From NCBI RefSeq assembly GCF_011045215.1, contig NZ_CP049201.1: a DNA stretch of 64,000 nucleotides. The stretch is one strand, 5' to 3'. The notes beneath the pieces were generated by a model. It saw only the letters and a list, made by a program, of their open reading frames with translations. It was not told the origin of the DNA and did not search any database. The first letter of the stretch is position 1, and each line of letters opens with the position of its first letter. The DNA comes from Escherichia coli (GTDB taxonomy: Bacteria; Pseudomonadota; Gammaproteobacteria; Enterobacterales; Enterobacteriaceae). The position numbers and the translations under genes are program-made. Of the stretch, positions 1-64,000 are shown one piece after another.

Positions 1-514
1 AAAAGGGGCAACGCCGGAGATGGTCGAAGAGCTGGAACAGGGGCTGCAAAATTACGCCCGTGTTTTACAACAGCAAACTGAAATTAATGTCTGTCAGATG
101 GCGGGCGGCGGCGCTGCGGGCGGTATGGGTATTGCGGCGGCGGTATTCCTCAATGCGGATATTAAACCGGGTATTGAGATTGTACTGCGGGCGGTCAACC
201 TGGAGCAGGCGGTGCAGGGCGCAGCACTGGTGATCACCGGGGAAGGGCGCATCGACTCGCAAACGGCAGGCGGTAAAGCGCCGCTGGGCGTTGCGTCGGT
301 GGCGAAGCAGTTTAATGTACCGGTGATTGGGATTGCTGGTGTATTGGGTGATGGCGTGGAAGTGGTGCACCAGTACGGCATTGACGCGGTATTCAGCATT
401 TTGCCTCGTCTGGCACCTTTAGCCGAAGTGCTCGCCAGCGGTGAAACCAATCTCTTCAACAGCGCGCGAAATATTGCCTGCGCCATTAAAATAGGTCAGG
501 GAATTAAAAACTGA
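1..514 (+). CDS. glxK: glycerate 2-kinase, 3' portion (5' end lies upstream of window)
   Basis: ORF 20-514 runs open to window start; translation matches glycerate kinase C-terminal region; sits upstream of the all genes as in E. coli. Confidence 0.8.
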
Positions 515-529
515 CCCTTACCTTTAAAG

Positions 530-705
530 CGGATGCGATTTATATCGCATAAGAGTGCAGTACTCATGCCGGATGCGGCATGAGTACCATATCCTTCCTG
601 AAAATCGCGCAAATTCTATATATTGCAGAGATCATGTAGGCCTGATAAGCGAAGCGCATCAGGCTATATTGCAAAAAAAGCCACGGTATAAACCGTGGCA
701 AAATC
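530..705. repeat. cluster of REP-like palindromes and a terminal hairpin
   Basis: palindromes ACTCATGCCGGATGCGGCATGAGT, GCCTGATAAGCGAAGCGCATCAGGC and GCCACGGTATAAACCGTGGC in a convergent intergenic region. Confidence 0.5.
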
Positions 706-741
706 CAACATAGCTAAAAATAATCAGGCGAGTGGTATGAC

Positions 742-1527
742 TTAAATCTCTACGTCGCGGTTGCAATCTTTCGAGTAAATATAGCTGAACGCTTCACCAC
801 GCCCTACGCCATAACCAGCCTGTAAAGAATAAGCGCCCATAAAGATGTAATCGCCTTTTTTCACCGGGATCCAGTTATTGTCGAGGTTATAAACCCCCTG
901 ACCGGAAAGAATATAGGCACCGTGTTCCTGAACGTGTGTTTCGATATAACCATGGCTGGCACCTGGTGCAAAAGAGAGGATATGCATGTTCATATCAAAA
1001 CCTAACTCTTTGGGCAGAAAATCCAGCAGGATCACATCATCCATACCTTCATAGTGAATGCGTTCCAGTTCGCTGGCATTGCCAGAAACAAGCCACGGTG
1101 CATGGCCTTCTACCGGAACATAGCGGCGCTTATATAAAAAGATTTGGCTGTCTTCGGCCTGGGCGTTAACAAACGTCATTAAGGAGCCTGGCGGGCAATA
1201 AAGATAGCCACCTTCGCTTAAGGCAAATGTTTTGCCTTCGGCTTTGGCAGTGATATTTCCAGAGATCACATACAGGAACGTTTCAATGCCTTCGCCACCG
1301 AAGCCCTGTTGGTTGCCACCGTTTTGATGCAGTGTGACCAGATAATCAACAAAAGAGGCACCCAGCTTTGGCGTGGAGAGGATTGTCGCGTCACAATTTT
1401 CAAAGCCCGGAATAATATTTTTTACCAGACCGTCTGGTGTTAACAGTGCGAAATTACCGTGTTTCACAATCGCACGGTTAGCCAGTAAATCATCGCGGTA
1501 ACCGGTGACGTTATTTAAATATCCCAT
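742..1527 (-). CDS. allE: (S)-ureidoglycine aminohydrolase, cupin family
   Basis: 261-aa ORF; translation recognised as YlbA/AllE; adjacent to allC and allD. Confidence 0.85.
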   Translation of the reverse strand: MGYLNNVTGYRDDLLANRAIVKHGNFALLTPDGLVKNIIPGFENCDATILSTPKLGASFVDYLVTLHQNGGNQQGFGGEGIETFLYVISGNITAKAEGKTFALSEGGYLYCPPGSLMTFVNAQAEDSQIFLYKRRYVPVEGHAPWLVSGNASELERIHYEGMDDVILLDFLPKELGFDMNMHILSFAPGASHGYIETHVQEHGAYILSGQGVYNLDNNWIPVKKGDYIFMGAYSLQAGYGVGRGEAFSYIYSKDCNRDVEI

Positions 1528-1537
1528 TTATGACTCC

Positions 1538-2773
1538 TTATTTCTGCCAGGCAAGTTGATAAAGCATGAGTGCCAACGTTTTGACCCCTTTGGCAAGGTC
1601 GGTAATATTGGTGCGTTCCGCCGGGTTATGGCTGATCCCGTTGATGCTGGGAATGAAAATCATGCAGGTCGGCACGCGAGGCGCGAAAATTTGTGCGTCG
1701 TGCCCGGCACCACTGTGCATCACCCGGTAATTCAGTTTTTCGCTTTCACACAATTCTGTCAGGGTGGCGACCAGGTCCTTATTCATCGGCACCGGTTCTT
1801 CGTCCATCCATAAATCGATATCAATACCAATGTCCATTTCATCGCAAATCGCCCGCATGTCGTTTTCTAACTGTTGGGTGAAATCACGCAGCACGGCGGC
1901 GTCGGTATGACGACAATCAATGGTGAACGTGGTTTTACCCGGCACCACATTCACCGTATTCGGGCGCGGCTCTACTTTCCCAAAGGTCAGCACCAGCGGG
2001 TCGCCCATCTTTTTCGCTTTTTCGATCGCCTGATGGCAAATGCGACTGAAAGCGTAAACCGTATCACGACGATAACCCATCGGCGTGGTGCCTGCATGGT
2101 TTGATTCGCCGTTCAGCGTCACCGTATAGCGACGTTGCCCGACAATTGCATTCACCACGCCAATTGATTGCCCATTACTTTCCAGCACACAGCCCTGTTC
2201 GATATGCAGTTCGACAAAGGCTTTAATATCCTGACGCGGAGTTAGCGGGGCGTCCGGCAGAGTAAATCCGCAAGCCTTCATCGCATCGACAAAACTATTT
2301 CCTTTGGCATCACAGATATTCCGCACGTCGTCAGGATTCGCCAGCCCAAAGATATTTTTACTGCCCCAGAAAACATACGGGAAGCGGCTGCCTTCTTCTT
2401 CCGCCATCGCCACCACTTCAACCGTACGCAGCGGTGCGCCGTATTGCGTTTTCAGCCAGTCAATTGCCAGCCACGCCGCCAGCGCGCCGAATTGCCCGTC
2501 GAGGTTACCGCCGTTAACCACGGTATCGATATGCGAACCGCTCAGAACCACTTCCTGTGGATATTCGGTGCCATTCAGGCGACCGTATAAATTCCCCACT
2601 TCATCGAAACGTGTTTCCAGCCCGCTTGCTGCCATTCTTTTTTTAAATTGCTGCTGGGTTTCCAGCCATTCCGGCGAATAAAGTAAACGGGTCATCCCAC
2701 CCGTTGGGTCAGCGCCAAATGAGGAAAGCCAGGGCAGCGCTTCTTCTATGGCTTGACGAAAATGTGTAATCAT
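1538..2773 (-). CDS. allC: allantoate amidohydrolase
   Basis: start set at internal Met (MITHFRQ...) giving 411 aa; M20 peptidase-type sequence. Confidence 0.9.
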   Translation of the reverse strand: MITHFRQAIEEALPWLSSFGADPTGGMTRLLYSPEWLETQQQFKKRMAASGLETRFDEVGNLYGRLNGTEYPQEVVLSGSHIDTVVNGGNLDGQFGALAAWLAIDWLKTQYGAPLRTVEVVAMAEEEGSRFPYVFWGSKNIFGLANPDDVRNICDAKGNSFVDAMKACGFTLPDAPLTPRQDIKAFVELHIEQGCVLESNGQSIGVVNAIVGQRRYTVTLNGESNHAGTTPMGYRRDTVYAFSRICHQAIEKAKKMGDPLVLTFGKVEPRPNTVNVVPGKTTFTIDCRHTDAAVLRDFTQQLENDMRAICDEMDIGIDIDLWMDEEPVPMNKDLVATLTELCESEKLNYRVMHSGAGHDAQIFAPRVPTCMIFIPSINGISHNPAERTNITDLAKGVKTLALMLYQLAWQK

Positions 2774-2794
2774 AAGAAAGTCCTGTCTCAATAA

Positions 2795-3844
2795 TTATTG
2801 CGCAAAGGGATTTTTCGTTTCGTATGACGTGTTATAAAGCGCGTCGGAAATTAAATACTGGTAAATATCATCAACAATTTCGATGCCTTCGACGGCGGCT
2901 TTGCGTTGTTTAATATCCTGATCCTGTCCGGGATAATAAACCTGATTAAAACCGGGCGCGGGGGTAATGGCATTTAATTCGCGCATGGTCTGGCTAAGAT
3001 GTTGACGGAATAATTCGCTGGAGGAGAAAAAGTTCGGGTTAATAACTACATGTAATTGCCCCAAATTACGCCCGGCGTGTAAATCGTCATACATCGAACT
3101 AACCTGTCGCCCGAACGGTAAGCCGAGTAAGACGCCTGAGAGGACGTCAATCATCATCATCAGGCCATACCCTTTCGGCCCGGCTGCGGGGAGCAGAGCA
3201 TGTACCGCGAACGGATCGGTTGTTGGTGCACCGTTTTTATCGACCGCCCAGGTATCCGGGATAGACATATTACGCGAGCGGGCGTCGAGCACTTTTCCCC
3301 ATGCCTGTACGGTAGTCGCCATATCAAAGGTAAGGATCTCGTCGCCTTCTCCCGGCGCGGCAAAGGCCAGTGGGTTAGTACCGTAGTAAATTTCCGCGCC
3401 GCCAAACGGCACCACCATTGGATCGGACTGGCACATCGAAATGCCAATTAATCCGGCGCGGGCTGCCTGCTGCACAAAATAAGAGATTGCGCCGCTGTGA
3501 CCCATCCGGCTGATACCGACCACCGCAACGCCATTTTGCTGGGCGGTTTTGATGGCATGTTCCATACCCATTTTCGCCGCGACCTGTCCGGCGGCATTGT
3601 CGGCATGTAAAATTGCCGAGCACGGCCCGGTTTCCTCAAGACGAAACTCCGGTTCGCGGTTGGTGCCGCCTTTTGAAATGCGTTCCGCGTAGTATTCCAC
3701 GCGCACCGCGCCATGAGAGTGGATCCCTCTGGCATCGGCGTAAACCAATACTTCAGCCACGGTTGCAGCGTGCTCACGTTTTAACCCAGCCTGGCAGAGT
3801 TTATTCTCAATTAGCTGGTGGAGTGTTTCCCGACTGATTTTCAT
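2795..3844 (-). CDS. allD: ureidoglycolate dehydrogenase
   Basis: 349-aa ORF, recognised translation. Confidence 0.9.
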   Translation of the reverse strand: MKISRETLHQLIENKLCQAGLKREHAATVAEVLVYADARGIHSHGAVRVEYYAERISKGGTNREPEFRLEETGPCSAILHADNAAGQVAAKMGMEHAIKTAQQNGVAVVGISRMGHSGAISYFVQQAARAGLIGISMCQSDPMVVPFGGAEIYYGTNPLAFAAPGEGDEILTFDMATTVQAWGKVLDARSRNMSIPDTWAVDKNGAPTTDPFAVHALLPAAGPKGYGLMMMIDVLSGVLLGLPFGRQVSSMYDDLHAGRNLGQLHVVINPNFFSSSELFRQHLSQTMRELNAITPAPGFNQVYYPGQDQDIKQRKAAVEGIEIVDDIYQYLISDALYNTSYETKNPFAQ

Positions 3845-4160
3845 CTGTCTTCCTTTTTAACGACGGTGTGAAGCATGACTGCAATTAACATACAGGGAAA
3901 ATATCTGGATTATGTGATCCAGACAGGCAAAAAAATATAGTTAGAATTTATTTGATAATCCGCTCGCTTTTAACCTGGTTTTTAAAACAACCACGCTTAT
4001 TAAAAAATAACACGTAATAGCATGGCGGTTATTTGAATTCTTTTGTTAATAATCCCTGTGTGATATTCATCACCTTATTTACTCGTTGTCATCGATACCG
4101 TAATCGCCACATTAACACTGCTCGTGCAATTGCCATGGGTGCAATTTTTAAGGAGTTGTT

Positions 4161-5828
4161 ATGATCCACGCCTTTATTAAAAAAGGGTGTTTTCAGGATT
4201 CGGTCAGTTTAATGATTATTTCACGAAAACTCAGCGAATCAGAAAATGTTGATGATGTTTCCGTAATGATGGGTACGCCCGCCAATAAAGCGTTATTAGA
4301 TACCACAGGTTTCTGGCATGACGATTTTAATAACGCCACGCCGAACGATATTTGCGTGGCAATTCGTAGCGAAGTGGCGGATGCGGGGATCGCGCAGGCG
4401 ATTATGCAGCAGCTTGAAGAGGCGCTAAAACAACTGGCGCAGGGGTCAGGCAGCAGCCAGGCGTTGACGCAGGTGCGTCGCTGGGACAGTGCCTGTCAGA
4501 AATTACCCGATGCCAATCTGGCGCTGATTTCAGTGGCTGGCGAGTATGCGGCGGAGCTGGCGAATCAGGCGCTGGATCGCAACCTCAACGTGATGATGTT
4601 CTCCGATAACGTCACGCTGGAAGATGAAATCCAACTTAAAACCCGCGCGCGGGAAAAAGGCTTGCTGGTGATGGGGCCGGACTGCGGTACGTCGATGATT
4701 GCCGGCACGCCGCTGGCTTTTGCTAACGTGATGCCGGAAGGCAACATTGGCGTCATTGGCGCTTCCGGTACCGGGATTCAGGAGCTGTGCTCGCAGATTG
4801 CGCTGGCAGGGGAGGGAATTACTCACGCGATTGGCCTTGGCGGCCGCGACCTCAGCCGTGAAGTGGGCGGCATCAGTGCGCTAACAGCGCTGGAAATGCT
4901 CAGTGCAGACGAGAAAAGCGAAGTGCTGGCATTTGTTTCAAAACCACCTGCCGAAGCGGTGCGTCTGAAAATTGTTAATGCCATGAAAGCAACCGGCAAA
5001 CCGACGGTGGTGCTGTTTTTAGGTTATACCCCGGCGGTGGCCCGCGACGAGAATGTCTGGTTTGCCTCCTCGCTGGATGAGGCCGCACGCCTGGCTTGCC
5101 TGCTTTCACGCGTTACGGCGCGACGTAACGCGATAACGCCTGCCAGCAGCGGATTTATTTGCGGTTTGTATACCGGCGGTACGCTGGCTGCCGAAGCGGC
5201 GGGATTACTTGCCGGACACCTTGGCGTGGAAGCCGATGATGCCCATCATCACGGCATGATGCTCGACGCCGATGGTCACCAGATTATTGACCTCGGCGAT
5301 GATTTCTACACAGTCGGGCGTCCCCATCCGATGATCGACCCAACCTTACGCAACCAGTTAATTGCCGATCTCGGCGCTAAACCGCAAGTGCGTGTGCTGC
5401 TGCTTGATGTCGTGATTGGCTTCGGTGCGACCGCCGATCCTGCCGCCTCGCTGGTAAGCGCCTGGCAAAAAGCCTGTGCTGCGCGTTCAGACAATCAACC
5501 ACTGTATGCCATTGCCACGGTGACAGGCACTGAACGTGACCCGCAATGCCGCTCGCAGCAAATCGCCACGCTGGAAGATGCGGGGATTGCGGTCGTGAGT
5601 TCGCTACCGGAAGCCACCTTGCTGGCGGCAGCGTTAATTCATCCGCTCTCGCCTGCCGCACAGCAACACACACCGTCATTACTGGAAAACGTCGCCGTGA
5701 TTAACATCGGATTACGCAGTTTTGCGCTGGAGCTACAAAGCGCCAGCAAACCGGTTGTGCATTACCAATGGTCGCCAGTCGCCGGCGGCAATAAAAAACT
5801 GGCTCGTTTATTAGAACGTTTGCAATAA
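4161..5828 (+). CDS. fdrA: FdrA, acyl-CoA synthetase-like protein
   Basis: 555-aa ORF, recognised translation. Confidence 0.9.
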   Translation: MIHAFIKKGCFQDSVSLMIISRKLSESENVDDVSVMMGTPANKALLDTTGFWHDDFNNATPNDICVAIRSEVADAGIAQAIMQQLEEALKQLAQGSGSSQALTQVRRWDSACQKLPDANLALISVAGEYAAELANQALDRNLNVMMFSDNVTLEDEIQLKTRAREKGLLVMGPDCGTSMIAGTPLAFANVMPEGNIGVIGASGTGIQELCSQIALAGEGITHAIGLGGRDLSREVGGISALTALEMLSADEKSEVLAFVSKPPAEAVRLKIVNAMKATGKPTVVLFLGYTPAVARDENVWFASSLDEAARLACLLSRVTARRNAITPASSGFICGLYTGGTLAAEAAGLLAGHLGVEADDAHHHGMMLDADGHQIIDLGDDFYTVGRPHPMIDPTLRNQLIADLGAKPQVRVLLLDVVIGFGATADPAASLVSAWQKACAARSDNQPLYAIATVTGTERDPQCRSQQIATLEDAGIAVVSSLPEATLLAAALIHPLSPAAQQHTPSLLENVAVINIGLRSFALELQSASKPVVHYQWSPVAGGNKKLARLLERLQ

Positions 5829-5837
5829 GGGGTTCCC

Positions 5838-7097
5838 ATGTTTACATCAGTGGCGCAAGCCAATGCTGCGGTTATCGAACAAATTCGTCGCGCTCGTCCA
5901 CACTGGCTGGATGTGCAACCGGCTTCTTCACTTATCAGCGAACTAAACGAGGGCAAAACACTGCTTCACGCCGGGCCGCCAATGCGCTGGCAGGAGATGA
6001 CCGGACCCATGAAAGGGGCGTGCGTGGGCGCATGTCTGTTCGAAGGTTGGGCGAAAGATGAAGCGCAGGCGCTGGCAATACTGGAGCAGGGGGAAGTGAA
6101 CTTCATTCCTTGTCACCATGTGAATGCCGTCGGGCCAATGGGCGGTATTACTTCTGCCAGTATGCCGATGCTGGTGGTCGAGAACGTGACCGACGGCAAC
6201 CGGGCGTACTGCAACCTCAACGAAGGTATCGGCAAAGTGATGCGTTTTGGCGCTTACGGCGAAGATGTCCTGACTCGCCATCGCTGGATGCGCGATGTGT
6301 TAATGCCAGTATTAAGCGCGGCGCTGGGGCGCATGGAGCGCGGTATCGATCTTACCGCGATGATGGCGCAGGGCATTACCATGGGCGATGAGTTCCATCA
6401 ACGCAATATTGCTTCCTCAGCACTGTTAATGCGTGCGCTGGCCCCACAAATTGCTCGCCTCGATCATGATAAACAGCACATCGCGGAAGTGATGGATTTC
6501 CTCAGCGTGACCGATCAGTTCTTCCTCAACCTCGCGATGGCTTACTGCAAGGCGGCGATGGATGCTGGCGCGATGATCCGCGCAGGCAGCATCGTCACGG
6601 CAATGACCCGCAACGGCAATATGTTCGGGATTCGGGTAAGCGGGCTGGGCGAACGCTGGTTTACTGCGCCTGTAAACACTCCGCAAGGTCTGTTTTTCAC
6701 CGGCTTCTCGCAGGAGCAGGCGAACCCGGATATGGGCGATAGCGCGATTACCGAAACCTTTGGTATCGGAGGTGCGGCAATGATCGCAGCGCCTGGCGTA
6801 ACGCGCTTTGTCGGTGCGGGTGGCATGGAAGCGGCCAGGGCGGTATCTGAAGAGATGGCGGAAATTTACCTTGAACGCAATATGCAGTTGCAGATCCCAA
6901 GCTGGGATTTCCAGGGCGCGTGCCTGGGGCTGGATATTCGTCGCGTGGTAGAAACCGGCATTACGCCACTCATCAATACCGGTATCGCCCATAAAGAGGC
7001 GGGGATCGGGCAGATTGGCGCAGGCACTGTGCGGGCACCGCTGGCGTGTTTTGAACAGGCGCTGGAAGCACTGGCTGAAAGCATGGGGATTGGTTGA
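5838..7097 (+). CDS. ylbE: DUF1116 protein YlbE, intact 419-aa form
   Basis: single uninterrupted ORF. Confidence 0.8.
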
Positions 7098-7107
7098 GGA
7101 ACGCGCA

Positions 7108-7923
7108 ATGACGATCATCCATCCTCTGCTTGCCAGTAGTAGCGCACCGAATTATCGCCAGTCCTGGCGGTTAGCGGGAGTGTGGCGGCGGGCGATTAAC
7201 CTGATGACGGAAAGCGGCGAACTGTTAACGCTGCATCGTCAGGGTAGTGGTTTCGGCCCCGGAGGATGGGTGCTTCGCCGTGCGCAATTCGATGCGTTAT
7301 GCGGTGGATTATGCGGCAATGAACGACCACAGGTTGTGGCTCAAGGGATTCGCCTCGGGCGTTTCACGGTTAAACAGCCACAGCGTTATTGTTTGCTGCG
7401 TATTACGCCGCCTGCGCATCCTCAACCACTTGCAGCTGCATGGATGCAACGCGCGGAGGAAACCGGGCTTTTCGGGCCACTGGCGTTGGCGGCAAGCGAT
7501 CCGCTGCCTGCTGAGTTACGCCAGTTTCGTCACTGTTTTCAGGCCGCGCTCAATGGCGTTAAGACCGACTGGCGGCACTGGCTGGGTAAAGGCCCCGGAT
7601 TAACGCCGAGTCATGATGACACGCTGAGCGGAATGCTGCTGGCGGCCTGGTATTATGGCGCTTTAGATGCGCGCTCCGGTCGTCCGTTTTTTGCCTGTTC
7701 CGACAATCTGCAACTCGTTACCACAGCGGTGAGCGTCAGTTATTTACGTTATGCCGCGCAAGGATATTTCGCCTCGCCACTCCTGCACTTTGTTCATGCT
7801 CTGAGTTGCCCGAAACGTACCGCTGTTGCGATTGATTCGCTGCTGGCGCTGGGGCATACGTCAGGGGCAGATACGCTGCTGGGGTTTTGGCTTGGCCAAC
7901 AATTATTACAAGGAAAACCATGA
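7108..7923 (+). CDS. ylbF: YlbF, conserved protein of the fdrA-ylbE-ylbF-ybcF cluster
   Basis: start at ATG 7108 preceded by GAGGA; 271 aa; stop overlaps the next start. Confidence 0.8.
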
Positions 7924-8813
7924 AAACACTGGTTGTAGCTCTTGGGGGCAACGCCTTACTCCAGCGCGGTGAGGCGCTGACGGCAGAAAATCAATATCGC
8001 AATATCGCCAGTGCTGTACCCGCGCTGGCGCGCCTGGCCCGTTCTTATCGGCTGGCGATTGTTCACGGCAACGGGCCGCAGGTGGGGCTGCTGGCATTGC
8101 AGAATCTGGCGTGGAAAGAGGTAGAACCGTATCCGCTGGATGTGCTGGTGGCAGAAAGTCAGGGGATGATTGGCTATATGCTGGCGCAGAGTTTGAGCGC
8201 ACAGCCGCAGATGCCGCCCGTGACGACGGTGCTGACGCGCATTGAGGTTTCGCCTGATGATCCGGCGTTTTTGCAGCCAGAGAAATTTATTGGTCCGGTT
8301 TATCAGCCAGAAGAACAAGAGGCACTGGAAGCGGCTTACGGCTGGCAGATGAAACGTGATGGTAAATATTTGCGCCGGGTGGTGGCGTCTCCGCAACCGC
8401 GTAAAATTCTCGACAGCGAAGCCATCGAGTTGTTGCTCAAAGAGGGGCATGTGGTGATTTGCAGTGGCGGCGGCGGTGTGCCTGTGACGGAAGATGGGGC
8501 AGGGAGTGAAGCGGTGATTGATAAAGATCTCGCTGCTGCGTTGCTCGCTGAGCAGATTAACGCCGATGGGCTGGTGATCCTCACTGATGCTGATGCGGTA
8601 TATGAAAACTGGGGAACGCCGCAGCAACGCGCCATTCGCCATGCCACACCGGATGAGTTAGCGCCATTTGCCAAAGCCGATGGTTCGATGGGGCCGAAGG
8701 TAACGGCGGTGAGTGGTTATGTCAGAAGCCGTGGTAAACCCGCGTGGATTGGGGCGTTATCGCGAATTGAAGAGACGCTGGCGGGCGAAGCGGGGACCTG
8801 TATTTCGCTGTAG
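7920..8813 (+). CDS. ybcF: carbamate kinase-like protein
   Basis: 297 aa from ATG 7920 (ATGA overlap with ylbF); amino-acid kinase fold motifs. Confidence 0.85.
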
Positions 8814-8839
8814 TGATGAGAGCATCCAGCAATCGGTGC

Positions 8840-8935
8840 ACCATGCCTGATGCGACGCTTGACGCGTCTTATCAGGCCTACAATGGGTACCGGATCGGTG
8901 TAGGCCGGATAAGGCGTTCACGCCGCATCCGGCAA
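8840..8935. repeat. REP (repetitive extragenic palindrome) elements
   Basis: GCCTGATGCGACGCTTGACGCGTCTTATCAGGCCTAC and GTAGGCCGGATAAGGCGTTCACGCCGCATCCGGC motifs. Confidence 0.7.
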
Positions 8936-8951
8936 TCAAATGAGCACCAGG

Positions 8952-10019
8952 TTAACTGAACTTACTCTGTGCCCACATCACGCCGCTGGCATACTCCGGC
9001 GGCAGCAGCGGGATTAAGGCTTCCAGCGTCGCGGACAGACGCGATGTGTCGCTGTCGGTCAAATTCAGATGCCCCACTTTACGGCCCGGACGGACTTCTT
9101 TGTCGTACCAGTGCAGATGCACCAGCGGCAGTTTCAGCCAGTCATAATTCACATCGCTACCAATCAGATTGATCATCACCGACGGATTATTCACCACTGG
9201 TTGCGGTAACGGCAGATCGGTAATCGCCCGCAGATGTAGCTCAAACTGGCTGATGCTGGCACCGTTTTGTGTCCAGTGACCGCTGTTATGCACACGCGGA
9301 GCCAGTTCGTTGATCAGCAGACCTTGCGGGGTGACAAAACACTCCATCGCCATCACGCCCACATAGCCCAGCTCCTGCATAATCGCCGAAAGCATCTCTT
9401 CGGCTTGCGCTTGCTGCTGTGCATTGGCCTGCGGGAAAGCGACGCTGGTGCGCAAAATACCGTCCTGATGCAGGTTATGCGTCAGCGGATAAAACACGGT
9501 GCTGCCATCAAAGCCGCGCGCGCCAACCAGCGACACTTCACCAGAGAAGTTTATGCCCTGCTCGACTATACATTCGCCGTAGCATTCAGCCGGTAACTGT
9601 TCGGTTTCATCGGCACGTAAACGCCATTGACCGCGTCCGTCATAGCCACCAGTGCGACGCTTAACAATCGCCAGCTCACCTAAACGATCAAACACCGCAG
9701 GCCACTCGCTGCGTTCGGCAAGTAACTGCCACGGTGCAGTCGGCAGGTGGAGCTTATCGAAAAGCTGCTTCTGAGTCAGACGGTCAGCAATAATCGGGAA
9801 CACATCGCGGTTCACAAAGGCCGGATGGCGCGCCAGCTCGCGGGTTAATGCGGTTTCCGGCCAGCGTTCTATCTCAGCGGTAATCACGCTTTGTTGAAAA
9901 GGCACCGCCGCCGGTTCAGCGTCCAGCCCGACTGGCCAGACAGCAATGCCTAACGGTTCGCCTGCCTGACGCAGCATACGGCCTAACTGCCCGTTACCGA
10001 GGACGCAAACCTGTTTCAT
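8952..10019 (-). CDS. purK: N5-carboxyaminoimidazole ribonucleotide synthase
   Basis: 355-aa ORF, ATP-grasp protein, followed by purE. Confidence 0.9.
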
Positions 10020-10525
10020 GCCGCACCTCGCGGGTCCGGGTTTTCCAGTACTTCGTCGGTCTGGGCTTTGCGCCAGTCATTCAGACGCTGGTGCAGTTCT
10101 TTATCATGAGTCGCAAGAATTTGTGCTGCCAGTAACGCCGCGTTTGCCGCGCCAGCTTTACCAATCGCCAGCGTACCCACCGGAATGCCGCGCGGCATTT
10201 GTACGATAGAATAGAGGCTATCGACACCGCTCAGTGCGGCGCTCTGTACTGGCACGCCCAGCACCGGCACCAGCGTTTTGGCGGCAATCATACCTGGCAG
10301 GTGCGCCGCGCCGCCTGCGCCCGCAATAATCACCTGATAACCGTTCTCTTCGGCGCTTTCGGCGAAGCTGAACAGTTTATCGGGGGTGCGGTGAGCAGAA
10401 ACCACTTCAACGTGGTGCGGGACATTCAGGATTTCGAAGATTTCGGCGGCGAACTGCATGGTAGCCCAGTCGCTTTTGGACCCCATCACGATGGCGACAC
10501 GCGCCGGATTATTGCGGGAAGACAT
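10016..10525 (-). CDS. purE: N5-CAIR mutase
   Basis: start at [10 protein letters not shown]..., 169 aa; stop overlaps purK start. Confidence 0.9.
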
Positions 10526-10641
10526 GCGTCTTAAAACTCCTGTGGTGCACAACTCTCGGCTTTAGAGGGCACAGAGAATAGCACGGAAAGAGAGCAAGGA
10601 AAACGGTTGCGTGGCTGTGAAATCAGCAAAGTTGTGGGTAT

Positions 10642-11364
10642 TTAAAACGGAAAATGAATCAGTTCAACGTCATCCGCCGTGACTTTCACCATCGAACCTT
10701 CCGTATGCCAGGCACCCAGTACCACGCGAAAAGCAGGTTGCTGGTTGGCGATAAGTTCATGTACCGCCGGGCGATGGGTATGCCCGTGGATCAGCCATTG
10801 CACCTGATGTTTTTCCATCGCACTGACCACCGCGTTTTGGTTAACGTCCATGATCGCCAGCGATTTACTGCTGTTGGCTTCTTTACTGTTCGCGCGCATT
10901 CGCGCGGCAATGCGTTTGCGCACAAACAACGGCAGGGCGAGGAATAGCGTTTGCAGCCAGGGTTTGTGGACTTTGGCGCGAAAAGCCTGATAACCCGCGT
11001 CATCGGTGCACAGCATGTCGCCATGCATAATCAACACCCGACGACCATAAAGTTCGAGCACCTTTTCTTCCGGCAATAACGTCATGCCGCTTTCACGGGC
11101 AAAGCGTTTGCCGAGCAGAAAATCACGGTTGCCATGAATGAAATAACAGGGAACGCCGGAATCGGACACCGCTTTGATCGCTGCCGCCATCTGGCGATGG
11201 AGTGGGTTGGGATCGTCGTCGCCAATCCACGCTTCAAACAGATCGCCAAGAATATACAGCGCGTCGGCCTTGCGGGCTTCTCCCGCTAAAAAACGCAGAA
11301 AACCGGCGGTGATCGCCGGTTCTTCCACGCAGAGATGAAGATCTGCAATAAAGAGTGTCGCCAC
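10642..11364 (-). CDS. lpxH: UDP-2,3-diacylglucosamine hydrolase
   Basis: 240-aa calcineurin-like phosphoesterase, recognised translation. Confidence 0.9.
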
Positions 11365-11366
11365 GA

Positions 11367-11861
11367 TTACTCGCTAACGGTCACGCTTTCAATGATAACG
11401 TCTTCTTTTGGCACGTCCTGGTGCATACCGCTACGACCGGTTGCAACACCTTTGATTTTGTCTACCACGTCCATGCCTTCAACCACTTCAGCAAATACGC
11501 AGTAGCCCCAACCTTGCAGGCTTTCGCCGGAGAAGTTCAGGAAGTCGTTATCAACCACGTTGATGAAGAACTGTGCAGTTGCAGAGTGCGGAGCCTGAGT
11601 ACGGGCCATTGCCAGCGTACCACGGGTATTTTTCAGGCCGTTATTGGCTTCGTTTTTGATCGGTTCTTTGGTGGCTTTTTGTTTCATGCCCGGTTCAAAA
11701 CCGCCGCCCTGAATCATAAAGCCGTTGATAACACGGTGGAAAATGGTGTTGTTGTAAAAACCTTCGCGGCAGTAGTCCAGGAAGTTTTTAACTGTTTCAG
11801 GTGCTTTATCGTCAAAAGTTTTGATGACAATATCGCCGTGATTGGTGTGGAAAGTAACCAT
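11367..11861 (-). CDS. ppiB: peptidyl-prolyl cis-trans isomerase B
   Basis: 164-aa cyclophilin. Confidence 0.9.
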
Positions 11862-12034
11862 TTTTGCATCCTGTTCCGTTTGATTGGTGCTTCAACCCGG
11901 TTCGGGTCATATATAGGGTGGTGTTATAGCATAACCGCACGATCGGATCATCACGCAATGTATGCTGATTCGCGCGGGAAATATGGGTATTATACGCAAC
12001 TCAATTACCCACACATGTCTAAACGGAATCTTCG

Positions 12035-13420
12035 ATGCTAAAAATCTTCAATACTCTGACACGCCAAAAAGAGGAATTTAAGCCTATTCACGCCGGGGAA
12101 GTCGGCATGTACGTGTGTGGAATCACCGTTTACGATCTCTGTCATATCGGTCACGGGCGTACCTTTGTTGCTTTTGACGTGGTTGCGCGCTATCTGCGTT
12201 TCCTCGGCTATAAGCTGAAGTATGTGCGCAACATTACCGATATCGACGACAAAATCATCAAACGCGCCAATGAAAATGGCGAAAGCTTTGTGGCGCTGGT
12301 GGATCGCATGATCGCCGAAATGCACAAAGATTTTGATGCGTTGAACATTCTGCGCCCGGATATGGAGCCGCGCGCGACGCACCATATCGCAGAAATTATT
12401 GAACTCACTGAACAACTGATCGCCAAAGGTCACGCTTATGTGGCGGACAACGGCGACGTGATGTTCGACGTCCCGACCGATCCGACTTATGGCGTGCTGT
12501 CGCGTCAGGATCTCGACCAGCTGCAGGCAGGCGCGCGCGTTGACGTGGTCGACGACAAACGCAACCCGATGGACTTCGTTCTGTGGAAGATGTCGAAAGA
12601 GGGCGAACCGAGCTGGCCGTCTCCGTGGGGCGCGGGCCGTCCAGGCTGGCACATTGAATGTTCGGCAATGAACTGCAAGCAGCTGGGTAACCACTTTGAT
12701 ATCCACGGCGGCGGTTCAGACCTGATGTTCCCGCACCACGAGAACGAAATCGCGCAGTCCACCTGTGCCCATGATGGTCAGTATGTGAACTACTGGATGC
12801 ACTCCGGGATGGTGATGGTTGATCGCGAGAAGATGTCCAAATCGCTGGGTAACTTCTTCACCGTGCGTGATGTGCTGAAATACTACGACGCGGAAACCGT
12901 GCGTTACTTCCTGATGTCAGGCCACTATCGCAGCCAGCTGAACTACAGCGAAGAGAACCTGAAGCAGGCGCGTGCGGCGCTGGAGCGTCTCTACACTGCG
13001 CTGCGCGGCACAGATAAAATCGTTGCGCCTGCCGGTGGCGAAGCGTTTGAAGCGCGCTTTATTGAAGCGATGGACGACGATTTCAACACCCCGGAAGCCT
13101 ATTCCGTGCTGTTTGATATGGCGCGTGAAGTAAACCGTCTGAAAGCAGAAGATATGGCAGCGGCGAATGCAATGGCATCTCACCTGCGTAAACTTTCCGC
13201 CGTATTGGGCCTGCTGGAGCAAGAACCGGAAGCGTTCCTGCAAAGCGGCGCGCAGGCAGACGACAGCGAAGTGGCTGAGATTGAAGCGTTAATTCAACAG
13301 CGTCTGGATGCCCGTAAAGCGAAAGACTGGGCGGCGGCAGATGCGGCGCGTGACCGTCTTAACGAGATGGGGATCGTGCTGGAAGATGGCCCGCAAGGGA
13401 CCACCTGGCGTCGTAAGTAA
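12035..13420 (+). CDS. cysS: cysteine--tRNA ligase
   Basis: 461 aa with HIGH and KMSKS class I motifs. Confidence 0.95.
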
Positions 13421-13455
13421 TTGCGCTATTGCCGGATGCGAGTTTTCGCATCCGG

Positions 13456-13977
13456 TTATCGTCTGCGCCACCACAACATTCCCATCAGTAGCATCCCCGG
13501 CAACCACACCCACATCAATTCAGAAATAATCACCTGATGCCCGTACGCTGTGGTGTAACGAGACAATGCAAACGGCGCGACTTTAATCACCTGCCAGGGA
13601 GCGAAAAAGCGTTCATCTGACCACGGCCACAGCCAGCCAACACCCTTACCGCCAGTGGTTACCGAATCCAGCAAGCTGTGCGATAGCAACGAGACGGTTA
13701 AAAACAGCCAGCAGCGAATCAGCCCAGCCCTGAACCATCGGCGTCCAATCAGCACACATAACAGCGGGACAACAAACGCAAACACCAGCGAATGGGTAAA
13801 CCCGCGATGACCAAAAACATTGCCGTAAGCAAGGCCAAATTTAAACGACAATACGTCTGCGTCGGGCAGCATCGCCAGGATGATTCCGGCAAATAACAGG
13901 CGCGGAGGGATGACTTTCGAACCCAACCCTAAACCAATGCATAGGGGAACGGCGGCGTGCGTAATAACGGTTGGCAT
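13456..13977 (-). CDS. ybcI: inner membrane protein YbcI (DUF457)
   Basis: 173-aa hydrophobic ORF. Confidence 0.8.
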   Translation of the reverse strand: MPTVITHAAVPLCIGLGLGSKVIPPRLLFAGIILAMLPDADVLSFKFGLAYGNVFGHRGFTHSLVFAFVVPLLCVLIGRRWFRAGLIRCWLFLTVSLLSHSLLDSVTTGGKGVGWLWPWSDERFFAPWQVIKVAPFALSRYTTAYGHQVIISELMWVWLPGMLLMGMLWWRRR

Positions 13978-14084
13978 GATGGTCGCTTCGGCAAAATGTC
14001 GATGCTATCAGCATGGATGAACGGGGCGTAGAGGGCAAAAGTCTGAAAAGAGAACCGGCCTGTTGATACAGGCCGGGAAAGGGA

Positions 14085-14297
14085 TCAGGCAACAACCTGT
14101 ACGCTGTGACCTGCAAAACTCACTGTCTGCCCGGCGACGATTTTGCAGCGTTTGCGCGTTTCAACCGCGCCGTCGACTTTCACCTGGCCTTCGGCAATCG
14201 CGATTTTCGCCTGCGCGCCGCTTTCGCTCCAGCCTTCCAGTTTCAGCAAGTCGCACAGCTCAACGTGCGGATGTTTACCTAAAGAAAATGTCGCCAT
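14085..14297 (-). CDS. ybcJ: S4-like RNA-binding protein
   Basis: start at MATFSLGK..., 70 aa; start overlaps folD stop. Confidence 0.75.
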   Translation of the reverse strand: MATFSLGKHPHVELCDLLKLEGWSESGAQAKIAIAEGQVKVDGAVETRKRCKIVAGQTVSFAGHSVQVVA

Positions 14298-14298
14298 G

Positions 14299-15165
14299 TT
14301 ACTCACCCTGTGGATCATGATATTCAACGCACGCCTGTAGCGTGTTTTCAATCAGCGTGGCAACCGTCATCGGGCCAACGCCGCCCGGAACAGGCGTAAT
14401 GTATGAGGCGCGTTTAGCCGCGTCTTCAAACACGACGTCGCCCACAACTTTGCCATTTTCCAGACGGTTGATGCCGACATCAATCACAATTGCGCCTTCT
14501 TTGATCCAGTCACCAGGAATAAAGCCCGGCTTGCCGACGGCAACGATCAACAGATCGGCATTTTCTACGTGGTGACGCAGATTTTTAGTGAAACGGTGAG
14601 TCACGGTGGTGGTGCAACCTGCGAGCAACAGTTCCATGCTCATCGGGCGGCCAACGATATTCGATGCGCCAATCACCACGGCGTTGAGGCCGAAGGTATC
14701 AATGTTGTAACGCTCAAGCAGCGTGACAATACCGCGCGGGGTGCAGGGACGCAGACGCGGCGCGCGCTGGCACAGACGACCGACGTTATAAGGATGGAAA
14801 CCGTCTACGTCTTTGTCCGGGTGTATACGTTCCAGCACTTTGACGTTATCAATACCCGCCGGTAACGGCAGTTGAACCAGAATGCCATCGATGGTGTTGT
14901 CGGCATTCAGCGCATCGATAAGCTCCAGCAGCTCCGCTTCGCTGGTGGTTTCCGGGAGGTCATAAGAGCGGGAGACGAACCCGACTTCTTCACAAGCCTT
15001 ACGTTTGCTTGCGACATAAATTTGCGATGCAGGGTTACTACCCACCAGCACAACGGCCAGTCCTGGTGCCCGCAGTCCGGCTGCAATACGCGCCTGAACT
15101 TTTTGAGCAACTTCAGAGCGCACCTGCTGCGCAATCGTTTTACCGTCAATAATCTTTGCTGCCAT
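14299..15165 (-). CDS. folD: bifunctional methylene-THF dehydrogenase/cyclohydrolase
   Basis: 288-aa ORF, recognised translation. Confidence 0.95.
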
Positions 15166-15645
15166 CAGAGAGAGGATTCCATCTGTTACGTAGGTCGAAG
15201 GGGATGCGCCTATTTTGTCAGAAGCGGGGCGCGCTGTCAGGTTTCGTTTCAGATTTATCGCGTGAAGCGACCTCTTGCGAAGGTTAGGCGCACCGTCGCT
15301 GAGGTCGCTGAGATTGAAAGCTTCATTTTTCGTCCATGATGGCGTTGTAAATCTGGAACTGATTTATTTCCTTGTCTAAGGATTAAGATAATTTAAGAAA
15401 TACCTGACAATATAAAAAGAATTTTCAGCCTGGTAATTTACCGCTTCAGGTCTATATTTGTGTTGAATATATTTTGCGCGGAAATATTCATCTAACGGGG
15501 CTCTCTATTTTTTAGAATAGAGTGCATATTTTCAATTAAGACATTCTTAGAGGATAAAAAGGAATTTTACTACTATCAGTGTCTTAAATAAAGTAATCGG
15601 TTATATACGGATGTGGAGTCGATAAATGAGATTGAAGGAATATAT

Positions 15646-16188
15646 ATGAAATTAAGATTTATTTCGTCTGCGCTGGCTGCCGCACTATTCGCCGTTACGG
15701 GTAGTTATGCTGCCGTTGTAGATGGCGGTACAATTCACTTTGAAGGCGAACTGGTGAATGCTGCCTGTTCAGTGAATACTGACTCGGCAGACCAGGTTGT
15801 CACACTCGGTCAATATCGTACCGATATTTTCAATGCTGTTGGTAATACCTCTGCATTAATTCCATTCACCATTCAGTTGAACGACTGCGATCCTGTTGTT
15901 GCCGCTAATGCTGCCGTTGCATTTTCTGGTCAGGCGGATGCAATCAATGATAATTTATTGGCCATTGCATCCAGTACCAATACAACAACAGCAACGGGTG
16001 TCGGTATTGAAATACTTGATAATACATCCGCAATTCTCAAACCTGATGGGAATAGCTTCTCAACCAACCAGAACTTGATCCCCGGGACCAACGTTCTTCA
16101 TTTTTCTGCACGTTATAAAGGCACCGGTACAAGTGCATCAGCAGGGCAAGCAAATGCTGACGCGACTTTTATTATGAGATACGAATAA
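15646..16188 (+). CDS. sfmA: type 1-like fimbrial major subunit
   Basis: ATG 15646 after AAGGAA; signal peptide; 180 aa. Confidence 0.85.
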
Positions 16189-16407
16189 TCAAAACCACGT
16201 TGTTTTGAATTATATATCACGTCTTATAACAAAGTAATGTACCGGTTGTCTGAAGCGGTATGGTGGCAATGTAAATCGAAATCATGTTCACTTTGTATCA
16301 TGCCGCTTTATTAAATGAAAAGGGAATGATGTGTTGTAAGAAACCAAAGCAATCATTTCTTTATATTTCTTATTTTTGCCGTCAGGAATACACAAGGCGT
16401 ATTAACT

Positions 16408-17100
16408 ATGATGACTAAAATAAAGTTATTGATGCTCATTATATTTTATTTAATCATTTCGGCCAGCGTCCATGCTGCCGGAGGGATCGCATTAGGTGCC
16501 ACGCGTATTATTTATCCCGCTGATGCTAAACAGACTGCGGTATGGATTAGAAATAGCCATACCAATGAGCGTTTTCTGGTCAATTCGTGGATTGAAAACA
16601 GCAGCGGTGTAAAAGAAAAGTCATTCATCATTACACCGCCACTATTTGTTAGTGAACCCAAAAGCGAAAATACTTTGCGTATTATTTACACCGGTCCACC
16701 GCTGGCAGCAGATCGTGAGTCTCTGTTCTGGATGAATGTTAAGACGATTCCTTCGGTAGATAAAAATGCATTGAACGGCAGGAATGTTTTGCAACTGGCG
16801 ATTTTATCGCGCATGAAGTTATTTCTCCGTCCAATTCAACTACAAGAATTACCCGCAGAAGCGCCGGACACACTCAAGTTTTCGCGATCCGGTAACTATA
16901 TCAATGTTCATAATCCATCACCTTTTTATGTCACCCTGGTTAACTTACAAGTGGGCAGCCAAAAGTTGGGGAATGCTATGGCTGCACCCAGAGTTAATTC
17001 ACAAATACCCTTACCCTCAGGAGTGCAGGGAAAGCTGAAATTTCAGACCGTTAATGATTATGGTTCAGTAACCCCGGTCAGAGAAGTGAACTTAAACTAA
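16408..17100 (+). CDS. sfmC: periplasmic fimbrial chaperone
   Basis: 230 aa, PapD-like. Confidence 0.85.
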
Positions 17101-17130
17101 CCGAATCATCTGACAATATCAGAGCTAATT

Positions 17131-19692
17131 ATGAAAATACCCACTACTACGGATATTCCGCAGAGGTATACCTGGTGTCTGGCCGGAATTTGTTATTCAT
17201 CTCTTGCCATTTTACCCTCCTTTTTAAGCTATGCGGAAAGTTATTTCAACCCGGCATTTTTATTAGAGAATGGCACATCCGTTGCTGATTTATCGCGCTT
17301 TGAGAGAGGTAATCATCAACCTGCGGGCGTGTATCGGGTGGATCTCTGGCGTAATGATGAGTTCATTGGTTCACAGGATATCGTATTTGAATCGACAACA
17401 GAAAATACAGGTGATAAATCAGGTGGGTTAATGCCCTGTTTTAACCAGGTACTCCTTGAACGAATTGGCCTTAATAGCAGTGCATTTCCCGAGTTAGCCC
17501 AGCAGCAAAACAATAAATGCATCAATTTACTGAAAGCTGTACCTGATGCCACAATTAACTTTGATTTTGCAGCGATGCGCCTGAACATCACTATTCCACA
17601 GATAGCGTTGCTGAGTAGCGCTCACGGTTACATTCCGCCTGAAGAGTGGGATGAAGGTATTCCTGCTTTACTCCTGAATTATAATTTCACCGGTAACAGA
17701 GGTAATGGTAACGATAGCTATTTTTTTAGTGAGCTCAGCGGGATTAATATTGGCCCGTGGCGTTTACGCAACAATGGTTCCTGGAACTATTTTCGCGGAA
17801 ATGGATATCATTCAGAACAGTGGAATAATATTGGCACCTGGGTACAGCGCGCCATTATTCCGCTGAAAAGTGAACTGGTAATGGGAGACGGCAATACAGG
17901 AAGTGATATTTTCGATGGTGTTGGATTTCGTGGTGTACGGCTTTATTCTTCCGATAATATGTATCCTGATAGCCAGCAAGGGTTTGCCCCAACGGTACGT
18001 GGGATTGCCCGTACGGCGGCCCAGCTAACGATTCGGCAAAATGGTTTTATTATCTATCAAAGCTATGTTTCCCCCGGCGCTTTTGAAATTACAGATTTGC
18101 ACCCGACATCTTCAAATGGCGATCTGGACGTCACCATCGACGAACGCGATGGCAATCAGCAGAATTACACTATTCCGTATTCAACAGTGCCAATTTTACA
18201 ACGCGAAGGGAGTTTCAAATTTGACCTGACGGCGGGCGATTTTCGTAGCGGTAATAGTCAGCAATCATCGCCTTTCTTTTTTCAGGGCACGGCACTCGGC
18301 GGTTTACCACAGGAATTTACTGCCTACGGCGGGACGCAATTATCTGCCAATTACACCGCCTTTTTATTAGGGCTGGGGCGCAACCTCGGGAACTGGGGCG
18401 CAGTGTCGCTGGATGTGACCCATGCGCGCAGTCAGTTAGCCGACGACAGTCGTCATGAGGGGGATTCCATTCGCTTCCTCTATGCGAAATCGATGAACAC
18501 CTTCGGCACCAATTTTCAGTTAATGGGTTACCGCTATTCGACACAAGGTTTTTATACCCTTGATGATGTTGCGTATCGTCGAATGGAGGGGTACGAATAT
18601 GATTACGATTATGACGGTGAGCATCGGGATGAACCGATAATCGTGAATTACCACAATTTACGCTTTAGCCGTAAAGACCGTTTGCAGTTAAATATTTCAC
18701 AATCACTTAATGACTTTGGCTCGCTTTATATCTCTGGTACCCATCAAAAATACTGGAATACTTCGGATTCAGATACCTGGTATCAGGTGGGGTATACCAG
18801 CAGCTGGGTTGGCATCAGTTATTCACTCTCATTTTCGTGGAATGAATCTGTAGGGATCCCCGATAACGAACGTATTGTCGGACTTAATGTTTCAGTGCCT
18901 TTCAATGTTCTGACCAAACGTCGCTACACCCGGGAAAATGCGCTCGACCGCGCTTATGCCTCCTTTAACGCCAACCGTAACAGCAACGGGCAAAATAGCT
19001 GGCTGGCAGGTGTAGGTGGGACCTTACTGGAAGGCCACAACCTGAGTTATCACGTAAGCCAGGGTGATACCTCGAATAATGGGTATACGGGCAGCGCCAC
19101 GGCAAACTGGCAGGCCGCTTACGGTACGCTGGGGGTCGGGTATAACTACGACCGCGATCAACATGACGTTAACTGGCAGCTGTCTGGCGGTGTGGTCGGA
19201 CATGAAAATGGCATAACGCTGAGCCAGCCTTTAGGGGATACCAATGTCTTGATTAAAGCGCCTGGCGCAGGCGGTGTACGCATTGAAAATCAAACTGGCA
19301 TTTTAACCGACTGGCGCGGCTATGCGGTGATGCCGTATGCCACGGTTTATCGGTATAACCGTATCGCGCTTGATACCAATACGATGGGGAATTCCATCGA
19401 TGTTGAAAAAAATATTAGCAGCGTTGTGCCGACGCAAGGCGCGTTGGTTCGTGCCAATTTTGATACCCGCATAGGCGTGCGGGCGCTCATTACCGTTACC
19501 CAGGGCGGAAAACCGGTGCCGTTTGGATCACTGGTACGGGAAAACAGTACCGGAATAACCAGTATGGTGGGTGATGACGGGCAAGTTTATTTAAGTGGTG
19601 CGCCATTGTCTGGTGAATTACTGGTTCAGTGGGGAGACGGCGCGAACTCACGCTGCATTGCGCACTATGTATTGCCGAAGCAAAGCTTATAG
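17131..19692 (+). CDS. sfmD: fimbrial outer-membrane usher
   Basis: 853-aa ORF in usher position. Confidence 0.85.
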
Positions 19693-19752
19693 CAAGCCGT
19701 CACTGTTATTTCGGCAGTTTGCACACATCCTGGCTCATAAAGGAAATTATCA

Positions 19753-20760
19753 ATGAAGATAATCTGCAGATTATTATTGGCGATGGCATGTTTGTGTCTG
19801 GCAAACATATCCTGGGCTACTGTTTGTGCAAATAGTACTGGCGTAGCAGAAGATGAACACTATGATCTCTCAAATGTCTTTAATAGCACCAATAACCAGC
19901 CAGGGCAGATTGTTGTTTTACCGGAAAAATCCGGCTGGGTAGGTGTCTCAGCAATTTGTCCACCCGGCACGCTGGTGAATTATACATACCGTAGTTATGT
20001 CACTAACTTTATTGTTCAGGAAACTATCGATAATTATAAATATATGCAATTAAATGATTATCTATTAGGTGCGATGAGTCTGGTTGATAGTGTGATGGAT
20101 ATTCAATTTCCCCCGCAAAATTATATTCGTATGGGAACAGATCCTAACGTTTCGCAAAACCTTCCGTTCGGGGTGATGGATTCTCGTTTGATATTTCGTT
20201 TAAAGGTTATTCGGCCCTTTATTAACATGGTGGAGATCCCCAGACAGGTGATGTTTACCGTGTATGTGACATCAACGCCTTACGATCCGTTGGTTACACC
20301 TGTTTATACCATTAGTTTTGGTGGCCGGGTTGAAGTACCGCAAAACTGCGAATTAAATGCCGGGCAGATTGTTGAATTTGATTTTGGTGATATCGGCGCA
20401 TCGTTATTTAGTGCGGCAGGGCCGGGTAATCGACCTGCTGGTGTCATGCCGCAAACCAAGAGCATTGCGGTCAAATGTACGAATGTTGCTGCGCAGGCTT
20501 ATTTAACAATGCGTCTGGAAGCCAGTGCCGTTTCTGGTCAGGCGATGGTGTCGGACAATCAGGATTTAGGTTTTATTGTCGCCGATCAGAACGATACGCC
20601 GATCACGCCTAACGATCTCAATAGCGTTATTCCTTTCCGTCTGGATGCAGCTGCGGCAGCCAATGTCACACTTCGCGCCTGGCCTATCAGTATTACCGGT
20701 CAAAAACCGACCGAAGGGCCGTTTAGCGCGCTGGGGTATTTACGCGTCGATTATCAATGA
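19753..20760 (+). CDS. sfmH: fimbrial adhesin-like subunit
   Basis: 335 aa with signal peptide. Confidence 0.8.
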   Translation: MKIICRLLLAMACLCLANISWATVCANSTGVAEDEHYDLSNVFNSTNNQPGQIVVLPEKSGWVGVSAICPPGTLVNYTYRSYVTNFIVQETIDNYKYMQLNDYLLGAMSLVDSVMDIQFPPQNYIRMGTDPNVSQNLPFGVMDSRLIFRLKVIRPFINMVEIPRQVMFTVYVTSTPYDPLVTPVYTISFGGRVEVPQNCELNAGQIVEFDFGDIGASLFSAAGPGNRPAGVMPQTKSIAVKCTNVAAQAYLTMRLEASAVSGQAMVSDNQDLGFIVADQNDTPITPNDLNSVIPFRLDAAAAANVTLRAWPISITGQKPTEGPFSALGYLRVDYQ

Positions 20761-20770
20761 GGTACGGAGA

Positions 20771-21286
20771 ATGAGAAGAGTACTCTTTAGCTGTTTCTGC
20801 GGGTTACTGTGGAGTTCCAGTGGATGGGCAGCTGACCCTTTAGGAACGATTAATATCAATTTGCACGGTAACGTGGTTGATTTTTCTTGTACCGTAAACA
20901 CAGCGGATAATGATAAGACGGTAGATTTAGGCAGATGGCCTACGACACAACTACTGACCGCTGGCGATACCACGGCACTCGTCCCTTTTAGCCTGCGGCT
21001 GGAGGGATGTCCTCCGGGTTCAGTTGCGATTTTATTTACGGGAACGCCGGCATCTGATGCCAACCTGCTGGCTCTGGATGATCCCGCAATGGCACAAACC
21101 GTCGCCATCGAATTACGTAATAGCGATCGCTCCCGGCTCGCACTGGGGGAGGCGAGCCCGACTGAGGAAGTAGATGCAAATGGCAATGTCACACTAAACT
21201 TTTTTGCCAATTATCGAGCGTTAGCCAGCGGTGTTCGGCCAGGTGTGGCGAAAGCGGATGCGATATTTATGATCAATTATAATTAA
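20771..21286 (+). CDS. sfmF: fimbrial minor subunit
   Basis: start at ATG 20771 (MRRVLF...), 171 aa. Confidence 0.8.
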   Translation: MRRVLFSCFCGLLWSSSGWAADPLGTININLHGNVVDFSCTVNTADNDKTVDLGRWPTTQLLTAGDTTALVPFSLRLEGCPPGSVAILFTGTPASDANLLALDDPAMAQTVAIELRNSDRSRLALGEASPTEEVDANGNVTLNFFANYRALASGVRPGVAKADAIFMINYN

Positions 21287-21288
21287 TA

Positions 21289-21921
21289 TTATATTAATTC
21301 GTATAATTTGGCGTAGTCGATAAGCTCTACAATTGAATGCAAACCTAGCTTGCCATAAATATTAGATTTATGCGCACTAACTGTTTTATTGCTAAGTAAT
21401 AACTTATCGGCAATTTCTTTATTAGATAATCCGCTAACCAGATAACGTAATATGGTCACTTCACGATTAGATAGCACAGTGACCGTTGAACTATTCGTAC
21501 TACATTTATTGCTTTTTATATAGTTAAGCGTTTCGCTGGGAAAAAAAGTGTATCCGGAGAGGATCATCTGAACGGCATGAAAAATATCATTCTGATCATT
21601 GCATTTACTGACAAAACCGTTAGCACCAGCTTGTATCGCTCTGCCAGCATAAAAGCATTCTGATTTTGATGATAAAAATAATACTTTCACTGTGCTCTGG
21701 ATTTGTTTGATCCTTTTCAGGAAGGTAAAACCGTCTGTTCCGGGCAAGTCTATATCCATAATGATTAAATCAACAGGACGGGTTCGGAGATAATCGATGG
21801 TTATGCGGTAATCATCCGTTTTCAGGACAATCTGCAATTCACTGTTTTTTTGCAACAGAACTTCAATAGACATTCTGATGATAGGATGAGTATCCATAAT
21901 GATCACCGACGTTGGTTTCAT
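21289..21921 (-). CDS. fimZ: LuxR-family response regulator of fimbrial expression
   Basis: start at MKPTSVIIMDTHP..., 210 aa; receiver plus LuxR HTH. Confidence 0.85.
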   Translation of the reverse strand: MKPTSVIIMDTHPIIRMSIEVLLQKNSELQIVLKTDDYRITIDYLRTRPVDLIIMDIDLPGTDGFTFLKRIKQIQSTVKVLFLSSKSECFYAGRAIQAGANGFVSKCNDQNDIFHAVQMILSGYTFFPSETLNYIKSNKCSTNSSTVTVLSNREVTILRYLVSGLSNKEIADKLLLSNKTVSAHKSNIYGKLGLHSIVELIDYAKLYELI

Positions 21922-22163
21922 AGTTACCAGTCTCATAGGAGCGGACAATTTTCCGTTAGGGCGGTAAATTGTACTTTGATACATGAAAATACGGGTTTTC
22001 TTGATTCAGACGCGCAGCGGTGTGCGTTTGTTTGCCGCTATAGCGAAATAAATCAGAAAATCAGACGCGGTCGTTCACTTGTTCAGCAACCAGATCAAAA
22101 GCCATTGACTCAGCAAGGGTTGACCGTATAATTCACGCGATTACACCGCATTGCGGTATCAAC

Positions 22164-22240
22164 GCGCCCTTAGCTCAGTTGGATAGAGCAACGACCTTCT
22201 AAGTCGTGGGCCGCAGGTTCGAATCCTGCAGGGCGCGCCA
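22164..22240 (+). tRNA. argU: tRNA-Arg (anticodon UCU)
   Basis: 77-nt cloverleaf GCGCCCTTAGCTCAGTTGGATAGAGCAACGACCTTCTAAGTCGTGGGCCGCAGGTTCGAATCCTGCAGGGCGCGCCA; anticodon loop CCTTCTAAG. Confidence 0.95.
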
Positions 22241-22242
22241 TT
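22196..22242. repeat. attL core: 47-bp direct repeat (3' half of argU)
   Basis: identical to 43685-43731. Confidence 0.85.
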
Positions 22243-22255
22243 ACAATTCAATCAG

Positions 22256-23419
22256 TTACGCCTTCTTTATATCCTCCATAATTCCACAGTGGGACATATT
22301 TGGGACATTATCACCAAAAATGTCGTCTATTTTCCTTGCATGCTCTGTCAAATGATTAGGCGCAAGGTGAGCATACCTACGAACCATTTCTATGGACTCC
22401 CATCCGCCCATTTCCTGAAGCACAGATAATGGGACGCCTGACTGGATCAGCCAGCTTGCCCAGGTGTGTCTGAGGTCATGGAAACGGAAATCTTCAATTC
22501 CTGCACGACGACAAGCTGATAGCCATGATGTCTTGCTGTCGATGCGCATCTTCCTGACCGCAGGCGTTGATGTTCCATCTGCTCGCTTAGCCGCCTTGGT
22601 ATGTACAAACACCCATTTGTGATGCTTGCCTATTTGATCACGCAACACTTTACAGGCGGTATCGTTCAGCGCCACACCAATGGCGCGGTTTGATTTGCTC
22701 TCTTCTGGATTCACCCAGGCAACTCGTCGCTGCATGTCGATTTGTTGCCATTCCAGATTTATGATGTTCGACTTTCTCAGACCAGTTGCCAGCGCAAACT
22801 TGACGACAGATTTCAGTGGTTCGGGGCACTCATCAATAAGGCGTTTTGCTTCCTCCTTTTCCAGCCATCTGACTCGCTTGTTTCTGACCGCTGGTATCTT
22901 GATGACAGGCGCTTTTTCCAGCCACTTCCAGTCGCGTTCTGCAGCACGGAGAATGGCCTTTATCATGGCAAGATGCTTTGCCTTTGTCTGAGTTGATACT
23001 GGCTTTGGTTCATAAACAGGCGGTTCTTTACCTTTCCTGATGGCGGCCTGAACTTTCTGTTTCCATATTTCTTTCGTCTTTCTGTTATGCATTCTGCTTA
23101 CAGCAGAGTAAATCTTTGCCTCCGAGATATCTTTAAGCCTTATACCCTCAAAATGTTCAAGCCAGAACTCAATCCGGCTTTTATCTGAATCGAGAGATTT
23201 TTTATCAGCTTTTTCCTCAAGCCATCTTAGGCAGGCCTCTTCAAAAGTGACATCAGGTAAATCCCCTAGCTTTTCTACTCGCCAGAGTTCTGCTTTTCGC
23301 TTGTCGTGCAACTCCTGAGCTTGCCGCTTGTCCTTTGTGCCAAGAGATTCCTTAATTCGTTTCCCGCCCGGGAGCGAATACGAGGCATACCATATTTCAT
23401 TTCTGCGGAAGAGTGACAT
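22256..23419 (-). CDS. intD: prophage tyrosine integrase
   Basis: 387 aa; C-terminal R..HxxR..Y catalytic region (HDLRHTWAS ... RRYAHL); adjacent to argU. Confidence 0.9.
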
Positions 23420-23645
23420 TTTCTTTCCTCTGTTATGCCATCACCCGCGCTCACCTGGACAGTATGCAGCGGAGACTGAAGCGCCGCAATGCAAGCTTGC
23501 CGTGTTGTGAGGTAAGGAGATTTTGGCTTGGTTGGATCTTTACGTGTTGCCTGTAGGCGGCCTGTTCGTATCCAGTTGGTGGCGGTTGGTCTGGATATAT
23601 TAAGAAACTGACAGGCCTCATCGAGTGTGAGGCTGTATGGCTCCA

Positions 23646-23646
<1 letters not shown>
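23275..23646 (-). CDS. excisionase/AlpA-like HTH protein (start chosen at [10 protein letters not shown]...)
   Basis: HTH motif [26 protein letters not shown]; directly upstream of and overlapping int; 3' extent uncertain. Confidence 0.5.
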
Positions 23647-26262
<2,616 letters not shown>

Positions 26263-26272
<10 letters not shown>

Positions 26273-26811
26273 TTGCGTAACTCCGATAAATCGTTAAAAC
26301 GTTCCATAAACATCCCGTAGGCATGACCCGGTGCCAGTGGAATCACGTTGAACATCTCTGTTGCCGGGATGCCTTCCAGTACAGGCCAGAAAGAGCCATC
26401 ATCAAGCCCGAGATCGCGGCGTTCGGTTGCCAGCATGATGAGATCGGCATATTTCACGGGTGTACTCATAACTGGGGGTAACCCGTATTTCTCACGGATT
26501 ACGGCGTCTATTTTTTCTTCCATCCGTTTATAGTCAGGAAGAAGGCGTTTCAGTGGTGCGGGAATGTCCTGGCAATACGCTTCTGTTGCATCATGCATTA
26601 ACGCTTCAAAAGCAAATTCCTGCGGCACCAGCTGGCTGCAAAGAACCGCATGTTGGGCGACGCTGTAGAAGTGCGAAAGATGACCGGCAAAGCGACAGAT
26701 ATTTGAAAGGGAAACCGCGATATCGTTAATATCGATGTCGTCTTTATTTATCTTGTCATAATAAAAATGCTTCCCGGAAAAAGTTTTAATAAATGACATT
26801 TTGTTCTCCAC
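26263..26811 (-). CDS. HD-domain phosphohydrolase, YfdR/YfbR-like
   Basis: 182 aa; H..HD metal-binding pattern (HAVLCSQ, HDATEAY). Confidence 0.7.
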
Positions 26812-26926
26812 GTATATGCACTACACCGCGCTGAATTCTGGTAAAAGGAAGCCCTCACCATCCGGTGATTATTGAGTTAATTACGTTTCCATAAATGCCC
26901 CCGCAGGGGCATTTGCAGTAATGAAA

Positions 26927-27751
26927 TCAGGCGGTGAAAGTACCAATAAAGGTTTCTACTTTGCTGTCTTTGAATTTCTCAACAAGCAGATCACGAAATT
27001 CGTTAGCCATTTCTTCCTGCACCGCTTCCAGCTGAATAATGCGCAGAACCAGTACAGGACGATCGCCAGTGATAATGCTGAGGCGTAATTTAAACGGACG
27101 TTCTTTCAGACCTTCAAACGGAACGCATTTAAATTCAAATGCCACTGGCATAATGTCTTTGGTCTTCGCTTCGACAGACTCCATCAGGGAGCGTTTGCCG
27201 CTGAAGTCATTATCTTCAAAATCAGCGGTCTGGTTTGCTTCAATCGTGATTTTACGGACTGCCGCAGCCGCTTTTGTTGCTTGAATGGCGTCACCATTAG
27301 CATCAAAGCCCACAAGGTAGTCGGCCCAGTCTTCGATCCATTCTGCCAGTGACTTCTGGGAGTTACGCTCGCCGTTAACAGACAACAGAGTAGAGAACGG
27401 TGCTGTCTTTTTCAGTTTGAGAGTGGCAGTGTTATCTGCGTGACCTGGCTCATCAATAGTACCCAGGTTAAGCACACTGACGGCACGCATATTATCGGCA
27501 TCGATAAAGCAGCGGGTGCCTTCATCTGCAAGATCTTTAGAATAACGGGTAAAATCATCGATGCTGGCAGTGGAAAGTGCACCACGGAAACGGAAGCGAT
27601 TTAAATTAAATTTTTCCAGATCATGAATGCGGAAATTCTCAGGCAATGCCACAGCATCGGCACCAATCTTACTGATAATTTCATTAACACCCTGAGCAGA
27701 AATAAGGGCATGGATTTGATTAATTGCGGTTGCGTCTAAGTTCTGAGACAT
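26927..27751 (-). CDS. phage protein of unknown function, YfdQ-like (DUF2303-type)
   Basis: 274-aa ORF; assignment from remembered similarity to CPS-53 yfdQ. Confidence 0.6.
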
Positions 27752-27816
27752 AATAAGTCCTCACTATATAAAGATATTCAGTGATGAGATAAATAATCAG
27801 TTTATTACGAACGATA

Positions 27817-28179
27817 TTAACGACCTGCTGCGCGGAGTTTTCCGTCAGGTTCACCGGCAAGAGTCAGTAATTGTCCCTGGTCTTCCTGCAGAATAGTCAG
27901 GCGACCACCGCGATTGACATACATCGGCGTTTCGGTGGTGTCTTCTTCGGAAATTTTCCCGCGGTTAGTTGGGCGAACATATGAGAGTTTGTGTTTGATT
28001 TTCACACGGTTCTCATCAAACGGTTCGATTTCCAGATTGAGTGAGACCTTCCCTTTGGTTTTCGTGTTCATCACACCGGAAGCGACCTCACTGAGAACTG
28101 CGCCGATTTTGGTTTCAAATACGCCGCCGTCCAGCTCCCCGATAAATGCCTGCACATCAGTACTGCGTTCGCTAGCCAT
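27817..28179 (-). CDS. phage protein of unknown function, YfdP-like (120 aa)
   Basis: start at MASERS... preceded by AGGAG; the longer ORF upstream looks like non-coding extension. Confidence 0.55.
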   Translation of the reverse strand: MASERSTDVQAFIGELDGGVFETKIGAVLSEVASGVMNTKTKGKVSLNLEIEPFDENRVKIKHKLSYVRPTNRGKISEEDTTETPMYVNRGGRLTILQEDQGQLLTLAGEPDGKLRAAGR

Positions 28180-28199
28180 TTTGCTGCTCCTCATCATAT

Positions 28200-28645
28200 C
28201 GACCCTGCAAGGTCGGTTGGTTTCTCCACAAAACAGAGAAGAACACCTGCGGTGGCAGCCGCCCGGATGGATTGGGTTATGAGCCCGTCGTCCGGTGATG
28301 CTCTTCTCTGTTTTGCAAAAAAGGACGGTACCAGCCGGAAGCAAGGGTACAAACTGGTACCGCCAGGACTACACACAGCATAAAGTTGTGGTGCCGGGTG
28401 CCTCCCGGTGCCTGGCGAAGGTTGCACACCAGGCGGGTGGGTATCCACAGAAGGTCGACTGTCAGCCTCAACCTTAACCCGCGTGCGCTGAGCCGCATTC
28501 ACCACAACGCTAAGGATTCTCTCTGGTTGAAAATACTTAGCTGTTATGTGCCTGCTTTTAGCCACATCAGGCGAGGTGGACCTGGTTATTCCCCAACAAC
28601 AAGGATTCGGTTAATCTGGATATCCCCAACAACAATAAGAGTATT
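28200..28645. other. GC-rich structured non-coding block (candidate phage ncRNA or leader); strand unknown
   Basis: nested inverted repeats, e.g. CAAAACAGAGAAGA 28229-28242 / TCTTCTCTGTTTTG 28302-28315, GGTACCAG/CTGGTACC, CGCCAGG/CCTGGCG, AAGGTTG/CAACCTT; direct repeats CCCCAACAACAA at 28591 and 28624; ORFs here are not protein-like. Confidence 0.3.
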
Positions 28646-28649
28646 CAAT

Positions 28650-29165
28650 GTGATCGCTGAATTAACGGCAGCAATGACGGCTATTCGTGAAACAGCCCAG
28701 ATTGCAAAACTAATGAACGAGGCAAAAACTCAAGCTGAAGTAAATGCGGCTATTGGTGAGCTAAACTCAAAGCTTGCGTCTATTCAGCGCGAATGCGTGT
28801 CTCTCGTTGAACTGGTGGGCTCTTATCAAGAAATAAATGCTTCTCTCAAAGCTAAAATTGCAGAATTCGAAAACTTTGAGGCTCAGACGGAAGGCTATAT
28901 CCTTAACCAACTTGAGTCGGGTACTTTTGTATACTCGAAGGAGGTAATCGTGAACGGTGGCAGCATAACCATGCATCTTTGCCCAAAATGTTTTGGACAA
29001 AAGATAGTATCGATACTTCAACCATTCCCGGTTAGCGAAGATGAGCTTTTTCATAAAAGCAGGTGCCTCCACTGTGAAAATAAGTTTCTGATGAATAAAA
29101 ATCCGGATTACGTATCGCCTCCATCCATTGAGGAGTTGTCCAGAAAACTTAACGGCAATCTGTAG
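28650..29165 (+). CDS. orphan coiled-coil / zinc-ribbon protein (about 165-171 aa), function unknown
   Basis: GTG 28650 (AAGAG upstream) or ATG 28674; coiled-coil-like N-terminal half; CPKC...(18)...CLHC motif; own terminator; between early-left operon and cI. Confidence 0.55.
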   Translation: MIAELTAAMTAIRETAQIAKLMNEAKTQAEVNAAIGELNSKLASIQRECVSLVELVGSYQEINASLKAKIAEFENFEAQTEGYILNQLESGTFVYSKEVIVNGGSITMHLCPKCFGQKIVSILQPFPVSEDELFHKSRCLHCENKFLMNKNPDYVSPPSIEELSRKLNGNL

Positions 29166-29204
29166 ATTACTACTGTTGTGGATATCCAGATTGTTAAAGA
29201 GCTA

Positions 29205-29229
29205 AGCGTCCTGTAGGGCGCTTTTTTGT
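29205..29229 (+). terminator. rho-independent terminator of the zinc-ribbon gene
   Basis: hairpin AGCGTCCTGTAGGGCGCT followed by TTTTTTG. Confidence 0.6.
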
Positions 29230-29393
29230 TGCTAACGAATCATCCTGGACTTCATATGCCCCAGGCGGCTACTTCCTGGGCGTCCTGCCTGTTCGTTTTT
29301 GACATTTACTGACTGCTTACGACACATGCACCGTGTTGCAACCAGATTTTGTTGTAATCCTGTAGTTGGTCTGGAACAAAAGATAAAATTAAA

Positions 29394-29430
29394 TTGCGAG
29401 ATATGCAAGTAATGTTTGCGAAATATGCAA
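29394..29430. promoter_or_regulatory. two 15-bp operator-like palindromes (TTGCGAGATATGCAA, TTGCGAAATATGCAA)
   Basis: same TTGCG-N5-GCAA family as sites between cI and cro. Confidence 0.4.
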
Positions 29431-29440
29431 ATTTATAGGT

Positions 29441-29464
29441 AATAAAAAGCCACCTTTCGGTGGC
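29441..29464 (-). terminator. rho-independent terminator downstream of cI
   Basis: hairpin GCCACCGAAAGGTGGC followed by TTTTTATT on the minus strand. Confidence 0.55.
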
Positions 29465-29484
29465 CGATGGATGGGATATTGAGG

Positions 29485-30177
29485 TTAATTATGTCTCTTA
29501 AGGGTTTGCGACTGACTGATTAAGACCTTTCCAAAGACCATGAATCGGTGTTCGTTTTCGCTAGTAATTCCCCATTCACGGTAAATCTGGTTATCAGAAA
29601 TCACCAGCAGTTTGTCAGGAATCATTTGAAGTCTTTTAACGTATATTTTGTCATCAAAACCAAAGACATATATACCATCACCATCAAACTGATTGATGCT
29701 GACATCAACGAAGATGAGATCTCCTGGCTCAATGGTTGGACACATACTGTCCCCACGAACGTTGATAACTTTGATGTGATTGGCTGGTCGTCCGCCGAAC
29801 ATTGATACAGCATTATCAGTTCTGTATTCGATGGCATGAATCACATCAATGACATCACCGCCCTGGATAAGGCCATTTCCCGCACTGGCACTGATATCCA
29901 GCATTTCAATACGGAACACATCCTTCACCTGCGCAACATCCTCATTATTACTGTTTTTATATACAGTATTACTTTTGTGGGCAGAGGTAAAGAGATCAGC
30001 AATATCAACACCTAAGCTCTTGGCAATATTACTCAGTGTTTGTTCGGTAAATTGTTTTTGCTTACCCGTTTCTAAGCGCGAGATGTTCGCCGCATCTACT
30101 CCTATTGCTTCAGCGAGATCGGCGATTTTCATGTTCTTCGCTTGGCGAAGTTGTCTGACTCGGTTTCCTATGTTCAT
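29485..30177 (-). CDS. phage CI-type repressor (XRE HTH plus S24 LexA-like peptidase domain)
   Basis: 230 aa; N-terminal HTH; C-terminal region with GDSM and a conserved Lys typical of S24 autopeptidases; divergent from cro. Confidence 0.8.
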   Translation of the reverse strand: MNIGNRVRQLRQAKNMKIADLAEAIGVDAANISRLETGKQKQFTEQTLSNIAKSLGVDIADLFTSAHKSNTVYKNSNNEDVAQVKDVFRIEMLDISASAGNGLIQGGDVIDVIHAIEYRTDNAVSMFGGRPANHIKVINVRGDSMCPTIEPGDLIFVDVSINQFDGDGIYVFGFDDKIYVKRLQMIPDKLLVISDNQIYREWGITSENEHRFMVFGKVLISQSQTLKRHN

Positions 30178-30197
30178 GCGTTTATTACATTTCTTTA

Positions 30198-30260
30198 TTG
30201 CGTGATAAGCAAATCAACTTGCGCAAAATAATTGCGTGAAATAACATGCATAACGCGCAA
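30198..30260. promoter_or_regulatory. OR-like operator/promoter region between cI and cro
   Basis: TTGCGTGATAAGCAA (30198-30212), TTGCGCAA, and reverse-complement site ATGCATAACGCGCAA (30246-30260) in the 97-bp divergent intergenic region. Confidence 0.5.
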
Positions 30261-30274
30261 TATTTGGAGGGCAT

Positions 30275-30535
30275 ATGCAATCACCATTACGAAATGTGCG
30301 TAAGGCGCATGGTTTCACTTTGCAGCATGTTGCTGCGGGTGTTCAAGTCAATCCAGCGACGTTGAGTCGTATTGAGAGGCTGGAGCAGATTCCATCTATC
30401 GAGCTTGCAGAACGTTTAGCCAATTTTTTTAAGGGTGAAGTCAGCGAAATGCAGATTCTTTATCCGGCACGTTTTCAATCTAGCCAAAACCAGAATGGGT
30501 TTAAACCACAGGAACAGGAGGTGAACCGTGGGTAA
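30275..30535 (+). CDS. Cro-like HTH regulator
   Basis: 86 aa; HTH GFTLQHVAAGVQVNPATLSRIER; divergent from cI. Confidence 0.7.
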   Translation: MQSPLRNVRKAHGFTLQHVAAGVQVNPATLSRIERLEQIPSIELAERLANFFKGEVSEMQILYPARFQSSQNQNGFKPQEQEVNRG

Positions 30536-31079
30536 GCATCACTGGAAAGTAGAAAAACAGCCTGAGTGGTACGTGAAAGCTGTCAGAAAAACTATCGCAG
30601 CGTTGCCGGGGGGGTACGCTGAAGCTGCTGACTGGCTGGATGTAACAGAGAACGCATTATTTAACCGCCTTCGTGCCGATGGCGATCAGATTTTCCCGCT
30701 GGGATGGGCAATGATTTTGCAACGTGCTGGTGGAACTCACTTCATTGCTGACGCTGTGGCGCAGTCTGCAAATGGCGTCTTTGTGTCTCTTCCTGACGTC
30801 GAGGATGTGGACAACGCCGATATTAACCAGCGCCTGCTGGAAGTCATTGAACAGATCGGCAGTTATTCAAAACAGATTCGTTCAGCAATTGAAGACGGTG
30901 TAGTGGAACCGCATGAGAAGACAGCAATTAACGACGAGCTGTACCTCTCAATTTCGAAGCTGCAGGAGCATGCAGCACTGGTCTACAAAATTTTTTGCAT
31001 TTCAGAAAGTAATGACGCCCGCGAGTGTGCAGCTCCGGGCGCCGTGGCGTGTCGTGACTGTGGAGAAACTAACGCATGA
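30528..31079 (+). CDS. phage CII-like regulatory protein (CP76-type)
   Basis: 183 aa; position after cro; family assignment from memory. Confidence 0.45.
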
Positions 31080-31434
31080 ACAGTTTAACAACACACTACC
31101 GTCGCTCGCAACTGATTGCGCTTCCTGTACCGGGTGGAAAAGCGAAGGTGGAGTATTGCTATGCAGTAAATGTACCAGGTGACAGGGAAATTGTAACCCA
31201 CAGCTTTGCAGAGTGGGCTGTGGGTGATTTCAACCGGCAGAAGGAGACAGTCCTTTGCGACAAGTTAACCGCTGGTTCAAAGATCACTACGGAGTGCCCG
31301 TCAGAGTCATTCGTTGGGAGCCGGAAACACAACGTGTTATCTACCTCCGCGAAGGCTATGAGCATGAGTGCTTCAGCCCGCTCGAACAGTTTCGTCGTAA
31401 ATTCAGGGAAATAGAGGTCGGTCATGAGCACTAA
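31076..31434 (+). pseudogene. phage gene with apparent frameshift
   Basis: protein-like translation switches between two reading frames near 31230-31260; 3' part ends overlapping the next start. Confidence 0.35.
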
Positions 31435-31787
31435 ATTAACCGGCTATGTATGGGATGGTTGCGCTGCATCAGGCATGAAATTATCCAGCGTGGCAATTAT
31501 GGCCCGCCTGGCTGATTTCAGTAATGACGAAGGTGTGTGCTGGCCATCAATTGAAACCATTGCCCGCCAGATTGGCGCGGGGATGAGTACCGTCAGAACG
31601 GCTATCGCACGGCTGGAAGCAGAAGGCTGGTTAACGCGTAAGGCGCGTCGCCAGGGTACCGTCGTGCCGCAACCGTGTGGATGGCGGCATTCCGTGAAAG
31701 CCACTCCCAGCCAGAACGAAACAATTTTCTGGCGCGTCGTGAGCGGTGCTTACGGAAAAGCAGCAAGCGCGCTGCATCGGGTGAAGA
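31424..31787 (+). pseudogene. replication-associated HTH protein, probable remnant
   Basis: N-terminal ~90 aa resemble phage replication-initiator HTH domains; rest of the ORF to 32089 is low-complexity Gly/Arg-rich and overlaps the next gene in another frame. Confidence 0.3.
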
Positions 31788-32147
31788 GTGGTATCTGTCA
31801 GGGAATTACGTGGGGGCTTAATGACGACGTTAACTCAATGCCAGCAGCAGGTGCTGGATATGCTGATTTCTTACCAGAAAGAACGTGGCTTCCCGCCAAC
31901 CAATCAGGAGGTGGCTACCATGCTGGGATACCGTTCAGTGAATGCAGCGGTGGAGCATCTTCGCGCACTGGAGAAAAAAGGCGTCATCACGATAAAGCGT
32001 GGCGTGGCCCGGGGCATCACGCTTCATACCGCGGTGAAGGACGACGACAGCGAGGTGGCCGGGATTATCCGCGCACTGCTTGCTGGTGAGGAAAACGCCA
32101 GGCTGCGTGCAGCCCACTGGTTACATGAGAGGGGGCTGAAAGTATGA
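31788..32147 (+). CDS. winged-helix DNA-binding protein (LexA N-terminal-like)
   Basis: GTG 31788 or ATG 31821; stop coupled to rusA start. Confidence 0.45.
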   Translation: MVSVRELRGGLMTTLTQCQQQVLDMLISYQKERGFPPTNQEVATMLGYRSVNAAVEHLRALEKKGVITIKRGVARGITLHTAVKDDDSEVAGIIRALLAGEENARLRAAHWLHERGLKV

Positions 32148-32521
32148 AGCTGATTCTGCCTTTTCCACCCAGCGTGAACACCTACTGGCGACACCCCAAC
32201 AAAGGGGCATTTGCTGGTAAGAGCCTGATAAGCGCGGCGGGGCGAAAATTCCAGAGTGCGGCGTGCACAGCAATAGTTGAGCAGTTACGTCGTCTGCCGA
32301 AACCAACGTCGGCACCTGCTTCAGTGGAGATCGTGTTGTTTCCTCCGGATAACCGGATCCGCGATCTGGACAACTATAACAAGGCGCTGTTTGACGCCCT
32401 GACCCACGCGGGTGTGTGGGAAGACGACAGCCAGGTGAAAAGAATGCTGGTGGAGTGGGGACCGGTTATCCCGGAAACGGATGTTGCGGGTTGTTGTTCT
32501 GCGGGTTCTGTTCTTCGTTGA
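32144..32521 (+). CDS. rusA: RusA-family Holliday-junction resolvase
   Basis: 125 aa; conserved RDLDN...ALFDALT...DD motifs; C-terminal tail atypical. Confidence 0.65.
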   Translation: MKLILPFPPSVNTYWRHPNKGAFAGKSLISAAGRKFQSAACTAIVEQLRRLPKPTSAPASVEIVLFPPDNRIRDLDNYNKALFDALTHAGVWEDDSQVKRMLVEWGPVIPETDVAGCCSAGSVLR

Positions 32522-32723
32522 CATGAGGTTGCCCCGTATTCAGTTTCGCTGATTTGTATTGTCTGAAGTTGTTTTTACGTTAAGTTGATGCAGATCAATT
32601 AATACGATACCTGCGTCATAATTGATTATTTGACGTGGTTTGATGGCGTAGATGCACGTTGTGACATGTAGATGATAATTATTATCATTTTGCGGGTCCT
32701 TTCCGGCGATCCGACATGTTACG

Positions 32724-32735
32724 GGGCGGCGACCT
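32724..32735. other. lambda-type cohesive end site cosN, with cosB-like sequence to 32912
   Basis: GGGCGGCGACCT followed by CGCGGGTTTTCGCTATTTATGAAAATTTTCCGG, matching the remembered lambda left end, directly upstream of Nu1. Confidence 0.8.
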
Positions 32736-32912
32736 CGCGGGTTTTCGCTATTTATGAAAATTTTCCGGTTTAAGGCGTTTCCGTTCTTCTTCGTCGTAAC
32801 TTAATGTTTTTATTTAAAATACCCCCTGAAAAGAAAGGAAACGACAGGTGCTGAAAGCGAGCTTTTTGGCCTCTGTCGTTTCCTTTCTCTGTTTTTGGCC
32901 GTGGAATGAACA

Positions 32913-33458
32913 ATGGAAGTCAACAAAAAGCAGCTGGCTGACATTTTCGGTGCGAGTATCCGTACCATTCAGAACTGGCAGGAACAGGGAATGCCCGTTC
33001 TGCGAGGCGGTGGCAAGGGTAATGAGGTGCTTTATGACTCTGCCGCCGTCATAAAATGGTATGCCGAAAGGGATGCTGAAATTGAGAACGAAAAGCTGCG
33101 CCGGGAGGTTGAAGAACTGCGGCAGGCCAGCGAGACAGATCTCCAGCCAGGGACTATTGAGTACGAACGCCATCGACTTACGCGTGCGCAGGCCGACGCA
33201 CAGGAGCTGAAAAATGCCAGAGACTCCGCTGAAGTGGTGGAAACCGCATTCTGTACTTTCGTGCTGTCGCGGATCGCAGGTGAAATTGCCAGTATTCTCG
33301 ACGGGATCCCCCTGTCGGTGCAGCGGCGTTTTCCGGAACTGGAAAACCGACATGTTGATTTCCTGAAACGGGATATCATCAAAGCCATGAACAAAGCAGC
33401 CGCGCTGGATGAACTGATACCGGGGTTGCTGAGTGAATATATCGAACAGTCAGGTTAA
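32913..33458 (+). CDS. nohD: terminase small subunit Nu1 homologue
   Basis: 181 aa, near-identical to remembered lambda Nu1 (MEVNKKQLADIFGASIRTIQNWQEQGMPV...). Confidence 0.9.
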   Translation: MEVNKKQLADIFGASIRTIQNWQEQGMPVLRGGGKGNEVLYDSAAVIKWYAERDAEIENEKLRREVEELRQASETDLQPGTIEYERHRLTRAQADAQELKNARDSAEVVETAFCTFVLSRIAGEIASILDGIPLSVQRRFPELENRHVDFLKRDIIKAMNKAAALDELIPGLLSEYIEQSG

Positions 33459-34324
33459 CAGGCTGCGGCATTTTGTCCGCGCCGGGCTTCGCTCACTGTT
33501 CAGGCCGGAGCCACAGACCGCCGTTGAATGGGCGGATGCCAATTACTATCTCCCAAAAGAATCCGCATACCAGGAAGGGCGCTGGGAAACACTGCCCTTT
33601 CAGAGGGCCATCATGAATGCGATGGGCAGTGACTACATCCGCGAGGTGAATGTGGTGAAGTCTGCCCGTGTTGGTTATTCCAAAATGCTGCTGGGTGTTT
33701 ATGCCTACTTCATAGAGCATAAGCAGCGCAATACCCTTATCTGGTTGCCGACGGATGGTGATGCCGAGAACTTTATGAAAACCCACGTTGAGCCGACTAT
33801 TCGTGATATTCCGTCGCTGCTGGCGCTGGCCCCGTGGTATGGCAAAAAGCACCGGGATAACACGCTCACCATGAAGCGTTTCACCAATGGGCGTGGCTTC
33901 TGGTGCCTGGGCGGTAAAGCGGCAAAAAACTACCGTGAAAAGTCAGTGGATGTGGCGGGTTATGATGAACTTGCTGCCTTTGATGAGGATATTGAACAGG
34001 AAGGCTCTCCGACGTTCCTGGGCGATAAGCGTATTGAAGGCTCGGTCTGGCCAAAGTCCATCCGTGGCTCCACGCCCAAAGTGAGAGGCACCTGCCAGAT
34101 TGAGCGTGCAGCCAGTGAATCCCCGCATTTTATGCGTTTTCATGTTGCCTGCCCGCATTGCGGGGAGGAGCAGTATCTTAAATTTGGCGACAAAGAGACG
34201 CCGTTTGGCCTCAAATGGACGCCGGATGACCCCTCCAGCGTGTTTTATCTCTGCGAGCATAATGCCTGCGTCATCCGCCAGCAGGAGCTGGACTTTACTG
34301 ATGCCCGTTATATCTGCGAAAAGA
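33433..34324 (+). pseudogene. terminase large subunit (lambda A) N-terminal ~297 codons, truncated
   Basis: matches lambda A up to ...YICEKTGIW, then diverges into junk; junction near 34324. Confidence 0.8.
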
Positions 34325-34364
34325 CCGGGATCTGGAGGGGAATACCAACATCGCCGGTGTCACG

Positions 34365-34823
34365 GTGGTGTTCCGGGCAGGTGAACAGGAGCAGACACCG
34401 CCGGAGGGATTTGAATCCTCCGGATCCGAGACGGTGCTGGGTACGGAAGTGAAATACGACACGCCGATCACCCGGACCATCACGTCTGCAAACATCGACC
34501 GTCTGCGCTTTACCTTCGGTGTGCAGGCACTGGTGGAAACCACCTCAAAGGGGGACCGGAATCCATCGGAAGTCCGCCTGCTGGTTCAGATACAACGTAA
34601 CGGTGGCTGGGTGACGGAAAAAGACATCACCATTAAGGGCAAAACCACCTCGCAGTATCTGACCTCGGTGGTGGTGGGTAACCTGCCGCCGCGCCCGTTT
34701 AATATCCGGATGCGCAGGATGACGCCGGACAGCACCACAGACCAGCTGCAGAACAAAACGCTCTGGTCGTCATACACCGAAATCATCGATGTGAAACAGT
34801 GCTACCTTCTGCCCGTAAGGTGA
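34365..34823 (+). pseudogene. internal fragment of tail tip protein J
   Basis: translation ...GTEVKYDTPITRTITSANIDRLRFTFGVQALVETTSKGDRNPSEV... matches the middle of lambda J. Confidence 0.75.
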
Positions 34824-36004
34824 ATGGTAAGGCGCTTTCAGCGGATATAACACTGACGCCGAAAGATATTGGTACGCTTAACTCAACAACAATGTCATTC
34901 AGCGGTGGTGCTGGTTGGTTCAAATTAGCAACGGTAACCATGCCACAGGCGAGTTCTGTTGTTTCAATTACGTTGATTGGTGGAGCTGGATTTAACGTGG
35001 GGTCACCTCAACAGGCAGGTATATCTGAACTTGTTTTGCGTGCAGGTAATGGTAATCCGAAGGGGATTACTGGTGCTTTATGGCAGCGCACATCGACAGG
35101 GTTTACAAATTTTGCCTGGGTCAATACATCTGGTGATACTTACGATATTTACGTTGCAATCGGAAATTATGCGACTGGTGTAAATATTCAATGGGATTAT
35201 ACCAGTAATGCCAGCGTGACGATTCATACGTCACCAGCATATTCTGCTAATAAGCCGGAAGGGTTAACGGACGGTACAGTTTATTCACTCTATACGCCAT
35301 CAGAACAGTTTTATCCGCCTGGCGCACCAATCCCGTGGCCATCAGATACCGTTCCGTCTGGCTATGCCCTGATGCAGGGGCAGACTTTTGACAAATCTGC
35401 CTACCCGAAACTTGCAGTCGCTTATCCGTCAGGCGTGATCCCTGATATGCGTGGCTGGACGATTAAGGGCAAGCCCGCCAGTGGTCGTGCCGTATTGTCT
35501 CAGGAACAGGACGGCATTAAATCGCATACCCACAGCGCCAGCGCATCCAGTACGGATTTGGGTACGAAAACCACATCGTCGTTTGATTACGGAACCAAAT
35601 CCACGAATAACACCGGGGCGCATACCCATAGTATTAGCGGGACTGCAAATAGTGCCGGTGCGCACCAACACAAGAGTTCCGGTGCATTTGGTGGCACGAA
35701 CACGAGCATTTTTCCTAATGGTTATACTGCGATTTCAAATCCAAGCGCGGGGATTATGAGCACAACAAGCGGTACTGGCCAGACTCGTAATGCAGGGAAG
35801 ACATCATCAGATGGTGCTCATACCCACTCACTGTCCGGCACTGCTGCAAGCGCAGGTGCACACGCACATACTGTCGGTATTGGTGCTCATACGCACTCCG
35901 TTGCGATTGGTTCACATGGACACACCATCACCGTTAACGCTGCTGGTAACGCGGAAAACACCGTCAAAAACATCGCATTTAACTATATTGTGAGGCTTGC
36001 ATAA
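34799..36004 (+). CDS. side tail fibre protein, C-terminal portion (Stf-like)
   Basis: 401 aa; Gly/Ser/Thr/His-rich repeats (GAHTHS, GAHQHK, GAHAHT) typical of tail-fibre C-termini; followed by tfa. Confidence 0.6.
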
Positions 36005-36585
36005 TGGCATTCAGAATGAGTGAACAACCACGGACCATAAAAATTTATAATCTGCTGGCCGGAACTAATGAATTTATTGGTGAAGGTGACGCATATATTC
36101 CACCTCATACAGGTCTGCCAGCAAACAGTACCGATATTGCACCGCCAGATATTCCGGCAGGCTTCGTGGCTGTTTTCAACAGTGATGAGGCATCGTGGCA
36201 TCTTGTTGAAGACCATCGGGGTAAAACGGTTTATGACGTGGCTTCCGGCGACGCGTTATTTATTTCTGAACTCGGCTTATTACCGGAAAATGTCACCTGG
36301 TTATCCCCGGAAGGGGAGTTTCAGAAGTGGAACGGCACAGCCTGGGTGAAAGATGCAGAAGCAGAAAAACTGTTCCGGATCCGGGAGGCGGAAGAAACAA
36401 AAAACAACCTGATGCAGGTAGCCAGTGAGCATATTGCGCCACTTCAGGATGCTGTAGATCTGGAAATCGCAACGGAGGAAGAAAACTCGTTGCTGGAAGC
36501 CTGGAAGAAGTATCGGGTGTTGCTGAACCGTGTTGATACATCAACTGCACCTGATATTGAGTGGCCTGTAATACCAGAAGTTTAA
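36004..36585 (+). CDS. tail fibre assembly protein (Tfa)
   Basis: 193 aa; stop/start overlap with stf. Confidence 0.75.
36424..36548. repeat. direct repeat copy 1 (3' end of tfa)
   Basis: about 90 percent identical to 40254-40380. Confidence 0.7.
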
Positions 36586-36590
36586 AATAA

Positions 36591-36616
36591 AAGCCCGCTT
36601 AAAATATCGCGGGCTT
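36591..36616. terminator. bidirectional hairpin terminator between tfa and the catalase operon
   Basis: AAGCCCGC-TTAAAATAT-CGCGGGCTT. Confidence 0.55.
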
Positions 36617-36704
36617 CGAAATATAAATGTATTTTCAGAGGCTAGAGCTTAGGATATCTCAGCGGCAATTAACTTATGAGGGATAGCTAAATACCAGAAG
36701 ATAA

Positions 36705-37595
36705 TTAGTTTTTACTATTTATCTTTGTTTGTGGTTCTCCTTCAGCAAGCTCAGCGCCAGTGACAGGATTGATGTCTTCATGGGATTTCAACCTTGTTGC
36801 CATAGCTTTTATCATAGCTTCTTGCTTGGTCGAAAGATTTATCGAGGCCTTCCCATCCCCACCGTCAACCGCTGGAACTGGATCGGAAATATAGTCAAAG
36901 TTTTCATCACTGTTCCAACTACCTCTGACGTCTTCACCTTCTGACATGTTGTAATATACGTTTTTGTATTTCTCAATTGGTGGTAATTTTCCTGGTGGAA
37001 AGGTGTTGCGAATTGAATGTAATGCTTTTTCAAATGAAAGCATGTGTGCTGCTTCCCTGGTCATTAAAAATGCCAGAGTGTCTTTTACTCCAGGATCATC
37101 AGTAACATTAATGAGACGTTCGTAAATGATCTTTGCCCGAGCTTCAGCTGCAATATTTGAACGAAGATCGGCCGTGACTTCGCCAATAGTATCAACATAA
37201 GCTGCAGTCCAGGGTACTCCAGCTGAATTAGTTAATGCTGGGCCTCCTCCGTAGAGGAGAGAAGTTATATGGCTGTCATTGCCATTTTGAGTTAAGGAAC
37301 GGTAAAGCTCAGCTTCATTCTCAGTTCCTTCAGCAAGTGCTCCTTTTGCACCTTTGTTGAGCATACCAACAAGAGAACCAATAATTTCGAGATGACTTAG
37401 TTCTTCTGTTGCTATGTCCATCAGCATATCCCTTCGGCCTGCATCTTCATCACTTAAGCCTTGAGTGAAGTATCGGCATGCTGCTGCAAGCTCACCCTGT
37501 GGCCCGCCGAATTGTTCTAAAAGTAGATTAGCCAAGCCTGGGTTTGGCTCACTTACACGTACTGTATATTGAAGTTTTTTCACGTGTCTAAACAT
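36705..37595 (-). CDS. manganese (non-haem) catalase, KatN-like
   Basis: 296 aa ferritin-like di-metal protein; last gene of the yciG/yciF/yciE-like operon, as in the Salmonella yciGFE-katN arrangement. Confidence 0.7.
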   Translation of the reverse strand: MFRHVKKLQYTVRVSEPNPGLANLLLEQFGGPQGELAAACRYFTQGLSDEDAGRRDMLMDIATEELSHLEIIGSLVGMLNKGAKGALAEGTENEAELYRSLTQNGNDSHITSLLYGGGPALTNSAGVPWTAAYVDTIGEVTADLRSNIAAEARAKIIYERLINVTDDPGVKDTLAFLMTREAAHMLSFEKALHSIRNTFPPGKLPPIEKYKNVYYNMSEGEDVRGSWNSDENFDYISDPVPAVDGGDGKASINLSTKQEAMIKAMATRLKSHEDINPVTGAELAEGEPQTKINSKN

Positions 37596-37613
37596 AATGC
37601 CTCCTCAAAAGAA

Positions 37614-38120
37614 TTATTTTTTGGCTTCAACTCCATCAATTTCAGATCTGACCATGAATTGCTCAGTGGTGTCAGGAATATGGTTAAGAAGCCATTCAGC
37701 CATTTGTTTTTCTTCATTAAGAATTGCTTCAATAATGGGTACTGAAGCTGTATCACCCGCATTTTTGGCTGCTGCGAGAAGAGATGTGTAGCACGCAATT
37801 TCAAATTGTTCGAAAACATAGCCACTGATCGAACCTTTGACAATTTCATCAGATGGAAAAATTCCACCAATGGATTGCCCAAACGCGGCCATTTTACTCA
37901 TAGAGTCTTTAATGACAGAGCGCGAAATATTATTACGATCAAGTATGCTTTCAAGCTGTGAAAGCTGGTTCTTTGTTTCGCTAATGTGCTGCTCAATTCT
38001 GGAACGTAACTCTGGATAGTTTTCTATCCGGCTGGCCATAGACTCAAGCATTTTTTCAGCTTGTTTCTCCATCGCATGTGCATCACGAAGCCAGTCATGG
38101 TAATGTTCAATTCTATTCAT
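37614..38120 (-). CDS. DUF892 ferritin-like stress protein, YciE-like
   Basis: 168 aa; recognised as a YciE paralogue. Confidence 0.7.
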   Translation of the reverse strand: MNRIEHYHDWLRDAHAMEKQAEKMLESMASRIENYPELRSRIEQHISETKNQLSQLESILDRNNISRSVIKDSMSKMAAFGQSIGGIFPSDEIVKGSISGYVFEQFEIACYTSLLAAAKNAGDTASVPIIEAILNEEKQMAEWLLNHIPDTTEQFMVRSEIDGVEAKK

Positions 38121-38156
38121 AATCTGTTTATCCTAAAAGAAATTGAAGTCTATAGT

Positions 38157-38663
38157 TCAGGAGTTATCCTGAGCTTTTTTATTAACGTTATTAAATGCCA
38201 GGTCTGTTAATTTGACATCAGTAGCTTTTTCCTCTTCCAGTGTTTCTTTCAGGAGTTTAGCCGCTTTTTTATATCCTAATTGCTCAGCGAGTGTTACCAA
38301 AGTGCCATAACTGGCAATTTCATAGTGCTCTACTTTTTGTGCTGCAGCAATCAATGCAGCATCACGTACTTCATTTTTATCAGTGCTTTCAATTACCTCA
38401 TTCGCCTCTTCGATAAGTCCTTCCATTGCGGCACACTTAATTCTTTTCAATTTAAGACCATCTTCAGAATCAACAATCTGATCGATGCGTTCAATTTGAC
38501 CATGTGTCTCATCAAGATGTGACTGAAAAGCAGCGGTTAATTTATCACTATATGCAGAGCGACTAAGTTTAGACAGTGCCTTTGTTAGTTGTTTCTCAGC
38601 GCTGTATGTATCCGATAATAAGTGGATGAAGATATCTTCAACAGATTTAATTTGCATAATCAC
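38157..38663 (-). CDS. DUF892 ferritin-like stress protein, YciF-like
   Basis: 168 aa; recognised as a YciF paralogue. Confidence 0.7.
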   Translation of the reverse strand: MIMQIKSVEDIFIHLLSDTYSAEKQLTKALSKLSRSAYSDKLTAAFQSHLDETHGQIERIDQIVDSEDGLKLKRIKCAAMEGLIEEANEVIESTDKNEVRDAALIAAAQKVEHYEIASYGTLVTLAEQLGYKKAAKLLKETLEEEKATDVKLTDLAFNNVNKKAQDNS

Positions 38664-38735
38664 TCCAGAGTTTTCACTGCGAGCCCGTAGGCTCGCAGTT
38701 AGCTTCAGTTATTCACGAATGTAGGGGATGATAAA

Positions 38736-38918
38736 TTAAGAGTCAGATTTACGGCCGCCACCATGGCTATTCTGACCACCTTTTTTCCCTGCTTCTGATG
38801 CTCTTTGTGGATCGTTTTTAAAATTACCGCCACTATGTTGGCCGCCTTTACGACCAGCGTCAGAAGCTTTTTGTCGATCTTCAGCGAAATTACCTGCACC
38901 GCCACGATGTTCGGTCAT
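38736..38918 (-). CDS. KGG-repeat general stress protein, YciG-like
   Basis: 60 aa with repeated KGG / RKGGQ motifs. Confidence 0.65.
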   Translation of the reverse strand: MTEHRGGAGNFAEDRQKASDAGRKGGQHSGGNFKNDPQRASEAGKKGGQNSHGGGRKSDS

Positions 38919-39422
38919 ATCATTTCTCCTCTGATTTTCAAATTGTAAATAACATGTGCCTTGTCAGCACCCAATTAACTCTAGTAACAAATAAGAAAGT
39001 GTCAAATAACAGATTGGTATGCGCATTTTGATGTGAGAAATAATAATTGTAAAAATGTGCGCTCAGTGAGTATAATCTATTGATATCTTAGTGATTAACG
39101 GAAAATTTAGGTTGTAACTCAAAAGATTAATAAACCTAAATTTACATTTCTATATTATTTGGTGTGCCTGTTGTTGTTTTTCTCAATAAGAATACTCTGT
39201 AAAATAATTCAATCGTAAGATGGTTGTTATTCATATTTTTTTGAGATAGTTCCTAATAGGGTCCATCCCTTGAATAAATAATTGTTTTAAAATTTCGTCT
39301 AAAGAACTAATTACAAGAAAATTTATATAGTCCAAGGAATCATGATTGTACTTAACCATAAGATTTGAGCGTAAAAATTAATGCGCAGCACGTCGTATGC
39401 AAGAACGTGCTGCGGTTGGATG

Positions 39423-40091
39423 CTATTTTTTCCCTGAAGCGGAAAACATTACTACAGTACCTTGAACCTTGGTTTTAACATTCTCGAAATGCTCTGAGAG
39501 TATATGTGTTAAGCCTTCTTCGGAATCTCTTGTGTTTGAAAAGATGCCTTTCTGATTGTAAATGCGCATCAGTTTTTGACCGAAGCGATTGTGCACAATT
39601 CCATCGCCAAGAATTGTGGCTCCGTATAGAGTTCCATCGCCAGTTAAGGCCTGCGCCGCATTGCGTATTACACAGCTTTTTGTAGATATATTTCCAGGCA
39701 GGCAGTGAAGAAGGTAAAACATGGAAATGGAATCAAATTGACCATGTAACGCCGCGGGATAAGGTTCAAAAACATCATGGCTAATTTTATGTTTAATTTT
39801 TGATTCCCCAGCCCTTGTAGATGCCGCGTTCAGGCTAGCTTCGTTCAAATCCATTAAAGATATCAGACTACTCTCAGGTACGTGAGTAAGGTAAAACCCA
39901 GTTCCAACACCAATATCCAGATGGTTGTTACCTAAATGTTCCAGAAAGTGTGGAAGAAGGTGTTCCTTTGTAGGACATCCCCATGCAAGCCGATTTGATA
40001 CTCCCAAAACCCACCAGTCATAAAGCTTTAGGGTAAGTGGTGTGTAAATTTTAGCCCCATCATCTGTGTTTTTTTTCATTAATTTCACCAT
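39423..40091 (-). CDS. class I SAM-dependent methyltransferase
   Basis: 222 aa; motif I LDIGVGTG; hairpin terminator just downstream. Confidence 0.65.
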   Translation of the reverse strand: MVKLMKKNTDDGAKIYTPLTLKLYDWWVLGVSNRLAWGCPTKEHLLPHFLEHLGNNHLDIGVGTGFYLTHVPESSLISLMDLNEASLNAASTRAGESKIKHKISHDVFEPYPAALHGQFDSISMFYLLHCLPGNISTKSCVIRNAAQALTGDGTLYGATILGDGIVHNRFGQKLMRIYNQKGIFSNTRDSEEGLTHILSEHFENVKTKVQGTVVMFSASGKK

Positions 40092-40147
40092 GTTATAGTT
40101 TTATTTGTGAATTAAATCAATTATGGCAATGAATTACAAGGGGTTAA

Positions 40148-40453
40148 ATGCTGCCGCAGCATGGCGATATTGAAATAGCCTGGTATGCTTCAATACAGCA
40201 GGAGCCGAATGGCTGGAAGACCGTCACCACACAGTTCTACATCCAGGAATTCAGTGAGTATATTGCGCCACTGCAGGATGCTGTAGATCTGGAAATCGCA
40301 ACGGAGGAAGAAAGATCGTTGCTGGAGGCATGGAATAAATATCGGGTATTGTTGAATCGTGTTGATACATCAGTAGCTCTGGGTATGAAGCTGTTTGTAA
40401 CTCATGTTACAGTAACAGCCATTACTATCTCGAAGGTGCAAAATGTATATTGA
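40148..40453 (+). pseudogene. tail fibre assembly (tfa) 3' remnant
   Basis: only the C-terminal Tfa segment ([34 protein letters not shown]) is recognisable. Confidence 0.6.
40254..40380. repeat. direct repeat copy 2 (tfa 3' end)
   Basis: pairs with 36424-36548. Confidence 0.7.
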
Positions 40454-40636
40454 TTTGATATTTTATAAATTTACTTCGAATCTGGCACGTCAACTTTTGA
40501 TTAAAGTAATATCAGTTTTCGGCGAAAAAAGGACCGTGTACATGAGACGATTTCATACAAGAATAACAAAAATATGAATATGCTCCCAATGCAATATATG
40601 TTTTGCATTGGGAGCAAATAGCGGAATATTTTGAAA

Positions 40637-42121
40637 TTATTGTATTTCTGCTTCAGAATTTCCTGGGCAGTATATATTTTCTATTTTTTGTGGAGTGATC
40701 AGGTGATGTACAACTGCTTTATCTACACATAAATTAACTCCGGTGAGAGCTAATGTATGCCCATCACCATTTATTGTTAGTAACGGGCTGGAAAATTTCT
40801 CTGCCATCTTACGGGCATTAATCCAGGGCGTTGTTGGATCGTATTTGTGTGCTACAAACAGTAAACCAGAGGGCAGAACAGTATTTTTCAGGCGAGTTTT
40901 GTTCAGGTCGCTATGTATTGGCCATAATTCACAAAAATCAGGTGAATCGGAACGTCCATTGTCAAAGTTAATAGCCGGGAAGGCATTCGCAAGAGCCTCT
41001 TTTCGGAATTTTCGCTCTTCTGGTGTTAATTGCTCATCCCCCTGATCTACACAAAGGATTACCCCCGAAGCATCACTTGACTCTTCTGAGGCTATCGGAG
41101 CACTGAGCGCAGTTTCAATTTCATTACTGACAATCCCCTGAGAGAACTGGCGTATGGCAGTTGCAAGGGTTGGCCATGATGAACGCCATAGCAGAAGGTC
41201 TGTTGTTAATGATATGAGTTCATCTGAAGATATATTTTCTCCCTTACTGTCTAATAAAGGTTTGTGATGTAATTTTGATAATAGCTCATGGAACTGAGTT
41301 ATTGCCTTATCTCTGTCTGAAGAAAGCGGGCAACTTTTTGTACGCGCACACCAGGATGCAAAGCGATCAAACGTTTCCTGATAACTCTGTGCCTGTTTGA
41401 GTTGCCATGTGAAGTTGTTCTCCAGGTCATCGATATCGACGACTCCATCAAGAACGATAGATCTTACGTTGTAGGGAAAACGTTCTGCATATAAGGCTGC
41501 AATTTGAGTTCCATACGAATACGCCACGGCTGTCAGTTGTTTATCCCCCAAGGCTTGCCTAATACGATCAATATCGTATACAGCCTCGTTAGAGCCGATA
41601 TGGCGAATGACTTCGGCTCCGGTATTATGGATACAGGCATTAATTTTATTTAATACTTGTTGCTTTTCGGTTATGTTTTCCTGAGTCTCTGTATCTGATT
41701 GTCGGCAGTTTATTGTCGGAGTGGACTGTCCGACGCCTCGAGGATCAAATCCAATAATATCCCATGACTCACGAAGATTTGTGACTGGCCAGTCAAAGTT
41801 AATATAAGGATTTATGCCTGGCAACCCGGGACCACCACTTATTATCAGGATACTTCCTTTATGCTTGCTTTTTGCCGGCAATTTTGTCAACGCTAGTTTG
41901 ACTTGTGATTTTTTTTCATAAGAAGCATCTCCGCCTGTGTCTGTATATTTTAATGGAACAGACAAATAACCACATAGTAAGTCAGGAGACGGTTTTTCCT
42001 CACCAAACCAGTGGTTGAATTGACTGGCCATACAGGATTGCCACTGTATCTGCTGGGCAGATACGGTTACTGGTAGAAGTAACGTTAAAACAACTTTGAA
42101 ATGAGTAATTATTTTTCGCAT
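40637..42121 (-). CDS. secreted alpha/beta-hydrolase (peptidase S33-like)
   Basis: 494 aa; N-terminal signal peptide; GGPG and nucleophile-elbow-like AYSYG motifs. Confidence 0.6.
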   Translation of the reverse strand: MRKIITHFKVVLTLLLPVTVSAQQIQWQSCMASQFNHWFGEEKPSPDLLCGYLSVPLKYTDTGGDASYEKKSQVKLALTKLPAKSKHKGSILIISGGPGLPGINPYINFDWPVTNLRESWDIIGFDPRGVGQSTPTINCRQSDTETQENITEKQQVLNKINACIHNTGAEVIRHIGSNEAVYDIDRIRQALGDKQLTAVAYSYGTQIAALYAERFPYNVRSIVLDGVVDIDDLENNFTWQLKQAQSYQETFDRFASWCARTKSCPLSSDRDKAITQFHELLSKLHHKPLLDSKGENISSDELISLTTDLLLWRSSWPTLATAIRQFSQGIVSNEIETALSAPIASEESSDASGVILCVDQGDEQLTPEERKFRKEALANAFPAINFDNGRSDSPDFCELWPIHSDLNKTRLKNTVLPSGLLFVAHKYDPTTPWINARKMAEKFSSPLLTINGDGHTLALTGVNLCVDKAVVHHLITPQKIENIYCPGNSEAEIQ

Positions 42122-42307
42122 TGTGTCTCTGAATATCGGAATAAAGATAAAATTTGAATATATTGAGGTCTTGTGTTGCGGTAAGAGATTACACGTTATG
42201 ACATAGGTTAAATGCTTACAAAATTAGTGGATATTGTCTACTTGTAACTGTAAACAAATTCCCCGGGGTTATACAATACCACCGGGGAGAAAATCTGGTT
42301 AACTTCG

Positions 42308-43261
42308 TTAAAAGGTGTACTTAAGACCAGCAGTAGTGATGAAGTTATAGTTTTCTATGCCTGCACCATTTTTGCTGTAGTCTGAAGTGTTATCATTGTG
42401 ATCATAAAGTGAAGTATTACCTTTTTTATTCGTAACCCGATTCCATGCGCCTTCAACATAAACTTTTGCGTTAGGTGTTACGTAATAACCTGCATTGACT
42501 GCAACAGAATAGTAATTTTGGTCTTTGACCTTACTGCGATAAGTGATTCTTTTTCCCGGGTCATAGTGTTCATCGTTATCAGATGATTCCACCCAGCCGC
42601 TGTATTTAAATGTGCCACCGAGTTCAAAATCTTCATAACGATAACTTCCAGTCAAGCCAATGTAGGGCATTTTAAAACGTTGTTTGTAGCCGATTGCTCT
42701 TTCTCCATTCGGGAAGGAGCCGATATCATCTCTGAATCCCTCCTCAGAACTGTAGATATAGGAACCACCTCTGGCTGTAAAGCTATAACGGCTTTCCTGA
42801 TATCCGGCCATGAGTCCCAGGCGGTAATTGGGTTCGTTGAGGAGCCAGCCTTTGATATTCAGATCAAATTCGTTGGCATAATTGAGTTGTGTATCAGGGT
42901 GCTTACTTTCATCTGTCCAGGTTCCGGGGTTACTGGAATCCATCCAGTCCTGATCGACCATATTGCCACCCCGGCTGCCGAGAGTAGTCCAGCCCGCAGC
43001 CCCAATAGATATCTGGGGCATCAAATCCCAATTAATTGCACCTTTAATAATTGCAGCGTTATTGAATTTCCAGTCGAGTTGACTGACTTTTCGGCCTCCT
43101 TCTTCAGCTAGATAAACGCGCTCTTTTGTTTTTCCGCTCAGAGTTCCAAGACTAATGTCCACATTTATGTTGTCAGGAGTAAACGATATAGTCTCGGTAG
43201 AAGCAAAAGAGCTGATCGCAATAGGGGTTGTCAGGACTATTCCCAGAAGTTTCGCCCGCAT
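42308..43261 (-). CDS. ompT: outer-membrane protease (omptin)
   Basis: 317 aa, recognised as OmpT. Confidence 0.95.
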   Translation of the reverse strand: MRAKLLGIVLTTPIAISSFASTETISFTPDNINVDISLGTLSGKTKERVYLAEEGGRKVSQLDWKFNNAAIIKGAINWDLMPQISIGAAGWTTLGSRGGNMVDQDWMDSSNPGTWTDESKHPDTQLNYANEFDLNIKGWLLNEPNYRLGLMAGYQESRYSFTARGGSYIYSSEEGFRDDIGSFPNGERAIGYKQRFKMPYIGLTGSYRYEDFELGGTFKYSGWVESSDNDEHYDPGKRITYRSKVKDQNYYSVAVNAGYYVTPNAKVYVEGAWNRVTNKKGNTSLYDHNDNTSDYSKNGAGIENYNFITTAGLKYTF

Positions 43262-43684
43262 AAAAGTTCTCCATTCAATCGTTTTAATGATTGAATATGT
43301 ATTTTTTATATCTAACTTAATGAGTCAATTACATATTGCTCCACTGTTTATATTTTGTTTAGTATTGAATGATTATCACAATGCGCTATCTATTTTTGGT
43401 TTAATTATCTGTTATTGTTTCATATTGCGGTTTTACTGTGTGTTTTTTTTATGCTTTTGTGGTGCTTTTATCTATTTAAGTGCCATGCCTTTAGAGGCAT
43501 ATAAGCGAAAATAGCACGAGGTTTATCCTCAATTGCTATGTTTTTTAGTACAAAAAAGAGGGACAAAACTGAGACACATAAGGCCTCACAATGGCTTGCA
43601 AGGCTTTACATGTTTTGAGGTAGTGGGACGTGTGAGCGCAGAGATGGCGCGGTAAGTTGTTGACTTAAAATGTCGTTCTAGGAA

Positions 43685-43731
43685 CTTCTAAGTCGTGGGC
43701 CGCAGGTTCGAATCCTGCAGGGCGCGCCATT
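43685..43731. repeat. attR core: 47-bp copy of the argU 3' half
   Basis: identical to 22196-22242; no 5' half of a tRNA is present. Confidence 0.85.
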
Positions 43732-43774
43732 TCTTCTTCATTTATGCCCGTCTTATCCGTTTCCGCTTTGCCCT

Positions 43775-44536
43775 TCACCACATCACTTTTTGTCGCTGTT
43801 TGGCGAGATAATTCAACGGTGTCAGGCCGTAAAACGCCTTAAAAACAGAGATAAAGTACGACGTGCTGCTATAGCCACATAATTGCGCCACCTGAGTGAT
43901 ATTTTTGTTATCCATCAATAACATCTGTACGGCGTAACGCATACGACACTCTGTGACAATCTGGCTATAGCTGGTATTTTCGTTTTTTAATTTCTTTTTG
44001 AGCAGGCTGGGGCTTAAACATAGCGAACTGGCGACAATTCGCAGATTCCAGTAATGCTGAATATCGCTTTGAATAATGCGGCAGACGCTGTCGCGGACGC
44101 TGCTGCGTAAGATATACATCAGTAGGGCAATAAACCGCGATTGCTCAAGAAAGTTAGACAATACGGTAAAAAGCAATGCGCGCGTCAACTCCGCTTCGCA
44201 GGGTTTGCTGGGTTGCTGCTTGCTGTGGTTGGCGGCTAGCCGGAACACTTCCGGTGTACGGCTATGACAAGCGATAACCGGGGTAGCCAGCCGCGACCAG
44301 GGCTTTACACAGGTTAAGTTCTTATTTAAAAACAACAGATAATCGTTGATGATGTTACGGTTGATGTGGGTGATTAATACGTGATTTAACGTTGAGAGTT
44401 CAATGACGTTATTGTTGCACGCGAAGGCGGCCAGGTAGTTTTTCGGAAGGGTAAACGTAGCATGGTTATTGACGCTTACCTCTACCTCTTTTTCGGTCAG
44501 GATCACCACGCAAGGTTCACTGCTGCTCAATTGCAT
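43775..44536 (-). CDS. envY: AraC-family porin thermoregulator
   Basis: 253 aa, C-terminal AraC HTH. Confidence 0.85.
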   Translation of the reverse strand: MQLSSSEPCVVILTEKEVEVSVNNHATFTLPKNYLAAFACNNNVIELSTLNHVLITHINRNIINDYLLFLNKNLTCVKPWSRLATPVIACHSRTPEVFRLAANHSKQQPSKPCEAELTRALLFTVLSNFLEQSRFIALLMYILRSSVRDSVCRIIQSDIQHYWNLRIVASSLCLSPSLLKKKLKNENTSYSQIVTECRMRYAVQMLLMDNKNITQVAQLCGYSSTSYFISVFKAFYGLTPLNYLAKQRQKVMW

Positions 44537-44718
44537 TTCGCACTCCTCAGATATCAGAAACTCCGCTCAAAGGATCTATGCTTCCTGCATGAGTGATCGG
44601 CCCGTTCGCCGATAACGATCTTCTTTCTTTAGCATGCTTTTTAGCAATTAATCTTGATGGAATTCTGACGAGAGCGAAAGAGGTAAGCCAGGTCGTACCC
44701 GACTTACCTGGAGGAGAT

Positions 44719-45609
44719 TTAATACTCGAGAATGCCGTGCGCGACGGGCAAATAGCGCAGAGAGAAATAGAGAGTGTCTTTACCGCAAGAGGAACGTTTC
44801 GCTAACAGCGAGGCAATTTCTGCGTCCGGTTTCGGTTTCGCTGTAAAGGTTTTGCCTTTGCCGGCGACAAACAGTTCATAAACAATGCCGCTTGCTGGGG
44901 CGGAGCTTTGGCAATCGGCGCTGGCCTGTAGATAACGTTCACGCTGTTCAGCGGTAAGTTTATTCACGCCGCTGCCATCCTGTACCCAGACATTAACGCC
45001 GGTTGCTTTAACGTGTTCCAGCAGTTGGCGATAGCCATCGGGCGACATGTTTCCGGCGAAAAAACTACTGATATAAACCGGTTTTGCTGAAACATCGCTA
45101 ATCAGCCGCTGCGCGTTGTTTAACCATGTTAGCAAAGGCTGACGGGCGGCTTCGCTGCGCCAGTTCAGGTCGTCAATTTCCGCGCTGATGTACCAGCCAT
45201 CCGGCGTTACGCCAGGCGCGGCGCTCCATAATCTGGCTTGCTGGAGATCGGCAGCCAGCAGGCGATTAAGATAGCTTTCCAGCGCTGCGGACGACTGTTT
45301 CTGGTGCATAAAAAATTCCGGATCGGCGTTCAGCCCGACAATCAGCTTCAGGCCAGCCTGTTGCGCAGCTGCGGCCCGCTTAAACAATAACGTGCGCTGT
45401 TCTGGCTGGGTAAATGCATCGCCGTAACGGGTCCATTGCAAAACCAGGGTATCGAAGCCTTGCAAACGTAACTGACTCATCAGCCCCTGCCACTGGGTAT
45501 CGGTAACCTGACTATCACGGTTTTGTGGTTGCCAGATAATACCTTTCATCGCAAAGGAAAAAGGGCTGACCAAAAGCAGTGTCAGCAATACGAAAATGAA
45601 CTTACGCAT
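44719..45609 (-). CDS. ybcH: DUF4434 exported protein
   Basis: 296 aa with signal peptide; start abuts nfrA stop. Confidence 0.8.
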   Translation of the reverse strand: MRKFIFVLLTLLLVSPFSFAMKGIIWQPQNRDSQVTDTQWQGLMSQLRLQGFDTLVLQWTRYGDAFTQPEQRTLLFKRAAAAQQAGLKLIVGLNADPEFFMHQKQSSAALESYLNRLLAADLQQARLWSAAPGVTPDGWYISAEIDDLNWRSEAARQPLLTWLNNAQRLISDVSAKPVYISSFFAGNMSPDGYRQLLEHVKATGVNVWVQDGSGVNKLTAEQRERYLQASADCQSSAPASGIVYELFVAGKGKTFTAKPKPDAEIASLLAKRSSCGKDTLYFSLRYLPVAHGILEY

Positions 45610-48582
45610 TTACCAGTGCACTCCAATGGTGAGAAACGCGTTGTTGCGCTCTCCGTTACGTTGATTAATCGCCTTAAAGGTATGTTGATACTCGACGCCG
45701 AGACTGACTTTGTGCGGCCAGGCGTCGTAGTGCGTCTCGCCGGTCCAGATATTCCAGCGGACCCCGACACCGCCAAGCTGCGCGCCCTGAGTGCCTTTAT
45801 CACGATAGCCGTTGTCCTGAACGTGAGCGTAAGGCTCAATAGTCTGTCCGTTAGCTACCTTCTGATGCCAGCTGACGCGATAATCTGCCGTCCACGCCTG
45901 AATATCCTGGCGGATATATTGCGCCGCATCGAGGTACAGGTTTTGGGCAAACCAGCCTGAACCGCTCGGGTGCCATTCGTCGCTGTATTTGCCGCCATTA
46001 AAGAATGAGGCGCTGGCGCGCAGCATGGTATCGGATGCGCCATTTTGCCCGTTCAGCGGCAACTGCTGTTCGACGGCGAGGAAAAAGATCTGATCGCGCA
46101 GCGGCTTCCAGCGTAGACCGGTGCCGGACATCGGATTTTTCACCGGCATCATCACCCCGTTTTCTCCGGTATCGGCAAAGACGCGGCTATAAACTGAAAG
46201 CAGGTCGCCTTCCAGCAGCATATTTCGTCCGATGCGGTATTCGGCTTCCAGTTGCCCGTAGCTACGATAGCTTTTCCCTGGCGCTGCGCCGCCGACATTA
46301 TTGTTAGCGGTACTCATTGCGCCGGAACGCAAGCCGATGGAAGAATCGAAACTGAACGTCCAGCGGCGACCGACCTCCTCATGCAAACGGCGGAAATTGA
46401 AGCGTTGCTGATTTTGTTCTGGCGTCAATGGGGTTATCAGCGCCTGATTATCAATGTCATCAATCACCAGCCGGGCGTAGTGCTGCGTCGCAGGCATGTC
46501 ATCCAGACGCTGGTTCACGTAGGCCAGTTGTCGGATCAGTGCCGGATCGTCCGGAAGCCCTTTTTGCGCCTGTTCGAGCATTTCCCGCGACTGTGCGATA
46601 TCACCGCTATCCCACAAGGCGTAACCAAGCGCTGCCTGGATGTTGCTATTATTCGGTTCCAGTTCCAGCGCGGCGCGCAAATCACTCACCGCGGCCGGGA
46701 CATTATGACGTTGGCGATAAATTGTCGCCCGCGCAACGTAAGCGTTGGCAGAAGGCGCAATATTGATTGAGCGCGTGAGATCGTTCAGTGCGAGTTCCGG
46801 CTGACCAGGAATGTAACGTTGCGCATGCAGCCACCAGTAGAGGGCATTGCTTCCCAGTCCACGTTGTTCTGCCTGTTGTAGCCAGCGATCGCGAGCCGCA
46901 CCATTTCCTGCCGCCTGGGCGGTATTGGCAGCAGCAAGCAGATCCTCATTGCTCATGTCGTGAAGACTGATTTTCTGCCAGGCCGCCAGTGCGGTGGCGT
47001 AGTCCTCAACCTGATACGCCTGATAGGCTACCGCACGATGTTGCCAGGCGTTCGGTTGTCGTTGTTCGGCCTGAAGCCATGCATACAACGCCACACCGGG
47101 TAGCGTGTCCCGATAACACTTTGCCAGACGGTTCCAGGCGGCGGCATCGTAGGAAGGCGACATATCGCCCAGCAAGCGAACTATTGCCGGGCAATTATCT
47201 GCAATACCCGGCAACTGACTTTGCCACTGACGTTGCTCCGCCAGCGGTAAGGGTTTCGATAAAATCGCCACCTTCGCCGGCGTTGCCAGGTAAGGATGAC
47301 TTTCCAGCAGAGACGCCAGTCGCGCCATTAAAGTCTGGCTGATACGCGCATCGCCCTGGAAAGGATAGCGTTGCAGCAATAAATCGGCAGCTTCCCGTGA
47401 CTGCTCGTTCTGCATCAGTTGCCAGGTTAGTTGATCCAGGCGGGTAAGATTTGCCGGTTCTTGCTGATACAGCAAGCGTGCCAGACGCAGAGCTTCAGCC
47501 TTGTTACGGGTCGCCACGCTGACAGCATAACGCTCCTCAAGCATTTCATTGGCGGGGAGGGTGGCGAGCAGTTTTTGCGCTGCGTCGTACTGACCTTCTT
47601 TTAACAGCACCGGTAGCGTCGCGCCAACAACATACTGGCGGTTATCGGCAAACTGCACCGTATAATTCGCCAATGCCTGAACGGGGTTGGCGCTGTATTT
47701 AGATAACAGATAGAGCCAACTTTTCTCTTGTGCGTCCGTGGTAAACAGCGGCTTATTTTCAATGAGATAATGCTGGAGGCGTGCTTTTTCGCCACGATAA
47801 GCCAGCGCGGTCGCGTAAGTAATATATGACTGAGGATCGGTGAAGATCCCCTGTGATTGCAGTGCCAGGATCCGATCGTCCAGCTGCCCGGCAAGAAGCA
47901 CGTCAAACCACTGACGGCGTTCTGCCGCGCTTAATGTGTTCTGCTGGCGTGCTTCATTGTATAGCGTATCTGCCTGGGACCATTGTTTCAGGTAGATTGC
48001 CCGTTGCAGCAGATCGGTTCGCAGCGTTTTTCCTTCCGGCGATGCAGCAAACGTCGCATCGTTCAGTTGCGCTCTGGCGACAGGTAACTGTGCCAGCCGC
48101 AGGGCATTCTGCCCGACTTCACTGCGACAACGCAGGGTCGGCGCAGCATCGCACGCTTTTTGCTGGGCAAGCAGTTCTTCAACAGTTGTAATGCTTTTCA
48201 CTTCAACCGGAATAGCCGCCAGACTGCGCTCAAGTCGGGCATCTCCTGGGTGACGTTTCAGTTGATCCTCAAGCAACAGCCGCGCCCGGTCATCATGACC
48301 AAAATGGCGATAGGCTTCCGCAAGGTATAAAGTCAGCGGAATATTATCCGGCACCTGCTGGTGTATATATTCAAATTCGCGGATGGCGGTTGCTTCGTCG
48401 TTATTTTTCTGTGCCTTCAGCGCCTTATCGAGACGGGGATAAATAACAAAATGGCGATAATCGCTCAGCCCCAGCTCTTCTGCGCTGGTGCCGATATTGT
48501 CTGCGAGTGCGCTGGTACTCAATAAAGACGTCAGCAGTAAACCAGACCATCCGATGACGCGATTAAGGTTATTCTCCTTCAT
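45610..48582 (-). CDS. nfrA: phage N4 adsorption protein A, outer-membrane TPR protein
   Basis: start at MKENNLNRVIG..., 990 aa. Confidence 0.9.
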   Translation of the reverse strand: MKENNLNRVIGWSGLLLTSLLSTSALADNIGTSAEELGLSDYRHFVIYPRLDKALKAQKNNDEATAIREFEYIHQQVPDNIPLTLYLAEAYRHFGHDDRARLLLEDQLKRHPGDARLERSLAAIPVEVKSITTVEELLAQQKACDAAPTLRCRSEVGQNALRLAQLPVARAQLNDATFAASPEGKTLRTDLLQRAIYLKQWSQADTLYNEARQQNTLSAAERRQWFDVLLAGQLDDRILALQSQGIFTDPQSYITYATALAYRGEKARLQHYLIENKPLFTTDAQEKSWLYLLSKYSANPVQALANYTVQFADNRQYVVGATLPVLLKEGQYDAAQKLLATLPANEMLEERYAVSVATRNKAEALRLARLLYQQEPANLTRLDQLTWQLMQNEQSREAADLLLQRYPFQGDARISQTLMARLASLLESHPYLATPAKVAILSKPLPLAEQRQWQSQLPGIADNCPAIVRLLGDMSPSYDAAAWNRLAKCYRDTLPGVALYAWLQAEQRQPNAWQHRAVAYQAYQVEDYATALAAWQKISLHDMSNEDLLAAANTAQAAGNGAARDRWLQQAEQRGLGSNALYWWLHAQRYIPGQPELALNDLTRSINIAPSANAYVARATIYRQRHNVPAAVSDLRAALELEPNNSNIQAALGYALWDSGDIAQSREMLEQAQKGLPDDPALIRQLAYVNQRLDDMPATQHYARLVIDDIDNQALITPLTPEQNQQRFNFRRLHEEVGRRWTFSFDSSIGLRSGAMSTANNNVGGAAPGKSYRSYGQLEAEYRIGRNMLLEGDLLSVYSRVFADTGENGVMMPVKNPMSGTGLRWKPLRDQIFFLAVEQQLPLNGQNGASDTMLRASASFFNGGKYSDEWHPSGSGWFAQNLYLDAAQYIRQDIQAWTADYRVSWHQKVANGQTIEPYAHVQDNGYRDKGTQGAQLGGVGVRWNIWTGETHYDAWPHKVSLGVEYQHTFKAINQRNGERNNAFLTIGVHW

Positions 48583-50806
48583 TTTCGGACTCCAGTTGCG
48601 CAACCTGTTCTGTGTTTAAACCTGCTTTGAGTAATAGTGATTGCATCGAAACTTGTAATTCGCGTTGAATTGTCAGGACGCGATCCAACGTTTCCTGGCT
48701 GATAACGCCTTCGGTGACCAAAAACTTGCCGAGCGGCAGAGAACTGCGTTCATGGCGCAATAACAACACGTTAATTGCTGAACGATTAATATGACCGAGC
48801 GTGGTCAGTATTTCGGCGAACAGGAACTGATGCGGCACATATTGCCGCCAGATTTCACCGGCCTGCTGTTCCGTGAGCCACTGATGCTGAACCGCATTGT
48901 ACAACATTGCCCGCGGATCGTGACCGCGTCGGCGTGCATACCAGTGACGTAACCCCGTGACAATTTGTCCCCGCAGAACAATGACGTAACGCACTTTGCG
49001 TCCGACTTTACGCGTCAGGGCCGCCAGCGAAACCGGGTCAATACCATCTTCACTGCCGACAATTAACTCATCATTTTCCAGACGCAGCGGCAGTACCGCA
49101 TAATGCAGCGCCACGGAGGCCGGCATTTCGGCAATCAGCGAGGAAGGGATCTGCCAGGCATCGATGGATTCCCACGCCACGCCGTTTTGCTCTGCCAGCG
49201 CCTGTGCCAGCTGCTCGGCGCTAATCAGCCCCTGCATCAGCATTGAACCGCCCAGGCGTAGACCTTCGACGCGATTACGCAGTGCTGTATCGAGTTGTTC
49301 TTCAGTGATGACCTGATTTTCCAGCAGAATTTGGCCTAACGGGCGCAACGAGCGGGTATCGCCAGTCACGCTGGGGAAGTCATGCGTTGTTTTATCCCAC
49401 GCGACGCGACGTGGATCGCCGTGTTGGAGTACCTGTTTTAGCGCGCGCCAGTTGGCCATGAAGTTAATCAGGTTGCCCCAGAAAAGACGCAGGACGGAAA
49501 GCAGCCCCTGCGTCAGGCCGTAGTAGCCAGTAACGAAAATCACCCGCTGCACGATGCGGTTAACCATCAAACCAAAGTTTAGCCACAGCAGGGTCATTAA
49601 CCATGCGCTGCCGCTGAAAATAGAAAGGAAATGCCAGGCATCGGGCCACAAACTTTCATACGCCAGCAACAGCAAAAGCTGGATCATCACCAGCATCGCG
49701 AGGAAGCTGACAAAGTTACTGATTGCCCCTTTGCGGTCGCGCCAGAGAAAGTAGTTCAGCGTCAGGCTGGAGGTCCATTTATGGGTTTTAAAGCCCTGGA
49801 AAACAATGCCGATGATCCAGCGGGATTTTTGTCGAACCGCAGTCGAAAAGGTATCGGGGAAATATTCGCGCACGCAGATCATGTTTGATGTCCGTGCGTG
49901 CTGTAAAAATTTACGCTGTTCGCGTTCTTTGGCTTCGTCCACCACCGGAAAACGGACAAAAATTTCCGTCATACCTTTTTCTTTCAGGCGGAAGCCAATG
50001 TCGTAATCTTCAGTAAGACTCTGCACGTCGAAAGCAATACCGTCACCGTCAGCTAACAGTGCGGTCACGGCGCGGCGGCTGAAACAGGTGCCGACGCCTG
50101 CGCTGGGCACTTGTCCGGCGAGGGCTTCACGCACCGGAACATCTTTGCCATGCAGCTCTGAAAACTCATCAATGTAAGTCATGCTGGTGAAGTGCGTCCA
50201 TTCGCGTTCAAACGGATACACTGGGATCTGAATCAGATCTTTACGCTCGACCAGATAGTTGAACAGACGCAATTCCATCGGTGAAATCACATCTTCGGCG
50301 TCATGCAGAATAAAACCAGCAAAAGCGAAATTGGCGCTACGCTCAAACTGGGTGATGGCGTCCAGCACGTTGTTCAGACAGTCGGCTTTGCTGGTGGGGC
50401 CAGGACGCGCGCAGACTACCTTATGCACATTCGGGAAGCGAGCGCACACTTCGTCAACATCACGCTGAGTATCGGGGTCGTTGGGGTAGGTGCCAACAAA
50501 GATATGATAGTTTTCGTAGTCGAGCGTGGTCGCCGCCAGCTCGGCCATATTGCCGATGACGCCCGTTTCATTCCACGCCGGAACCATAATCGCTAACGGT
50601 TTTTCATCTGGTTTATACAGTTCGCGGTAACTCATTCGCGGGTAGCGGCGATAAACACTCAACTTGCGTTTAATGCGGCGTACCCAGTAGACGACATCAA
50701 TAAAAAAATCGTCCAGCCCGCTGATGAACATGATGACCGCTAACGTTATCGCGATTACTTTTAAGCCATAGAGCCAGGTAGCAAAAACATCAAGAAGCCA
50801 GTCCAC
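48569..50806 (-). CDS. nfrB: phage N4 adsorption protein B, inner-membrane glycosyltransferase
   Basis: 745 aa; overlaps nfrA start. Confidence 0.9.
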   Translation of the reverse strand: MDWLLDVFATWLYGLKVIAITLAVIMFISGLDDFFIDVVYWVRRIKRKLSVYRRYPRMSYRELYKPDEKPLAIMVPAWNETGVIGNMAELAATTLDYENYHIFVGTYPNDPDTQRDVDEVCARFPNVHKVVCARPGPTSKADCLNNVLDAITQFERSANFAFAGFILHDAEDVISPMELRLFNYLVERKDLIQIPVYPFEREWTHFTSMTYIDEFSELHGKDVPVREALAGQVPSAGVGTCFSRRAVTALLADGDGIAFDVQSLTEDYDIGFRLKEKGMTEIFVRFPVVDEAKEREQRKFLQHARTSNMICVREYFPDTFSTAVRQKSRWIIGIVFQGFKTHKWTSSLTLNYFLWRDRKGAISNFVSFLAMLVMIQLLLLLAYESLWPDAWHFLSIFSGSAWLMTLLWLNFGLMVNRIVQRVIFVTGYYGLTQGLLSVLRLFWGNLINFMANWRALKQVLQHGDPRRVAWDKTTHDFPSVTGDTRSLRPLGQILLENQVITEEQLDTALRNRVEGLRLGGSMLMQGLISAEQLAQALAEQNGVAWESIDAWQIPSSLIAEMPASVALHYAVLPLRLENDELIVGSEDGIDPVSLAALTRKVGRKVRYVIVLRGQIVTGLRHWYARRRGHDPRAMLYNAVQHQWLTEQQAGEIWRQYVPHQFLFAEILTTLGHINRSAINVLLLRHERSSLPLGKFLVTEGVISQETLDRVLTIQRELQVSMQSLLLKAGLNTEQVAQLESENEGE

Positions 50807-50955
50807 ACAAAAACCTTACATTAACGCTGGTTATGTTTAGGGTGGCGTATATTAAGGTTTTTTATGAATTGTGACAGCTTTTTACCATTAATAGGTATGA
50901 CTATTGCGGCACGTTATTTTTACACTGGTTATAAAAGTTGCCGTTTGCTGAAGGA

Positions 50956-52398
50956 TTAAGCGGGTAATGTGATAACAAATCTTGTTCCCCGCGCATCTGA
51001 CGTTACTGCAACCGTGCCTTTATGTGCGACAACAATCGATTTCACTATCGCCAGCCCAATGCCGCTACCTTCGCCTTTTCGTTGGCGGGAGGGGTCAACG
51101 CGGTAGAAACGGTCAAACAATCGCGGTAAGTGCTCGGGCGCAATGGGCGTACCGGGGTTTTCGACGATAACTTGCACCAGATGATCGACCGTCTGGCAGC
51201 GCACTACAATAGCCTCTCCGGGTGGCGTATAACGCAGGGCGTTCGAAAGCAGGTTGCTTAACGCCCGACGCAGCATCAGCGGATCGCCCGCAACCTGGCA
51301 CTCGTCGCCAACAAACTGCAGCTCCACGCCGCGATCTTCCGCTAAAGCCTCGAAAAAATCGAACACTTTGCCGACTTCATCCGCCAGGTTGAGCATTTTC
51401 TTTTCGGGGATTAACTGGTTGTTATCGGCCTGGGCGAGAAACAGCATATCGCTGACCATTTTCGCCATTCGCGTCAGCTCTTCGAGATTAGAGTAGAGCA
51501 CATCTTCCAGCTCCTTCTGGCTGCGCGACTGGCTGAGGGCGATTTCCGTTTGCGTTATGAGATTAGTAATTGGTGTGCGAATTTCGTGGGCGATATCCGC
51601 TGAGAAATTGGACTGGCGGGTAAAGACATCCTCAATACGCTCGATCATATGGTTGAACGACAGTACCAGCTGTTCCAGCTCAATCGGCACGGTCTGCGGG
51701 TCAAGGCGGACGTCGAGATCTTTCGAGGTGATATTCTGGATTTGACGGCTGACGCTGCGGATCGGCGCGTGACCTTTATGAACCGCCAATAGCACGATAA
51801 AGACGATCAGGATGCTGATGACCGATGCGGTCATAATAAGTTTATTCATCAAATCATTTATGTAATGAAGATGAAAATCGATCGAAAGCGCGATGTAGAG
51901 CGTATAAATCGGTTTGCCGTCAACCAGTGAGCCAACTGGCAAACTGATCATCCGCCAGTTGCTGTGTTCCATATGCCCGTGACCGTGGCCTGGCATCATC
52001 ATCGTCGGGCCGGAGAGGAGAAACACCTCGCCGCCCCGCGCGTCTTTATCGGGTATGGCATCGCGCGCAAACTCGCGGATATCAGGCGCACCGGGGGAGT
52101 GATACACCGTTTTACCGTGGCTATCTGCCAGGGAAATCAACACATTGGAATAACCACTGACGATATCTTCCAGCGTCATTAAGCGTCGGGCTTGCGTTTC
52201 GTCAGGGTGATTTAGTACGCGTTCAAGGGTGGCACTAATCTCTTTTAAATCATTAATATCCTGCTCGGCAAAATGCACTTTTACTGAGTGGATCATGATC
52301 CATGCAAAGGCGAAAAACGCCGCGATGGTGGCCAGGCTGATAAAAAAGGTCAGGCGGGTTGCCAGCGAAAACGGGCGCTGAAATGGCTTACTGACCAT
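50956..52398 (-). CDS. cusS: copper/silver sensor histidine kinase
   Basis: start at MVSKPFQRP..., 480 aa; HisKA and HATPase motifs. Confidence 0.9.
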
Positions 52399-53071
52399 CC
52401 GGCACCTCAAGCATGTAACCCACGCCGCGCACGGTTTGAATCAGCTTCGGCTCAAAGTCGTTGTCGATTTTGCCGCGTAGCCGCTTCACCGCCACATCAA
52501 TGGCGTTAGTGTCGCTGTCAAAATTCATGTCCCATACCTGCGAGGCGATAAGCGAGCGGGGCAGCACTTCGCCCTGATGGCGGAGAAAAAACTCCAGCAG
52601 AGTAAACTCTTTACTGGTCAGAGTGATGCGCGTGCCGCTGCGGGTGACTTTGCGGCTGACGAGATCGACCATCAAATCGGCAACCTGAAACTGACTTTCG
52701 ATAATCACCGCCGCCCCGCGCCGCAGGAGAGTGCGCACCCGCGCCAGCAGTTCAGCAAACGCGAACGGCTTCACCAGATAGTCATCGGCCCCCAACTCCA
52801 GCCCCTTGACGCGATGTTCAATGGTGCCAAGCGCGGTAAGCAACAGAATCGGCATCCCTTTATTGGCGGAGCGCAACATGCGCACGATATCCCAGCCGTT
52901 CACGTCCGGCAGCATAATATCGAGGATTATCAGGTCATAATCTCCGGTCATCGCCAGATGGTAGCCATTCAGCCCGTTGTCGGCCAAATCGACCACAAAA
53001 CCGGCTTCGGTTAACCCTTTGGTCAAGTATTCTCCGGTTTTCTTTTCATCTTCGACAATCAACAGTTTCAT
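52388..53071 (-). CDS. cusR: copper/silver response regulator (OmpR family)
   Basis: 227 aa; overlaps cusS start. Confidence 0.9.
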
Positions 53072-53136
53072 ATTTCCTCCGCATGTTGCCCGGGCAATTC
53101 TAGAGTAGCGGGATCAGATGGCAATCGCTTATTGGC

Positions 53137-53158
53137 AAAATGACAATTTTGTCATTTT
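53137..53158. promoter_or_regulatory. CusR box in the cusRS / cusCFBA divergent promoter region
   Basis: perfect palindrome AAAATGACAATTTTGTCATTTT. Confidence 0.75.
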
Positions 53159-53227
53159 CCTGTCACCGGAAAATCAGAGCCTGGCGAGTAAAGTTGGCGG
53201 TATAAAATCACCAGAAATTATGAGCCT

Positions 53228-54610
53228 ATGTCTCCTTGTAAACTTCTGCCATTTTGTGTGGCCCTTGCGCTAACCGGTTGTTCACTGGCACCGGATTATC
53301 AGCGCCCGGCAATGCCCGTACCGCAGCAGTTCTCACTCAGCCAGAACGGCCTGGTTAACGCAGCAGATAACTATCAGAACGCGGGCTGGCGCACCTTTTT
53401 TGTTGATAATCAGGTGAAGACGCTGATTAGCGAGGCGCTGGAGAATAACCGGGATTTGCGCATGGCGACGCTGAAAGTGCAGGAGGCACGGGCGCAATAT
53501 CGTCTGACTGATGCCGACCGCTACCCACAGCTCAATGGTGAGGGCAGCGGCAGCTGGAGCGGCAATCTTAAAGGCGATTCAGCCACGACGCGGGAGTTTT
53601 CTACTGGCCTTAACGCCAGCTTTGACCTCGATTTTTTCGGGCGCTTAAAGAACATGAGCGAAGCCGAGCGACAAAATTATTTAGCCACTGAGGAAGCTCA
53701 GCGCGCGGTGCATATTCTGCTGGTTTCTAATGTCGCGCAAAGCTATTTCAATCAGCAGCTGGCGTATGCGCAATTGCAAATAGCCGAAGAAACGCTGCGT
53801 AATTATCAGCAGTCATATGCGTTTGTCGAAAAACAACTGTTGACAGGTAGCAGTAATGTTCTGGCGCTGGAACAGGCTCGCGGGGTGATTGAAAGTACCC
53901 GCAGCGACATCGCTAAACGTCAGGGGGAACTGGCGCAGGCGAATAATGCATTGCAACTGTTACTGGGAAGCTACGGCAAGCTGCCGCAAGCGCAGACAGT
54001 AAACAGCGACAGCCTGCAAAGCGTTAAATTACCGGCGGGCTTGTCGTCGCAAATCTTATTGCAGCGCCCGGATATTATGGAAGCTGAACACGCGTTAATG
54101 GCGGCTAATGCCAATATTGGTGCTGCACGTGCAGCATTTTTCCCGTCTATCAGCCTGACCAGCGGAATATCAACCGCCAGCAGCGATCTGTCGTCATTAT
54201 TTAACGCCAGCAGCGGGATGTGGAATTTTATTCCTAAAATTGAGATCCCCATTTTTAATGCCGGACGCAACCAGGCCAATCTGGATATCGCCGAAATTCG
54301 CCAGCAGCAGTCGGTGGTGAATTATGAACAGAAAATCCAGAACGCCTTTAAAGAAGTGGCAGATGCGCTGGCATTACGTCAAAGCCTGAACGATCAAATT
54401 AGCGCCCAGCAGCGTTATCTGGCGTCGCTGCAAATTACTTTGCAACGGGCGCGGGCATTATATCAGCACGGCGCGGTAAGTTATCTGGAAGTGCTGGATG
54501 CCGAGCGTTCTTTATTTGCAACCCGACAAACCTTACTTGACCTGAATTATGCCCGTCAGGTCAACGAAATTTCTTTATATACCGCACTTGGTGGCGGTTG
54601 GCAGCAATAA
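53228..54610 (+). CDS. cusC: copper/silver efflux outer-membrane factor
   Basis: 460 aa; lipoprotein signal peptide with LTGCS lipobox. Confidence 0.9.
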   Translation: MSPCKLLPFCVALALTGCSLAPDYQRPAMPVPQQFSLSQNGLVNAADNYQNAGWRTFFVDNQVKTLISEALENNRDLRMATLKVQEARAQYRLTDADRYPQLNGEGSGSWSGNLKGDSATTREFSTGLNASFDLDFFGRLKNMSEAERQNYLATEEAQRAVHILLVSNVAQSYFNQQLAYAQLQIAEETLRNYQQSYAFVEKQLLTGSSNVLALEQARGVIESTRSDIAKRQGELAQANNALQLLLGSYGKLPQAQTVNSDSLQSVKLPAGLSSQILLQRPDIMEAEHALMAANANIGAARAAFFPSISLTSGISTASSDLSSLFNASSGMWNFIPKIEIPIFNAGRNQANLDIAEIRQQQSVVNYEQKIQNAFKEVADALALRQSLNDQISAQQRYLASLQITLQRARALYQHGAVSYLEVLDAERSLFATRQTLLDLNYARQVNEISLYTALGGGWQQ

Positions 54611-54633
54611 TTTTTAACTCCAGGAGAGAATAA

Positions 54634-54966
54634 ATGAAAAAAGCACTGCAAGTCGCAATGTTCAGTCTGTTTACCGTTATTGGCTTTAATGCCCAGGCTA
54701 ACGAACATCATCATGAAACCATGAGCGAAGCACAACCACAGGTCATTAGTGCTACCGGCGTGGTAAAAGGTGTTGATCTGGAAAGCAAAAAAATCACCAT
54801 CCATCACGATCCGATTGCTGCCGTGAACTGGCCGGAGATGACCATGCGCTTTACCATCACTCCGCAGACGAAAATGAGTGAAATTAAAACTGGCGACAAA
54901 GTGGCGTTTAATTTTGTCCAGCAGGGCAACCTTTCTTTATTACAGGATATTAAAGTCAGCCAGTAA
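54634..54966 (+). CDS. cusF: periplasmic copper chaperone
   Basis: 110 aa with signal peptide. Confidence 0.9.
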   Translation: MKKALQVAMFSLFTVIGFNAQANEHHHETMSEAQPQVISATGVVKGVDLESKKITIHHDPIAAVNWPEMTMRFTITPQTKMSEIKTGDKVAFNFVQQGNLSLLQDIKVSQ

Positions 54967-54981
54967 CCCAGGTTTAATGAG

Positions 54982-56205
54982 ATGAAAAAAATCGCGCTTA
55001 TTATCGGCAGCATGATCGCGGGCGGTATTATTTCTGCGGCAGGTTTTACCTGGTTTGCAAAGGCTGAACCACCCGCAGAAAAAACGTCGACCGCAGAACG
55101 TAAAATCTTATTCTGGTACGACCCGATGTATCCCAATACGCGGTTCGATAAACCAGGTAAATCGCCGTTTATGGATATGGATCTGGTGCCGAAATATGCC
55201 GATGAAGAGAGTTCTGCGTCTGGTGTGCGCATTGACCCGACTCAGACGCAGAATCTGGGGGTGAAAACGGCTACCGTCACGCGCGGGCCGCTGACTTTTG
55301 CCCAGAGTTTCCCGGCGAATGTCAGTTACAACGAGTATCAGTATGCCATTGTGCAGGCTCGCGCCGCCGGGTTTATCGACAAGGTGTATCCGCTTACCGT
55401 GGGCGATAAAGTGCAAAAGGGCACACCGCTTCTCGACCTGACCATTCCCGACTGGGTGGAAGCGCAGAGTGAGTATTTACTGCTGCGCGAAACCGGCGGT
55501 ACGGCGACCCAGACTGAAGGCATTCTTGAGCGGCTGCGACTGGCGGGAATGCCGGAGGCGGATATTCGCCGCCTGATCGCCACGCAAAAAATCCAGACTC
55601 GCTTTACGCTCAAAGCACCCATTGATGGCGTGATCACCGCGTTTGATCTGCGCGCGGGAATGAATATCGCCAAAGATAACGTGGTAGCGAAAATTCAGGG
55701 TATGGACCCGGTGTGGGTCACTGCTGCGATCCCGGAGTCCATCGCCTGGCTGGTGAAAGATGCCTCGCAGTTTACGCTCACCGTTCCGGCGCGACCTGAT
55801 AAAACACTCACCATCCGCAAATGGACGCTACTACCTGGCGTGGATGCCGCGACCCGCACGCTGCAGCTGCGTCTGGAAGTCGACAACGCCGACGAGGCGC
55901 TAAAACCGGGAATGAACGCCTGGTTGCAACTCAATACCGCCAGCGAACCGATGCTGCTCATTCCGTCACAAGCGCTGATTGATACCGGCAACGAACAGCG
56001 GGTGATTACCGTTGATGCCGACGGGCGCTTTGTACCGAAACGCGTTGCCGTTTTCCAGGCATCGCAAGGTGTCACCGCGTTACGCTCTGGTCTGGCGGAA
56101 GGTGAAAAGGTGGTTTCCAGCGGCCTGTTCCTGATTGATTCCGAAGCCAATATTTCTGGCGCACTGGAGCGGATGCGCTCTGAAACTGCTACCCATGCGC
56201 ATTGA
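54982..56205 (+). CDS. cusB: copper/silver efflux membrane fusion protein
   Basis: 407 aa. Confidence 0.9.
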   Translation: MKKIALIIGSMIAGGIISAAGFTWFAKAEPPAEKTSTAERKILFWYDPMYPNTRFDKPGKSPFMDMDLVPKYADEESSASGVRIDPTQTQNLGVKTATVTRGPLTFAQSFPANVSYNEYQYAIVQARAAGFIDKVYPLTVGDKVQKGTPLLDLTIPDWVEAQSEYLLLRETGGTATQTEGILERLRLAGMPEADIRRLIATQKIQTRFTLKAPIDGVITAFDLRAGMNIAKDNVVAKIQGMDPVWVTAAIPESIAWLVKDASQFTLTVPARPDKTLTIRKWTLLPGVDAATRTLQLRLEVDNADEALKPGMNAWLQLNTASEPMLLIPSQALIDTGNEQRVITVDADGRFVPKRVAVFQASQGVTALRSGLAEGEKVVSSGLFLIDSEANISGALERMRSETATHAH

Positions 56206-56216
56206 GGGAATAACCA

Positions 56217-59200
56217 ATGATTGAATGGATTATTCGTCGCTCGGTGGCGAACCGTTTTCTGGTACTGATGGGTGCGTTGTTTCTGAGCATCTGGGGTACC
56301 TGGACCATCATTAACACGCCAGTGGATGCGCTGCCGGATCTCTCCGATGTGCAGGTGATTATTAAAACCAGCTATCCCGGGCAGGCACCGCAAATCGTTG
56401 AAAATCAGGTGACTTATCCGCTAACTACCACCATGTTGTCGGTACCTGGCGCGAAGACTGTGCGCGGTTTCTCGCAGTTTGGCGACTCTTATGTGTATGT
56501 CATTTTCGAAGATGGCACCGATCCGTACTGGGCGCGCTCGCGGGTGCTGGAGTACCTCAACCAGGTACAGGGTAAGCTGCCTGCGGGAGTCAGCGCCGAG
56601 CTGGGGCCAGATGCCACGGGTGTTGGCTGGATCTATGAATATGCACTGGTGGATCGCAGCGGTAAGCACGATCTGGCCGATTTACGCTCATTGCAGGACT
56701 GGTTTCTCAAATATGAGCTAAAAACCATCCCTGACGTTGCGGAAGTGGCGTCGGTGGGCGGCGTGGTGAAAGAGTATCAGGTGGTTATCGATCCCCAGCG
56801 CCTGGCGCAATATGGTATCAGTCTCGCCGAAGTAAAAAGCGCGCTAGATGCTTCAAACCAGGAAGCGGGCGGTTCGTCGATCGAACTGGCGGAAGCGGAA
56901 TATATGGTGCGCGCCAGCGGCTATCTGCAAACGCTCGACGACTTTAATCACATCGTTTTAAAAGCCAGTGAAAATGGCGTGCCTGTTTATCTGCGTGATG
57001 TTGCGAAGGTCCAGGTTGGCCCGGAGATGCGCCGGGGCATTGCCGAACTGAACGGCGAAGGCGAAGTTGCGGGCGGGGTGGTGATCCTGCGCTCCGGCAA
57101 AAACGCCCGAGAAGTGATCGCCGCCGTGAAGGACAAACTGGAAACGCTGAAAAGTAGTCTGCCGGAAGGCGTGGAGATAGTTACAACATACGATCGCAGC
57201 CAGCTCATTGACCGGGCCATCGACAACCTCAGCGGCAAGTTGCTGGAAGAGTTTATTGTGGTGGCGGTAGTCTGTGCGCTGTTTCTCTGGCATGTGCGCT
57301 CGGCGCTGGTGGCGATTATTTCGTTGCCGCTGGGGTTGTGTATTGCTTTTATTGTCATGCACTTCCAGGGGCTGAATGCCAATATTATGTCGTTGGGTGG
57401 CATTGCGATTGCCGTCGGGGCGATGGTCGATGCTGCTATCGTCATGATCGAGAATGCACATAAACGGCTGGAAGAGTGGCAGCACCAGCATCCTGACGCC
57501 ACGCTGGATAATAAAACGCGCTGGCAGGTGATCGCCGATGCGTCTGTTGAAGTGGGGCCGGCGCTGTTTATCAGTCTGCTGATTATCACGTTGTCGTTTA
57601 TCCCGATCTTCACCCTGGAAGGGCAGGAAGGGCGTCTGTTTGGCCCGCTGGCGTTCACTAAAACCTATGCGATGGCGGGTGCGGCGCTGCTGGCGATCGT
57701 AGTGATCCCTATCCTGATGGGTTACTGGATCCGTGGCAAAATTCCGCCAGAAAGCAGTAACCCGCTCAATCGCTTTTTGATTCGTGTTTATCATCCGCTG
57801 TTGCTGAAAGTACTGCACTGGCCGAAAACCACGCTGCTGGTGGCGGCGCTTTCGGTGCTGACGGTTCTCTGGCCGCTCAATAAAGTTGGCGGGGAATTTT
57901 TACCACAGATCAATGAAGGCGACTTGTTGTATATGCCATCGACGTTGCCGGGGATTTCCGCAGCGGAGGCGGCGAGTATGCTGCAAAAAACCGACAAGCT
58001 GATTATGAGCGTACCTGAAGTGGCGCGGGTATTTGGCAAAACCGGAAAAGCGGAAACCGCCACCGACTCTGCTCCGCTGGAGATGGTGGAAACGACCATC
58101 CAGCTTAAGCCACAGGATCAGTGGCGGCCAGGCATGACAATGGACAAAATCATTGAGGAACTGGATAACACCGTGCGTCTGCCGGGGCTGGCGAATCTGT
58201 GGGTGCCGCCAATTCGTAACCGTATCGATATGCTCTCAACCGGCATTAAAAGCCCTATCGGCATAAAAGTTTCCGGCACTGTGCTGGCGGATATCGACGC
58301 GATGGCGGAGCAAATTGAAGAGGTGGCACGAACGGTGCCAGGCGTGGCTTCTGCGCTTGCCGAGCGTCTGGAAGGTGGGCGCTATATCAACGTTGAGATT
58401 AACCGTGAAAAAGCCGCGCGTTACGGTATGACGGTGGCGGATGTGCAGTTGTTTGTGACTTCTGCGGTGGGCGGGGCGATGGTTGGCGAAACGGTGGAAG
58501 GGATTGCCCGTTATCCCATTAATCTGCGTTATCCGCAAAGCTGGCGCGATAGTCCGCAGGCACTGCGCCAGTTGCCGATCCTGACGCCGATGAAGCAGCA
58601 AATCACCCTGGCAGACGTAGCCGACGTTAAAGTCTCTACCGGACCGTCGATGCTGAAAACCGAGAATGCGCGCCCGACGAGCTGGATTTATATCGATGCC
58701 CGCGATCGTGACATGGTGTCGGTGGTTCACGATTTGCAAAAAGCGATAGCTGAAAAAGTGCAGTTAAAACCGGGCACCAGCGTGGCATTCTCCGGGCAGT
58801 TCGAGCTACTGGAGCGCGCCAACCATAAGCTGAAACTCATGGTGCCGATGACACTGATGATCATCTTCGTGCTGTTGTATCTGGCATTCCGTCGGGTGGG
58901 CGAAGCGTTGCTGATTATCAGCAGCGTACCGTTTGCGCTGGTGGGCGGCATCTGGTTGCTGTGGTGGATGGGCTTTCATCTTTCTGTGGCGACGGGCACC
59001 GGTTTTATTGCCCTTGCCGGGGTCGCCGCCGAATTTGGCGTGGTGATGCTGATGTATTTACGTCACGCCATAGAGGCCGAGCCGTCGTTGAATAATCCGC
59101 AAACATTCAGCGAGCAGAAGCTGGATGAGGCGTTGTATCACGGCGCGGTACTGCGCGTGCGCCCGAAAGCGATGACGGTGGCGGTGATTATCGCTGGTCT

Positions 59201-59360
59201 GCTGCCGATTCTGTGGGGAACAGGAGCAGGGTCAGAGGTGATGAGCCGGATTGCCGCGCCGATGATTGGCGGCATGATCACCGCGCCTTTGCTGTCGCTG
59301 TTTATTATCCCGGCGGCGTATAAGCTGATGTGGCTGCACCGACATCGGGTACGGAAATAA
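56217..59360 (+). CDS. cusA: copper/silver RND efflux pump
   Basis: 1047 aa, 12-TM RND transporter. Confidence 0.95.
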
Positions 59361-59461
59361 AAGCAGGATACCCCGTTTAACCGTGTGGATTGTGTCTTGC
59401 GACGATGGGCACTAAATGTTAAAAGGTGCCCCTCAACAAAAAAGACACACAGGGGAAAGGC

Positions 59462-60838
59462 GTGAAAAACGCGTCAACCGTATCGGAAGATACTGCGTCG
59501 AATCAAGAGCCGACGCTTCATCGCGGATTACATAACCGTCATATTCAACTGATTGCGCTGGGTGGCGCAATTGGTACTGGTCTGTTTCTTGGCATTGGCC
59601 CGGCGATTCAGATGGCGGGTCCGGCTGTATTGCTGGGCTACGGCGTCGCCGGGATCATCGCTTTCCTGATTATGCGCCAGCTTGGCGAAATGGTGGTTGA
59701 GGAGCCGGTATCCGGTTCATTTGCCCACTTTGCCTATAAATACTGGGGACCGTTCGCGGGCTTCCTCTCTGGCTGGAATTACTGGGTGATGTTCGTGCTG
59801 GTGGGAATGGCAGAGCTGACCGCTGCGGGCATCTATATGCAGTACTGGTTCCCGGATGTTCCAACGTGGATTTGGGCTGCCGCCTTCTTTATTATCATCA
59901 ACGCCGTTAACCTGGTGAACGTGCGCTTATATGGCGAAACCGAGTTCTGGTTTGCGCTGATTAAAGTGCTGGCAATCATCGGTATGATCGGCTTTGGCCT
60001 GTGGCTGCTGTTTTCTGGTCACGGCGGCGAGAAAGCCAGTATCGACAACCTCTGGCGCTACGGTGGTTTCTTCGCCACCGGCTGGAATGGGCTGATTTTG
60101 TCGCTGGCGGTAATTATGTTCTCCTTCGGCGGTCTGGAGCTGATTGGGATTACTGCCGCTGAAGCGCGCGATCCGGAAAAAAGCATTCCAAAAGCGGTAA
60201 ATCAGGTGGTGTATCGCATCCTGCTGTTTTACATCGGTTCACTGGTGGTTTTACTGGCACTCTATCCGTGGGTGGAAGTGAAATCCAACAGTAGCCCGTT
60301 TGTGATGATTTTCCATAATCTCGACAGCAACGTGGTAGCTTCTGCGCTGAACTTCGTCATTCTGGTAGCATCGCTGTCAGTGTATAACAGCGGGGTTTAC
60401 TCTAACAGCCGCATGCTGTTTGGCCTTTCTGTGCAGGGTAATGCGCCGAAGTTTTTGACTCGCGTCAGCCGTCGCGGTGTGCCGATTAACTCGCTGATGC
60501 TTTCCGGAGCGATCACTTCGCTGGTGGTGTTAATCAACTATCTGCTGCCGCAAAAAGCGTTTGGTCTGCTGATGGCGCTGGTGGTAGCAACGCTGCTGTT
60601 GAACTGGATTATGATCTGCCTGGCGCATCTGCGTTTTCGCGCGGCGATGCGACGTCAGGGACGTGAAACACAGTTTAAGGCGCTGCTTTATCCGTTCGGT
60701 AACTATCTTTGCATTGCCTTCCTCGGCATGATTTTGCTGCTGATGTGCACGATGGATGATATGCGCTTGTCAGCGATCCTGCTGCCGGTGTGGATTGTAT
60801 TCCTGTTTGTGGCATTTAAAACGCTGCGTCGGAAATAA
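59462..60838 (+). CDS. pheP: phenylalanine-specific permease
   Basis: GTG start 59462 after AGGGGAAAGG; 458 aa. Confidence 0.85.
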   Translation: MKNASTVSEDTASNQEPTLHRGLHNRHIQLIALGGAIGTGLFLGIGPAIQMAGPAVLLGYGVAGIIAFLIMRQLGEMVVEEPVSGSFAHFAYKYWGPFAGFLSGWNYWVMFVLVGMAELTAAGIYMQYWFPDVPTWIWAAAFFIIINAVNLVNVRLYGETEFWFALIKVLAIIGMIGFGLWLLFSGHGGEKASIDNLWRYGGFFATGWNGLILSLAVIMFSFGGLELIGITAAEARDPEKSIPKAVNQVVYRILLFYIGSLVVLLALYPWVEVKSNSSPFVMIFHNLDSNVVASALNFVILVASLSVYNSGVYSNSRMLFGLSVQGNAPKFLTRVSRRGVPINSLMLSGAITSLVVLINYLLPQKAFGLLMALVVATLLLNWIMICLAHLRFRAAMRRQGRETQFKALLYPFGNYLCIAFLGMILLLMCTMDDMRLSAILLPVWIVFLFVAFKTLRRK

Positions 60839-60905
60839 GGCATTCACGCTACATCCGACAAAACGATGTCCGCTCTCATCCATTCGATGAGAGCGGTTTT
60901 TTTAA

Positions 60906-62201
<1,296 letters not shown>

Positions 62202-62260
62202 TTATGCAAATCAGGAGAATCTGAGGGGAAATAGCCGGGCAGATGCCCGGCAAGAGAGAA

Positions 62261-62914
62261 TTACACTTCGGTTAAGGTGATGTTTTGCGGCAGACGAGAT
62301 TTCGGCAGCGTAGCGTTAAAATCTTCAACGCTGTGATGACCTACCGGAACAACCACCAGACTGGTGTAGCCTTTCTCTTTCAGACCAAATTCTGCATCGA
62401 GGATGGCGGCGTCAAAACCTTCGATGGGTACCGCGTCCAGACCCAGAGCCGCCACGCCGAGCAGGAAGTTACCGACGTTGAGATAAACCTGTTTTGCCAT
62501 CCACTCTGCATCATCATGCAGATCTTTACGGTGCATATCGGCGAAGAACTTGCGACCTTTATCGTTCGCGGCTTTCGCTTCCGGCGTGGCAAAGCGGCCA
62601 TCAGCATCTTCCTGGTCAACAACCAGCTTCAGCCAGGCATCGTCCATCGCGGTTTTTGCACAGAACACCACGACGTGCGAGGCATCAAGTATTTTACGTT
62701 CGTTGAACACATAATTACCGGCAGCGGATTTGGCAACACGCGCTTTACCTTCTTCCGTGCTGGCAACAATAAAATGCCACGGCTGGGAGTTGGTGCTGGA
62801 TGGGCTGTATTGCAGGAGAGTTTTGATCTGCTCGGCCTGTTCCGGGGTAAGTTTTTTGCTGGCATCAAATGCCTTAGTGGAATGACGCTTTAAGGCGACA
62901 GAAATGATATCCAT
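62261..62914 (-). CDS. nfsB: oxygen-insensitive NAD(P)H nitroreductase
   Basis: start at [11 protein letters not shown]..., 217 aa. Confidence 0.9.
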
Positions 62915-63007
62915 AAAGACTCCATGTGAAAGTAATTTTGCGTGCCAGCAGATTACAAGGTTCAACGAGAAATGGTAAGCGAGAAAAATGCGCTATAGAT
63001 TTCCGCT

Positions 63008-63376
63008 TTAGCCTGGACGCACTCTTTTTTGATCGCGTTTAGCCAGACCATCAACCACCAGATTCCACGAATCGTTGATCAGATCGCGAAGTAACGCTTC
63101 GGAGATTTCCTCGCCGGGATACACCGAAATCCAGTGCTTTTTATTCATGTGATACCCTGGCTTAATGCTTGGGTATATTTGCTGATTTAACAGGGATTTT
63201 TGTGGATCGGACTTCAGATTGATAAAGGGGACGCCGCGTATCTCCGACGACAGCATAAAAATCTTGCCGCCAATTTTAAAAACATCGAACTCCGGGCCAA
63301 AAGGCCAGCAAAGCTCGACAAAGGGTAACTCAAGGGCCAGGCGTTTCGCCGTTTCGTGCAGTGATTGCTTATCCAT
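63008..63376 (-). CDS. ybdF: DUF419 protein
   Basis: start at MDKQSLHET..., 122 aa. Confidence 0.8.
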
Positions 63377-63440
63377 AAACGTTCCTTTAGGCGAAGGAGA
63401 ATAAGCAAAGTATGCCGCGAAGTACGGCGATAATCGACGT

Positions 63441-63689
63441 TTAATCCGCCAGCGAGAACCAGCGTCGCCAGATAAAGCGCAGAACAAAATACTCAATAGC
63501 GCCCAGCACTAAAAACCACAGACAAAACAATAAAGTGTAAAGCTGACTAAGATCCATCAGATGGAACGTGGTCACCAGTTTTTGTGCCAGCGTAAGCCCC
63601 AGTGCGGGGGCGGGCAGCAGCAGGCAAGAGAGGAAAGCCATCAGCAAAATGCCTGCTGCGGTGGTCAAGGTTTCTAAAGGGTGTTTCAT
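63441..63689 (-). CDS. ybdJ: small inner-membrane protein
   Basis: 82 aa, two hydrophobic segments. Confidence 0.75.
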
Positions 63690-63754
63690 AACATTGTTAA
63701 ATGTAAGTTAAAACACCATTGTCAGGGATATTCTTCTGTAAGGCAATTCCAGGC

Positions 63755-64000
<246 letters not shown>

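What the first reader, a model, noticed from the sequence alone, without database searches (positions are those of the whole stretch)
5838..7097. ylbE present as one intact 419-aa ORF
In E. coli K-12 this gene is, as I recall, annotated as a frameshifted pseudogene in two parts. The single ORF here marks this strain as non-K-12 and as carrying the functional allele.
Basis: established knowledge. Interest (0 to 1): 0.2.

Follow-up and report, generated by a model that had tools for sequence, protein, structure and literature searches.

The report
Ordinary intact ylbE (allG) gene
The 419-codon ylbE gene is really there and intact, but so is the copy in today's E. coli K-12 reference (identical protein), so this is an ordinary core gene of the allantoin pathway and not a strain marker.

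Summary
Observation confirmed: window 5838..7097 (+) is one 419-aa ORF. It is ylbE, now named allG, a subunit of oxamate carbamoyltransferase (oxamic transcarbamylase). It lies in an intact allF-allG-allH-allK operon next to allECD.

The "two-part pseudogene" is a legacy of old K-12 records. The current MG1655 reference NC_000913.3 annotates an intact 1260-bp ylbE. Its protein is 419/419 identical to the window's, with 13 nucleotide differences, all synonymous. DH10B and BW25113 are also intact. Among 5,417 matching complete E. coli records, only W3110 (NC_007779.1) and three others carry the frameshift allele (A at gene position 114, G4 instead of G5 at 252-256). The window has G and G5, like MG1655.

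The strain is non-K-12, but for other reasons. It shows 98.0-98.6% nucleotide identity to K-12 along the collinear backbone and carries a different prophage remnant at argU. "Functional allele" is well supported: the protein equals the MG1655 protein shown by deletion and purified-enzyme assay to be needed for activity. The finding is already known and of low interest.

The parts
5838..7097 (+). ylbE = allG, 419 aa, DUF1116/AllG subunit of oxamate carbamoyltransferase; intact
   Evidence: ORF. Pfam PF06545 at E 7.9e-98. 419/419 aa identical to K-12 MG1655 YlbE, with 13 synonymous nucleotide differences. Present in 5,420 of 5,426 E. coli genomes.
6089..6093 (+). G5 homopolymer run (gene positions 252-256); site of the legacy K-12 'frameshift' (G4 in the W3110 record and the old MG1655 record)
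   Evidence: Alignment: window, MG1655 v3, DH10B and BW25113 all have GGGGG, while W3110 has GGGG. Literature: insertion at base 253 and +G at 547,831 of the old reference.
5951..5951 (+). Gene position 114: G in the window and in current K-12 records, A (silent) in the W3110/legacy record; second marker of the legacy allele
   Evidence: alignment; silent substitution at position 114, A->G at 547,694.
4161..5828 (+). fdrA = allF, 555 aa, succinyl-CoA-synthetase-alpha-like subunit of the enzyme; first gene of the operon
   Evidence: Pfam CoA_binding and Ligase_CoA. NCBIfam NF004760 FdrA at 1042 bits. 8 aa differences from K-12 and no internal stop.
7108..7923 (+). ylbF = allH, 271 aa, third subunit
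   Evidence: Pfam PF11392 AllH at E 4.5e-29. 0 aa differences from K-12. ATG lies 10 nt after the allG stop, with a GAGGAA motif ahead of it.
7920..8813 (+). ybcF = allK, catabolic carbamate kinase, 297 aa; start overlaps the allH stop by 4 nt (ATGA)
   Evidence: NCBIfam NF006926 carbamate kinase at 621 bits. 2 aa differences from K-12.
3845..4160 (.). allD-fdrA divergent intergenic region (316 nt); presumed promoter region of allFGHK
   Evidence: Same length as in K-12, with 9 substitutions. Two weak sigma-70-like matches at 3885-3947, not above the shuffled expectation. The operon structure is taken from PMC11326118.
742..3844 (-). allE (742..1527), allC (1538..2773), allD (2795..3844): the preceding steps of anaerobic allantoin degradation; all intact
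   Evidence: Collinear with K-12 b0515-b0517, with 2, 9 and 3 aa differences and no internal stops.

Best explanation
Window 5838..7097 is the ordinary, intact, species-wide E. coli core gene ylbE, renamed allG. Its product is one of three subunits (AllF-AllG-AllH) of oxamate carbamoyltransferase, also called oxamic transcarbamylase. In anaerobic allantoin catabolism this enzyme phosphorolyses oxalurate to oxamate plus carbamoyl phosphate. The co-transcribed carbamate kinase AllK then converts carbamoyl phosphate and ADP to ATP, NH3 and CO2. This gives the cell nitrogen and one ATP.

Shown here: the gene's intactness, its identity to the K-12 protein, the operon context and purifying selection. 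Shown in the literature, for a protein identical to this one: the requirement for allG and the activity of purified AllFGH. Inferred: that the operon is expressed and active in this particular strain. Also not resolved experimentally: the role of AllG within the complex (it is predicted to form a homodimer that pairs with the AllF dimer).

It exists in the legacy MG1655 (U00096.2) and W3110 records. It has been corrected in the current MG1655 reference. An intact ORF therefore carries no strain information.
For: - ORF and coordinates.
- Family: PF06545 AllG at 326.7 bits.
- K-12 comparison: NC_000913.3 annotates ylbE b4572 as an intact 1260-bp CDS. The window differs from it at 13 nucleotides and 0 amino acids.
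- Five-way alignment: only the W3110 record lacks one G of the G5 run and has A at position 114.
- W3110 is flagged 'frameshifted', while DH10B and BW25113 are intact and share protein accession WP_000495367.1, as does EC1515, whose ylbE DNA is 100% identical to the window.
- The legacy allele is present in only 4 of 5,417 matching records.
- 99 of the 100 rows listed in the two searches span exactly 1260 bp.
- Purifying selection: 13 synonymous and 0 nonsynonymous differences from K-12; 41 nucleotide but only 3 amino-acid differences from the most divergent E. coli allele.
- Operon: allF, allG, allH and allK are all intact, with 9-nt and 10-nt gaps and a 4-nt overlap. No Rfam element lies inside the operon. 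The pattern scan finds no promoter-like site there and its terminator-like matches are below the shuffled expectation.
- Function: in PMC11326118, MG1655 wild type converts 19.5 mM allantoin to 17.7 mM oxamate, and the allG deletion gives 0. Purified AllF-AllG-AllH has activity, with a KM for carbamoyl phosphate of 1.3 mM.
- History of the record: PMC4404585, PMC4759930, PMC5460176, PMC3045373 and EcoGene 3.0, PMC3531124.
Against: - Nothing in the sequence argues against this reading.
- Expression and activity in this strain were not measured.
- In the cited paper, single-gene complementation of the allG deletion did not restore oxamate (0 mM). The genetic evidence for allG alone is therefore weaker than the triple-gene complementation and the purified complex.
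- The window's AllF differs from K-12 AllF at 8 residues, and their effect on the complex is untested. The same group reported that fdrA SNPs can redirect flux.
Confidence: 0.95

Rival explanations
1. One reading: K-12 carries a frameshifted ylbE, so an intact ORF is a diagnostic marker that this strain is not K-12.
For: The W3110 RefSeq record is still annotated 'frameshifted'. Papers using the older MG1655 reference list ylbE as a pseudogene.
Against: The current MG1655 reference, DH10B and BW25113 all have the intact 1260-bp gene. Among the rows listed, further K-12 laboratory records (a resequenced MG1655, C600, J53, ME8067, ER1709) show a 191-bp span, meaning G5. The protein is identical to the window's.
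Confidence: 0.02
2. The G4 frameshift is a real biological polymorphism among K-12 stocks, caused by slippage in the G5 run, rather than a sequencing error. Under this reading some K-12 lineages, such as true W3110, genuinely lack AllG.
For: [quoted passage not shown] The site is a homopolymer run. Three additional assemblies, CIT, LIM and CAR, carry it.
Against: [quoted passage not shown] The G4 always travels with a second, silent change 138 nt away (A114), which slippage does not explain. CIT, LIM and CAR have the same coordinates for this segment as the W3110 record. By inference, that fits consensus sequences built on the old reference. Only 4 of 5,417 records carry the allele. Either way, the reading of the window is unchanged.
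Confidence: 0.12
3. The ORF is intact but silent or decaying in this strain, i.e. a cryptic gene.
For: No expression data exist for this strain. The promoter-like matches upstream of fdrA are no better than chance.
Against: There are 0 nonsynonymous against 13 synonymous differences from K-12, and 3 amino-acid against 41 nucleotide differences from the most divergent allele. All seven pathway genes are intact. The gene is kept in 5,417 of 5,426 genomes at 80% coverage or more. In MG1655 the same operon is active during anaerobic growth on allantoin.
Confidence: 0.03

Closest known systems
E. coli K-12 MG1655 YlbE/AllG (b4572, YP_009029994.1 / WP_000495367.1), subunit of oxamic transcarbamylase AllFGH (Kim & Kim 2024, PMC11326118)
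   Same: Amino-acid sequence identical at 419/419. Same start and stop, same operon order allF-allG-allH-allK, and same neighbours allECD and purK.
   Different: 13 synonymous nucleotide substitutions. The partner subunit AllF differs at 8 residues and AllK at 2.
Legacy K-12 ylbE pseudogene allele (U00096.2; W3110 NC_007779.1, 'frameshifted')
   Same: Same locus and otherwise near-identical sequence.
   Different: The legacy allele has G4 instead of G5 at gene positions 252-256 and A instead of G at position 114. This gives an 86-aa fragment plus a 344-aa downstream frame. The window has neither change.
PDB 3clq, 'uncharacterized protein' (421 aa), a solved DUF1116 homologue
   Same: Full-length sequence homology at E 3.6e-112, residues 2-414 against 7-418. 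A fold is therefore available for the family.
   Different: Deposited without a function. No complex with AllF or AllH partners is implied by the deposit. I did not analyse the structure.
Classical transcarbamylases (ATCase PyrB, OTCase ArgI/ArgF, YgeW)
   Same: Same reaction class: carbamoyl transfer to or from carbamoyl phosphate.
   Different: No sequence similarity according to PMC11326118, and no OTCase/ATCase Pfam domain in AllF, AllG or AllH. The enzyme needs three different subunits. AllF resembles succinyl-CoA synthetase alpha.

Membership tests
AllG / DUF1116 (Pfam PF06545), oxamate carbamoyltransferase subunit | Match to the family profile above the curated gathering score | tested here: met
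   326.7 bits against a cut-off of 27, profile positions 1-215 of 215.
AllG / DUF1116 (Pfam PF06545), oxamate carbamoyltransferase subunit | Orthology to the experimentally characterised E. coli AllG | tested here: met
   419/419 aa identical to MG1655 YlbE, the protein used in PMC11326118.
AllG / DUF1116 (Pfam PF06545), oxamate carbamoyltransferase subunit | Gene context: allF-allG-allH-allK operon next to allECD | tested here: met
   Pfam and NCBIfam hits for the neighbouring genes. Collinear with K-12 b0515-b0521, all intact.
AllG / DUF1116 (Pfam PF06545), oxamate carbamoyltransferase subunit | Oxalurate + Pi <-> oxamate + carbamoyl phosphate activity of the AllFGH complex | not testable with these tools
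   Known only from the literature, for the identical AllG protein.
Legacy K-12 'ylbE pseudogene' allele | G4 instead of G5 at gene positions 252-256, giving a -1 frameshift | tested here: not met
   The window has GGGGG at 6089..6093.
Legacy K-12 'ylbE pseudogene' allele | Silent A at gene position 114 | tested here: not met
   The window has G at 5951.
E. coli K-12 lineage (strain identity of the window) | Essentially identical nucleotide sequence to K-12 along the backbone | tested here: not met
   98.0-98.6% identity over the collinear blocks 1-23514 and 47628-63997. ylbE itself has 13 SNPs, whereas MG1655, DH10B and BW25113 are identical to one another.
E. coli K-12 lineage (strain identity of the window) | DLP12 cryptic prophage with the K-12 gene content at argU | tested here: not met
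   Only about five short blocks of the 21.4-kb insert match DLP12.
E. coli K-12 lineage (strain identity of the window) | State of ylbE (intact or frameshifted) as a discriminator | tested here: inconclusive
   The character does not discriminate. Current K-12 records are intact, like the window.

The most novel reading that the evidence does not exclude
The G5 run in allG (window 6089..6093) might be a genuine slippage hot-spot. Under that reading the G4 frameshift in the W3110 and old MG1655 records is a real, recurrent loss-of-function variant of the oxamate branch of allantoin catabolism in some laboratory stocks, not a sequencing error. My evidence does not exclude it. It would not change what is in this window.
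Probability: 0.1. Interest if true: 0.1.

Novelty: already known. Interest (0 to 1): 0.04.

Why it matters
It matters little biologically. The gene is a conserved core gene with an experimentally assigned function, and the window's protein is identical to the characterised one.

The practical value is a caution. The "ylbE pseudogene of K-12" belongs to superseded records (U00096.2/NC_000913.2, and still the W3110 record). Anyone who maps reads to the old reference repeatedly "rediscovers" it as a mutation. It should not be used as a K-12 versus non-K-12 marker.

The window's strain is non-K-12, but that follows from about 1.5-2% backbone divergence and a different argU prophage.

Tried and rejected
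- I tried to read Freddolino et al. 2012 (PMC3256642), Fabich et al. 2011 (PMC3125843) and Hayashi et al. 2006 (PMC1681481) for the primary statements about the ylbE correction. None is held in the library. I relied instead on EcoGene 3.0 and four papers that quote the two changes.
- NCBIfam has no model hit for AllG or AllH at E<=0.001. Only Pfam names them.
- I considered whether the antisense ORFs inside ylbE (230, 112 and 94 aa) could be genes. They have no Pfam match at E<=0.1, so I rejected this.
- I looked for internal promoters, terminators or RNA elements within the operon. There is nothing above chance and no Rfam hit.
- I tried to name the source strain. The ylbE DNA is 100% identical to ten records, including EC1515, but the flanks are only 98.97% identical to EC1515. 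The best 25-kb matches are 98.5-99.1%. No close relative was identified.
- I did not run the large protein-homology searches, structure prediction or fold search. The protein is identical to a characterised one and a close homologue is already in the PDB, so the cost was not justified.
- The DGF-298 paper mentions ylbE only as part of a deliberate deletion, so it says nothing about the W3110 allele.

Full report
**Observation.** The window contains exactly the ORF described: 5838..7097 on the + strand, ATG to TGA, 419 aa. It starts 9 nt after the stop of the preceding gene, behind an AAGGGG motif. It is not a chance ORF.
- It matches Pfam PF06545, "Oxamate carbamoyltransferase subunit AllG" (formerly DUF1116), at 326.7 bits against a gathering score of 27.
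- Its DNA matches an annotated ylbE in 5,420 of 5,426 complete E. coli genomes at 96.7-100% identity.
- Three long antisense ORFs within it have no family match.

- The current MG1655 reference NC_000913.3 annotates ylbE (b4572, YP_009029994.1) as an intact 1260-bp CDS with the same start and stop.
- The window differs from it at 13 of 1260 nucleotides. All 13 are synonymous, so the proteins are 419/419 identical.
- DH10B and BW25113 are also intact and carry the same protein accession, WP_000495367.1.
- The W3110 RefSeq record NC_007779.1 does still carry a 1259-bp ylbE flagged "frameshifted".
- In a five-way alignment W3110 differs from the other K-12 records at two places only: A instead of G at gene position 114 (silent), and GGGG instead of GGGGG at positions 252-256.
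- The window has G at 5951 and G5 at 6089..6093, the same as current MG1655.

**History of the pseudogene annotation.**
- Papers that called variants against the older MG1655 reference report just these two changes. [quoted passage not shown] See also PMC4759930 and PMC3045373.
[quoted passage not shown] The passage does not name ylbE.
- A 190-nt probe carrying both legacy variants is matched perfectly by only 4 of 5,417 records: W3110 and the strains CIT, LIM and CAR. In those three the segment has the same coordinates as in the W3110 record. By inference, they may be consensus sequences built on the old reference.
- Every other row listed in that search, including several K-12 laboratory strains (a resequenced MG1655, C600, J53, ME8067, ER1709), has the extra G.
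- Among the 100 rows listed in the two ylbE searches, 99 span exactly 1260 bp. The exception, AR_0085, has a real deletion fusing fdrA and ylbE.
- An intact ylbE is therefore the species-wide norm, K-12 included.

**Is the strain nevertheless non-K-12?** Yes, but on other evidence.
- The window is collinear with K-12 542.5-565 kb and 590-606.5 kb at 98.0-98.6% nucleotide identity. The K-12 records compared here are identical to one another in ylbE apart from the two W3110 differences.
- Downstream of argU (22164..22240) the window carries a 21.4-kb insert that shares only a few blocks with K-12's DLP12 prophage.

**What the gene is and how it works.**
- The neighbours are:
  - fdrA/allF (4161..5828; CoA_binding and Ligase_CoA domains, succinyl-CoA-synthetase-alpha-like);
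  - ylbF/allH (7108..7923; PF11392);
  - ybcF/allK (7920..8813; carbamate kinase equivalog at 621 bits).
  - allE, allC and allD lie divergently upstream.
- All seven genes are intact and collinear with K-12.
- Kim & Kim 2024 (PMC11326118) showed in MG1655 that allF, allG and allH together encode the long-orphan oxamic transcarbamylase (oxalurate + Pi <-> oxamate + carbamoyl phosphate).
  - Wild type turns 19.5 mM allantoin into 17.7 mM oxamate, and the allG deletion gives none.
  - The triple deletion is rescued only by all three genes.
  - Purified His-tagged AllF-AllG-AllH is active, with KM values of 1.3 mM for carbamoyl phosphate and 36.9 mM for oxamate.
  - allK follows in the same operon and yields ATP from carbamoyl phosphate.
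- Because the window's AllG is residue-for-residue the assayed protein, "functional allele" is well supported.
- Sequence evolution agrees. There are 13 synonymous and 0 nonsynonymous changes against K-12, and 41 nucleotide but only 3 amino-acid changes against the most divergent E. coli allele found.
- A caveat is that single-gene complementation of the allG deletion failed in that paper.
- Still inferred: expression in this strain, the effect of the 8 AllF substitutions, and AllG's precise role. In the paper, AlphaFold predicts an AllG homodimer, but the stoichiometry and active site are unresolved.
- A close homologue has a solved but functionally unannotated structure, PDB 3clq, at E 3.6e-112.

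**Comparison with known systems and novelty.** This is the known gene in its known context with a known function. It meets every testable membership criterion for AllG (profile, orthology, operon context). It fails both criteria for the legacy pseudogene allele. It is already known.

The only open point is whether the G4/A114 state in the W3110 record is an error or a real stock polymorphism. I put the "real polymorphism" reading at about 0.1, because the G4 is always linked to a second change that slippage would not explain and because the old MG1655 record was corrected. Neither outcome alters the reading of this window.

**Verdict.** Interest is about 0.04.

Noticed in passing
window 22242..43682 (argU tRNA-Arg at 22164..22240): A 21.4-kb insert lies directly after argU. 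It begins with an intD-like integrase (22256..23419, - strand). It is absent from E. coli EC1515, where argU abuts envY. It shares only a few blocks with K-12's DLP12 cryptic prophage. No complete E. coli RefSeq genome holds 80% or more of it in one place; the best is 75%, in strain TW14425. It looks like a mosaic lambdoid prophage remnant that carries ompT at its far end.
   Followed up: partly
window 36347..36545 (+): Rfam match to IS009 (RF02111) at 227.6 bits, inside the prophage region and overlapping the tail-fibre-assembly-like ORF at 36004..36585. Not examined further.
   Followed up: no
window 601..735 (+): Rfam hits to the small RNAs ES036/CssrF (601..643, barely above the gathering score) and STnc480 (669..735) in the glxK-allE intergenic region.
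   Followed up: no
window ~8814..8950 (ybcF-purK intergenic): REP/BIME-like palindromic repeats. K-12 has one more repeat unit here than the window. This is ordinary copy-number variation of REP elements.
   Followed up: partly
window 54609..54612 (cusC-cusF intergenic): About 127 bp present in K-12 between cusC and cusF is missing from the window. Otherwise the cus-pheP-ybdG-nfsB-ybdK region is collinear with K-12 at about 98.1% identity.
   Followed up: no
window 1..22242 compared with L006 (E. coli EC1515): The ylbE DNA is 100% identical to EC1515 and nine other records, but the surrounding 22 kb is only 98.97% identical to EC1515. The best 25-kb matches in 5,426 genomes are 98.5-99.1%. The backbone appears mosaic or recombined, and the source strain has no close relative among the complete RefSeq genomes.
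   Followed up: partly
L002 (W3110 NC_007779.1) 3582..4840; NZ_CP026026-28: The W3110 RefSeq record and the assemblies of strains CIT, LIM and CAR still carry the legacy ylbE frameshift allele, at identical coordinates. This may be record error propagated by reference-guided assembly. It is a data-quality point, not biology.
   Followed up: partly
L008 (E. coli AR_0085, NZ_CP029741.1) 2774..4439: A genuine natural disruption: a deletion removes the 3' end of fdrA and the first ~65% of ylbE, and both are annotated as partial pseudogenes. This shows what a real loss of the locus looks like.
   Followed up: no

What the first reader, a model, noticed from the sequence alone, without database searches (positions are those of the whole stretch)
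26263..28179. HD-phosphohydrolase plus two unknown-function proteins as an early-left module
An HD-domain (YfbR-type) hydrolase is co-transcribed with two proteins of unknown function directly upstream of xis-int. Phage-encoded nucleotide hydrolases can manipulate nucleotide pools or signalling nucleotides, which is compatible with an anti-defence or recombination-accessory role; the function of this trio is to my knowledge not established.
Basis: inference. Interest (0 to 1): 0.45.

Follow-up and report, generated by a model that had tools for sequence, protein, structure and literature searches.

The report
Known prophage genes yfdP, yfdQ, yfdR
These three genes are near-identical copies of the already named E. 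coli prophage genes yfdP, yfdQ and yfdR; YfdR is a published nucleotidase that binds the host replication initiator DnaA, so the finding is mostly ordinary, although what the widely conserved YfdP-YfdQ pair does biochemically is still unknown.

Summary
The three minus-strand ORFs are real. They are 98-99% identical to E. coli K-12 CPS-53 YfdP, YfdQ and YfdR, and about 2450 of 5426 complete E. coli genomes carry this DNA.

YfdR is not uncharacterised. It is annotated as a 5'-deoxynucleotidase. A 2016 paper showed that it binds DnaA domain I, and that yfdQ + yfdR + (yfdS or yfdT) inhibit oriC initiation when overexpressed.

The trio is not directly upstream of xis-int. yfdS, split here by a 1954-bp IS100-family element, and yfdT lie between.

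New here:
- The trio is not one unit. YfdP sits immediately upstream of YfdQ in 19 of 19 loci inspected, from Escherichia, Salmonella, Vibrio, Thalassomonas, Xanthomonas, Pseudomonas and Acinetobacter phages.
- The pair usually lies inside recombination or replication modules (ERF/RecT, YqaJ exonuclease, SSB).
- A YfdR-like HD gene accompanies the pair in only three lineages.
- Confident AlphaFold models of YfdP and YfdQ have no significant fold relatives. One unpublished homologue structure exists (PDB 9o7m, 36 chains).

There is no homology to known recombinases and no evidence for anti-defence. Verdict: already known genes, low-moderate interest. The residual open question is the YfdP-YfdQ pair.

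The parts
27817..28179 (-). yfdP homologue (120 aa). The model has an N-terminal helix, a three-stranded sheet and a disordered C-terminal tail carrying a conserved QEDQGQL[FL] motif.
   Evidence: ORF. 118/120 identical to K-12 YfdP. phrog_204 E 1e-49. The near-identical cluster carries Pfam PF27127 'YfdP'. AF2 pLDDT 85. Tail motif.
26927..27751 (-). yfdQ homologue (274 aa, DUF2303). Acidic protein with a fold that has no significant relatives.
26263..26799 (-). yfdR homologue (178 aa). HD-domain 5'-deoxynucleotidase and DnaA-binding protein.
   Evidence: 177/178 identical to K-12 YfdR. phrog_318 E 3e-111. PDB 2gz4 E 4e-14 with the H...HD...D motif conserved. Function from PMC4776307.
26049..26272 (-). 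N-terminal fragment of yfdS (codons 1-75), cut by the IS.
   Evidence: Translation matches the first 75 residues of YfdS, then diverges. Alignment to the uninterrupted locus L001.
24095..26048 (+). IS21-family (IS100-type) insertion sequence, 1954 bp: istA 24181-25203, istB 25200-25982. Ends are TGTCA...TGACA, with a 5-bp target duplication ATCAG.
   Evidence: ORFs. Breakpoints against L001. RefSeq names the element 'IS21-like element IS100 family'.
23951..24094 (-). C-terminal fragment of yfdS.
23646..23951 (-). yfdT homologue (101 aa), intact.
   Evidence: 98/101 identical to K-12 YfdT.
23275..23646 (-). xis-like HTH_17 ORF. It overlaps the integrase start by about 145 nt, so it is possibly altered.
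   Evidence: Pfam HTH_17 E 8e-9. ORF list. The counterpart in L001 is annotated as incomplete.
22256..23419 (-). Tyrosine integrase (387 aa) next to a tRNA gene at 22164-22237; the syntenic tRNA in relative L001 is annotated tRNA-Arg.
   Evidence: Pfam Phage_integrase E 6e-47. tRNA. Synteny with L001: tRNA-Arg then intD.
29394..29430 (.). Two copies of a 15-bp palindromic operator (TTGCGAGATATGCAA / TTGCGAAATATGCAA). This is the likely OL/PL region controlling leftward transcription toward yfdP.
   Evidence: Repeat family D1, with a third copy at 30198-30212 between cI and cro. Sequence read. The promoter itself is not verified.
29485..30177 (-). cI-like repressor (230 aa), followed by a terminator at 29448-29465.
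   Evidence: ORF. Terminator. HTH hits.
28650..29165 (+). Opposite-strand gene between the operators and yfdP (171 aa, phrog_1244). It has its own terminator at 29204-29223 and is not part of the operon.
   Evidence: Same layout in phage cdtI.

Best explanation
This segment is the yfdP-yfdQ-yfdR part of the early-left operon of a CPS-53/SfV/cdtI-type lambdoid prophage. Here the prophage is a defective one next to a tRNA gene, at the tRNA-Arg/intD (DLP12) site by synteny with relative L001.

Gene order, transcribed leftward from a repressor-controlled region: yfdP, yfdQ, yfdR, yfdS (split by an IS100-type element), yfdT, xis, int.

Shown by others, and transferred here by 98-99% identity:
- YfdR is an HD-domain 5'-deoxynucleotidase with weak nucleotide affinity.
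- YfdR binds DnaA domain I at Phe46 and moderately inhibits DiaA and DnaB binding to DnaA.
- YfdQ + YfdR + (YfdS or YfdT), when overproduced, block initiation at oriC. YfdP is not needed for this.

The most likely role is therefore an early host-replication takeover function, analogous in outcome to lambda P acting on DnaA and DnaB.

Shown here: YfdP-YfdQ is a separate, near-obligate gene pair. It is conserved in phages of at least seven genera, usually lies inside recombination or replication modules, and has no significant fold relatives. The HD gene is an optional add-on.

Inferred: the pair acts on DNA-replication or recombination intermediates, or on host replisome proteins, with YfdQ working as a large homo-oligomer. 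In this window yfdQ, yfdR and yfdT are intact, but the IS probably uncouples yfdT, xis and int from the upstream promoter.
For: - Identity to K-12 YfdP/Q/R/T of 98-99% and RefSeq annotation in 2450 genomes.
- Published biochemistry and genetics (PMC4776307).
- HD residues intact.
- Operator pair upstream, and the same operon layout in the phage cdtI genome.
- P immediately upstream of Q in 19/19 loci.
- Almost identical phage distributions for P (180 records) and Q (184 records), against a different one for the HD protein (333 records: Bacillus, Caulobacter, Rhizobium and others).
- Neighbours of the pair: ERF, YqaJ, DnaQ-like exonuclease and SSB. Gam, RecT, exonuclease and SSB. DUF2800, DUF2815 and PolA. 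ERF and YqaJ. RecT and YqaJ in phage JC1 (PMC9144972).
- A YfdR-like HD lies near the pair in Salmonella ST64B and Pseudomonas pAN.
- PDB 9o7m has 36 YfdQ chains in one entry.
Against: - The replication-inhibition phenotype needs multicopy expression, deleting yfdQRST has no phenotype, and the authors admit it could be an overexpression artefact.
- YfdQ, YfdS and YfdT did not bind DnaA or YfdR stably in pull-downs.
- No biochemical activity is known for YfdP or YfdQ, and neighbourhood association is only circumstantial.
- In E. coli lambdoid carriers such as cdtI, no recombinase is annotated in the early-left stretch inspected.
- The prophage here is defective and the operon is interrupted, so any current function in this genome is uncertain.
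- The oligomeric state is inferred only from the chain count of an entry I could not read.
Confidence: 0.6

Rival explanations
1. YfdP-YfdQ is a recombination accessory, for example a mediator, a DNA-end-binding factor or a modulator of host nucleases. It would work alongside the phage annealing protein, exonuclease and SSB, independently of YfdR. In this reading the replication-inhibition phenotype is a side effect of overexpression.
For: - The pair lies inside SSAP/exonuclease/SSB modules in TL-2011c, Vibrio 44E38.2, Thalassomonas BA3, Xanthomonas Tabio, Acinetobacter 4316 and Burkholderia JC1.
- A DUF1351-like coiled-coil protein follows YfdQ in two lineages.
- yfdQ deletion is reported to sensitise cells to MMS and H2O2 (cited in PMC4776307).
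- The JC1 DUF2303 protein is reported as virion-associated.
Against: - There is no fold or sequence similarity to Rad52/Red-beta/RecT/ERF, Gam or any nuclease.
- In cdtI, the one E. coli lambdoid carrier whose region was inspected, no recombinase is annotated near the pair.
- Gene neighbourhood alone cannot separate a recombination role from replication or anti-nuclease roles.
Confidence: 0.3
2. The HD enzyme, with or without the two partners, is an anti-defence device that degrades immune signalling nucleotides (CBASS, Pycsar, Thoeris, type III CRISPR) or depletes nucleotide pools.
For: - HD-domain enzymes include cyclic-nucleotide phosphodiesterases (general knowledge).
- Early expression and a position among accessory genes fit such a role.
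- A Tad2-like anti-Thoeris domain protein lies three genes from YfdQ in Vibrio phage 44E38.2.
- YfdR's weak affinity for dNMPs leaves room for another substrate.
Against: - The reported activity is dNMP hydrolysis, and the closest solved relatives are YfbR/Atu1052-type small HD proteins.
- The demonstrated partner is DnaA.
- Known phage signal-degrading enzymes (Acb1, Apyc1) have other folds (own knowledge, not tested).
- No co-occurrence with defence systems was seen, and PADLOC gave no hit.
- YfdP-YfdQ occur mostly without any HD gene.
Confidence: 0.08
3. In this genome the genes are decaying cargo of a cryptic prophage with no present phage function. At most they give the host mild stress tolerance, as reported for CPS-53.
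For: - The prophage is truncated and carries an IS in yfdS.
- Deleting yfdQRST in K-12 has no replication phenotype.
- CPS-53 deletion phenotypes are stress-related (cited).
Against: - All three ORFs are intact and 98-99% conserved across thousands of genomes and in phage genome records deposited as complete (cdtI, Stx2c phages, Kati, PhiR29_2).
- This says the genes are maintained by phage selection, even if this particular copy is stranded.
Confidence: 0.25

Closest known systems
E. coli K-12 cryptic prophage CPS-53 (KplE1) yfdP-yfdQ-yfdR-yfdS-yfdT cluster (Noguchi & Katayama 2016, PMC4776307)
   Same: Same genes in the same order, 98-99% protein identity, followed by the excisionase.
   Different: It is integrated at a different site: a tRNA next to intD (the DLP12 site, by synteny with L001) rather than argW/intS. 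yfdS is split by an IS100-type element. An intact cI-cro region with operators is still present upstream here, whereas in K-12 yfdP is preceded by yfdO.
Phages cdtI, SfV/SfII/SfIV, Stx2c phages and Salmonella ST64B (early-left operons)
   Same: cI, then an opposite-strand gene, then yfdP, yfdQ, the HD gene, a yfdS-like gene, DUF551 and xis. These are phage genomes deposited as complete records, which shows the module is a normal phage early operon.
   Different: Those copies are uninterrupted.
E. coli YfbR (5'-deoxynucleotidase, HD domain) and Agrobacterium Atu1052 (PDB 2gz4)
   Same: HD fold and H...HD...D metal-binding motif. dNMP phosphatase activity is reported for YfdR.
   Different: YfdR scores below the YfbR family cut-offs, has much lower nucleotide affinity, and has an additional DnaA-binding function.
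Lambda P protein and B. subtilis SirA (inhibitors of the initiator DnaA)
   Same: They work alike in outcome. A small accessory protein binds DnaA and prevents initiation at the host origin. SirA, like YfdR, depends on the Phe46-equivalent residue of domain I.
   Different: No sequence or fold relationship. Lambda P binds DnaA domain III and is itself the helicase loader.
Phage T5 Dmp (deoxynucleoside-5'-monophosphatase)
   Same: A phage-encoded early dNMP phosphatase, so a functional analogue of the enzymatic activity.
   Different: Not homologous: BLASTP E 3.3, and it falls in a different PHROG (phrog_415).

Membership tests
HD-domain metal-dependent phosphohydrolase superfamily | Conserved H...HD...D metal-ligand motif | tested here: met
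   H50, H69-D70 and D119 align with the motif of PDB 2gz4. The same residues are kept in Pseudomonas pAN_32.
YfbR family (Pfam PF12917 / NCBIfam NF003009, 5'-deoxynucleotidase equivalog) | Score at or above the curated family cut-off | tested here: not met
   Pfam 24.2 bits against a cut-off of 25.9. NCBIfam 19.9 bits against a cut-off of 122. It is a distant relative, not a YfbR orthologue.
YfdR (CPS-53 5'-deoxynucleotidase / DnaA-binding protein) | Orthology to K-12 YfdR | tested here: met
   177/178 identical. Same gene neighbourhood.
YfdR (CPS-53 5'-deoxynucleotidase / DnaA-binding protein) | Binding to DnaA domain I (Phe46), and dNMP hydrolysis | not testable with these tools
   Known only from PMC4776307 and the work it cites.
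DUF2303 / YfdQ family (Pfam PF10065) | Full-length match above the gathering score | tested here: met
   308.5 bits against 26.6, covering residues 7-272. 271/274 identical to K-12 YfdQ.
YfdP family (Pfam PF27127) | Family match and orthology to K-12 YfdP | tested here: met
   118/120 identical to K-12 YfdP. The cluster representative P0121 (98% identical) carries PF27127, which is named YfdP. The local Pfam copy lacks this model.
yfdQRST replication-initiation inhibitory gene set | Presence of intact yfdQ, yfdR and at least one of yfdS or yfdT | tested here: met
   yfdQ, yfdR and yfdT are intact and yfdS is disrupted. However, yfdT is separated from yfdR by the IS, so co-expression is doubtful.
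Phage single-strand annealing proteins and recombination proteins (Rad52/Red-beta/RecT/ERF, Gam) | Sequence or fold similarity of YfdP or YfdQ to a known member | tested here: not met
Anti-phage defence system components (PADLOC) | Match to any defence-protein model | tested here: not met
   No hits for YfdP, Q, R, S or T.
Beta-clamp-binding proteins (considered for YfdP only) | Q-x-x-[LM]-[FL] type peptide in a disordered region, and actual binding to DnaN | tested here: inconclusive
   A conserved QEDQGQL[FL] lies in the low-confidence tail, and 37 of 42 family members match a loose pattern. Binding was not testable. The motif could equally dock on YfdQ.

The most novel reading that the evidence does not exclude
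YfdP-YfdQ is an uncharacterised two-protein phage module. It keeps a fixed gene order, occurs across at least seven bacterial genera, has no significant fold relatives, and is embedded in recombination or replication modules. YfdQ would act as a large homo-oligomer. YfdP would carry a conserved disordered tail peptide that resembles a beta-clamp-binding motif. Together they would form a previously undescribed way for phages to engage or disable the host replisome or DNA-repair machinery, with the HD protein YfdR as an optional DnaA-targeting add-on.
Probability: 0.25. Interest if true: 0.6.

Novelty: already known. Interest (0 to 1): 0.25.

Why it matters
For this window it matters little. The genes are textbook K-12 y-genes, present in almost half of complete E. 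coli genomes, and the HD protein already has a published activity and partner.

The wider point may be useful. YfdP-YfdQ is among the larger phage protein families still without a function (phrog_204 and phrog_210; about 1450 clusters at 50% identity). It is strictly paired, and it sits among phage recombination and replication genes across distant hosts. Working out what the pair does could reveal a new early host-takeover or DNA-metabolism function. It could also explain why yfdQ is required for the DnaA-linked replication block.

Tried and rejected
- **T5 Dmp as a homologue of YfdR.** My recollection was wrong. There is no similarity and it falls in a different PHROG.
- **Finding the paper behind PDB 9o7m.** Full-text searches for the code and for YfdQ or DUF2303 found none. 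The entry is absent from both fold libraries. Its 36 chains are therefore only a hint of a large assembly.
- **Diverse loci from IMG/VR.** With the E. coli protein first, all 80 loci returned were near-identical copies. I used GenBank phages and metagenome contigs instead.
- **Zimmerman et al. 2008** (YfdR kinetics) is not held in the library.
- **Defence-system models:** no hits.
- **Rfam over 20-34 kb:** only the tRNA.
- **YfdP-YfdQ fusion proteins.** The database fusions (P0011, P0073, P0160) are 95-99% identical E. coli sequences and look like frameshift or deletion artefacts, so I did not use them as evidence of interaction.
Full report
**Observation.** Between 26263 and 28179 the minus strand carries three ORFs:
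- 27817-28179, 120 aa
- 26927-27751, 274 aa
- 26263-26799, 178 aa, or 182 aa from an upstream GTG

They are not chance ORFs. Their products are 118/120, 271/274 and 177/178 identical to YfdP, YfdQ and YfdR of the E. coli K-12 cryptic prophage CPS-53. The DNA is present at >=80% coverage in 2450 of 5426 complete E. coli genomes, where RefSeq labels the genes yfdP, yfdQ and yfdR (5'-deoxynucleotidase).

Family matches are as follows. YfdQ is a full-length DUF2303 protein (Pfam E 5e-92). YfdR hits phrog_318, 'deoxyribonucleoside 5' monophosphate phosphatase' (E 3e-111), and YfdP hits phrog_204. Near-identical YfdP clusters carry the recent Pfam family PF27127, named YfdP.

**Context in the window.** The order on the minus strand is yfdP, yfdQ, yfdR, yfdS, yfdT, an xis-like HTH gene, then a tyrosine integrase next to a tRNA gene. 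An uninterrupted relative (L001) shows the same layout, tRNA-Arg then intD at the DLP12 attachment site.

In the window yfdS is split after codon 75 by a 1954-bp IS21-family element at 24095-26048. It carries istA and istB, has ends TGTCA...TGACA, and has a 5-bp duplication ATCAG. RefSeq calls this type IS100 family. The junction occurs in none of the 5426 complete E. coli genomes. So the trio is not 'directly upstream of xis-int'.

Upstream, two copies of a 15-bp palindrome (29394-29408 and 29416-29430) match a third copy between the cI-like repressor and cro (30198-30212). This marks a repressor-controlled leftward promoter region just past the cI terminator. An opposite-strand gene with its own terminator (28650-29165) lies between these operators and yfdP. 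Phage cdtI has the same layout.

Gaps of 65 and 127 bp separate the three genes. The yfdR stop overlaps the yfdS start. No credible minus-strand terminator lies between them. 'Co-transcribed early-left module' is therefore reasonable, though not proven.

- The minimal set is yfdQ + yfdR + (yfdS or yfdT). yfdP is dispensable.
- YfdR binds DnaA directly, depends on DnaA Phe46 in domain I, and moderately inhibits DiaA and DnaB binding to DnaA.
- Extracts oversupplied with YfdQRST inhibit oriC replication in vitro.
- The authors state that YfdR is a structural homologue of the 5'-deoxynucleotidase YfbR with much lower nucleotide affinity, that deletion gives no replication phenotype, and that overexpression artefacts cannot be excluded.
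- They cite reports that yfdQ deletion increases MMS and H2O2 sensitivity.

The statement that the function is 'not established' is therefore outdated for YfdR and only partly true for YfdQ.

**The HD protein.** The H...HD...D motif is intact (H50, H69-D70, D119) in the alignment to PDB 2gz4, Atu1052, E 4e-14. YfdR is not a YfbR orthologue. It scores below the Pfam YfbR-like cut-off (24.2 against 25.9) and far below the NCBIfam equivalog cut-off (19.9 against 122). Phage T5 Dmp, which I recalled as a relative, is unrelated and is only a functional analogue.

**The trio is a pair plus an optional enzyme.**
- *Adjacency.* I inspected 19 loci, and all 19 have a YfdP homologue immediately upstream of the YfdQ homologue on the same strand, once with a 66-aa ORF between. 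The loci are the window, K-12, phage cdtI, Stx phage TL-2011c, Salmonella ST64B, four Vibrio phages, Thalassomonas BA3, Xanthomonas Tabio, Pseudomonas vB_PstS-pAN, two Acinetobacter phages and five metagenome contigs.
- *Distribution.* Across 50,697 phage records, YfdQ is found in 184 and YfdP in 180, with nearly identical taxon breakdowns. YfdR-like proteins occur in 333 records with a different distribution: Bacillus, Caulobacter, Rhizobium, Stenotrophomonas and others, with no Xanthomonas or Stx2a phages among the most frequent groups listed.
- *HD co-occurrence.* A YfdR-like HD gene lies near the pair only in the E. coli lambdoid group, in ST64B (Sb35, E 2e-80) and in Pseudomonas pAN (40% identity, three genes downstream).

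**Neighbourhood of the pair.**
- Vibrio 44E38.2: ERF, YqaJ exonuclease, DnaQ-like exonuclease, YfdP, YfdQ, SSB.
- Thalassomonas BA3: ERF and YqaJ upstream.
- Xanthomonas Tabio: YfdP, YfdQ, a DUF1351-like protein, then ERF, YqaJ and SSB.
- TL-2011c: Gam-like, RecT, exonuclease, SSB, YfdP, YfdQ.
- Acinetobacter 4316: DUF2800, DUF2815, YfdP, YfdQ, DNA polymerase I, beta clamp, VRR-NUC, DUF551, helicase.
- Vibrio vB_VpP_1: after a replication-initiator/DnaC-like pair and nucleases.
- Burkholderia phage JC1: the DUF2303 protein gp10 sits in the replication/repair module with RecT and YqaJ, and was unexpectedly detected in virions (PMC9144972).

The pair thus travels with recombination and replication genes, but alongside a separate annealing protein rather than instead of one. 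In cdtI no recombinase is annotated in the early-left stretch inspected.

**Structure.**
- *Solved relative.* By sequence, the only solved relative is PDB 9o7m, 'YfdQ Protein', with 36 chains in one entry. By eye, the alignment printed suggests its sequence is closest to the Xanthomonas-phage type. No YfdP homologue is in the PDB. I found no paper for 9o7m.
- *Other properties.* The YfdQ family is uniformly acidic, with a median pI of 5.1. The YfdP tail carries a strongly conserved QEDQGQL[FL] peptide in Enterobacterales. Its Q-x-x-L-F pattern resembles beta-clamp-binding motifs. This is a lead, not a result.

**Interpretation.**
- *Best supported.* This is a known early-left operon segment. 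Its HD protein targets DnaA and, with YfdQ and YfdS or YfdT, can shut down host initiation, which makes it a host-replication takeover function.
- *The YfdP-YfdQ pair.* It is an independent, widely conserved module of unknown biochemistry, most likely acting at the replication/recombination interface. A dedicated recombination-accessory role is a live alternative.
- *Anti-defence.* An anti-defence role for the HD enzyme has no support beyond plausibility.
- *This genome.* The prophage is defective and the IS probably cuts yfdT, xis and int off from the operon, so the copy may be functionally stranded.

**Verdict.** Novelty is 'already known'. Interest is low to moderate (0.25). The main residual value is the conserved, structurally unassigned YfdP-YfdQ pair.

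Noticed in passing
window 24095-26048 (junctions 24090-24094 and 26049-26053): An IS21-family (IS100-type) element of 1954 bp is inserted in yfdS with a 5-bp target duplication ATCAG. This exact junction is absent from all 5426 complete E. coli genomes searched, so the window may come from a Shigella or another IS-rich Escherichia lineage.
   Followed up: partly
window 28650-29165 (+), terminator 29204-29223: An opposite-strand gene (171 aa, phrog_1244) sits between the OL-like operators and yfdP. It has a predicted coiled coil and a C-terminal four-cysteine motif (CPKC...CLHC). Phage cdtI has the same arrangement. It looks like a lysogen-expressed 'moron' of unknown function and has no PADLOC hit.
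   Followed up: partly
window 29394-29408, 29416-29430, 30198-30212: Three copies of a 15-bp palindromic operator (TTGCGAGATATGCAA type) flank the cI-like repressor gene. Two lie to the left (OL) and one lies in the cI-cro intergenic region.
   Followed up: partly
window 23275-23646 (-): The xis-like HTH_17 ORF runs about 145 nt into the integrase gene and is longer than typical excisionases. The counterpart in relative L001 is annotated as incomplete, so xis may be damaged.
   Followed up: no
window 31424-32147 (+): A replication-protein-like ORF (31424-32089) has an odd, low-complexity C-terminal half, suggesting a frameshift. An overlapping 119-aa ORF (31788-32147) begins with what looks by eye like a LexA-type N-terminal DNA-binding domain (no domain search was run). 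A RusA-like ORF (32144-32521) is followed almost directly by a terminase small-subunit-like ORF (32913-33458). That implies large deletions of the late-regulation and lysis region.
   Followed up: no
L004 6712-7221 (Vibrio phage 44E38.2): A protein with a Tad2-like (Thoeris anti-defence 2) domain lies three genes downstream of YfdQ, next to SSB.
   Followed up: no
PDB 9o7m (no window coordinates): A solved structure of a YfdQ homologue with 36 chains in one entry exists. By eye, the alignment printed suggests its sequence is closest to Xanthomonas-phage YfdQ. It is absent from fold libraries dated to April 2026, and no paper was found.
   Followed up: partly
window 27817-27900 (YfdP residues ~95-120): The disordered C-terminal tail of YfdP carries a highly conserved QEDQGQL[FL] peptide in Enterobacterales. 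Its Q-x-x-L-F pattern resembles beta-clamp-binding motifs.
   Followed up: partly
L005 5905-7320; L007 4957-6090: A long coiled-coil DUF1351-like protein immediately follows YfdQ in Xanthomonas phage Tabio and Vibrio phage vB_VpP_1. It may be a third, facultative partner of the pair.
   Followed up: partly

Follow-up and report, generated by a model that had tools for sequence, protein, structure and literature searches.

The stretch of DNA analysed here, referred to below as the window, comprises 64,000 nucleotides of Escherichia coli sequence in which OL-type operators are found only at 29394-29430 (the OL/PL region) and at OR. About 850 nt from the OL operators, between the OL/PL region and the yfdP-yfdQ-yfdR genes, lies a block (28200-28645) that a sequence-only reading had described as GC-rich, heavily self-complementary and non-coding. 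The description of its composition and repeats holds good. The G+C content is 0.555-0.58 over 28100-28600, as against 0.35-0.45 in the flanks, and all of the listed repeats are present at their positions: the two arms of the 14-bp inverted repeat, at 28229-28242 (CAAAACAGAGAAGA) and 28302-28315 (TCTTCTCTGTTTTG), pair perfectly across a 59-nt gap, and a repeat search extended them to 24 nt at 83% (28229-28252/28292-28315, repeat I1). The same search recovered the nested shorter inverted pairs (I6, I3, I7 and I10) and the two direct copies of TCCCCAACAACAA at 28590-28602 and 28623-28635, 33 bp apart (D5), for which the chance expectation of such a 13-mer pair in 450 bp is, by our own estimate, about 0.002. 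Open reading frames do overlap the block, for example one of 123 aa at 28194-28565 on the minus strand. The earlier description does require revision. The self-complementary structure is present, but it reads on the minus strand, opposite the orphan gene, and the conserved unit runs from 28579 to 28180 on that strand (about 400 nt), which leaves the CCCCAACAACAA repeats outside it. The constituent parts are collected in Table 1.

Table 1. Features of the block and the adjoining genes, in window coordinates
Feature	Coordinates	Strand	Remarks
Orphan (moron) gene	28650-29165	+	GTG start
Two TCCCCAACAACAA copies	28590..28635	+	5' region of orphan gene, outside the RNA module
5' boundary motif CCACCUCGCCUGAUGUGGCUAAAAGCAGGCACAUAAC	28543..28579	-	adjoins P0
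Stem P0 (GCUAAGUAUUUUC / GAGAAUCCUUAGC)	28509..28541	-	inverted repeat I3; directly abuts the core
Core	28508-28385	-	124 nt; five-helix junction and pseudoknot
P1	28508-28500 with 28393-28385	-	AAU linker next
P2	28496-28481	-	bulged hairpin
P3	28480-28478 with 28437-28435	-	closing pairs
Pseudoknot	28475-28469 with 28424-28418	-	AAGGUUG with CAACCUU
P4	28434-28427 with 28417-28410	-	
P5	28408-28394	-	invariant CCGGG-AGGCA-CCCGG
Single-stranded tail UUUAUGCUGUGUGUAGUCCU	28365..28384	-	
T1	28364-28317	-	intrinsic terminator; 11-bp stem GGCGGUACCAG/CUGGUACCGUC, 19-nt loop, then CUUUUUU; stem = repeat I6
H2	28315-28229	-	long near-perfect hairpin, lower stem 19-26 bp; the 14-bp repeat (I1)
Rest of yfdP 5' leader	28180..28228	-	GUGGAGA, small hairpin, Shine-Dalgarno GAGGAG
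Small leader hairpin CGACCUUGCAGGGUCG	28217-28198	-	
yfdP ORF	27817-28179	-	ATG at 28179, GAGGAG ahead
Inverted pair I6	28326-28334/28354-28362		perfect, 9 nt
Inverted pair I3	28509-28521/28529-28541		
Inverted pair I7	28385-28393/28500-28508		

The relation of the block to the orphan gene

The block had been placed upstream of the orphan gene, which is correct in the geometric sense only, given that the RNA described below lies on the opposite strand and its neighbours vary. The RNA unit is conserved without that gene, and conversely a Rac-like prophage of O157:H7 has the gene but no core. This failure of co-occurrence led us to reject an obligate partnership between the RNA and the orphan protein, and with it the earlier proposal that the block encodes an RNA partner of that protein. 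The protein itself falls in no Pfam or NCBIfam family and matches only phrog_1244 (unknown function).

Alternatively, the block might serve the orphan gene as promoter/operator and 5' leader, with the self-complementarity representing regulatory repeats acting at the level of DNA. The TCCCCAACAACAA repeats are located 14-60 nt upstream of the GTG start, where they might act as direct repeats bound by a protein or, in the mRNA leader, as (AAC)n A-R-N motifs, and about 108 bp upstream of the gene (28542-28650) moves with it into the O157:H7 Rac-like prophage. However, the plausible own upstream region of the gene is confined to 28580-28649, the other ~400 nt or so being conserved independently of it and with different neighbours, and the helices covary with G-U pairs that are compatible with the minus strand alone. 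Moreover, no promoter-like site was detected on either strand, a consensus scan of both strands of 27700-30600 having recovered no sigma70-like promoter. We accordingly regard this reading as improbable. The segment 28580-28633 is itself about 98% common to SfIV and phage Kati, in which a different plus-strand gene follows.

A folded minus-strand RNA with covarying helices

Both strands of the block fold better than chance, the minus strand (-171.9 kcal/mol, z = -5.3, 0/100 shuffles as good) more so than the plus strand (-155.7 kcal/mol, z = -3.5). Approximately 120 related cores from Enterobacterales share a common five-helix junction with a pseudoknot and an invariant hairpin, CCGGGAGGCACCCGG. 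RNAalifold comparison of homologues, a check that the sequence-only reading had itself proposed, revealed covariation: applied to 22 diverse cores it independently recovered P1-P5, with compensatory changes in 13 of the 26 pairs. The fraction of paired cells is 95.3%, as against 41-47% when the helices are slid, and none of 500 shuffles reached the observed values. Since plain MAFFT does not align P4 and the pseudoknot correctly across subfamilies, the latter was assessed by an alignment-free permutation test that took in 71 distinct 5' strands; cognate complementarity had a mean of 6.30 nt versus 4.70 (sd 0.11) for permuted partners (z ~15). The P4 stem has a mean length of 6.98 bp, compared with 4.72 bp after shuffling, and includes a conserved G-U pair compatible with the minus strand only. 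Compensatory variants are likewise seen in P2, and P5 is exact in 54 of the 66 unique sequences found via an independent 5' anchor, with the others differing by 1-3 bases. The block is thus a folded minus-strand RNA, and the earlier suggestion of a structured ncRNA is borne out both by this covariation across many species and by a minus-strand match to the STnc100 covariance model (see below).

A decayed coding sequence had also been allowed for, and the homologues do not point to one. In its broader form this reading takes the block as a protein-coding gene, decayed or real, of the ymfH type known from the e14 element of E. coli K-12; it draws on the 123-aa ORF and on the 89.5% identity to the K-12 region annotated as ymfH. 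Nevertheless, DNA identical to the block is called a frameshifted pseudogene by PGAP in strain AMSCJX02, and the e14, SfV and ST64B versions differ from that of the window by 1-nt indels and have their longest ORFs in different frames, on account of which the ORF was rejected as a conserved coding sequence. The annotated start is a GUG inside the conserved GGUGAAU of P1, the substitutions track base-pairing rather than codons, and an intrinsic terminator stands in the middle of the sequence. A coding function for the block is hence very unlikely.

Around the core the unit displays a modular construction. The mEp460, cdtI and Stx2c phages have T1, H2 and yfdP as a set but lack the core; it is the 214-nt piece 28579-28366 that is absent from related phages retaining T1-H2-yfdP, and a breakpoint in the BLAST mosaic, at query position 400, corresponds to window position 28579. 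The 5' boundary motif, in which two interleaved candidate helices (CCAC/GUGG and GCCUG/CAGGC) could form, is kept beside P0 in SfV, e14, phiES15 and the Pantoea/Erwinia loci L126, L026 and L090, and in other family members its place is taken by a terminator-like hairpin and U-run followed by CACAAC. Inspection by eye indicates that P0 covaries in the subfamily, with the strands GAUAAGAGUU/AACUCUUAUC in ST64B, GAAGCGCAUU/GAAUGCGCUUC in phiES15, GAGAGCAUU/AGUGCUCUC in Pantoea and AAGAGCAUUC/GAAUGCUCUU in phage P1. The single-stranded tail following the core is a candidate seed or recognition segment: its UGCUGUGUG(U/A)AGUC is kept in ST64B and phiES15 despite the different terminator that follows, and Pantoea-type members have GUGUGUGGAGUAAUC at the same position. 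No complement of the tail beyond chance was found elsewhere in the window. The stem of T1 forms in the MFE fold and aligns with the terminator of the STnc100 model. Finally, H2 likewise appears in the minus-strand fold, and a comparison by eye with its ST64B counterpart reveals a single compensatory change (G-C to A-U) along with several substitutions on one side only that preserve pairing; this hairpin might be an RNase III-type processing site or a translational-control element in the yfdP leader.

Relationship to the STnc100/PasD family

The Rfam search that had been suggested for the block yielded no match in gathering mode. In E-value mode STnc100 emerged, with a match on the minus strand (28538-28315) that spans model positions 1-206 of 206 at 40.3 bits, with E-values of 7.2e-7 in a search of the 1.7-kb region and 2.7e-5 in a scan of the whole window (both strands, 4227 families). 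This score falls below the gathering threshold of 47 bits for STnc100 (RF02076), as do those of SfV (39.5), phiES15 (40.6), SJ46 (41.9), ST64B (35.1) and P1 (33.4); in SfV, ST64B and phiES15 the sub-threshold match is at the equivalent map position. The 64-kb window holds a single STnc100-type copy. DicF (RF00039) was considered and rejected, as it scores 15.7 bits against a threshold of 48 (E=3.2) and covers only the terminator hairpin, and no riboswitch or ribozyme model of Rfam matches even at E up to 10, nor in the whole-window scan. A likeness of the core to tRNA, prompted by its 7-9-bp closing helix, cloverleaf-like junction and linkage to tRNA arrays, was also considered; the P5 loop is not a T-loop.

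The window element and STnc100 (RF02076 = EcOnc27 = sRNA103) share a closing helix with GGUGAAU, a bulged P2 with the loop U-N-N-G-C (UNNGC), P4, the invariant CACCGGGAGGCACCCGGCACCA and a 3' intrinsic terminator, the last being supplied in the window by T1; both are prophage-borne and found in Enterobacterales. The window sequence aligns with 20 canonical cores, with the helices preserved through compensatory changes. Thus, the P2 stem is GCGGC/GC-CGC in the window versus CCCCC/GG-GGG in STnc100, a difference of three compensatory swaps. The Rfam consensus structure of STnc100 lacks a pseudoknot, whereas a covarying one was found in the present analysis. Further differences from STnc100 are the additional 5' stem P0 and boundary motif, the lack of a promoter of its own, and the location in the early-left operon upstream of yfdP, whereas STnc100 occupies the late 'moron' site that follows stx2B or Q (PMC12370729, PMC4104026). 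A strict simple terminator scan is passed by 39 of 118 family instances, implying that a terminator is not universal in the wider family, and in 14 of the 118 a strong promoter is positioned such that transcription would begin at P1; a subset of the family consists of stand-alone units with both a consensus promoter and a terminator.

STnc100, also reported as EcOnc27 and sRNA103, is Hfq-bound (PMC12711010, PMC4104026), and published members of the family bind Hfq and accumulate as discrete sRNAs of 80-240 nt. PasD is prophage-encoded and Hfq-dependent on Northern blots (PMC8550237), and has been reported to be structurally homologous to STnc100 (bioRxiv 10.64898/2026.05.13.724894); its relation to the window element runs through that reported homology only. 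PasD1 and PasD2 of EPEC E2348/69 are late-region RNAs that have the Q antiterminator and either lpxR or esterase genes nearby, in contrast to the early-left position of the window element. Based on these sequence comparisons we conclude that the block is likely to be a new, operon-embedded and divergent variant of the known Hfq-associated prophage sRNA family STnc100/EcOnc27/PasD. An expressed, Hfq-associated RNA is documented for the canonical copies of the family only (PMC4104026, PMC12711010, PMC8550237).

Operon context and potential modes of action

At least part of the element was found in 3007 of 5426 complete E. coli genomes, and the isolated phage PhiR49_1 carries an identical copy. 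The equivalent operon position is occupied in SfV, ST64B, e14 and phiES15, and the neighbours of the RNA differ (SfV orf33, SfIV gp36, and ymfI in e14). The earlier notion of a leader of the early-left operon is right as to location, between OL/PL and yfdP-yfdQ-yfdR, though the block is not the leader of the orphan gene. Window-type members are without exception operon-internal, preceded by a terminator or hairpin and followed by the next gene, and no promoter was found at the base of P1 in 20 window-type loci. A candidate promoter upstream of P0 (CTGATG-16-CATAAC) was rejected, because the -7 T is missing and relatives have CACAAC there. No N gene is recognisable between PL and the element. 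Literature searches on expression of the ST64B or e14 copies yielded nothing decisive; in e14, ymfH is co-regulated with xisE and intE (PMC12133099).

The best explanation, to which we assign a probability of roughly 0.55, is that the block is a leftward, minus-strand STnc100-type RNA module of the early-left operon, an 'RNA moron' that borrows the resident terminator. Transcripts would enter from upstream, most likely from PL at ~29390-29430 after induction, and at T1 would either stop or read through. Stopping would release a stable RNA of ~220-260 nt bearing a terminator U-tail of the Hfq-binding kind, which might act in trans via the conserved single-stranded tail or the invariant P5 loop; under antitermination, transcription would run on past T1 and across H2, the latter probably a site of double-strand processing, to yfdP-yfdQ-yfdR. 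Several observations sit uneasily with this proposal. The score is below the Rfam gathering threshold, and no promoter was found; if dependent on PL the RNA would be silent in the lysogen, unlike the published STnc100 and PasD. A PL transcript must cross the orphan gene in antisense, and possibly an orphan-gene terminator at 29204-29223. The tail complement is absent from the window, and a simple base-pairing sRNA would not usually have so elaborate a core, with five helices, a pseudoknot and a hairpin of invariant sequence. In addition, several relatives without a terminator directly precede a start codon or tRNA gene (P1 tciA, yfdP in L069/L125, L038 and L108), which points to a cis or structural role.

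A less probable alternative is that the element functions mainly in cis, as a leader device in antiterminated phage operons, and not primarily as a trans-acting sRNA. The core could gate or assist read-through of T1, as an attenuator, by sensing a ligand or protein, or by a put/EAR-like modification of RNA polymerase; alternatively, it could cap the downstream mRNA once P0 or H2 has been cleaved, serving in its processing and stability. Such a role would suit the promoterless, operon-embedded nature of the window-type members and the clustering of the family where terminators need read-through, as at least ten loci lie between the Q gene and holin-endolysin genes (with up to 3 tandem copies) and others in PL operons and the P1 ban operon; yet the retention of T1-H2-yfdP without the core in related phages implies that the core is not needed for T1. 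The riboswitch-like complexity of the core, with its invariant junction and loop nucleotides, is to be set against the failure of any known riboswitch or ribozyme model to match it and of inspection by eye to reveal a consistent alternative pairing between core and T1. A 5' UTR-like layout is seen in ten chromosomal copies, which precede an OmpL/KdgM-family porin gene by 90-200 nt with a weak hairpin intervening, and the copies that abut start codons or tRNA genes without a terminator also favour action in cis. On the other hand, the published relatives are discrete terminated sRNAs (PMC8550237), and hence there is no obvious suppression of their own terminators.

Comparisons with other phage RNAs bear on both proposals. 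Terminated leader RNAs are known in the form of the lambda 6S RNA (PR'-tR') and StxS of the Stx2 phage. Like the window element these are short structured RNAs at terminators overridden by phage antitermination, but they start at PR' and are unrelated to it in sequence. The lambda late leader has, immediately after tR', the same 5' module as the family, CACAAC-AGG-P0-GUUGUG...GAAU, with a 9-bp closing helix (GUUGUGCUG/CAGCACAAC), which is a further point in favour of a cis-acting device. Its interior differs, lacking CCGGGAGGCACCCGG and any Rfam match, and the window element is distinguished from it by its left-operon location. The put element of HK022 comprises two stem-loops in ~70 nt, with left and right copies just downstream of PL and PR; put and the Bacillus EAR element mediate RNA-based processive antitermination as structured RNAs in long operons upstream of terminators. 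Their likeness to the window element is in logic only, with no sequence or model match, and the HK022 record has no put annotation. A put-like system was rejected, because the element has five helices and a pseudoknot, occurs as a single copy in the window and lies ~850 nt from OL/PL; the single copy, as against the left and right copies of HK022-type put systems, also speaks against the cis-acting device, and relatives terminate well enough to appear as sRNAs. The lambda nut/boxA (GCUCUUUA-like, single-stranded beside boxB) was discounted, since the boxA-like UGCUCUUU is base-paired as one side of P0; it is found in the P0 3' strand of the P1, lambda and Pantoea members, and covaries to UGCGCUUC in phiES15 and AUCCUUAG in the window. 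An ops element of RfaH was also rejected: GGCGGTAC in T1 matches 7 of the 8 positions of GGCGGTAG, but the T1 of ST64B is unrelated, and the mismatch removes the G needed for the ops hairpin.

A more speculative generalization, which we consider somewhat more doubtful still, is that the STnc100/PasD core as such is, beyond an Hfq-dependent base-pairing sRNA, a folded device that acts on its own transcript or binds RNA polymerase, the ribosome, a nuclease or a small ligand. It would be deployed by phages at crossed terminators or mRNA processing sites (PL operons, Q late leaders including the lambda relative, tRNA arrays and P1 ban) and co-opted in some enterobacteria as a 5' UTR of an OmpL/KdgM-type porin gene. 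The invariant P5 hairpin carries GGGAGG.

Few 'sRNAs' are annotated as often in bacterial genomes as STnc100 (PMC9029176), and one copy adjoins stx2, where sequence variants have been linked to clinical outcome (PMC12711010). The STnc100/PasD family is very common in prophages. Current annotation misses a whole sub-branch of it, whose members fall short of the Rfam cut-off, sit within early operons and are mislabelled as YmfH or hypothetical proteins; this sub-branch is found, in part or whole, in over half of the complete E. coli genomes. The covariation-supported pseudoknotted fold and the invariant hairpin hint at a molecular partner more specific than Hfq alone. Should the element prove to act in cis, it would represent a new kind of lambdoid leader element, with a relative in lambda itself.

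The STnc100-like element on the minus strand

The intergenic region 28180-28649 separates yfdP (27817-28179, minus strand) on its left from a plus-strand orphan gene of unknown function (28650-29165), and most of it had been singled out by the sequence-only reading as a GC-rich, self-complementary, non-coding block. Its G+C fraction of 0.555-0.58 indeed exceeds that of the flanks (0.35-0.45), and 401 nt of it give folds far more stable than those of shuffled controls, with the larger effect on the minus strand (-171.9 kcal/mol, z = -5.3; plus strand, -155.7 kcal/mol, z = -3.5). The perfect 14-bp inverted repeat 28229-28242/28302-28315 was recovered with arms extending to 24 nt at 83%, and a repeat search likewise found several of the further inverted pairs and both TCCCCAACAACAA copies (28590-28602 and 28623-28635).

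An Rfam scan at curated thresholds gave no match within the block. In E-value mode the minus strand from 28538 to 28315 matched all 206 model positions of STnc100 (RF02076) with 40.3 bits, below the gathering score of 47 (E=7e-7 when the region is searched, 2.7e-5 window-wide). The element thus misses the curated threshold yet fits the structural definition of the family with a significant E-value, and the structured non-coding RNA suggested earlier is an STnc100 relative. Comparable sub-threshold matches occupy the equivalent map position in SfV and ST64B (between cI and yfdP) and in phiES15 (upstream of kil-gam), and are also found upstream of tciA (ban operon) in P1 and SJ46. A search for the common 3' motif ACCGGGARGCACCCGGCACC in one genome of each species recovered at least 120 loci, including representatives from Citrobacter, Enterobacter, Klebsiella, Salmonella, Pantoea, Erwinia, Rahnella and Buttiauxella; among the matches listed, GGTGAA precedes the motif by 63-108 nt in 126 of 143. 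STnc100 (EcOnc27, sRNA103) is Hfq-bound in EHEC (PMC4104026, PMC12711010), Northern blots have confirmed the PasD1/2 RNAs as Hfq-dependent sRNAs (PMC8550237), and PasD and STnc100 have been reported to be structural homologues (bioRxiv 10.64898/2026.05.13.724894); the window RNA would probably bind Hfq as well. It differs from canonical STnc100 in its P2 stem, an added P0 helix, the lack of its own promoter and its genomic position.

Features of the minus-strand RNA, its flanks and the helices of its core
Feature	Position	Strand	Description
5' boundary motif	28579-28543	minus	
P0	28541-28529 with 28521-28509	minus	
Core	28508-28385	minus	
Tail	28384-28365	minus	UUUAUGCUGUGUGUAGUCCU
Terminator T1	28364-28317	minus	11-bp stem, U6
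Hairpin H2	28315-28229	minus	the 14-bp inverted repeat
Small hairpin	28217-28198	minus	
yfdP start	28179	minus	ribosome-binding site ahead of start
P1			closing helix, then AAU
P2			5-bp bulged hairpin, loop U-N-N-G-C; geometry in 114/121 cores
P3			short closing helix enclosing a variable insert
P4			76 different 5' strands; stems average 6.98 bp (4.72 bp with interior shuffled)
P5			invariant hairpin CCGGG-AGGCA-CCCGG, abutting the 3' strand of P1

Fold, covariation and the ymfH annotation

All 121 unique cores among the matches listed share one architecture, P1-P5, in which variants of the P2 stem include CCCCC/GG-GGG, GCGGC/GC-CGC, UCUCC/GG-GGA, CCCUC/GA-GGG and CCAGC/GC-UGG. RNAalifold recovered these helices unaided from 22 diverse cores, including that of the window, with compensatory double changes in 13 of 26 pairs, so that the absence of covariation envisaged as a refutation is not what is seen. 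Standard pairs fill 95.3% of the cells of this alignment but 41-47% after the partners have been shifted by 1-3 columns, and none of 500 shuffles reached any observed pairing measure. Additionally, the 5-10 nt right after P2/P3 pair with the P4 loop to form a pseudoknot, which is not part of the Rfam STnc100 consensus structure as printed. Its strands are AAGGUUG/CAACCUU in the window, AAGGCUGG/UCAGCCUU in phiES15 and AGACUGACA/UGUCAGUCU in Pantoea; it reaches at least 5 bp in 101 of the 121 cores with 71 distinct 5' strands, and cognate complementarity averages 6.30 nt versus 4.70 (sd 0.11) after permutation of the loops across sequences. When the family was found again independently in viral contigs using a separate 5' anchor, 54 of 66 unique sequences had an exact P5, the others showing 1-3 mismatches and zero compensatory change, indicating that its sequence itself is conserved, beyond the helix that it forms. 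In P4, a conserved G-U pair is compatible with the minus strand only.

In e14 of E. coli K-12 the block DNA is 89.5% identical and is annotated as a protein gene, ymfH, upstream of xisE-intE; the annotated gene (4002-4313 of the e14 locus, approximately window 28191-28502, minus strand) overlaps the structured RNA. This coding interpretation was rejected on several grounds: the K-12 frame starts at a GUG within the GGUGAAU of P1 and continues across the terminator, the AMSCJX02 annotation treats identical DNA as frameshifted, homologues differ by indels of a single base and their longest ORFs lie in other frames, and substitutions track base pairing. With no conserved frame and with substitutions following pairing, the block is non-coding as proposed, and not a decayed coding sequence. 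ymfH belongs to the YmfT regulon along with xisE and intE (PMC12133099). An over-expression clone of e14 'ymfH' reportedly triggers the RcaT toxin of retron-Sen2 (bioRxiv 10.1101/2020.06.22.160242); as this clone necessarily includes most of the structured RNA, the trigger could be the RNA instead of a protein.

Prophage setting and modularity

The window harbors a lambdoid prophage, integrated beside a tRNA-Arg gene (22164-22237), with a cI-like repressor gene (29485-30177, minus strand) and a cro-like gene (30275-30535). The only exact copies of an operator-like 15-bp palindrome, TTGCGnnnnnWGCAA, are those at OL (29394-29408 and 29416-29430) and OR (30198-30212), and hence the leftward early promoter (PL) most likely lies at approximately 29390-29430. 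The left operon would then most likely run antisense across the plus-strand gene, through the block, and into yfdP, yfdQ and yfdR. In the left arm, an IS21-type insertion (24181-25982; istA 340 aa, istB 260 aa) between the tRNA-Arg/integrase end and the yfdR-side genes may disrupt the xis/int region. Two plus-strand matches to Rfam IS009 are also present, at 36347-36545 (227.6 bits, well above threshold) and 40171-40374 (111.4 against 117, just below). In the right operons of SfV, ST64B and mEp460, matches to IsrK and to C4 antisense RNA that exceed the Rfam thresholds lie next to each other, within or beside a gene annotated as a transcriptional regulator or antirepressor.

By BLAST, the isolated phage PhiR49_1 has the block DNA at 100% identity, SfIV, SfV and SfII have it at 95-98%, and 3007 of 5426 complete E. 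coli genomes carry some part of it. BLAST coverage breaks at 28365, 28579 and 28633, which bound separately exchangeable pieces. T1, H2 and yfdP are common to mEp460, cdtI and Stx2c phages at 97% while the core is absent there, indicating that 28579-28366 (214 nt) behaves as an insertable RNA module using a resident terminator.

Upstream of the module's 5' boundary lie the CCCCAACAACAA copies, and the repeat-bearing segment 28580-28633 is shared with SfIV, where another plus-strand gene follows. The TCCCCAACAACAA copies hold (AAC)n runs (A-R-N repeats) near the plus-strand gene start; their segment may provide a portable promoter or leader to a 'moron slot' situated between cI and the left operon. 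The 171-aa orphan protein, whose N-terminal half is predicted to form a coiled coil and whose C-terminal part contains CxxC...CxxC, matched solely phrog_1244, of unknown function, and no Pfam or NCBIfam family. Its gene, with a terminator at 29204-29223, converges on the presumed PL transcript. Gene and block occur together in a DLP12-like remnant (AMSCJX02), but the gene also enters a Rac-like prophage of O157:H7, accompanied by about 108 bp of upstream DNA, where the core is absent; the proposal that the RNA partners this protein found no evidence of joint action.

Genomic contexts and potential function

The window element belongs to a sub-branch of 20 loci distinguished from canonical STnc100 by the P2 stem and by P0, whose strands differ between ST64B, phiES15, Pantoea and P1 yet stay complementary. 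No promoter was found at the base of P1 in any of these 20 loci; the element is preceded either by the boundary motif or by a terminator-like hairpin with a U-run and then CACAAC. Downstream lie yfdP in six loci, kil in phiES15, tciA in P1 and SJ46, and a gene for a 58-aa phrog_1998 protein in Pantoea/Erwinia. Lambda (L132, NC_001416 43800-45300, locus ~985-1146) has CACAAC-AGG-[GGTAAGAGCATTG...CAGTGCTCTTTCC]-GTTGTGCTGAAT directly after the tR' U-run; its CACAAC-AGG-P0-GUUGUGCUGAAU equals the 5' module of the P1/Pantoea elements (CACAAC, P0, P1 start, GAAU), with a 9-bp closing helix GUUGUGCUG/CAGCACAAC in place of GUUGUGGUG/CACCACAAC. The interior of the lambda module differs and it matched no Rfam family.

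Across the family, strict scans found a simple terminator in 39 and a strong promoter aimed at P1 in 14 of 118 instances, implying that its members are not uniformly stand-alone genes. Some loci have tandem arrays of two to four cores, approximately 220-270 bp apart, between a Q-like antiterminator gene and a holin-endolysin cassette, and in others a tRNA gene follows 4-10 nt after the core (examined in L015, L047 and L052 of Superficieibacter, L038 of Citrobacter braakii, L108/L109 and the viral contig L179). A 133-nt version of the core precedes, by 90-200 nt and in the same orientation, a gene for a 233-aa OmpL/KdgM-family porin in ten loci of Enterobacter, Klebsiella, Kosakonia and relatives (L012, L019, L021, L057, L062, L080, L085, L111, L112, L122); this conserved, apparently chromosomal locus has a weak hairpin between core and gene and a 5' UTR-like layout.

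We favor, at a probability of roughly 0.55, a reading in which leftward transcripts, presumably from PL, either stop at T1 or read through. Termination would yield a stable folded RNA of approximately 220-260 nt with a U-tail, which might act in trans via its conserved tail or P5 loop, while antitermination would carry transcription across H2 into yfdP. Of this picture, the identity of the RNA, its strand, fold, terminator and modularity have been demonstrated; where its transcription originates, Hfq binding and activity in trans are inferred. The main rival, that the core is a cis-acting leader device, is possible but distinctly less probable. The earlier proposal of a leader of the early-left operon holds for position, between the presumed PL and yfdP-yfdQ-yfdR. 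A cis-acting device would account for the consistent lack of an own promoter in the sub-branch, and for relatives clustering where terminators need crossing (tRNA arrays and the Q to holin-endolysin interval, which holds as many as three copies in tandem); the ten porin-linked copies, several others that abut start codons with no terminator, and a fold more elaborate than base-pairing sRNAs usually need also point this way. However, related phages show that T1-H2-yfdP can do without the core, and the prophage has a single copy of the element. The pseudoknot and the invariant P5 may be of specialist interest, as may the lambda relative and the contexts of the family, both operon-embedded and chromosomal.

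Follow-up and report, generated by a model that had tools for sequence, protein, structure and literature searches.

The window, a stretch of 64,000 nucleotides of Escherichia coli contig NZ_CP049201.1, contained a decayed prophage remnant of ~14 kb at a tRNA-Arg gene (22164-22240), with the integrase alongside. An IS21-family element (24181-25982, + strand), encoding an IstA transposase of 340 aa and an IstB helper ATPase of 260 aa, had entered the left prophage arm, with the integrase on one side and yfdR on the other. The O-like gene was truncated, its match to replication initiators being confined to the first ~79 residues. Within 400 bp after a rusA-like ORF there was an intact small terminase gene of the lambda Nu1 type (32913-33458), followed by part of the large terminase gene, part of a tail-fibre gene and a gene for tail-fibre assembly (remnant region 31424-36585). 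No head or tail genes were present between the large-terminase fragment and the tail-fibre fragment and assembly gene. Within this remnant cI, its operators and a single gene left of the operators, here called the rip1-like gene, were intact. The gene, its leader, the inverted repeat that encloses it and its terminator are referred to below as the cassette (Table 1).

Table 1. Features of the immunity region surrounding the rip1-like gene, with positions in the window.
Feature	Position	Strand	Remarks
Conserved non-coding leader	28545..28649	+	Two TCCCCAACAACAA repeats; AAGAG Shine-Dalgarno at 28636-28640
5′ arm of ORF-enclosing inverted repeat	28613..28638	+	26 nt, 85% complementary to 29167-29192
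Rip1-family CDS	28650..29165	+	171 aa, GTG start; helices 2-79, beta domain and 4-Cys zinc ribbon 84-150, C-terminal helix 160-168
3′ arm of inverted repeat	29167..29192	+	Starts 2 nt past the stop codon
Intrinsic cassette terminator	29204..29232	+	8-bp stem, then T-run; conserved with the cassette in other contexts
Candidate pL	29380..29408	-	-35 TTGCAT, 17-bp spacer, -10 TATCTT; weak, 7/12 matches in consensus scan
Putative OL, two 15-bp operator-like repeats	29394..29430		Exact TTGCGN5TGCAA matches
Terminator behind cI	29448..29465	-	Hairpin scan; in the place of tIMM in HK620
cI-type repressor (HTH and S24 peptidase)	29485..30177	-	XRE family regulator WP_001020634.1

The initial annotation had described a stand-alone gene of ~170 aa with its own terminator, opposite in orientation to the leftward operon and to cI, and the locus bore this out. 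The intact ORF of 171 codons was followed by a hairpin and T-run (29204-29223) and lay on the plus strand, between the yfdP-side operon (27817-28344, - strand) and cI on the minus strand. In RefSeq loci 99.7% identical to the window the same 516-bp coding sequence was called, and its product (WP_000559922.1) was annotated as "hypothetical protein". The GTG start and the residues VIAEL that follow it were the same in all close relatives. A longer frame of 259 aa, starting at 28386, was rejected as coding because the leader upstream of the GTG carries 1-nt indels between relatives, yet is highly conserved.

An AF2 model of the window protein, built on 36 homologues, had a mean pLDDT of 88.6. It showed two long N-terminal helices (residues 2-24 and 28-79) that precede a beta domain (84-150), with a short helix (160-168) at the C terminus. 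Four cysteines, C111/C114 (CPKC) and C139/C142 (CLHC), were invariant in the 36 homologues, and G91, Y95 and L123 were likewise invariant. The coiled-coil-like N-terminal half and C-terminal zinc ribbon read from the sequence by the initial annotation correspond to the long helices of this model and to the four invariant cysteines. Within the subfamily the N-terminal helical half fell into distinct allelic types; variability was highest in the zinc-ribbon region and tail at the C terminus. A hydrophobicity scan found no transmembrane-like stretch in the window protein, its maximum mean hydrophobicity over 19 residues being 0.35 compared with 0.53 for Rip1 of HK446. The N-terminal helix was amphipathic and Ala/Thr-rich (muH 0.44).

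The protein had been taken for an orphan of no recognisable family, which proved wrong. It matched PHROG 1244 ("unknown function") with an E value of 9.3e-60, a family with thousands of relatives, and at the DNA level its subfamily was present in 737 of 5426 complete E. coli genomes, where it was always annotated as hypothetical. After clustering at 50% identity, 3588 representatives of the family matched at E<=1e-3; at E<=1e-10 there were 2094. HK446 Rip1 also matched PHROG 1244 (E 2.2e-53), as did HkaP, JBD30 gp30 (E 2.7e-61) and a homologue in vB_EcoM-689R2. NCBIfam had no family for the window protein, and a Pfam-A search returned weak coiled-coil noise and no family. No PADLOC model was matched (2023 database, older than Rip1), the best hit being a restriction-enzyme model at E 0.063.

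The profile and fold search that the initial annotation had proposed gave its answer in the PDB, where both the family profile and the AF2 model matched Rip1 (ring interacting pore 1) of entry 9OOX. The profile of the 36 homologues, searched against PDB sequences, matched 9oox_L (Rip1, 164 aa) over residues 4-151 with an E value of 3e-27, and a single-sequence search with the window protein still matched it (E 2.7e-7). An hhalign comparison of the window family with Rip1 gave 99.3% (E 3e-20) over 146 columns. Foldseek matched the AF2 model to 9oox chains M and L with a probability of 1.00 and a target-normalised TM of 0.69; for chain M the rmsd was 3.7 over 120 columns at 28% identity. The remaining Foldseek matches were all noise (E > 0.2). 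Entry 9OOX, released 2026-02-04, is titled 'HK446 Rip1 in complex with phage T6 small terminase' and holds 12 chains of the Rip1 sequence, to which HK446_037 is 100% identical. PMC12908700 describes Rip1 as a protein of prophage origin that stops incoming phage; by cryo-EM, 12 Rip1 were seen to cap an 11-subunit terminase. A preprint (bioRxiv 10.64898/2026.04.30.721860) names the small terminase subunit as what Rip1 senses. The block of incoming phage and the 12:11 complex with the T6 small terminase (TerS) were reported by others for HK446 Rip1 only.

Window protein and HK446 Rip1 shared ~28% identity, or 23-30% in each domain. The homology extended over the full length, the window protein had the Rip1 fold of long N-terminal helices, beta domain and 4-Cys zinc ribbon, and the gene was a single prophage gene placed against the lytic operon in the window, HK446, HK620, JBD30 and four further loci (L005, L006, L009 and L010). 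The gene is thus a Rip1-family member in its fold, its invariant zinc ligands, its layout and its orientation. We consider it probable that it is a divergent member (~28% identity) of a family of prophage-encoded single-protein anti-phage defences. A role of the window gene itself in such defence is supported by its homology to HK446 Rip1. The initial annotation had guessed at a single-gene defence or exclusion function; this guess gained from the full-length homology to HK446 Rip1, and the function stays putative for the window copy. As identity to the sole characterised member is low, trigger specificity may differ.

The closest parallels to the window gene lie in other temperate phages. HK446 Rip1 (HK446_037) shares with the window protein PHROG 1244, the predicted fold and the 4-Cys zinc ribbon; the two proteins are 164-171 aa long, and each is encoded by a single gene that faces against the pL operon of its lambdoid prophage. 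The N terminus of the window protein is ~10 residues shorter than that of HK446 Rip1 and is without its Gly/Ala-rich, mildly hydrophobic segment. HK446 rip1 lies between N and cIII and, unlike the window gene, is without the conserved leader and flanking inverted repeat. HkaP of HK620 (also found in HK629 and HK630), annotated as "putative superinfection exclusion protein", belongs to PHROG 1244 with 28% identity to the window protein, and its gene is on the opposite strand in the pL operon, where it overlaps an annotated terminator. The hkaP gene lies between cIII and hkaQ/N, whereas the window gene is directly beside OL and cI. No experimental characterisation of HkaP was found in the literature. 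A third group is encoded by Pseudomonas Mu-like phages (the group of JBD30, DMS3 and MP38) with 29% identity to the window protein; JBD30 gp30 and its counterparts in DMS3 and D3112 (orf25), all Casadabanvirus, are PHROG 1244 members (~29% identity) encoded by a lone opposite-strand gene. D3112 orf25 was found with the Rip1 query and was 34% identical to Rip1.

The gene had been assigned to a slot equivalent to that of rex, and this assignment has to be revised. In lambda, rexAB is located between OL and cI, on the cI strand. The window gene is downstream of the putative pL and not between cI and OL, and therefore occupies the place equivalent to that of sieB: it lies left of the operators and antisense to the direction of pL, as does lambda sieB (34482-35036, + strand), which is situated to the left of pL, immediately past N, and faces against the pL operon. 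The same sieB-equivalent place is taken by HK620 hkaP and by HK446 rip1, the latter between N and cIII. SieB of lambda and P22 is also encoded by a prophage exclusion gene. SieB is a membrane protein, and the window protein, which has no hydrophobic segment, matches it in position and orientation alone; the SieB family was absent from the PHROG, Pfam and NCBIfam matches of the window protein, a comparison limited to profile matches. RexAB resembles the proposed function of the window gene in being a prophage-expressed abortive-infection function of the immunity region, and RexB acts through membrane depolarisation. RexAB differs in consisting of two genes on the cI strand that are co-transcribed with cI, whereas the window gene stands alone, past OL and on the opposite strand; neither the RexA nor the RexB family was among the matches of the window protein.

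The layout to the right of the gene, with cI, a terminator behind cI and operator repeats, mirrors that of HK620. The initial annotation had noted operator-like palindromes at 29394-29430, and these were confirmed as two 15-bp repeats, TTGCGAGATATGCAA (29394) and TTGCGAAATATGCAA (29416), that match TTGCGN5TGCAA exactly. One-mismatch copies were found at 30198 and 30246, in the gap between cI and cro. Across the whole window the motif at one mismatch occurred 13 times versus 10.7 expected by chance, which is not above chance, so the operator case rests on the clustering of the motif on either side of cI. The candidate pL overlaps the operator repeat at 29394-29408, and we infer from the consensus scan that it may be the leftward promoter. 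No recognisable N gene was present between the putative pL and the cassette. A basic ORF of 58 aa (29232-29408, - strand) begins within the left operator repeat, and the leftward transcript would reach it before any other ORF. Next to the cassette terminator, on its right, 70 bp (29230-29300) with a CCCAGG...CCTGGG hairpin were conserved in Citrobacter and other prophages.

Orientation against lytic transcription, also remarked on in the initial annotation, recurred in all 8 contexts examined. The gene was on the strand opposite to both neighbours in the window, HK446, HK620, JBD30 and in Salmonella, Rac-like and Citrobacter prophages. In the Salmonella prophage it was flanked by cro and by the rightward operon's replication genes, in the Rac-like E. 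coli prophage it adjoined dicB, and in the Citrobacter prophage it was found between xis and cI. In PhiR49_1 it was opposite to the surrounding genes, and in vB_EcoM-689R2 a small same-strand ORF separated the rip1-like gene from an opposite-strand repressor. The orientation agrees with lytic transcription that would run antisense through a gene expressed in the lysogen.

The window subfamily was carried by O157:H7 strains among others (94% identity), and the window coding sequence was 100% identical to the H126 copy. Four Escherichia phages derived from ECOR strains, PhiR49_1 among them, encoded a protein 99.4% identical to that of the window; PhiR49_1 is inducible. Five records of Klebsiella phages contained a homologue 49% identical. 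No expression or phenotype data for the window subfamily were found in the literature. When two related loci (L084 and L090) were aligned with window positions 27800-29297, the rip1-like coding sequence was seen to be swapped for an allele of 66% nucleotide identity, next to an upstream flank that was 99.5% identical. This swap at a fixed locus points to allelic exchange or diversification. Allele replacement together with a variable zinc-ribbon tail fits the pattern expected of a sensor in an arms race.

If the window protein acts as HK446 Rip1 is described to act, the following mechanism can be proposed by analogy. The prophage remnant, which keeps cI, would express the protein weakly from the leader that belongs to the cassette. 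In a cell infected by another phage that has reached late gene expression, TerS subunits would form a ring, around which Rip1-like monomers would dock through the beta/zinc-ribbon domain, so that the ring might template an oligomer of ~12 Rip1-like copies. The long N-terminal helices would then bundle into a membrane-damaging pore; this step is proposed from the name of the Rip1 protein and a conference summary. The cell would die or depolarise before virions are complete, which would amount to abortive infection. Self-killing by the resident prophage might be avoided in two ways, as the resident lytic pL transcript would run antisense across the gene, and the resident TerS, of the lambda Nu1 type, may escape recognition. 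For the window copy the identity of the trigger, pore formation, expression in the lysogen and antisense silencing are thus extrapolated from the characterised relative. Compared by description, Avs1-3, Upx and TerI resemble Rip1 in sensing conserved phage DNA-packaging proteins and aborting infection; by the same descriptions Avs1-3 and Upx sense the large terminase, and Rip1 and TerI the small subunit. The Avs proteins are described as large STAND NTPases, unlike Rip1.

A protein with the Rip1 fold could also act differently, by recognising a different phage assembly protein that is oligomeric or ring-shaped, for instance the portal or another class of TerS, or by sequestering TerS and blocking packaging with neither pore nor killing. 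The ~28% identity to HK446 Rip1 leaves room for such a change, as do the missing N-terminal hydrophobic segment of Rip1, the variability of the zinc-ribbon region and tail and the distinct allelic types of the N-terminal helices; the exchange of alleles of 66% nucleotide identity within a flank of 99.5% identity would fit shifting specificity. However, the homology is full-length and includes the helical half, the central and zinc-binding residues are invariant, and the data point to no other target. We therefore regard a different mode of action as unlikely, and a Rip1-type defence as the preferred reading.

It is less likely still that the window copy is an inert relic that is no longer expressed or useful. 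The ~14-kb remnant with its IS21-family insertion, truncated O and fragments of large-terminase and tail-fibre genes would be a suitable setting for such a relic, and no promoter was found in the leader. Against this, every part of the cassette is intact, from leader and inverted repeat to ORF and terminator, and so are cI and the operators; the coding sequence is 100% identical to the H126 copy, and isolated phages encode a protein of 99.4% identity. The intact state of the rip1-like gene, cI and operators in a remnant fits retention for host benefit.

A housekeeping or regulatory protein of the resident phage, for example a zinc-ribbon transcription factor or an accessory factor of packaging, is very improbable: zinc ribbons are frequent in nucleic-acid-binding proteins, and the Pseudomonas Mu-like homologue is located between the small terminase gene (per the Tab study) and a ~550-aa gene 31, assumed to be the large terminase (the JBD30 record labels both 'hypothetical protein'), but the gene is always opposite in strand to the surrounding lytic operon, is present or absent between otherwise identical prophages where other cargo or nothing substitutes for it, has the defence gene tab in its slot in JBD26, and has a characterised homologue that is described as a defence.

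A function can thus be proposed for a "hypothetical protein" that roughly one in seven of the complete E. coli genomes encodes, O157:H7 included. The Rip1 family, in which one protein has been characterised, is widened to thousands of clusters, and their allelic diversity may mirror a range of phage targets. The gene would also represent a further common prophage-borne resistance determinant, of relevance to phage therapy and to the prediction of phage-host pairs, that is missed by current defence catalogues.

The Rip1-type gene extends a known family, and the cassette around it is more novel than the gene. The leader of ~105 nt was 81-95% identical to that of relatives whose coding sequences were 65-80% identical, and beyond it the sequence further upstream was unrelated (~50% identity) in most such loci. 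Downstream, ~65 nt after the stop codon, terminator included, were conserved across contexts. A consensus scan found no sigma-70 promoter in 28000-30400, and a looser scan found no sigma-70 site in the window-type leader. The L009-type leader has TATAAT where the window has GTTAAT; with TATAAT in this position, the transcription start would fall inside the 5′ arm. No consensus for CRP, LexA, sigma-32, sigma-24 or sigma-54 was seen in the leader by eye. A structured leader RNA was considered and rejected: folded alone, the leader was unstructured, with a fold weaker than that of shuffled sequences (z +1.7), and alifold returned invariant short stems only. Neither the leader nor the 3′ element had an Rfam match at E<=10.

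The 5′ arm stops 12 nt short of the start codon. The two arms covaried, such that a 5′ arm containing GGATGACT, GGATATCTTC, AATCTT or AACGAC was matched by the complement in the 3′ arm. In 40 distinct arm pairs aligned in a fixed register, 80.6% of cells were paired, compared with 24-45% when the partner was slid; the cassette variants were chosen by short anchors within the arms and their sequences are related. Two-sided changes were found in 21 cells versus 7.9 +/- 2.5 in shuffles, none of 500 of which reached 21, and 10 of 20 pairs had a double change (reached in 1 of 500 shuffles). The predicted fold of the window transcript (28600-29232) contained the ORF-enclosing helix in both MFE and centroid structures, followed by the terminator hairpin (z -3.4), and the helix was predicted in 39 of 40 cassette variants of 500-890 nt. 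An antisense lytic transcript could form the same helix. The possibility that the inverted repeats are terminal repeats of a mobile element was rejected, because conservation extends ~70 nt to the left of the 5′ arm and through the terminator.

Prophages that share this immunity type differed in the contents of the slot from yfdP to cI, which were a rip1-like gene, an ECs1072-family gene with a small convergent ORF, a 91-aa minus-strand ORF, or nothing annotated. In the ECs1072 locus, homology to the window ran up to 28633 and resumed at 29186. Both breakpoints are inside the repeat arms, and the same leader and terminator therefore carry a different ORF. At least 120 stretches of viral contigs had the leader motif. 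Among the matches listed, the ORF behind the leader belonged to the ECs1072 family in at least 42 and was rip1-like in at least 40. The rarer cargo, again among the matches listed, consisted of ORFs of 78 aa, 98 aa (ECs1072-related) and 167 aa, a 171-aa ORF with a signal peptide, a 157-aa membrane protein and one tail-fibre-like ORF, the last of which is probably a rearrangement. Besides the rip1-like ORF there were at least 7 cargo families, making at least 8 in all. None of the non-Rip1 cargo families tested had a match in PADLOC, and NCBIfam contained ECs1072 only. The cassette was rejected as a feature of the whole Rip1 family, because the rip1 loci of HK446 and HK620 lack the leader and the inverted repeat.

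The combination of leader, inverted repeat and terminator is well supported as a portable cassette pattern. Such a cassette may consist of the ~105-nt leader, which is better conserved than any of the cargos, covarying repeats that close the ORF into a stem of ~15-23 bp, and a shared terminator. We suggest tentatively, and as somewhat doubtful, that the rip1-like ORF is one interchangeable cargo of a hitherto undescribed portable 'moron expression cassette' of enterobacterial temperate phages. By analogy the stem could be a processing site of the RNase III type, or a helix that circularises the mRNA and gates translation. Stems around rRNA precursors and lambda sib are parallels of the RNase III type. 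If this proposal is true, the stem would couple expression of the cargo to the lysogenic or lytic state, and the ECs1072 family and at least 6 other cargos would be new candidates for a role in defence or exclusion. With its shared leader and stem and its swappable cargo, the cassette would provide a sequence handle for finding further lysogen-expressed phage genes.

In E. coli LST200A the slot corresponding to window positions 28650-29190 (L095, 1149-1776) encoded a 144-aa ECs1072-family protein, with a convergent, overlapping ORF of 68-73 aa on the other strand. This two-gene arrangement might represent a toxin-antitoxin-like or defence pair. Directly to the left of the cassette leader, upstream of yfdP, the window contained a full-length match to the STnc100 sRNA of Rfam (28315-28538, - strand), which was below threshold (40.3 bits versus a gathering score of 47, E 5e-7). 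A very weak Rfam match to DicF was found at 28323-28377 on the same strand.

Follow-up and report, generated by a model that had tools for sequence, protein, structure and literature searches.

Short TTGCG-type palindromes lie on both sides of the cI repressor gene of a prophage in Escherichia coli, which raises the question of which protein acts at them and of what a tandem pair of such sites, placed beyond the 3' end of cI, might control. The initial annotation of the region left two roles open for this pair, that of an OL equivalent allowing repressor looping and that of a control element for a nearby zinc-ribbon gene and for leftward early transcription. We analysed the whole 64-kb stretch of DNA that contains the prophage (the window) and compared it with related phages. 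Judged from sequence and comparative data, the sites are very probably the operators of the prophage CI, forming an OR set between cI and cro and an OL set beyond cI in a lambda-type layout.

The cI gene (29485..30177, minus strand) encodes a protein of 230 aa with an N-terminal helix-turn-helix (HTH_3/HTH_26, aa 7-64) and a C-terminal Peptidase_S24 domain (aa 104-218). The motifs SASAG, GDSM and VKRL are conserved in the family, as expected of a RecA-sensitive repressor, and the Ala-Gly site and Ser/Lys dyad place CI among helix-turn-helix repressors with LexA-type self-cleavage. Its gene is followed by an intrinsic terminator (29438..29465, minus strand; hairpin at 29448-29465). Divergently, and separated from cI by a 97-bp intergenic region, lie cro (30275..30535, plus strand; 86 aa, HTH_3) and the open reading frame of the CII-like ymfL (30528-31079, plus strand). 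The prophage, a defective one, occupies a tRNA-Arg site. It has an IS21-family insertion and has lost Q and the lysis genes through two deletions.

Sites and predicted promoters around cI

A pattern scan of the window found TTGC-N7-GCAA exactly at 29394-29408, 29416-29430 and 30198-30212, and with one mismatch at a fourth site, 30246-30260, whose reverse complement is TTGCGCGTTATGCAT. The palindromes of 15 bp described earlier are therefore real sites, but their true symmetry is limited to the outer 4+4 bases. The motif itself is not rare. Its counts agree with the chance expectation, with four occurrences of TTGCG-N6-GCAW in the 64 kb against 3.0 expected, and six of TTGC-N7-GCAA against 2.8. 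Where the matches fall is another matter, as all four TTGCG-N6-GCAW sites lie within 29394-30260, an interval of 867 bp around cI. By our own calculation, with the formula 4(w/L)^3, the probability of this clustering for four uniformly placed hits in 64000 bp is ∼1e-5.

We then scanned the window with a weight matrix built, as had been suggested, from sites of this kind; the training set comprised 12 sites from four other phages and excluded those of the window. The same four sites took ranks 1 to 4, with scores of 19.7, 17.7, 16.0, and 15.8 bits, and the next best score was 12.3. One such site alone would not be significant, because the maximum matrix score in random 64-kb sequences averages 15.5 bits.

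On the right-hand side, the related sites that had been noted in the cI-cro intergenic region were recovered at 30198 and 30246, together with a half-site between them. OR3 (30198..30212, TTGCGTGATAAGCAA), found both as an exact match and by the matrix, overlaps the -35 hexamer of the predicted PRM (30184..30212, minus strand), which consists of TTGCTT, an OR3 half-site, a 17-bp spacer and TGTAAT at 30189..30184. This -10 hexamer ends 6 nt before the cI ATG (6 to 7 nt across the family), so the cI mRNA would be leaderless, as at PRM of lambda. The OR2 candidate (30219..30233, TTGCGCAAAATAATT) has one good half and is the weakest of our operator calls; its conserved part is the TTGCGCAA half only, and this same half is the -35 hexamer of the predicted PR (30219..30247, plus strand), TTGCGC, followed by a 17-bp spacer and TAACAT at 30242-30247. 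OR1 (30246..30260, 16.0 bits) lies over the -10 hexamer and start site of PR, overlapping the promoter by 2 bp. A possible extra site is found inside cro (30296..30310, GTGCGTAAGGCGCAT), with 2 mismatches and a score of 12.1 bits (rank 7); at the equivalent position in relatives, within the early cro codons, the site is exact or has 1 mismatch.

On the left-hand side, the promoter-proximal OL1 (29394..29408, TTGCGAGATATGCAA) scores 17.7 bits and the distal OL2 (29416..29430, TTGCGAAATATGCAA) 19.7 bits, the highest of the window, with their centres 22 bp apart. The pair had been placed about 60 bp beyond the cI terminator; it in fact starts 8 nt past the T-tail, which is 55 bp past the stop codon. 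The right half of OL1, reading TTGCAT on the minus strand (29408..29403), would serve as the -35 hexamer of PL (29380..29408), which we read from the sequence with a 17-bp spacer and a -10 hexamer TATCTT at 29385..29380. This predicted PL matches the sigma-70 consensus at 7 of 12 positions. A consensus promoter scan of the window called none of PL, PR and PRM: their -35 hexamers each agree with the consensus at just 3 of the 6 positions, which leaves all three promoters below threshold. We predict them from their conservation, described below.

Conservation of the sites and their change with the repressor

Over the 1.4 kb around cI, the window shares 99.4% identity with Shigella phage SfII and ∼90% with mEp460, Stx2a_1447/WGPS2, phiSTEC1575-Stx2k and 1720a-02. 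Among 5426 complete E. coli genomes, 1036 carry the immunity region in its SfII or mEp460 form over at least 80% of a 1.5-kb query, and it is also found in Stx2a-, Stx2c- and Stx2k-converting phages. The records of the SfII- and mEp460-type relatives that we examined carry no operator annotation. A protein search extended the family to more distant cI relatives, in Salmonella phage Adana (83% identical), Klebsiella phages Kp4873-4 and ST147-VIM1phi7.2 (71%) and E. coli phage Eeyore (67%). Our comparison set contained ten phages of Escherichia, Shigella, Salmonella, Klebsiella and Citrobacter, the last including phiNP, with cI 67 to 100% identical. The recognition helix of CI, VDAANISRLETGKQK, is invariant among them, Eeyore and phiNP apart, which have IDGANVSRVETGKQK instead.

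All ten phages have OR3 over the -35 hexamer of the cI promoter, the OR2 half-site, OR1 next to cro, the site inside cro, and the tandem pair after the cI terminator, with the centres of the pair 22 to 24 bp apart. Between the SfII and mEp460 types the half-sites are fixed and the central bases differ. The predicted promoters keep their form as well. PL reads TTGC[AG][TC]-17-TATCTT, with TATCTT and the spacing present in 9 of the 10 phages, and PRM (TTGCnn-17-TGTAAT) and PR (TTGCGC-17-TAACAT or TAATAT) likewise have fixed spacing; at all three, an operator half-site doubles as the -35 hexamer.

Three immunity types have these flanks in common, and each has a motif of its own at both loci. In SfV, SfIV, PhiR29 and an e14-like prophage the motif is GGTAC, with GTACCGATAGGGTAC in OR and a tandem GGGTACATT pair, 22 bp apart, after the cI terminator. 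Phage 569R4 has CTTAGT/ACTAAG at both positions, and further motifs occupy both positions in Pantoea AH07 (GTAACTAAAGGTACA) and Yersinia YeP1 (GTCAGATATCCTAC), a pattern repeated in Pectobacterium ZF40 with another motif. The homology to mEp460 begins near 29325, and the matches to phages with other repressors are confined to short segments at either end of the query, skipping the tandem pair, cI and cro. By these breakpoints, the tandem pair belongs to the exchangeable immunity cassette.

The comparison bears directly on the objection that the sites are chance matches of a short AT-rich dyad. The objection is right about the overall counts, which equal the chance expectation, but it does not account for the clustering, for positions kept across five genera or for a motif that tracks the type of repressor, and we regard this explanation as effectively refuted.

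Binding by a regulator other than CI, whether Cro alone, the CII-like YmfL or a host factor, is a different matter. The only published modelling concerns Cro, and the covariation cannot separate CI from Cro because cI and cro travel together. The recognition helices of the two proteins are, however, alike (NISRLE in CI, TLSRIE in Cro), and by lambdoid precedent Cro would also use the operator sites of CI. A ymfL or CII-like gene is common to relatives that have a different motif, and since the sites change with the repressor, a host-factor motif is superfluous. We therefore consider it very unlikely that the sites belong to a regulator other than CI, and retain CI as the protein for which they are best understood as operators.

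The Cro modelling comes from a preprint on 1720a-02, a phage of the same immunity family with ∼90% DNA identity, in which Cro was modelled by AlphaFold3 on a 20-bp semi-palindrome 20 to 39 bp upstream of cI (doi 10.1101/2025.01.01.630987). This modelled site coincides in position with our OR3, and Arg32 of Cro contacts the guanines of the half-site, which fits the TTGC half-site found here. The same source reports that 1720a-02 Cro represses a phiNP PR reporter (doi 10.1101/2025.01.01.630987). Phage phiNP has sites of the same TTGCG-type family, its OR1 lying 14 nt away from the start codon of cro, and these shared sites explain how Cro of 1720a-02 can act on phiNP. The available part of the preprint, which presents a model rather than a footprint and is confined to the cI-cro region, mentions no left pair, CI binding or promoter map. 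Elsewhere in the literature on this immunity family we found no CI binding assay, promoter map or left operator.

The left-hand pair and the genes beyond it

Given its position, spacing and half-sites, kept in all ten phages, its overlap with the conserved PL, and the presence of relatives' own motifs at the same place, the tandem pair is well accounted for as an OL equivalent acting on leftward early transcription. We weighed this against a pair that has no promoter of its own and acts as an auxiliary site, raising the local concentration of repressor, looping to OR or forming a roadblock behind the cI terminator. Such a function would suit a predicted PL that matches the consensus at so few positions and was not called by the scan, and a prophage with no leftward gene within 1.2 kb. 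Against it stand the TATCTT hexamer and its 17-bp distance from the OL1 half-site, kept in all but one of the family members, and the strong promoters found at the equivalent place in relatives with other repressors: TTGACA-17-TACATT in AH07 (10/12 sigma-70 match) and TTGACA-16-CATAAT in SfV (11/12), both called by the scan. In relatives, moreover, the genes after the tandem pair run in the direction of cI, with the early-left genes following directly. An auxiliary site without a promoter is thus unlikely, and we continue to read the pair as OL with its PL. In the lineage of the window, ∼1.2 kb containing a convergent gene and an internal terminator separate PL from the remaining early-left genes; since an IS element further interrupts the early-left operon, PL may have nothing useful left to transcribe in this prophage.

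The convergent gene is the zinc-ribbon gene (28650-29165, plus strand; phrog_1244, a family of unknown function). As the nearest open reading frame leftward of the pair, it had been put forward as a possible target, and proximity is all that speaks for this. Being on the strand opposite to PL, it reads toward the sites and ends 230 bp before them with a terminator of its own (29204-29223), so the pair cannot be its operator, and the pair is also present in relatives that do not have the gene. Any effect could only be indirect, through convergent transcription from PL, and we judge control of the zinc-ribbon gene by the pair very unlikely. The gene has the appearance of an insertion with its own transcription, lying between PL and two older early-left genes, yfdP and yfdQ. 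Its protein gave no defence-system hit with PADLOC.

Farther left, a region on the minus strand (28315-28538) resembles the STnc100 sRNA, with a score of 40.3 bits, under the Rfam threshold of 47. We considered sRNA-17 of E. coli RS218 (PMC7719688) as possible evidence of transcription from PL and rejected it, as its homologue lies at ∼28320-28500, in the STnc100-like region and not at PL.

A structured element in the leader of the predicted PL transcript

Downstream of PL we found a structured element of 70 nt (29232-29301, minus strand) composed of helices P1, P1a and P2. A closing helix surrounds an invariant small hairpin, GGC-AGGAC-GCC, and a second hairpin that covaries, and RNAalifold agrees with the structure drawn by eye. 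Two unpaired stretches, CCCACGAAGUAGC and AUGA, vary little or not at all. Pairing holds in 94.5% of aligned cells, compared to 71% after shuffling and 22 to 42% with slid partners, and ten pairs show compensatory changes.

Copies of the element recur, without annotation, in phages infecting or residing in Escherichia, Salmonella, Klebsiella, Citrobacter, Pantoea, Yersinia and Pectobacterium. We found it in at least 120 viral contigs and in 1185 of the 5426 complete genomes of E. coli. Rfam searches of 27700-30700 and 29180-29440 returned no match to it, and a literature search with words of its sequence returned only an unrelated protocol for CRISPR editing in yeast. A covariance model finds a single copy in the window at 88 bits, the next hit scoring 14 bits. 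High-scoring full-length copies were recovered only from Enterobacterales genomes, save for two short MAG contigs assigned to Lachnospiraceae and Bacillota, which look mis-binned. Hits to the core motif outside Enterobacterales (Delftia, Reyranella, Gordonia and others), at 22 to 29 bits and with no helix P2 where aligned, were set aside as probably chance or coding matches.

In 66 of the 122 distinct contexts there is a promoter matching at least 9 of 12 positions, and the median distance from its end to helix P1 is 16 nt; in the lineage of the window the gap between promoter and element is ∼83 nt. A regular-expression test, too strict as designed, detected an S24 repressor upstream in only 15 of 98 cases, and certain carriers, among them SPN3UB and mEp237, have a repressor of another type or different genes upstream. 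We also considered a coding explanation. Of 69 copies, 66 have an open antisense frame, and all three variable columns of the core coincide with third codon positions, but the open reading frames have no conserved start, end or length and would leave the ten compensatory pairs unexplained. We rejected a coding origin with this caveat.

At 29191-29202 the minus strand contains GCTCTTTAACAA, which we take to be the rrn boxA core; with one mismatch allowed, 0.37 such matches are expected by chance. The motif is found in 25 of the 122 contexts of the element, as one shared module. Neither a boxB-like loop nor an N-like open reading frame was seen.

The nearest functional precedent is putL of HK022, a structured RNA of ∼70 nt whose 5' end is only a few nucleotides from the PL transcription start, in a phage that has no N (PMC9378689). 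The leader element has the same length of ∼70 nt and likewise lies at the 5' end of the PL transcript. It is not an HK022 put site, since it has no similarity to the HK022 nun-cI-cro region and its fold is different: putL consists of two adjacent stem-loops and the leader element of a closing helix around two hairpins. HK022 has put copies after both PL and PR, whereas the leader element is single in the window, with no putR-like twin. In the RefSeq record of HK022, put is not annotated. We tentatively raise the possibility, which on balance we doubt, that OL and PL gate a transcript beginning, in most carriers, with an RNA that acts in cis on polymerase or on Nus or Rho, and that this RNA represents a second, unrelated class of put-like antiterminators. 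If so, lambdoid phages lacking N would read through the terminators of their early-left operon by means of a leader RNA.

Comparison with known switches

In its general plan the region resembles that of lambda, which also has a helix-turn-helix repressor with an S24 self-cleaving domain, divergent cI and cro genes, three sites over PRM and PR and a second cluster over PL beyond cI. The details differ. Lambda operators are 17 bp long and those found here are 15-bp TTGC-N7-GCAA dyads; OL has only two sites, follows the cI terminator directly and is 0.8 kb from OR, rexAB being absent from the interval; the operator half-sites are the -35 hexamers of all three promoters; the centre of OR2 lies near -49 of PRM rather than -42; and no N gene is seen. 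Precedent for an OL with two sites is provided by the lambdoid Stx phage 933W, whose OL does not have a third site (PMC3317979). The 933W repressor and operator sequences are unrelated to those described here, and the measured properties of 933W include non-cooperative binding. Shigella phage SfV (U82619) has the same architecture and flanking genes with a different repressor and motif. A "putative operator region" is annotated between its cI and cro, while its left operators are unannotated despite its tandem pair and strong PL.

We infer that CI binds the five sites with some order of affinity and, perhaps, cooperatively. CI dimers bound in a lysogen at OL1/OL2 and at OR1/OR2 would keep RNA polymerase off PL and PR, and occupation of OR3 would limit PRM. 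CI bound at OL would, in addition, block read-through of the cI transcript, and looping between OL and OR over ∼0.8 kb is possible. Upon induction, RecA-stimulated self-cleavage of CI at its Ala-Gly site would free PL and PR.

The operator layout is an ordinary lambdoid design for a widespread immunity type and does not open a new biological question; the leader RNA, unlike the layout, might do so. The operator map also corrects annotations that start cI 15 codons late and thereby hide OR3 and PRM. With OR1 to OR3, OL1, OL2 and three promoters defined, it offers a testable map for the induction of Stx phages that share this immunity region, and it bears on cross-regulation between co-resident prophages.

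A conserved element in the predicted PL leader

The predicted leftward early promoter PL (29380-29408, minus strand) is followed by a 70-nt leader element (29232-29301, minus strand) composed of two helices with covariation and of unpaired stretches that are invariant. The element has no Rfam match and carries no annotation. It is found in many Enterobacterales prophages with differing repressors, at one copy per phage, and usually starts ∼8 nt past the PL transcription start. One hypothesis is that this element may be a cis-acting RNA similar to put, the antiterminator RNA of HK022.

Further along the predicted PL transcript we observed a boxA-like motif, GCTCTTTAACAA (29191-29202, minus strand), which we take to be the core of the rrn boxA. 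The motif directly follows the terminator hairpin of the convergent gene, as read in reverse, and a module consisting of the leader element, the hairpin, and boxA at a constant offset is present in 25 of the 122 distinct contexts of the element.

The spacing between the PL -10 hexamer (TATCTT, 29385..29380) and the leader element is ∼83 nt in the lineage of SfII and the window, which contains an extra segment at 29302-29379 (minus strand); in Eeyore and phiNP, which share the same operator family, the element lies ∼15 nt after the -10. The first part of the extra segment is common to mEp460, Stx2a_1447, and 1720a-02, and the leader element was not found in these three phages within the stretch examined.

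The zinc-ribbon gene and the early-left operon

PL is separated from the early-left genes by a convergent insertion, a gene (28650-29165, plus strand) encoding a protein of 171 amino acids, for which a coiled-coil region is predicted and whose C terminus carries a CxxC...CxxC zinc ribbon. The protein belongs to phrog_1244, a family of unknown function, and PADLOC gave no match for it. Given that the gene is inserted convergently and has its own terminator, it looks like an accessory gene expressed in the lysogen.

Upstream of the yfdP-like gene lies a region (28315-28538, minus strand) that matches the prophage small RNA family STnc100 over its full length. The match scores 40.3 bits (E value of 1.3e-6), which is below the gathering score of 47. 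Part of this region agrees with a published alignment of degenerate E. coli "sRNA-17" copies (PMC7719688). A hairpin formed by GGTACCAG..CTGGTACC and followed by T6 (near 28320-28355, minus strand) resembles a terminator located within the early-left operon.

The cI start and a weak site inside cro

The cI genes of mEp460 (L002, 3166-3813), Stx2a_1447 (L003, 3164-3811), and 1720a-02 (L014, 1658-2305) are all annotated as encoding 215 amino acids with MKIADL as the first residues. These annotations are 15 codons too short, as the open frame extends to MNIGN, the start in SfII. The "intergenic" region is thereby swollen to 142 bp, concealing the predicted geometry of the cI promoter PRM and the operator OR3.

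Within cro codons 8 to 12 we identified a weak operator-like site, GTGCGTAAGGCGCAT (30296-30310), and the equivalent position matches with 0 to 1 mismatch in the relatives from Salmonella and Klebsiella and in Eeyore. This site may act as a downstream roadblock or in autoregulation, or it may simply reflect the conserved coding sequence for LRKSH/VRKAH.

Integrity of the prophage

The prophage is located at a tRNA-Arg gene (22164-22240). Relative to its intact counterpart in E. coli PapM-36-2, it differs at 24094-26047, at 31657, and at about 32476-32693. The early-left operon is interrupted by an IS21-family insertion (istA/istB), ∼1 kb is deleted from the replication/PerC region, and a deletion of ∼6 kb has removed KilA-N, Q, a porin gene, and the lysis genes. 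Because of this insertion and the two deletions, the prophage is defective, with its immunity region intact.
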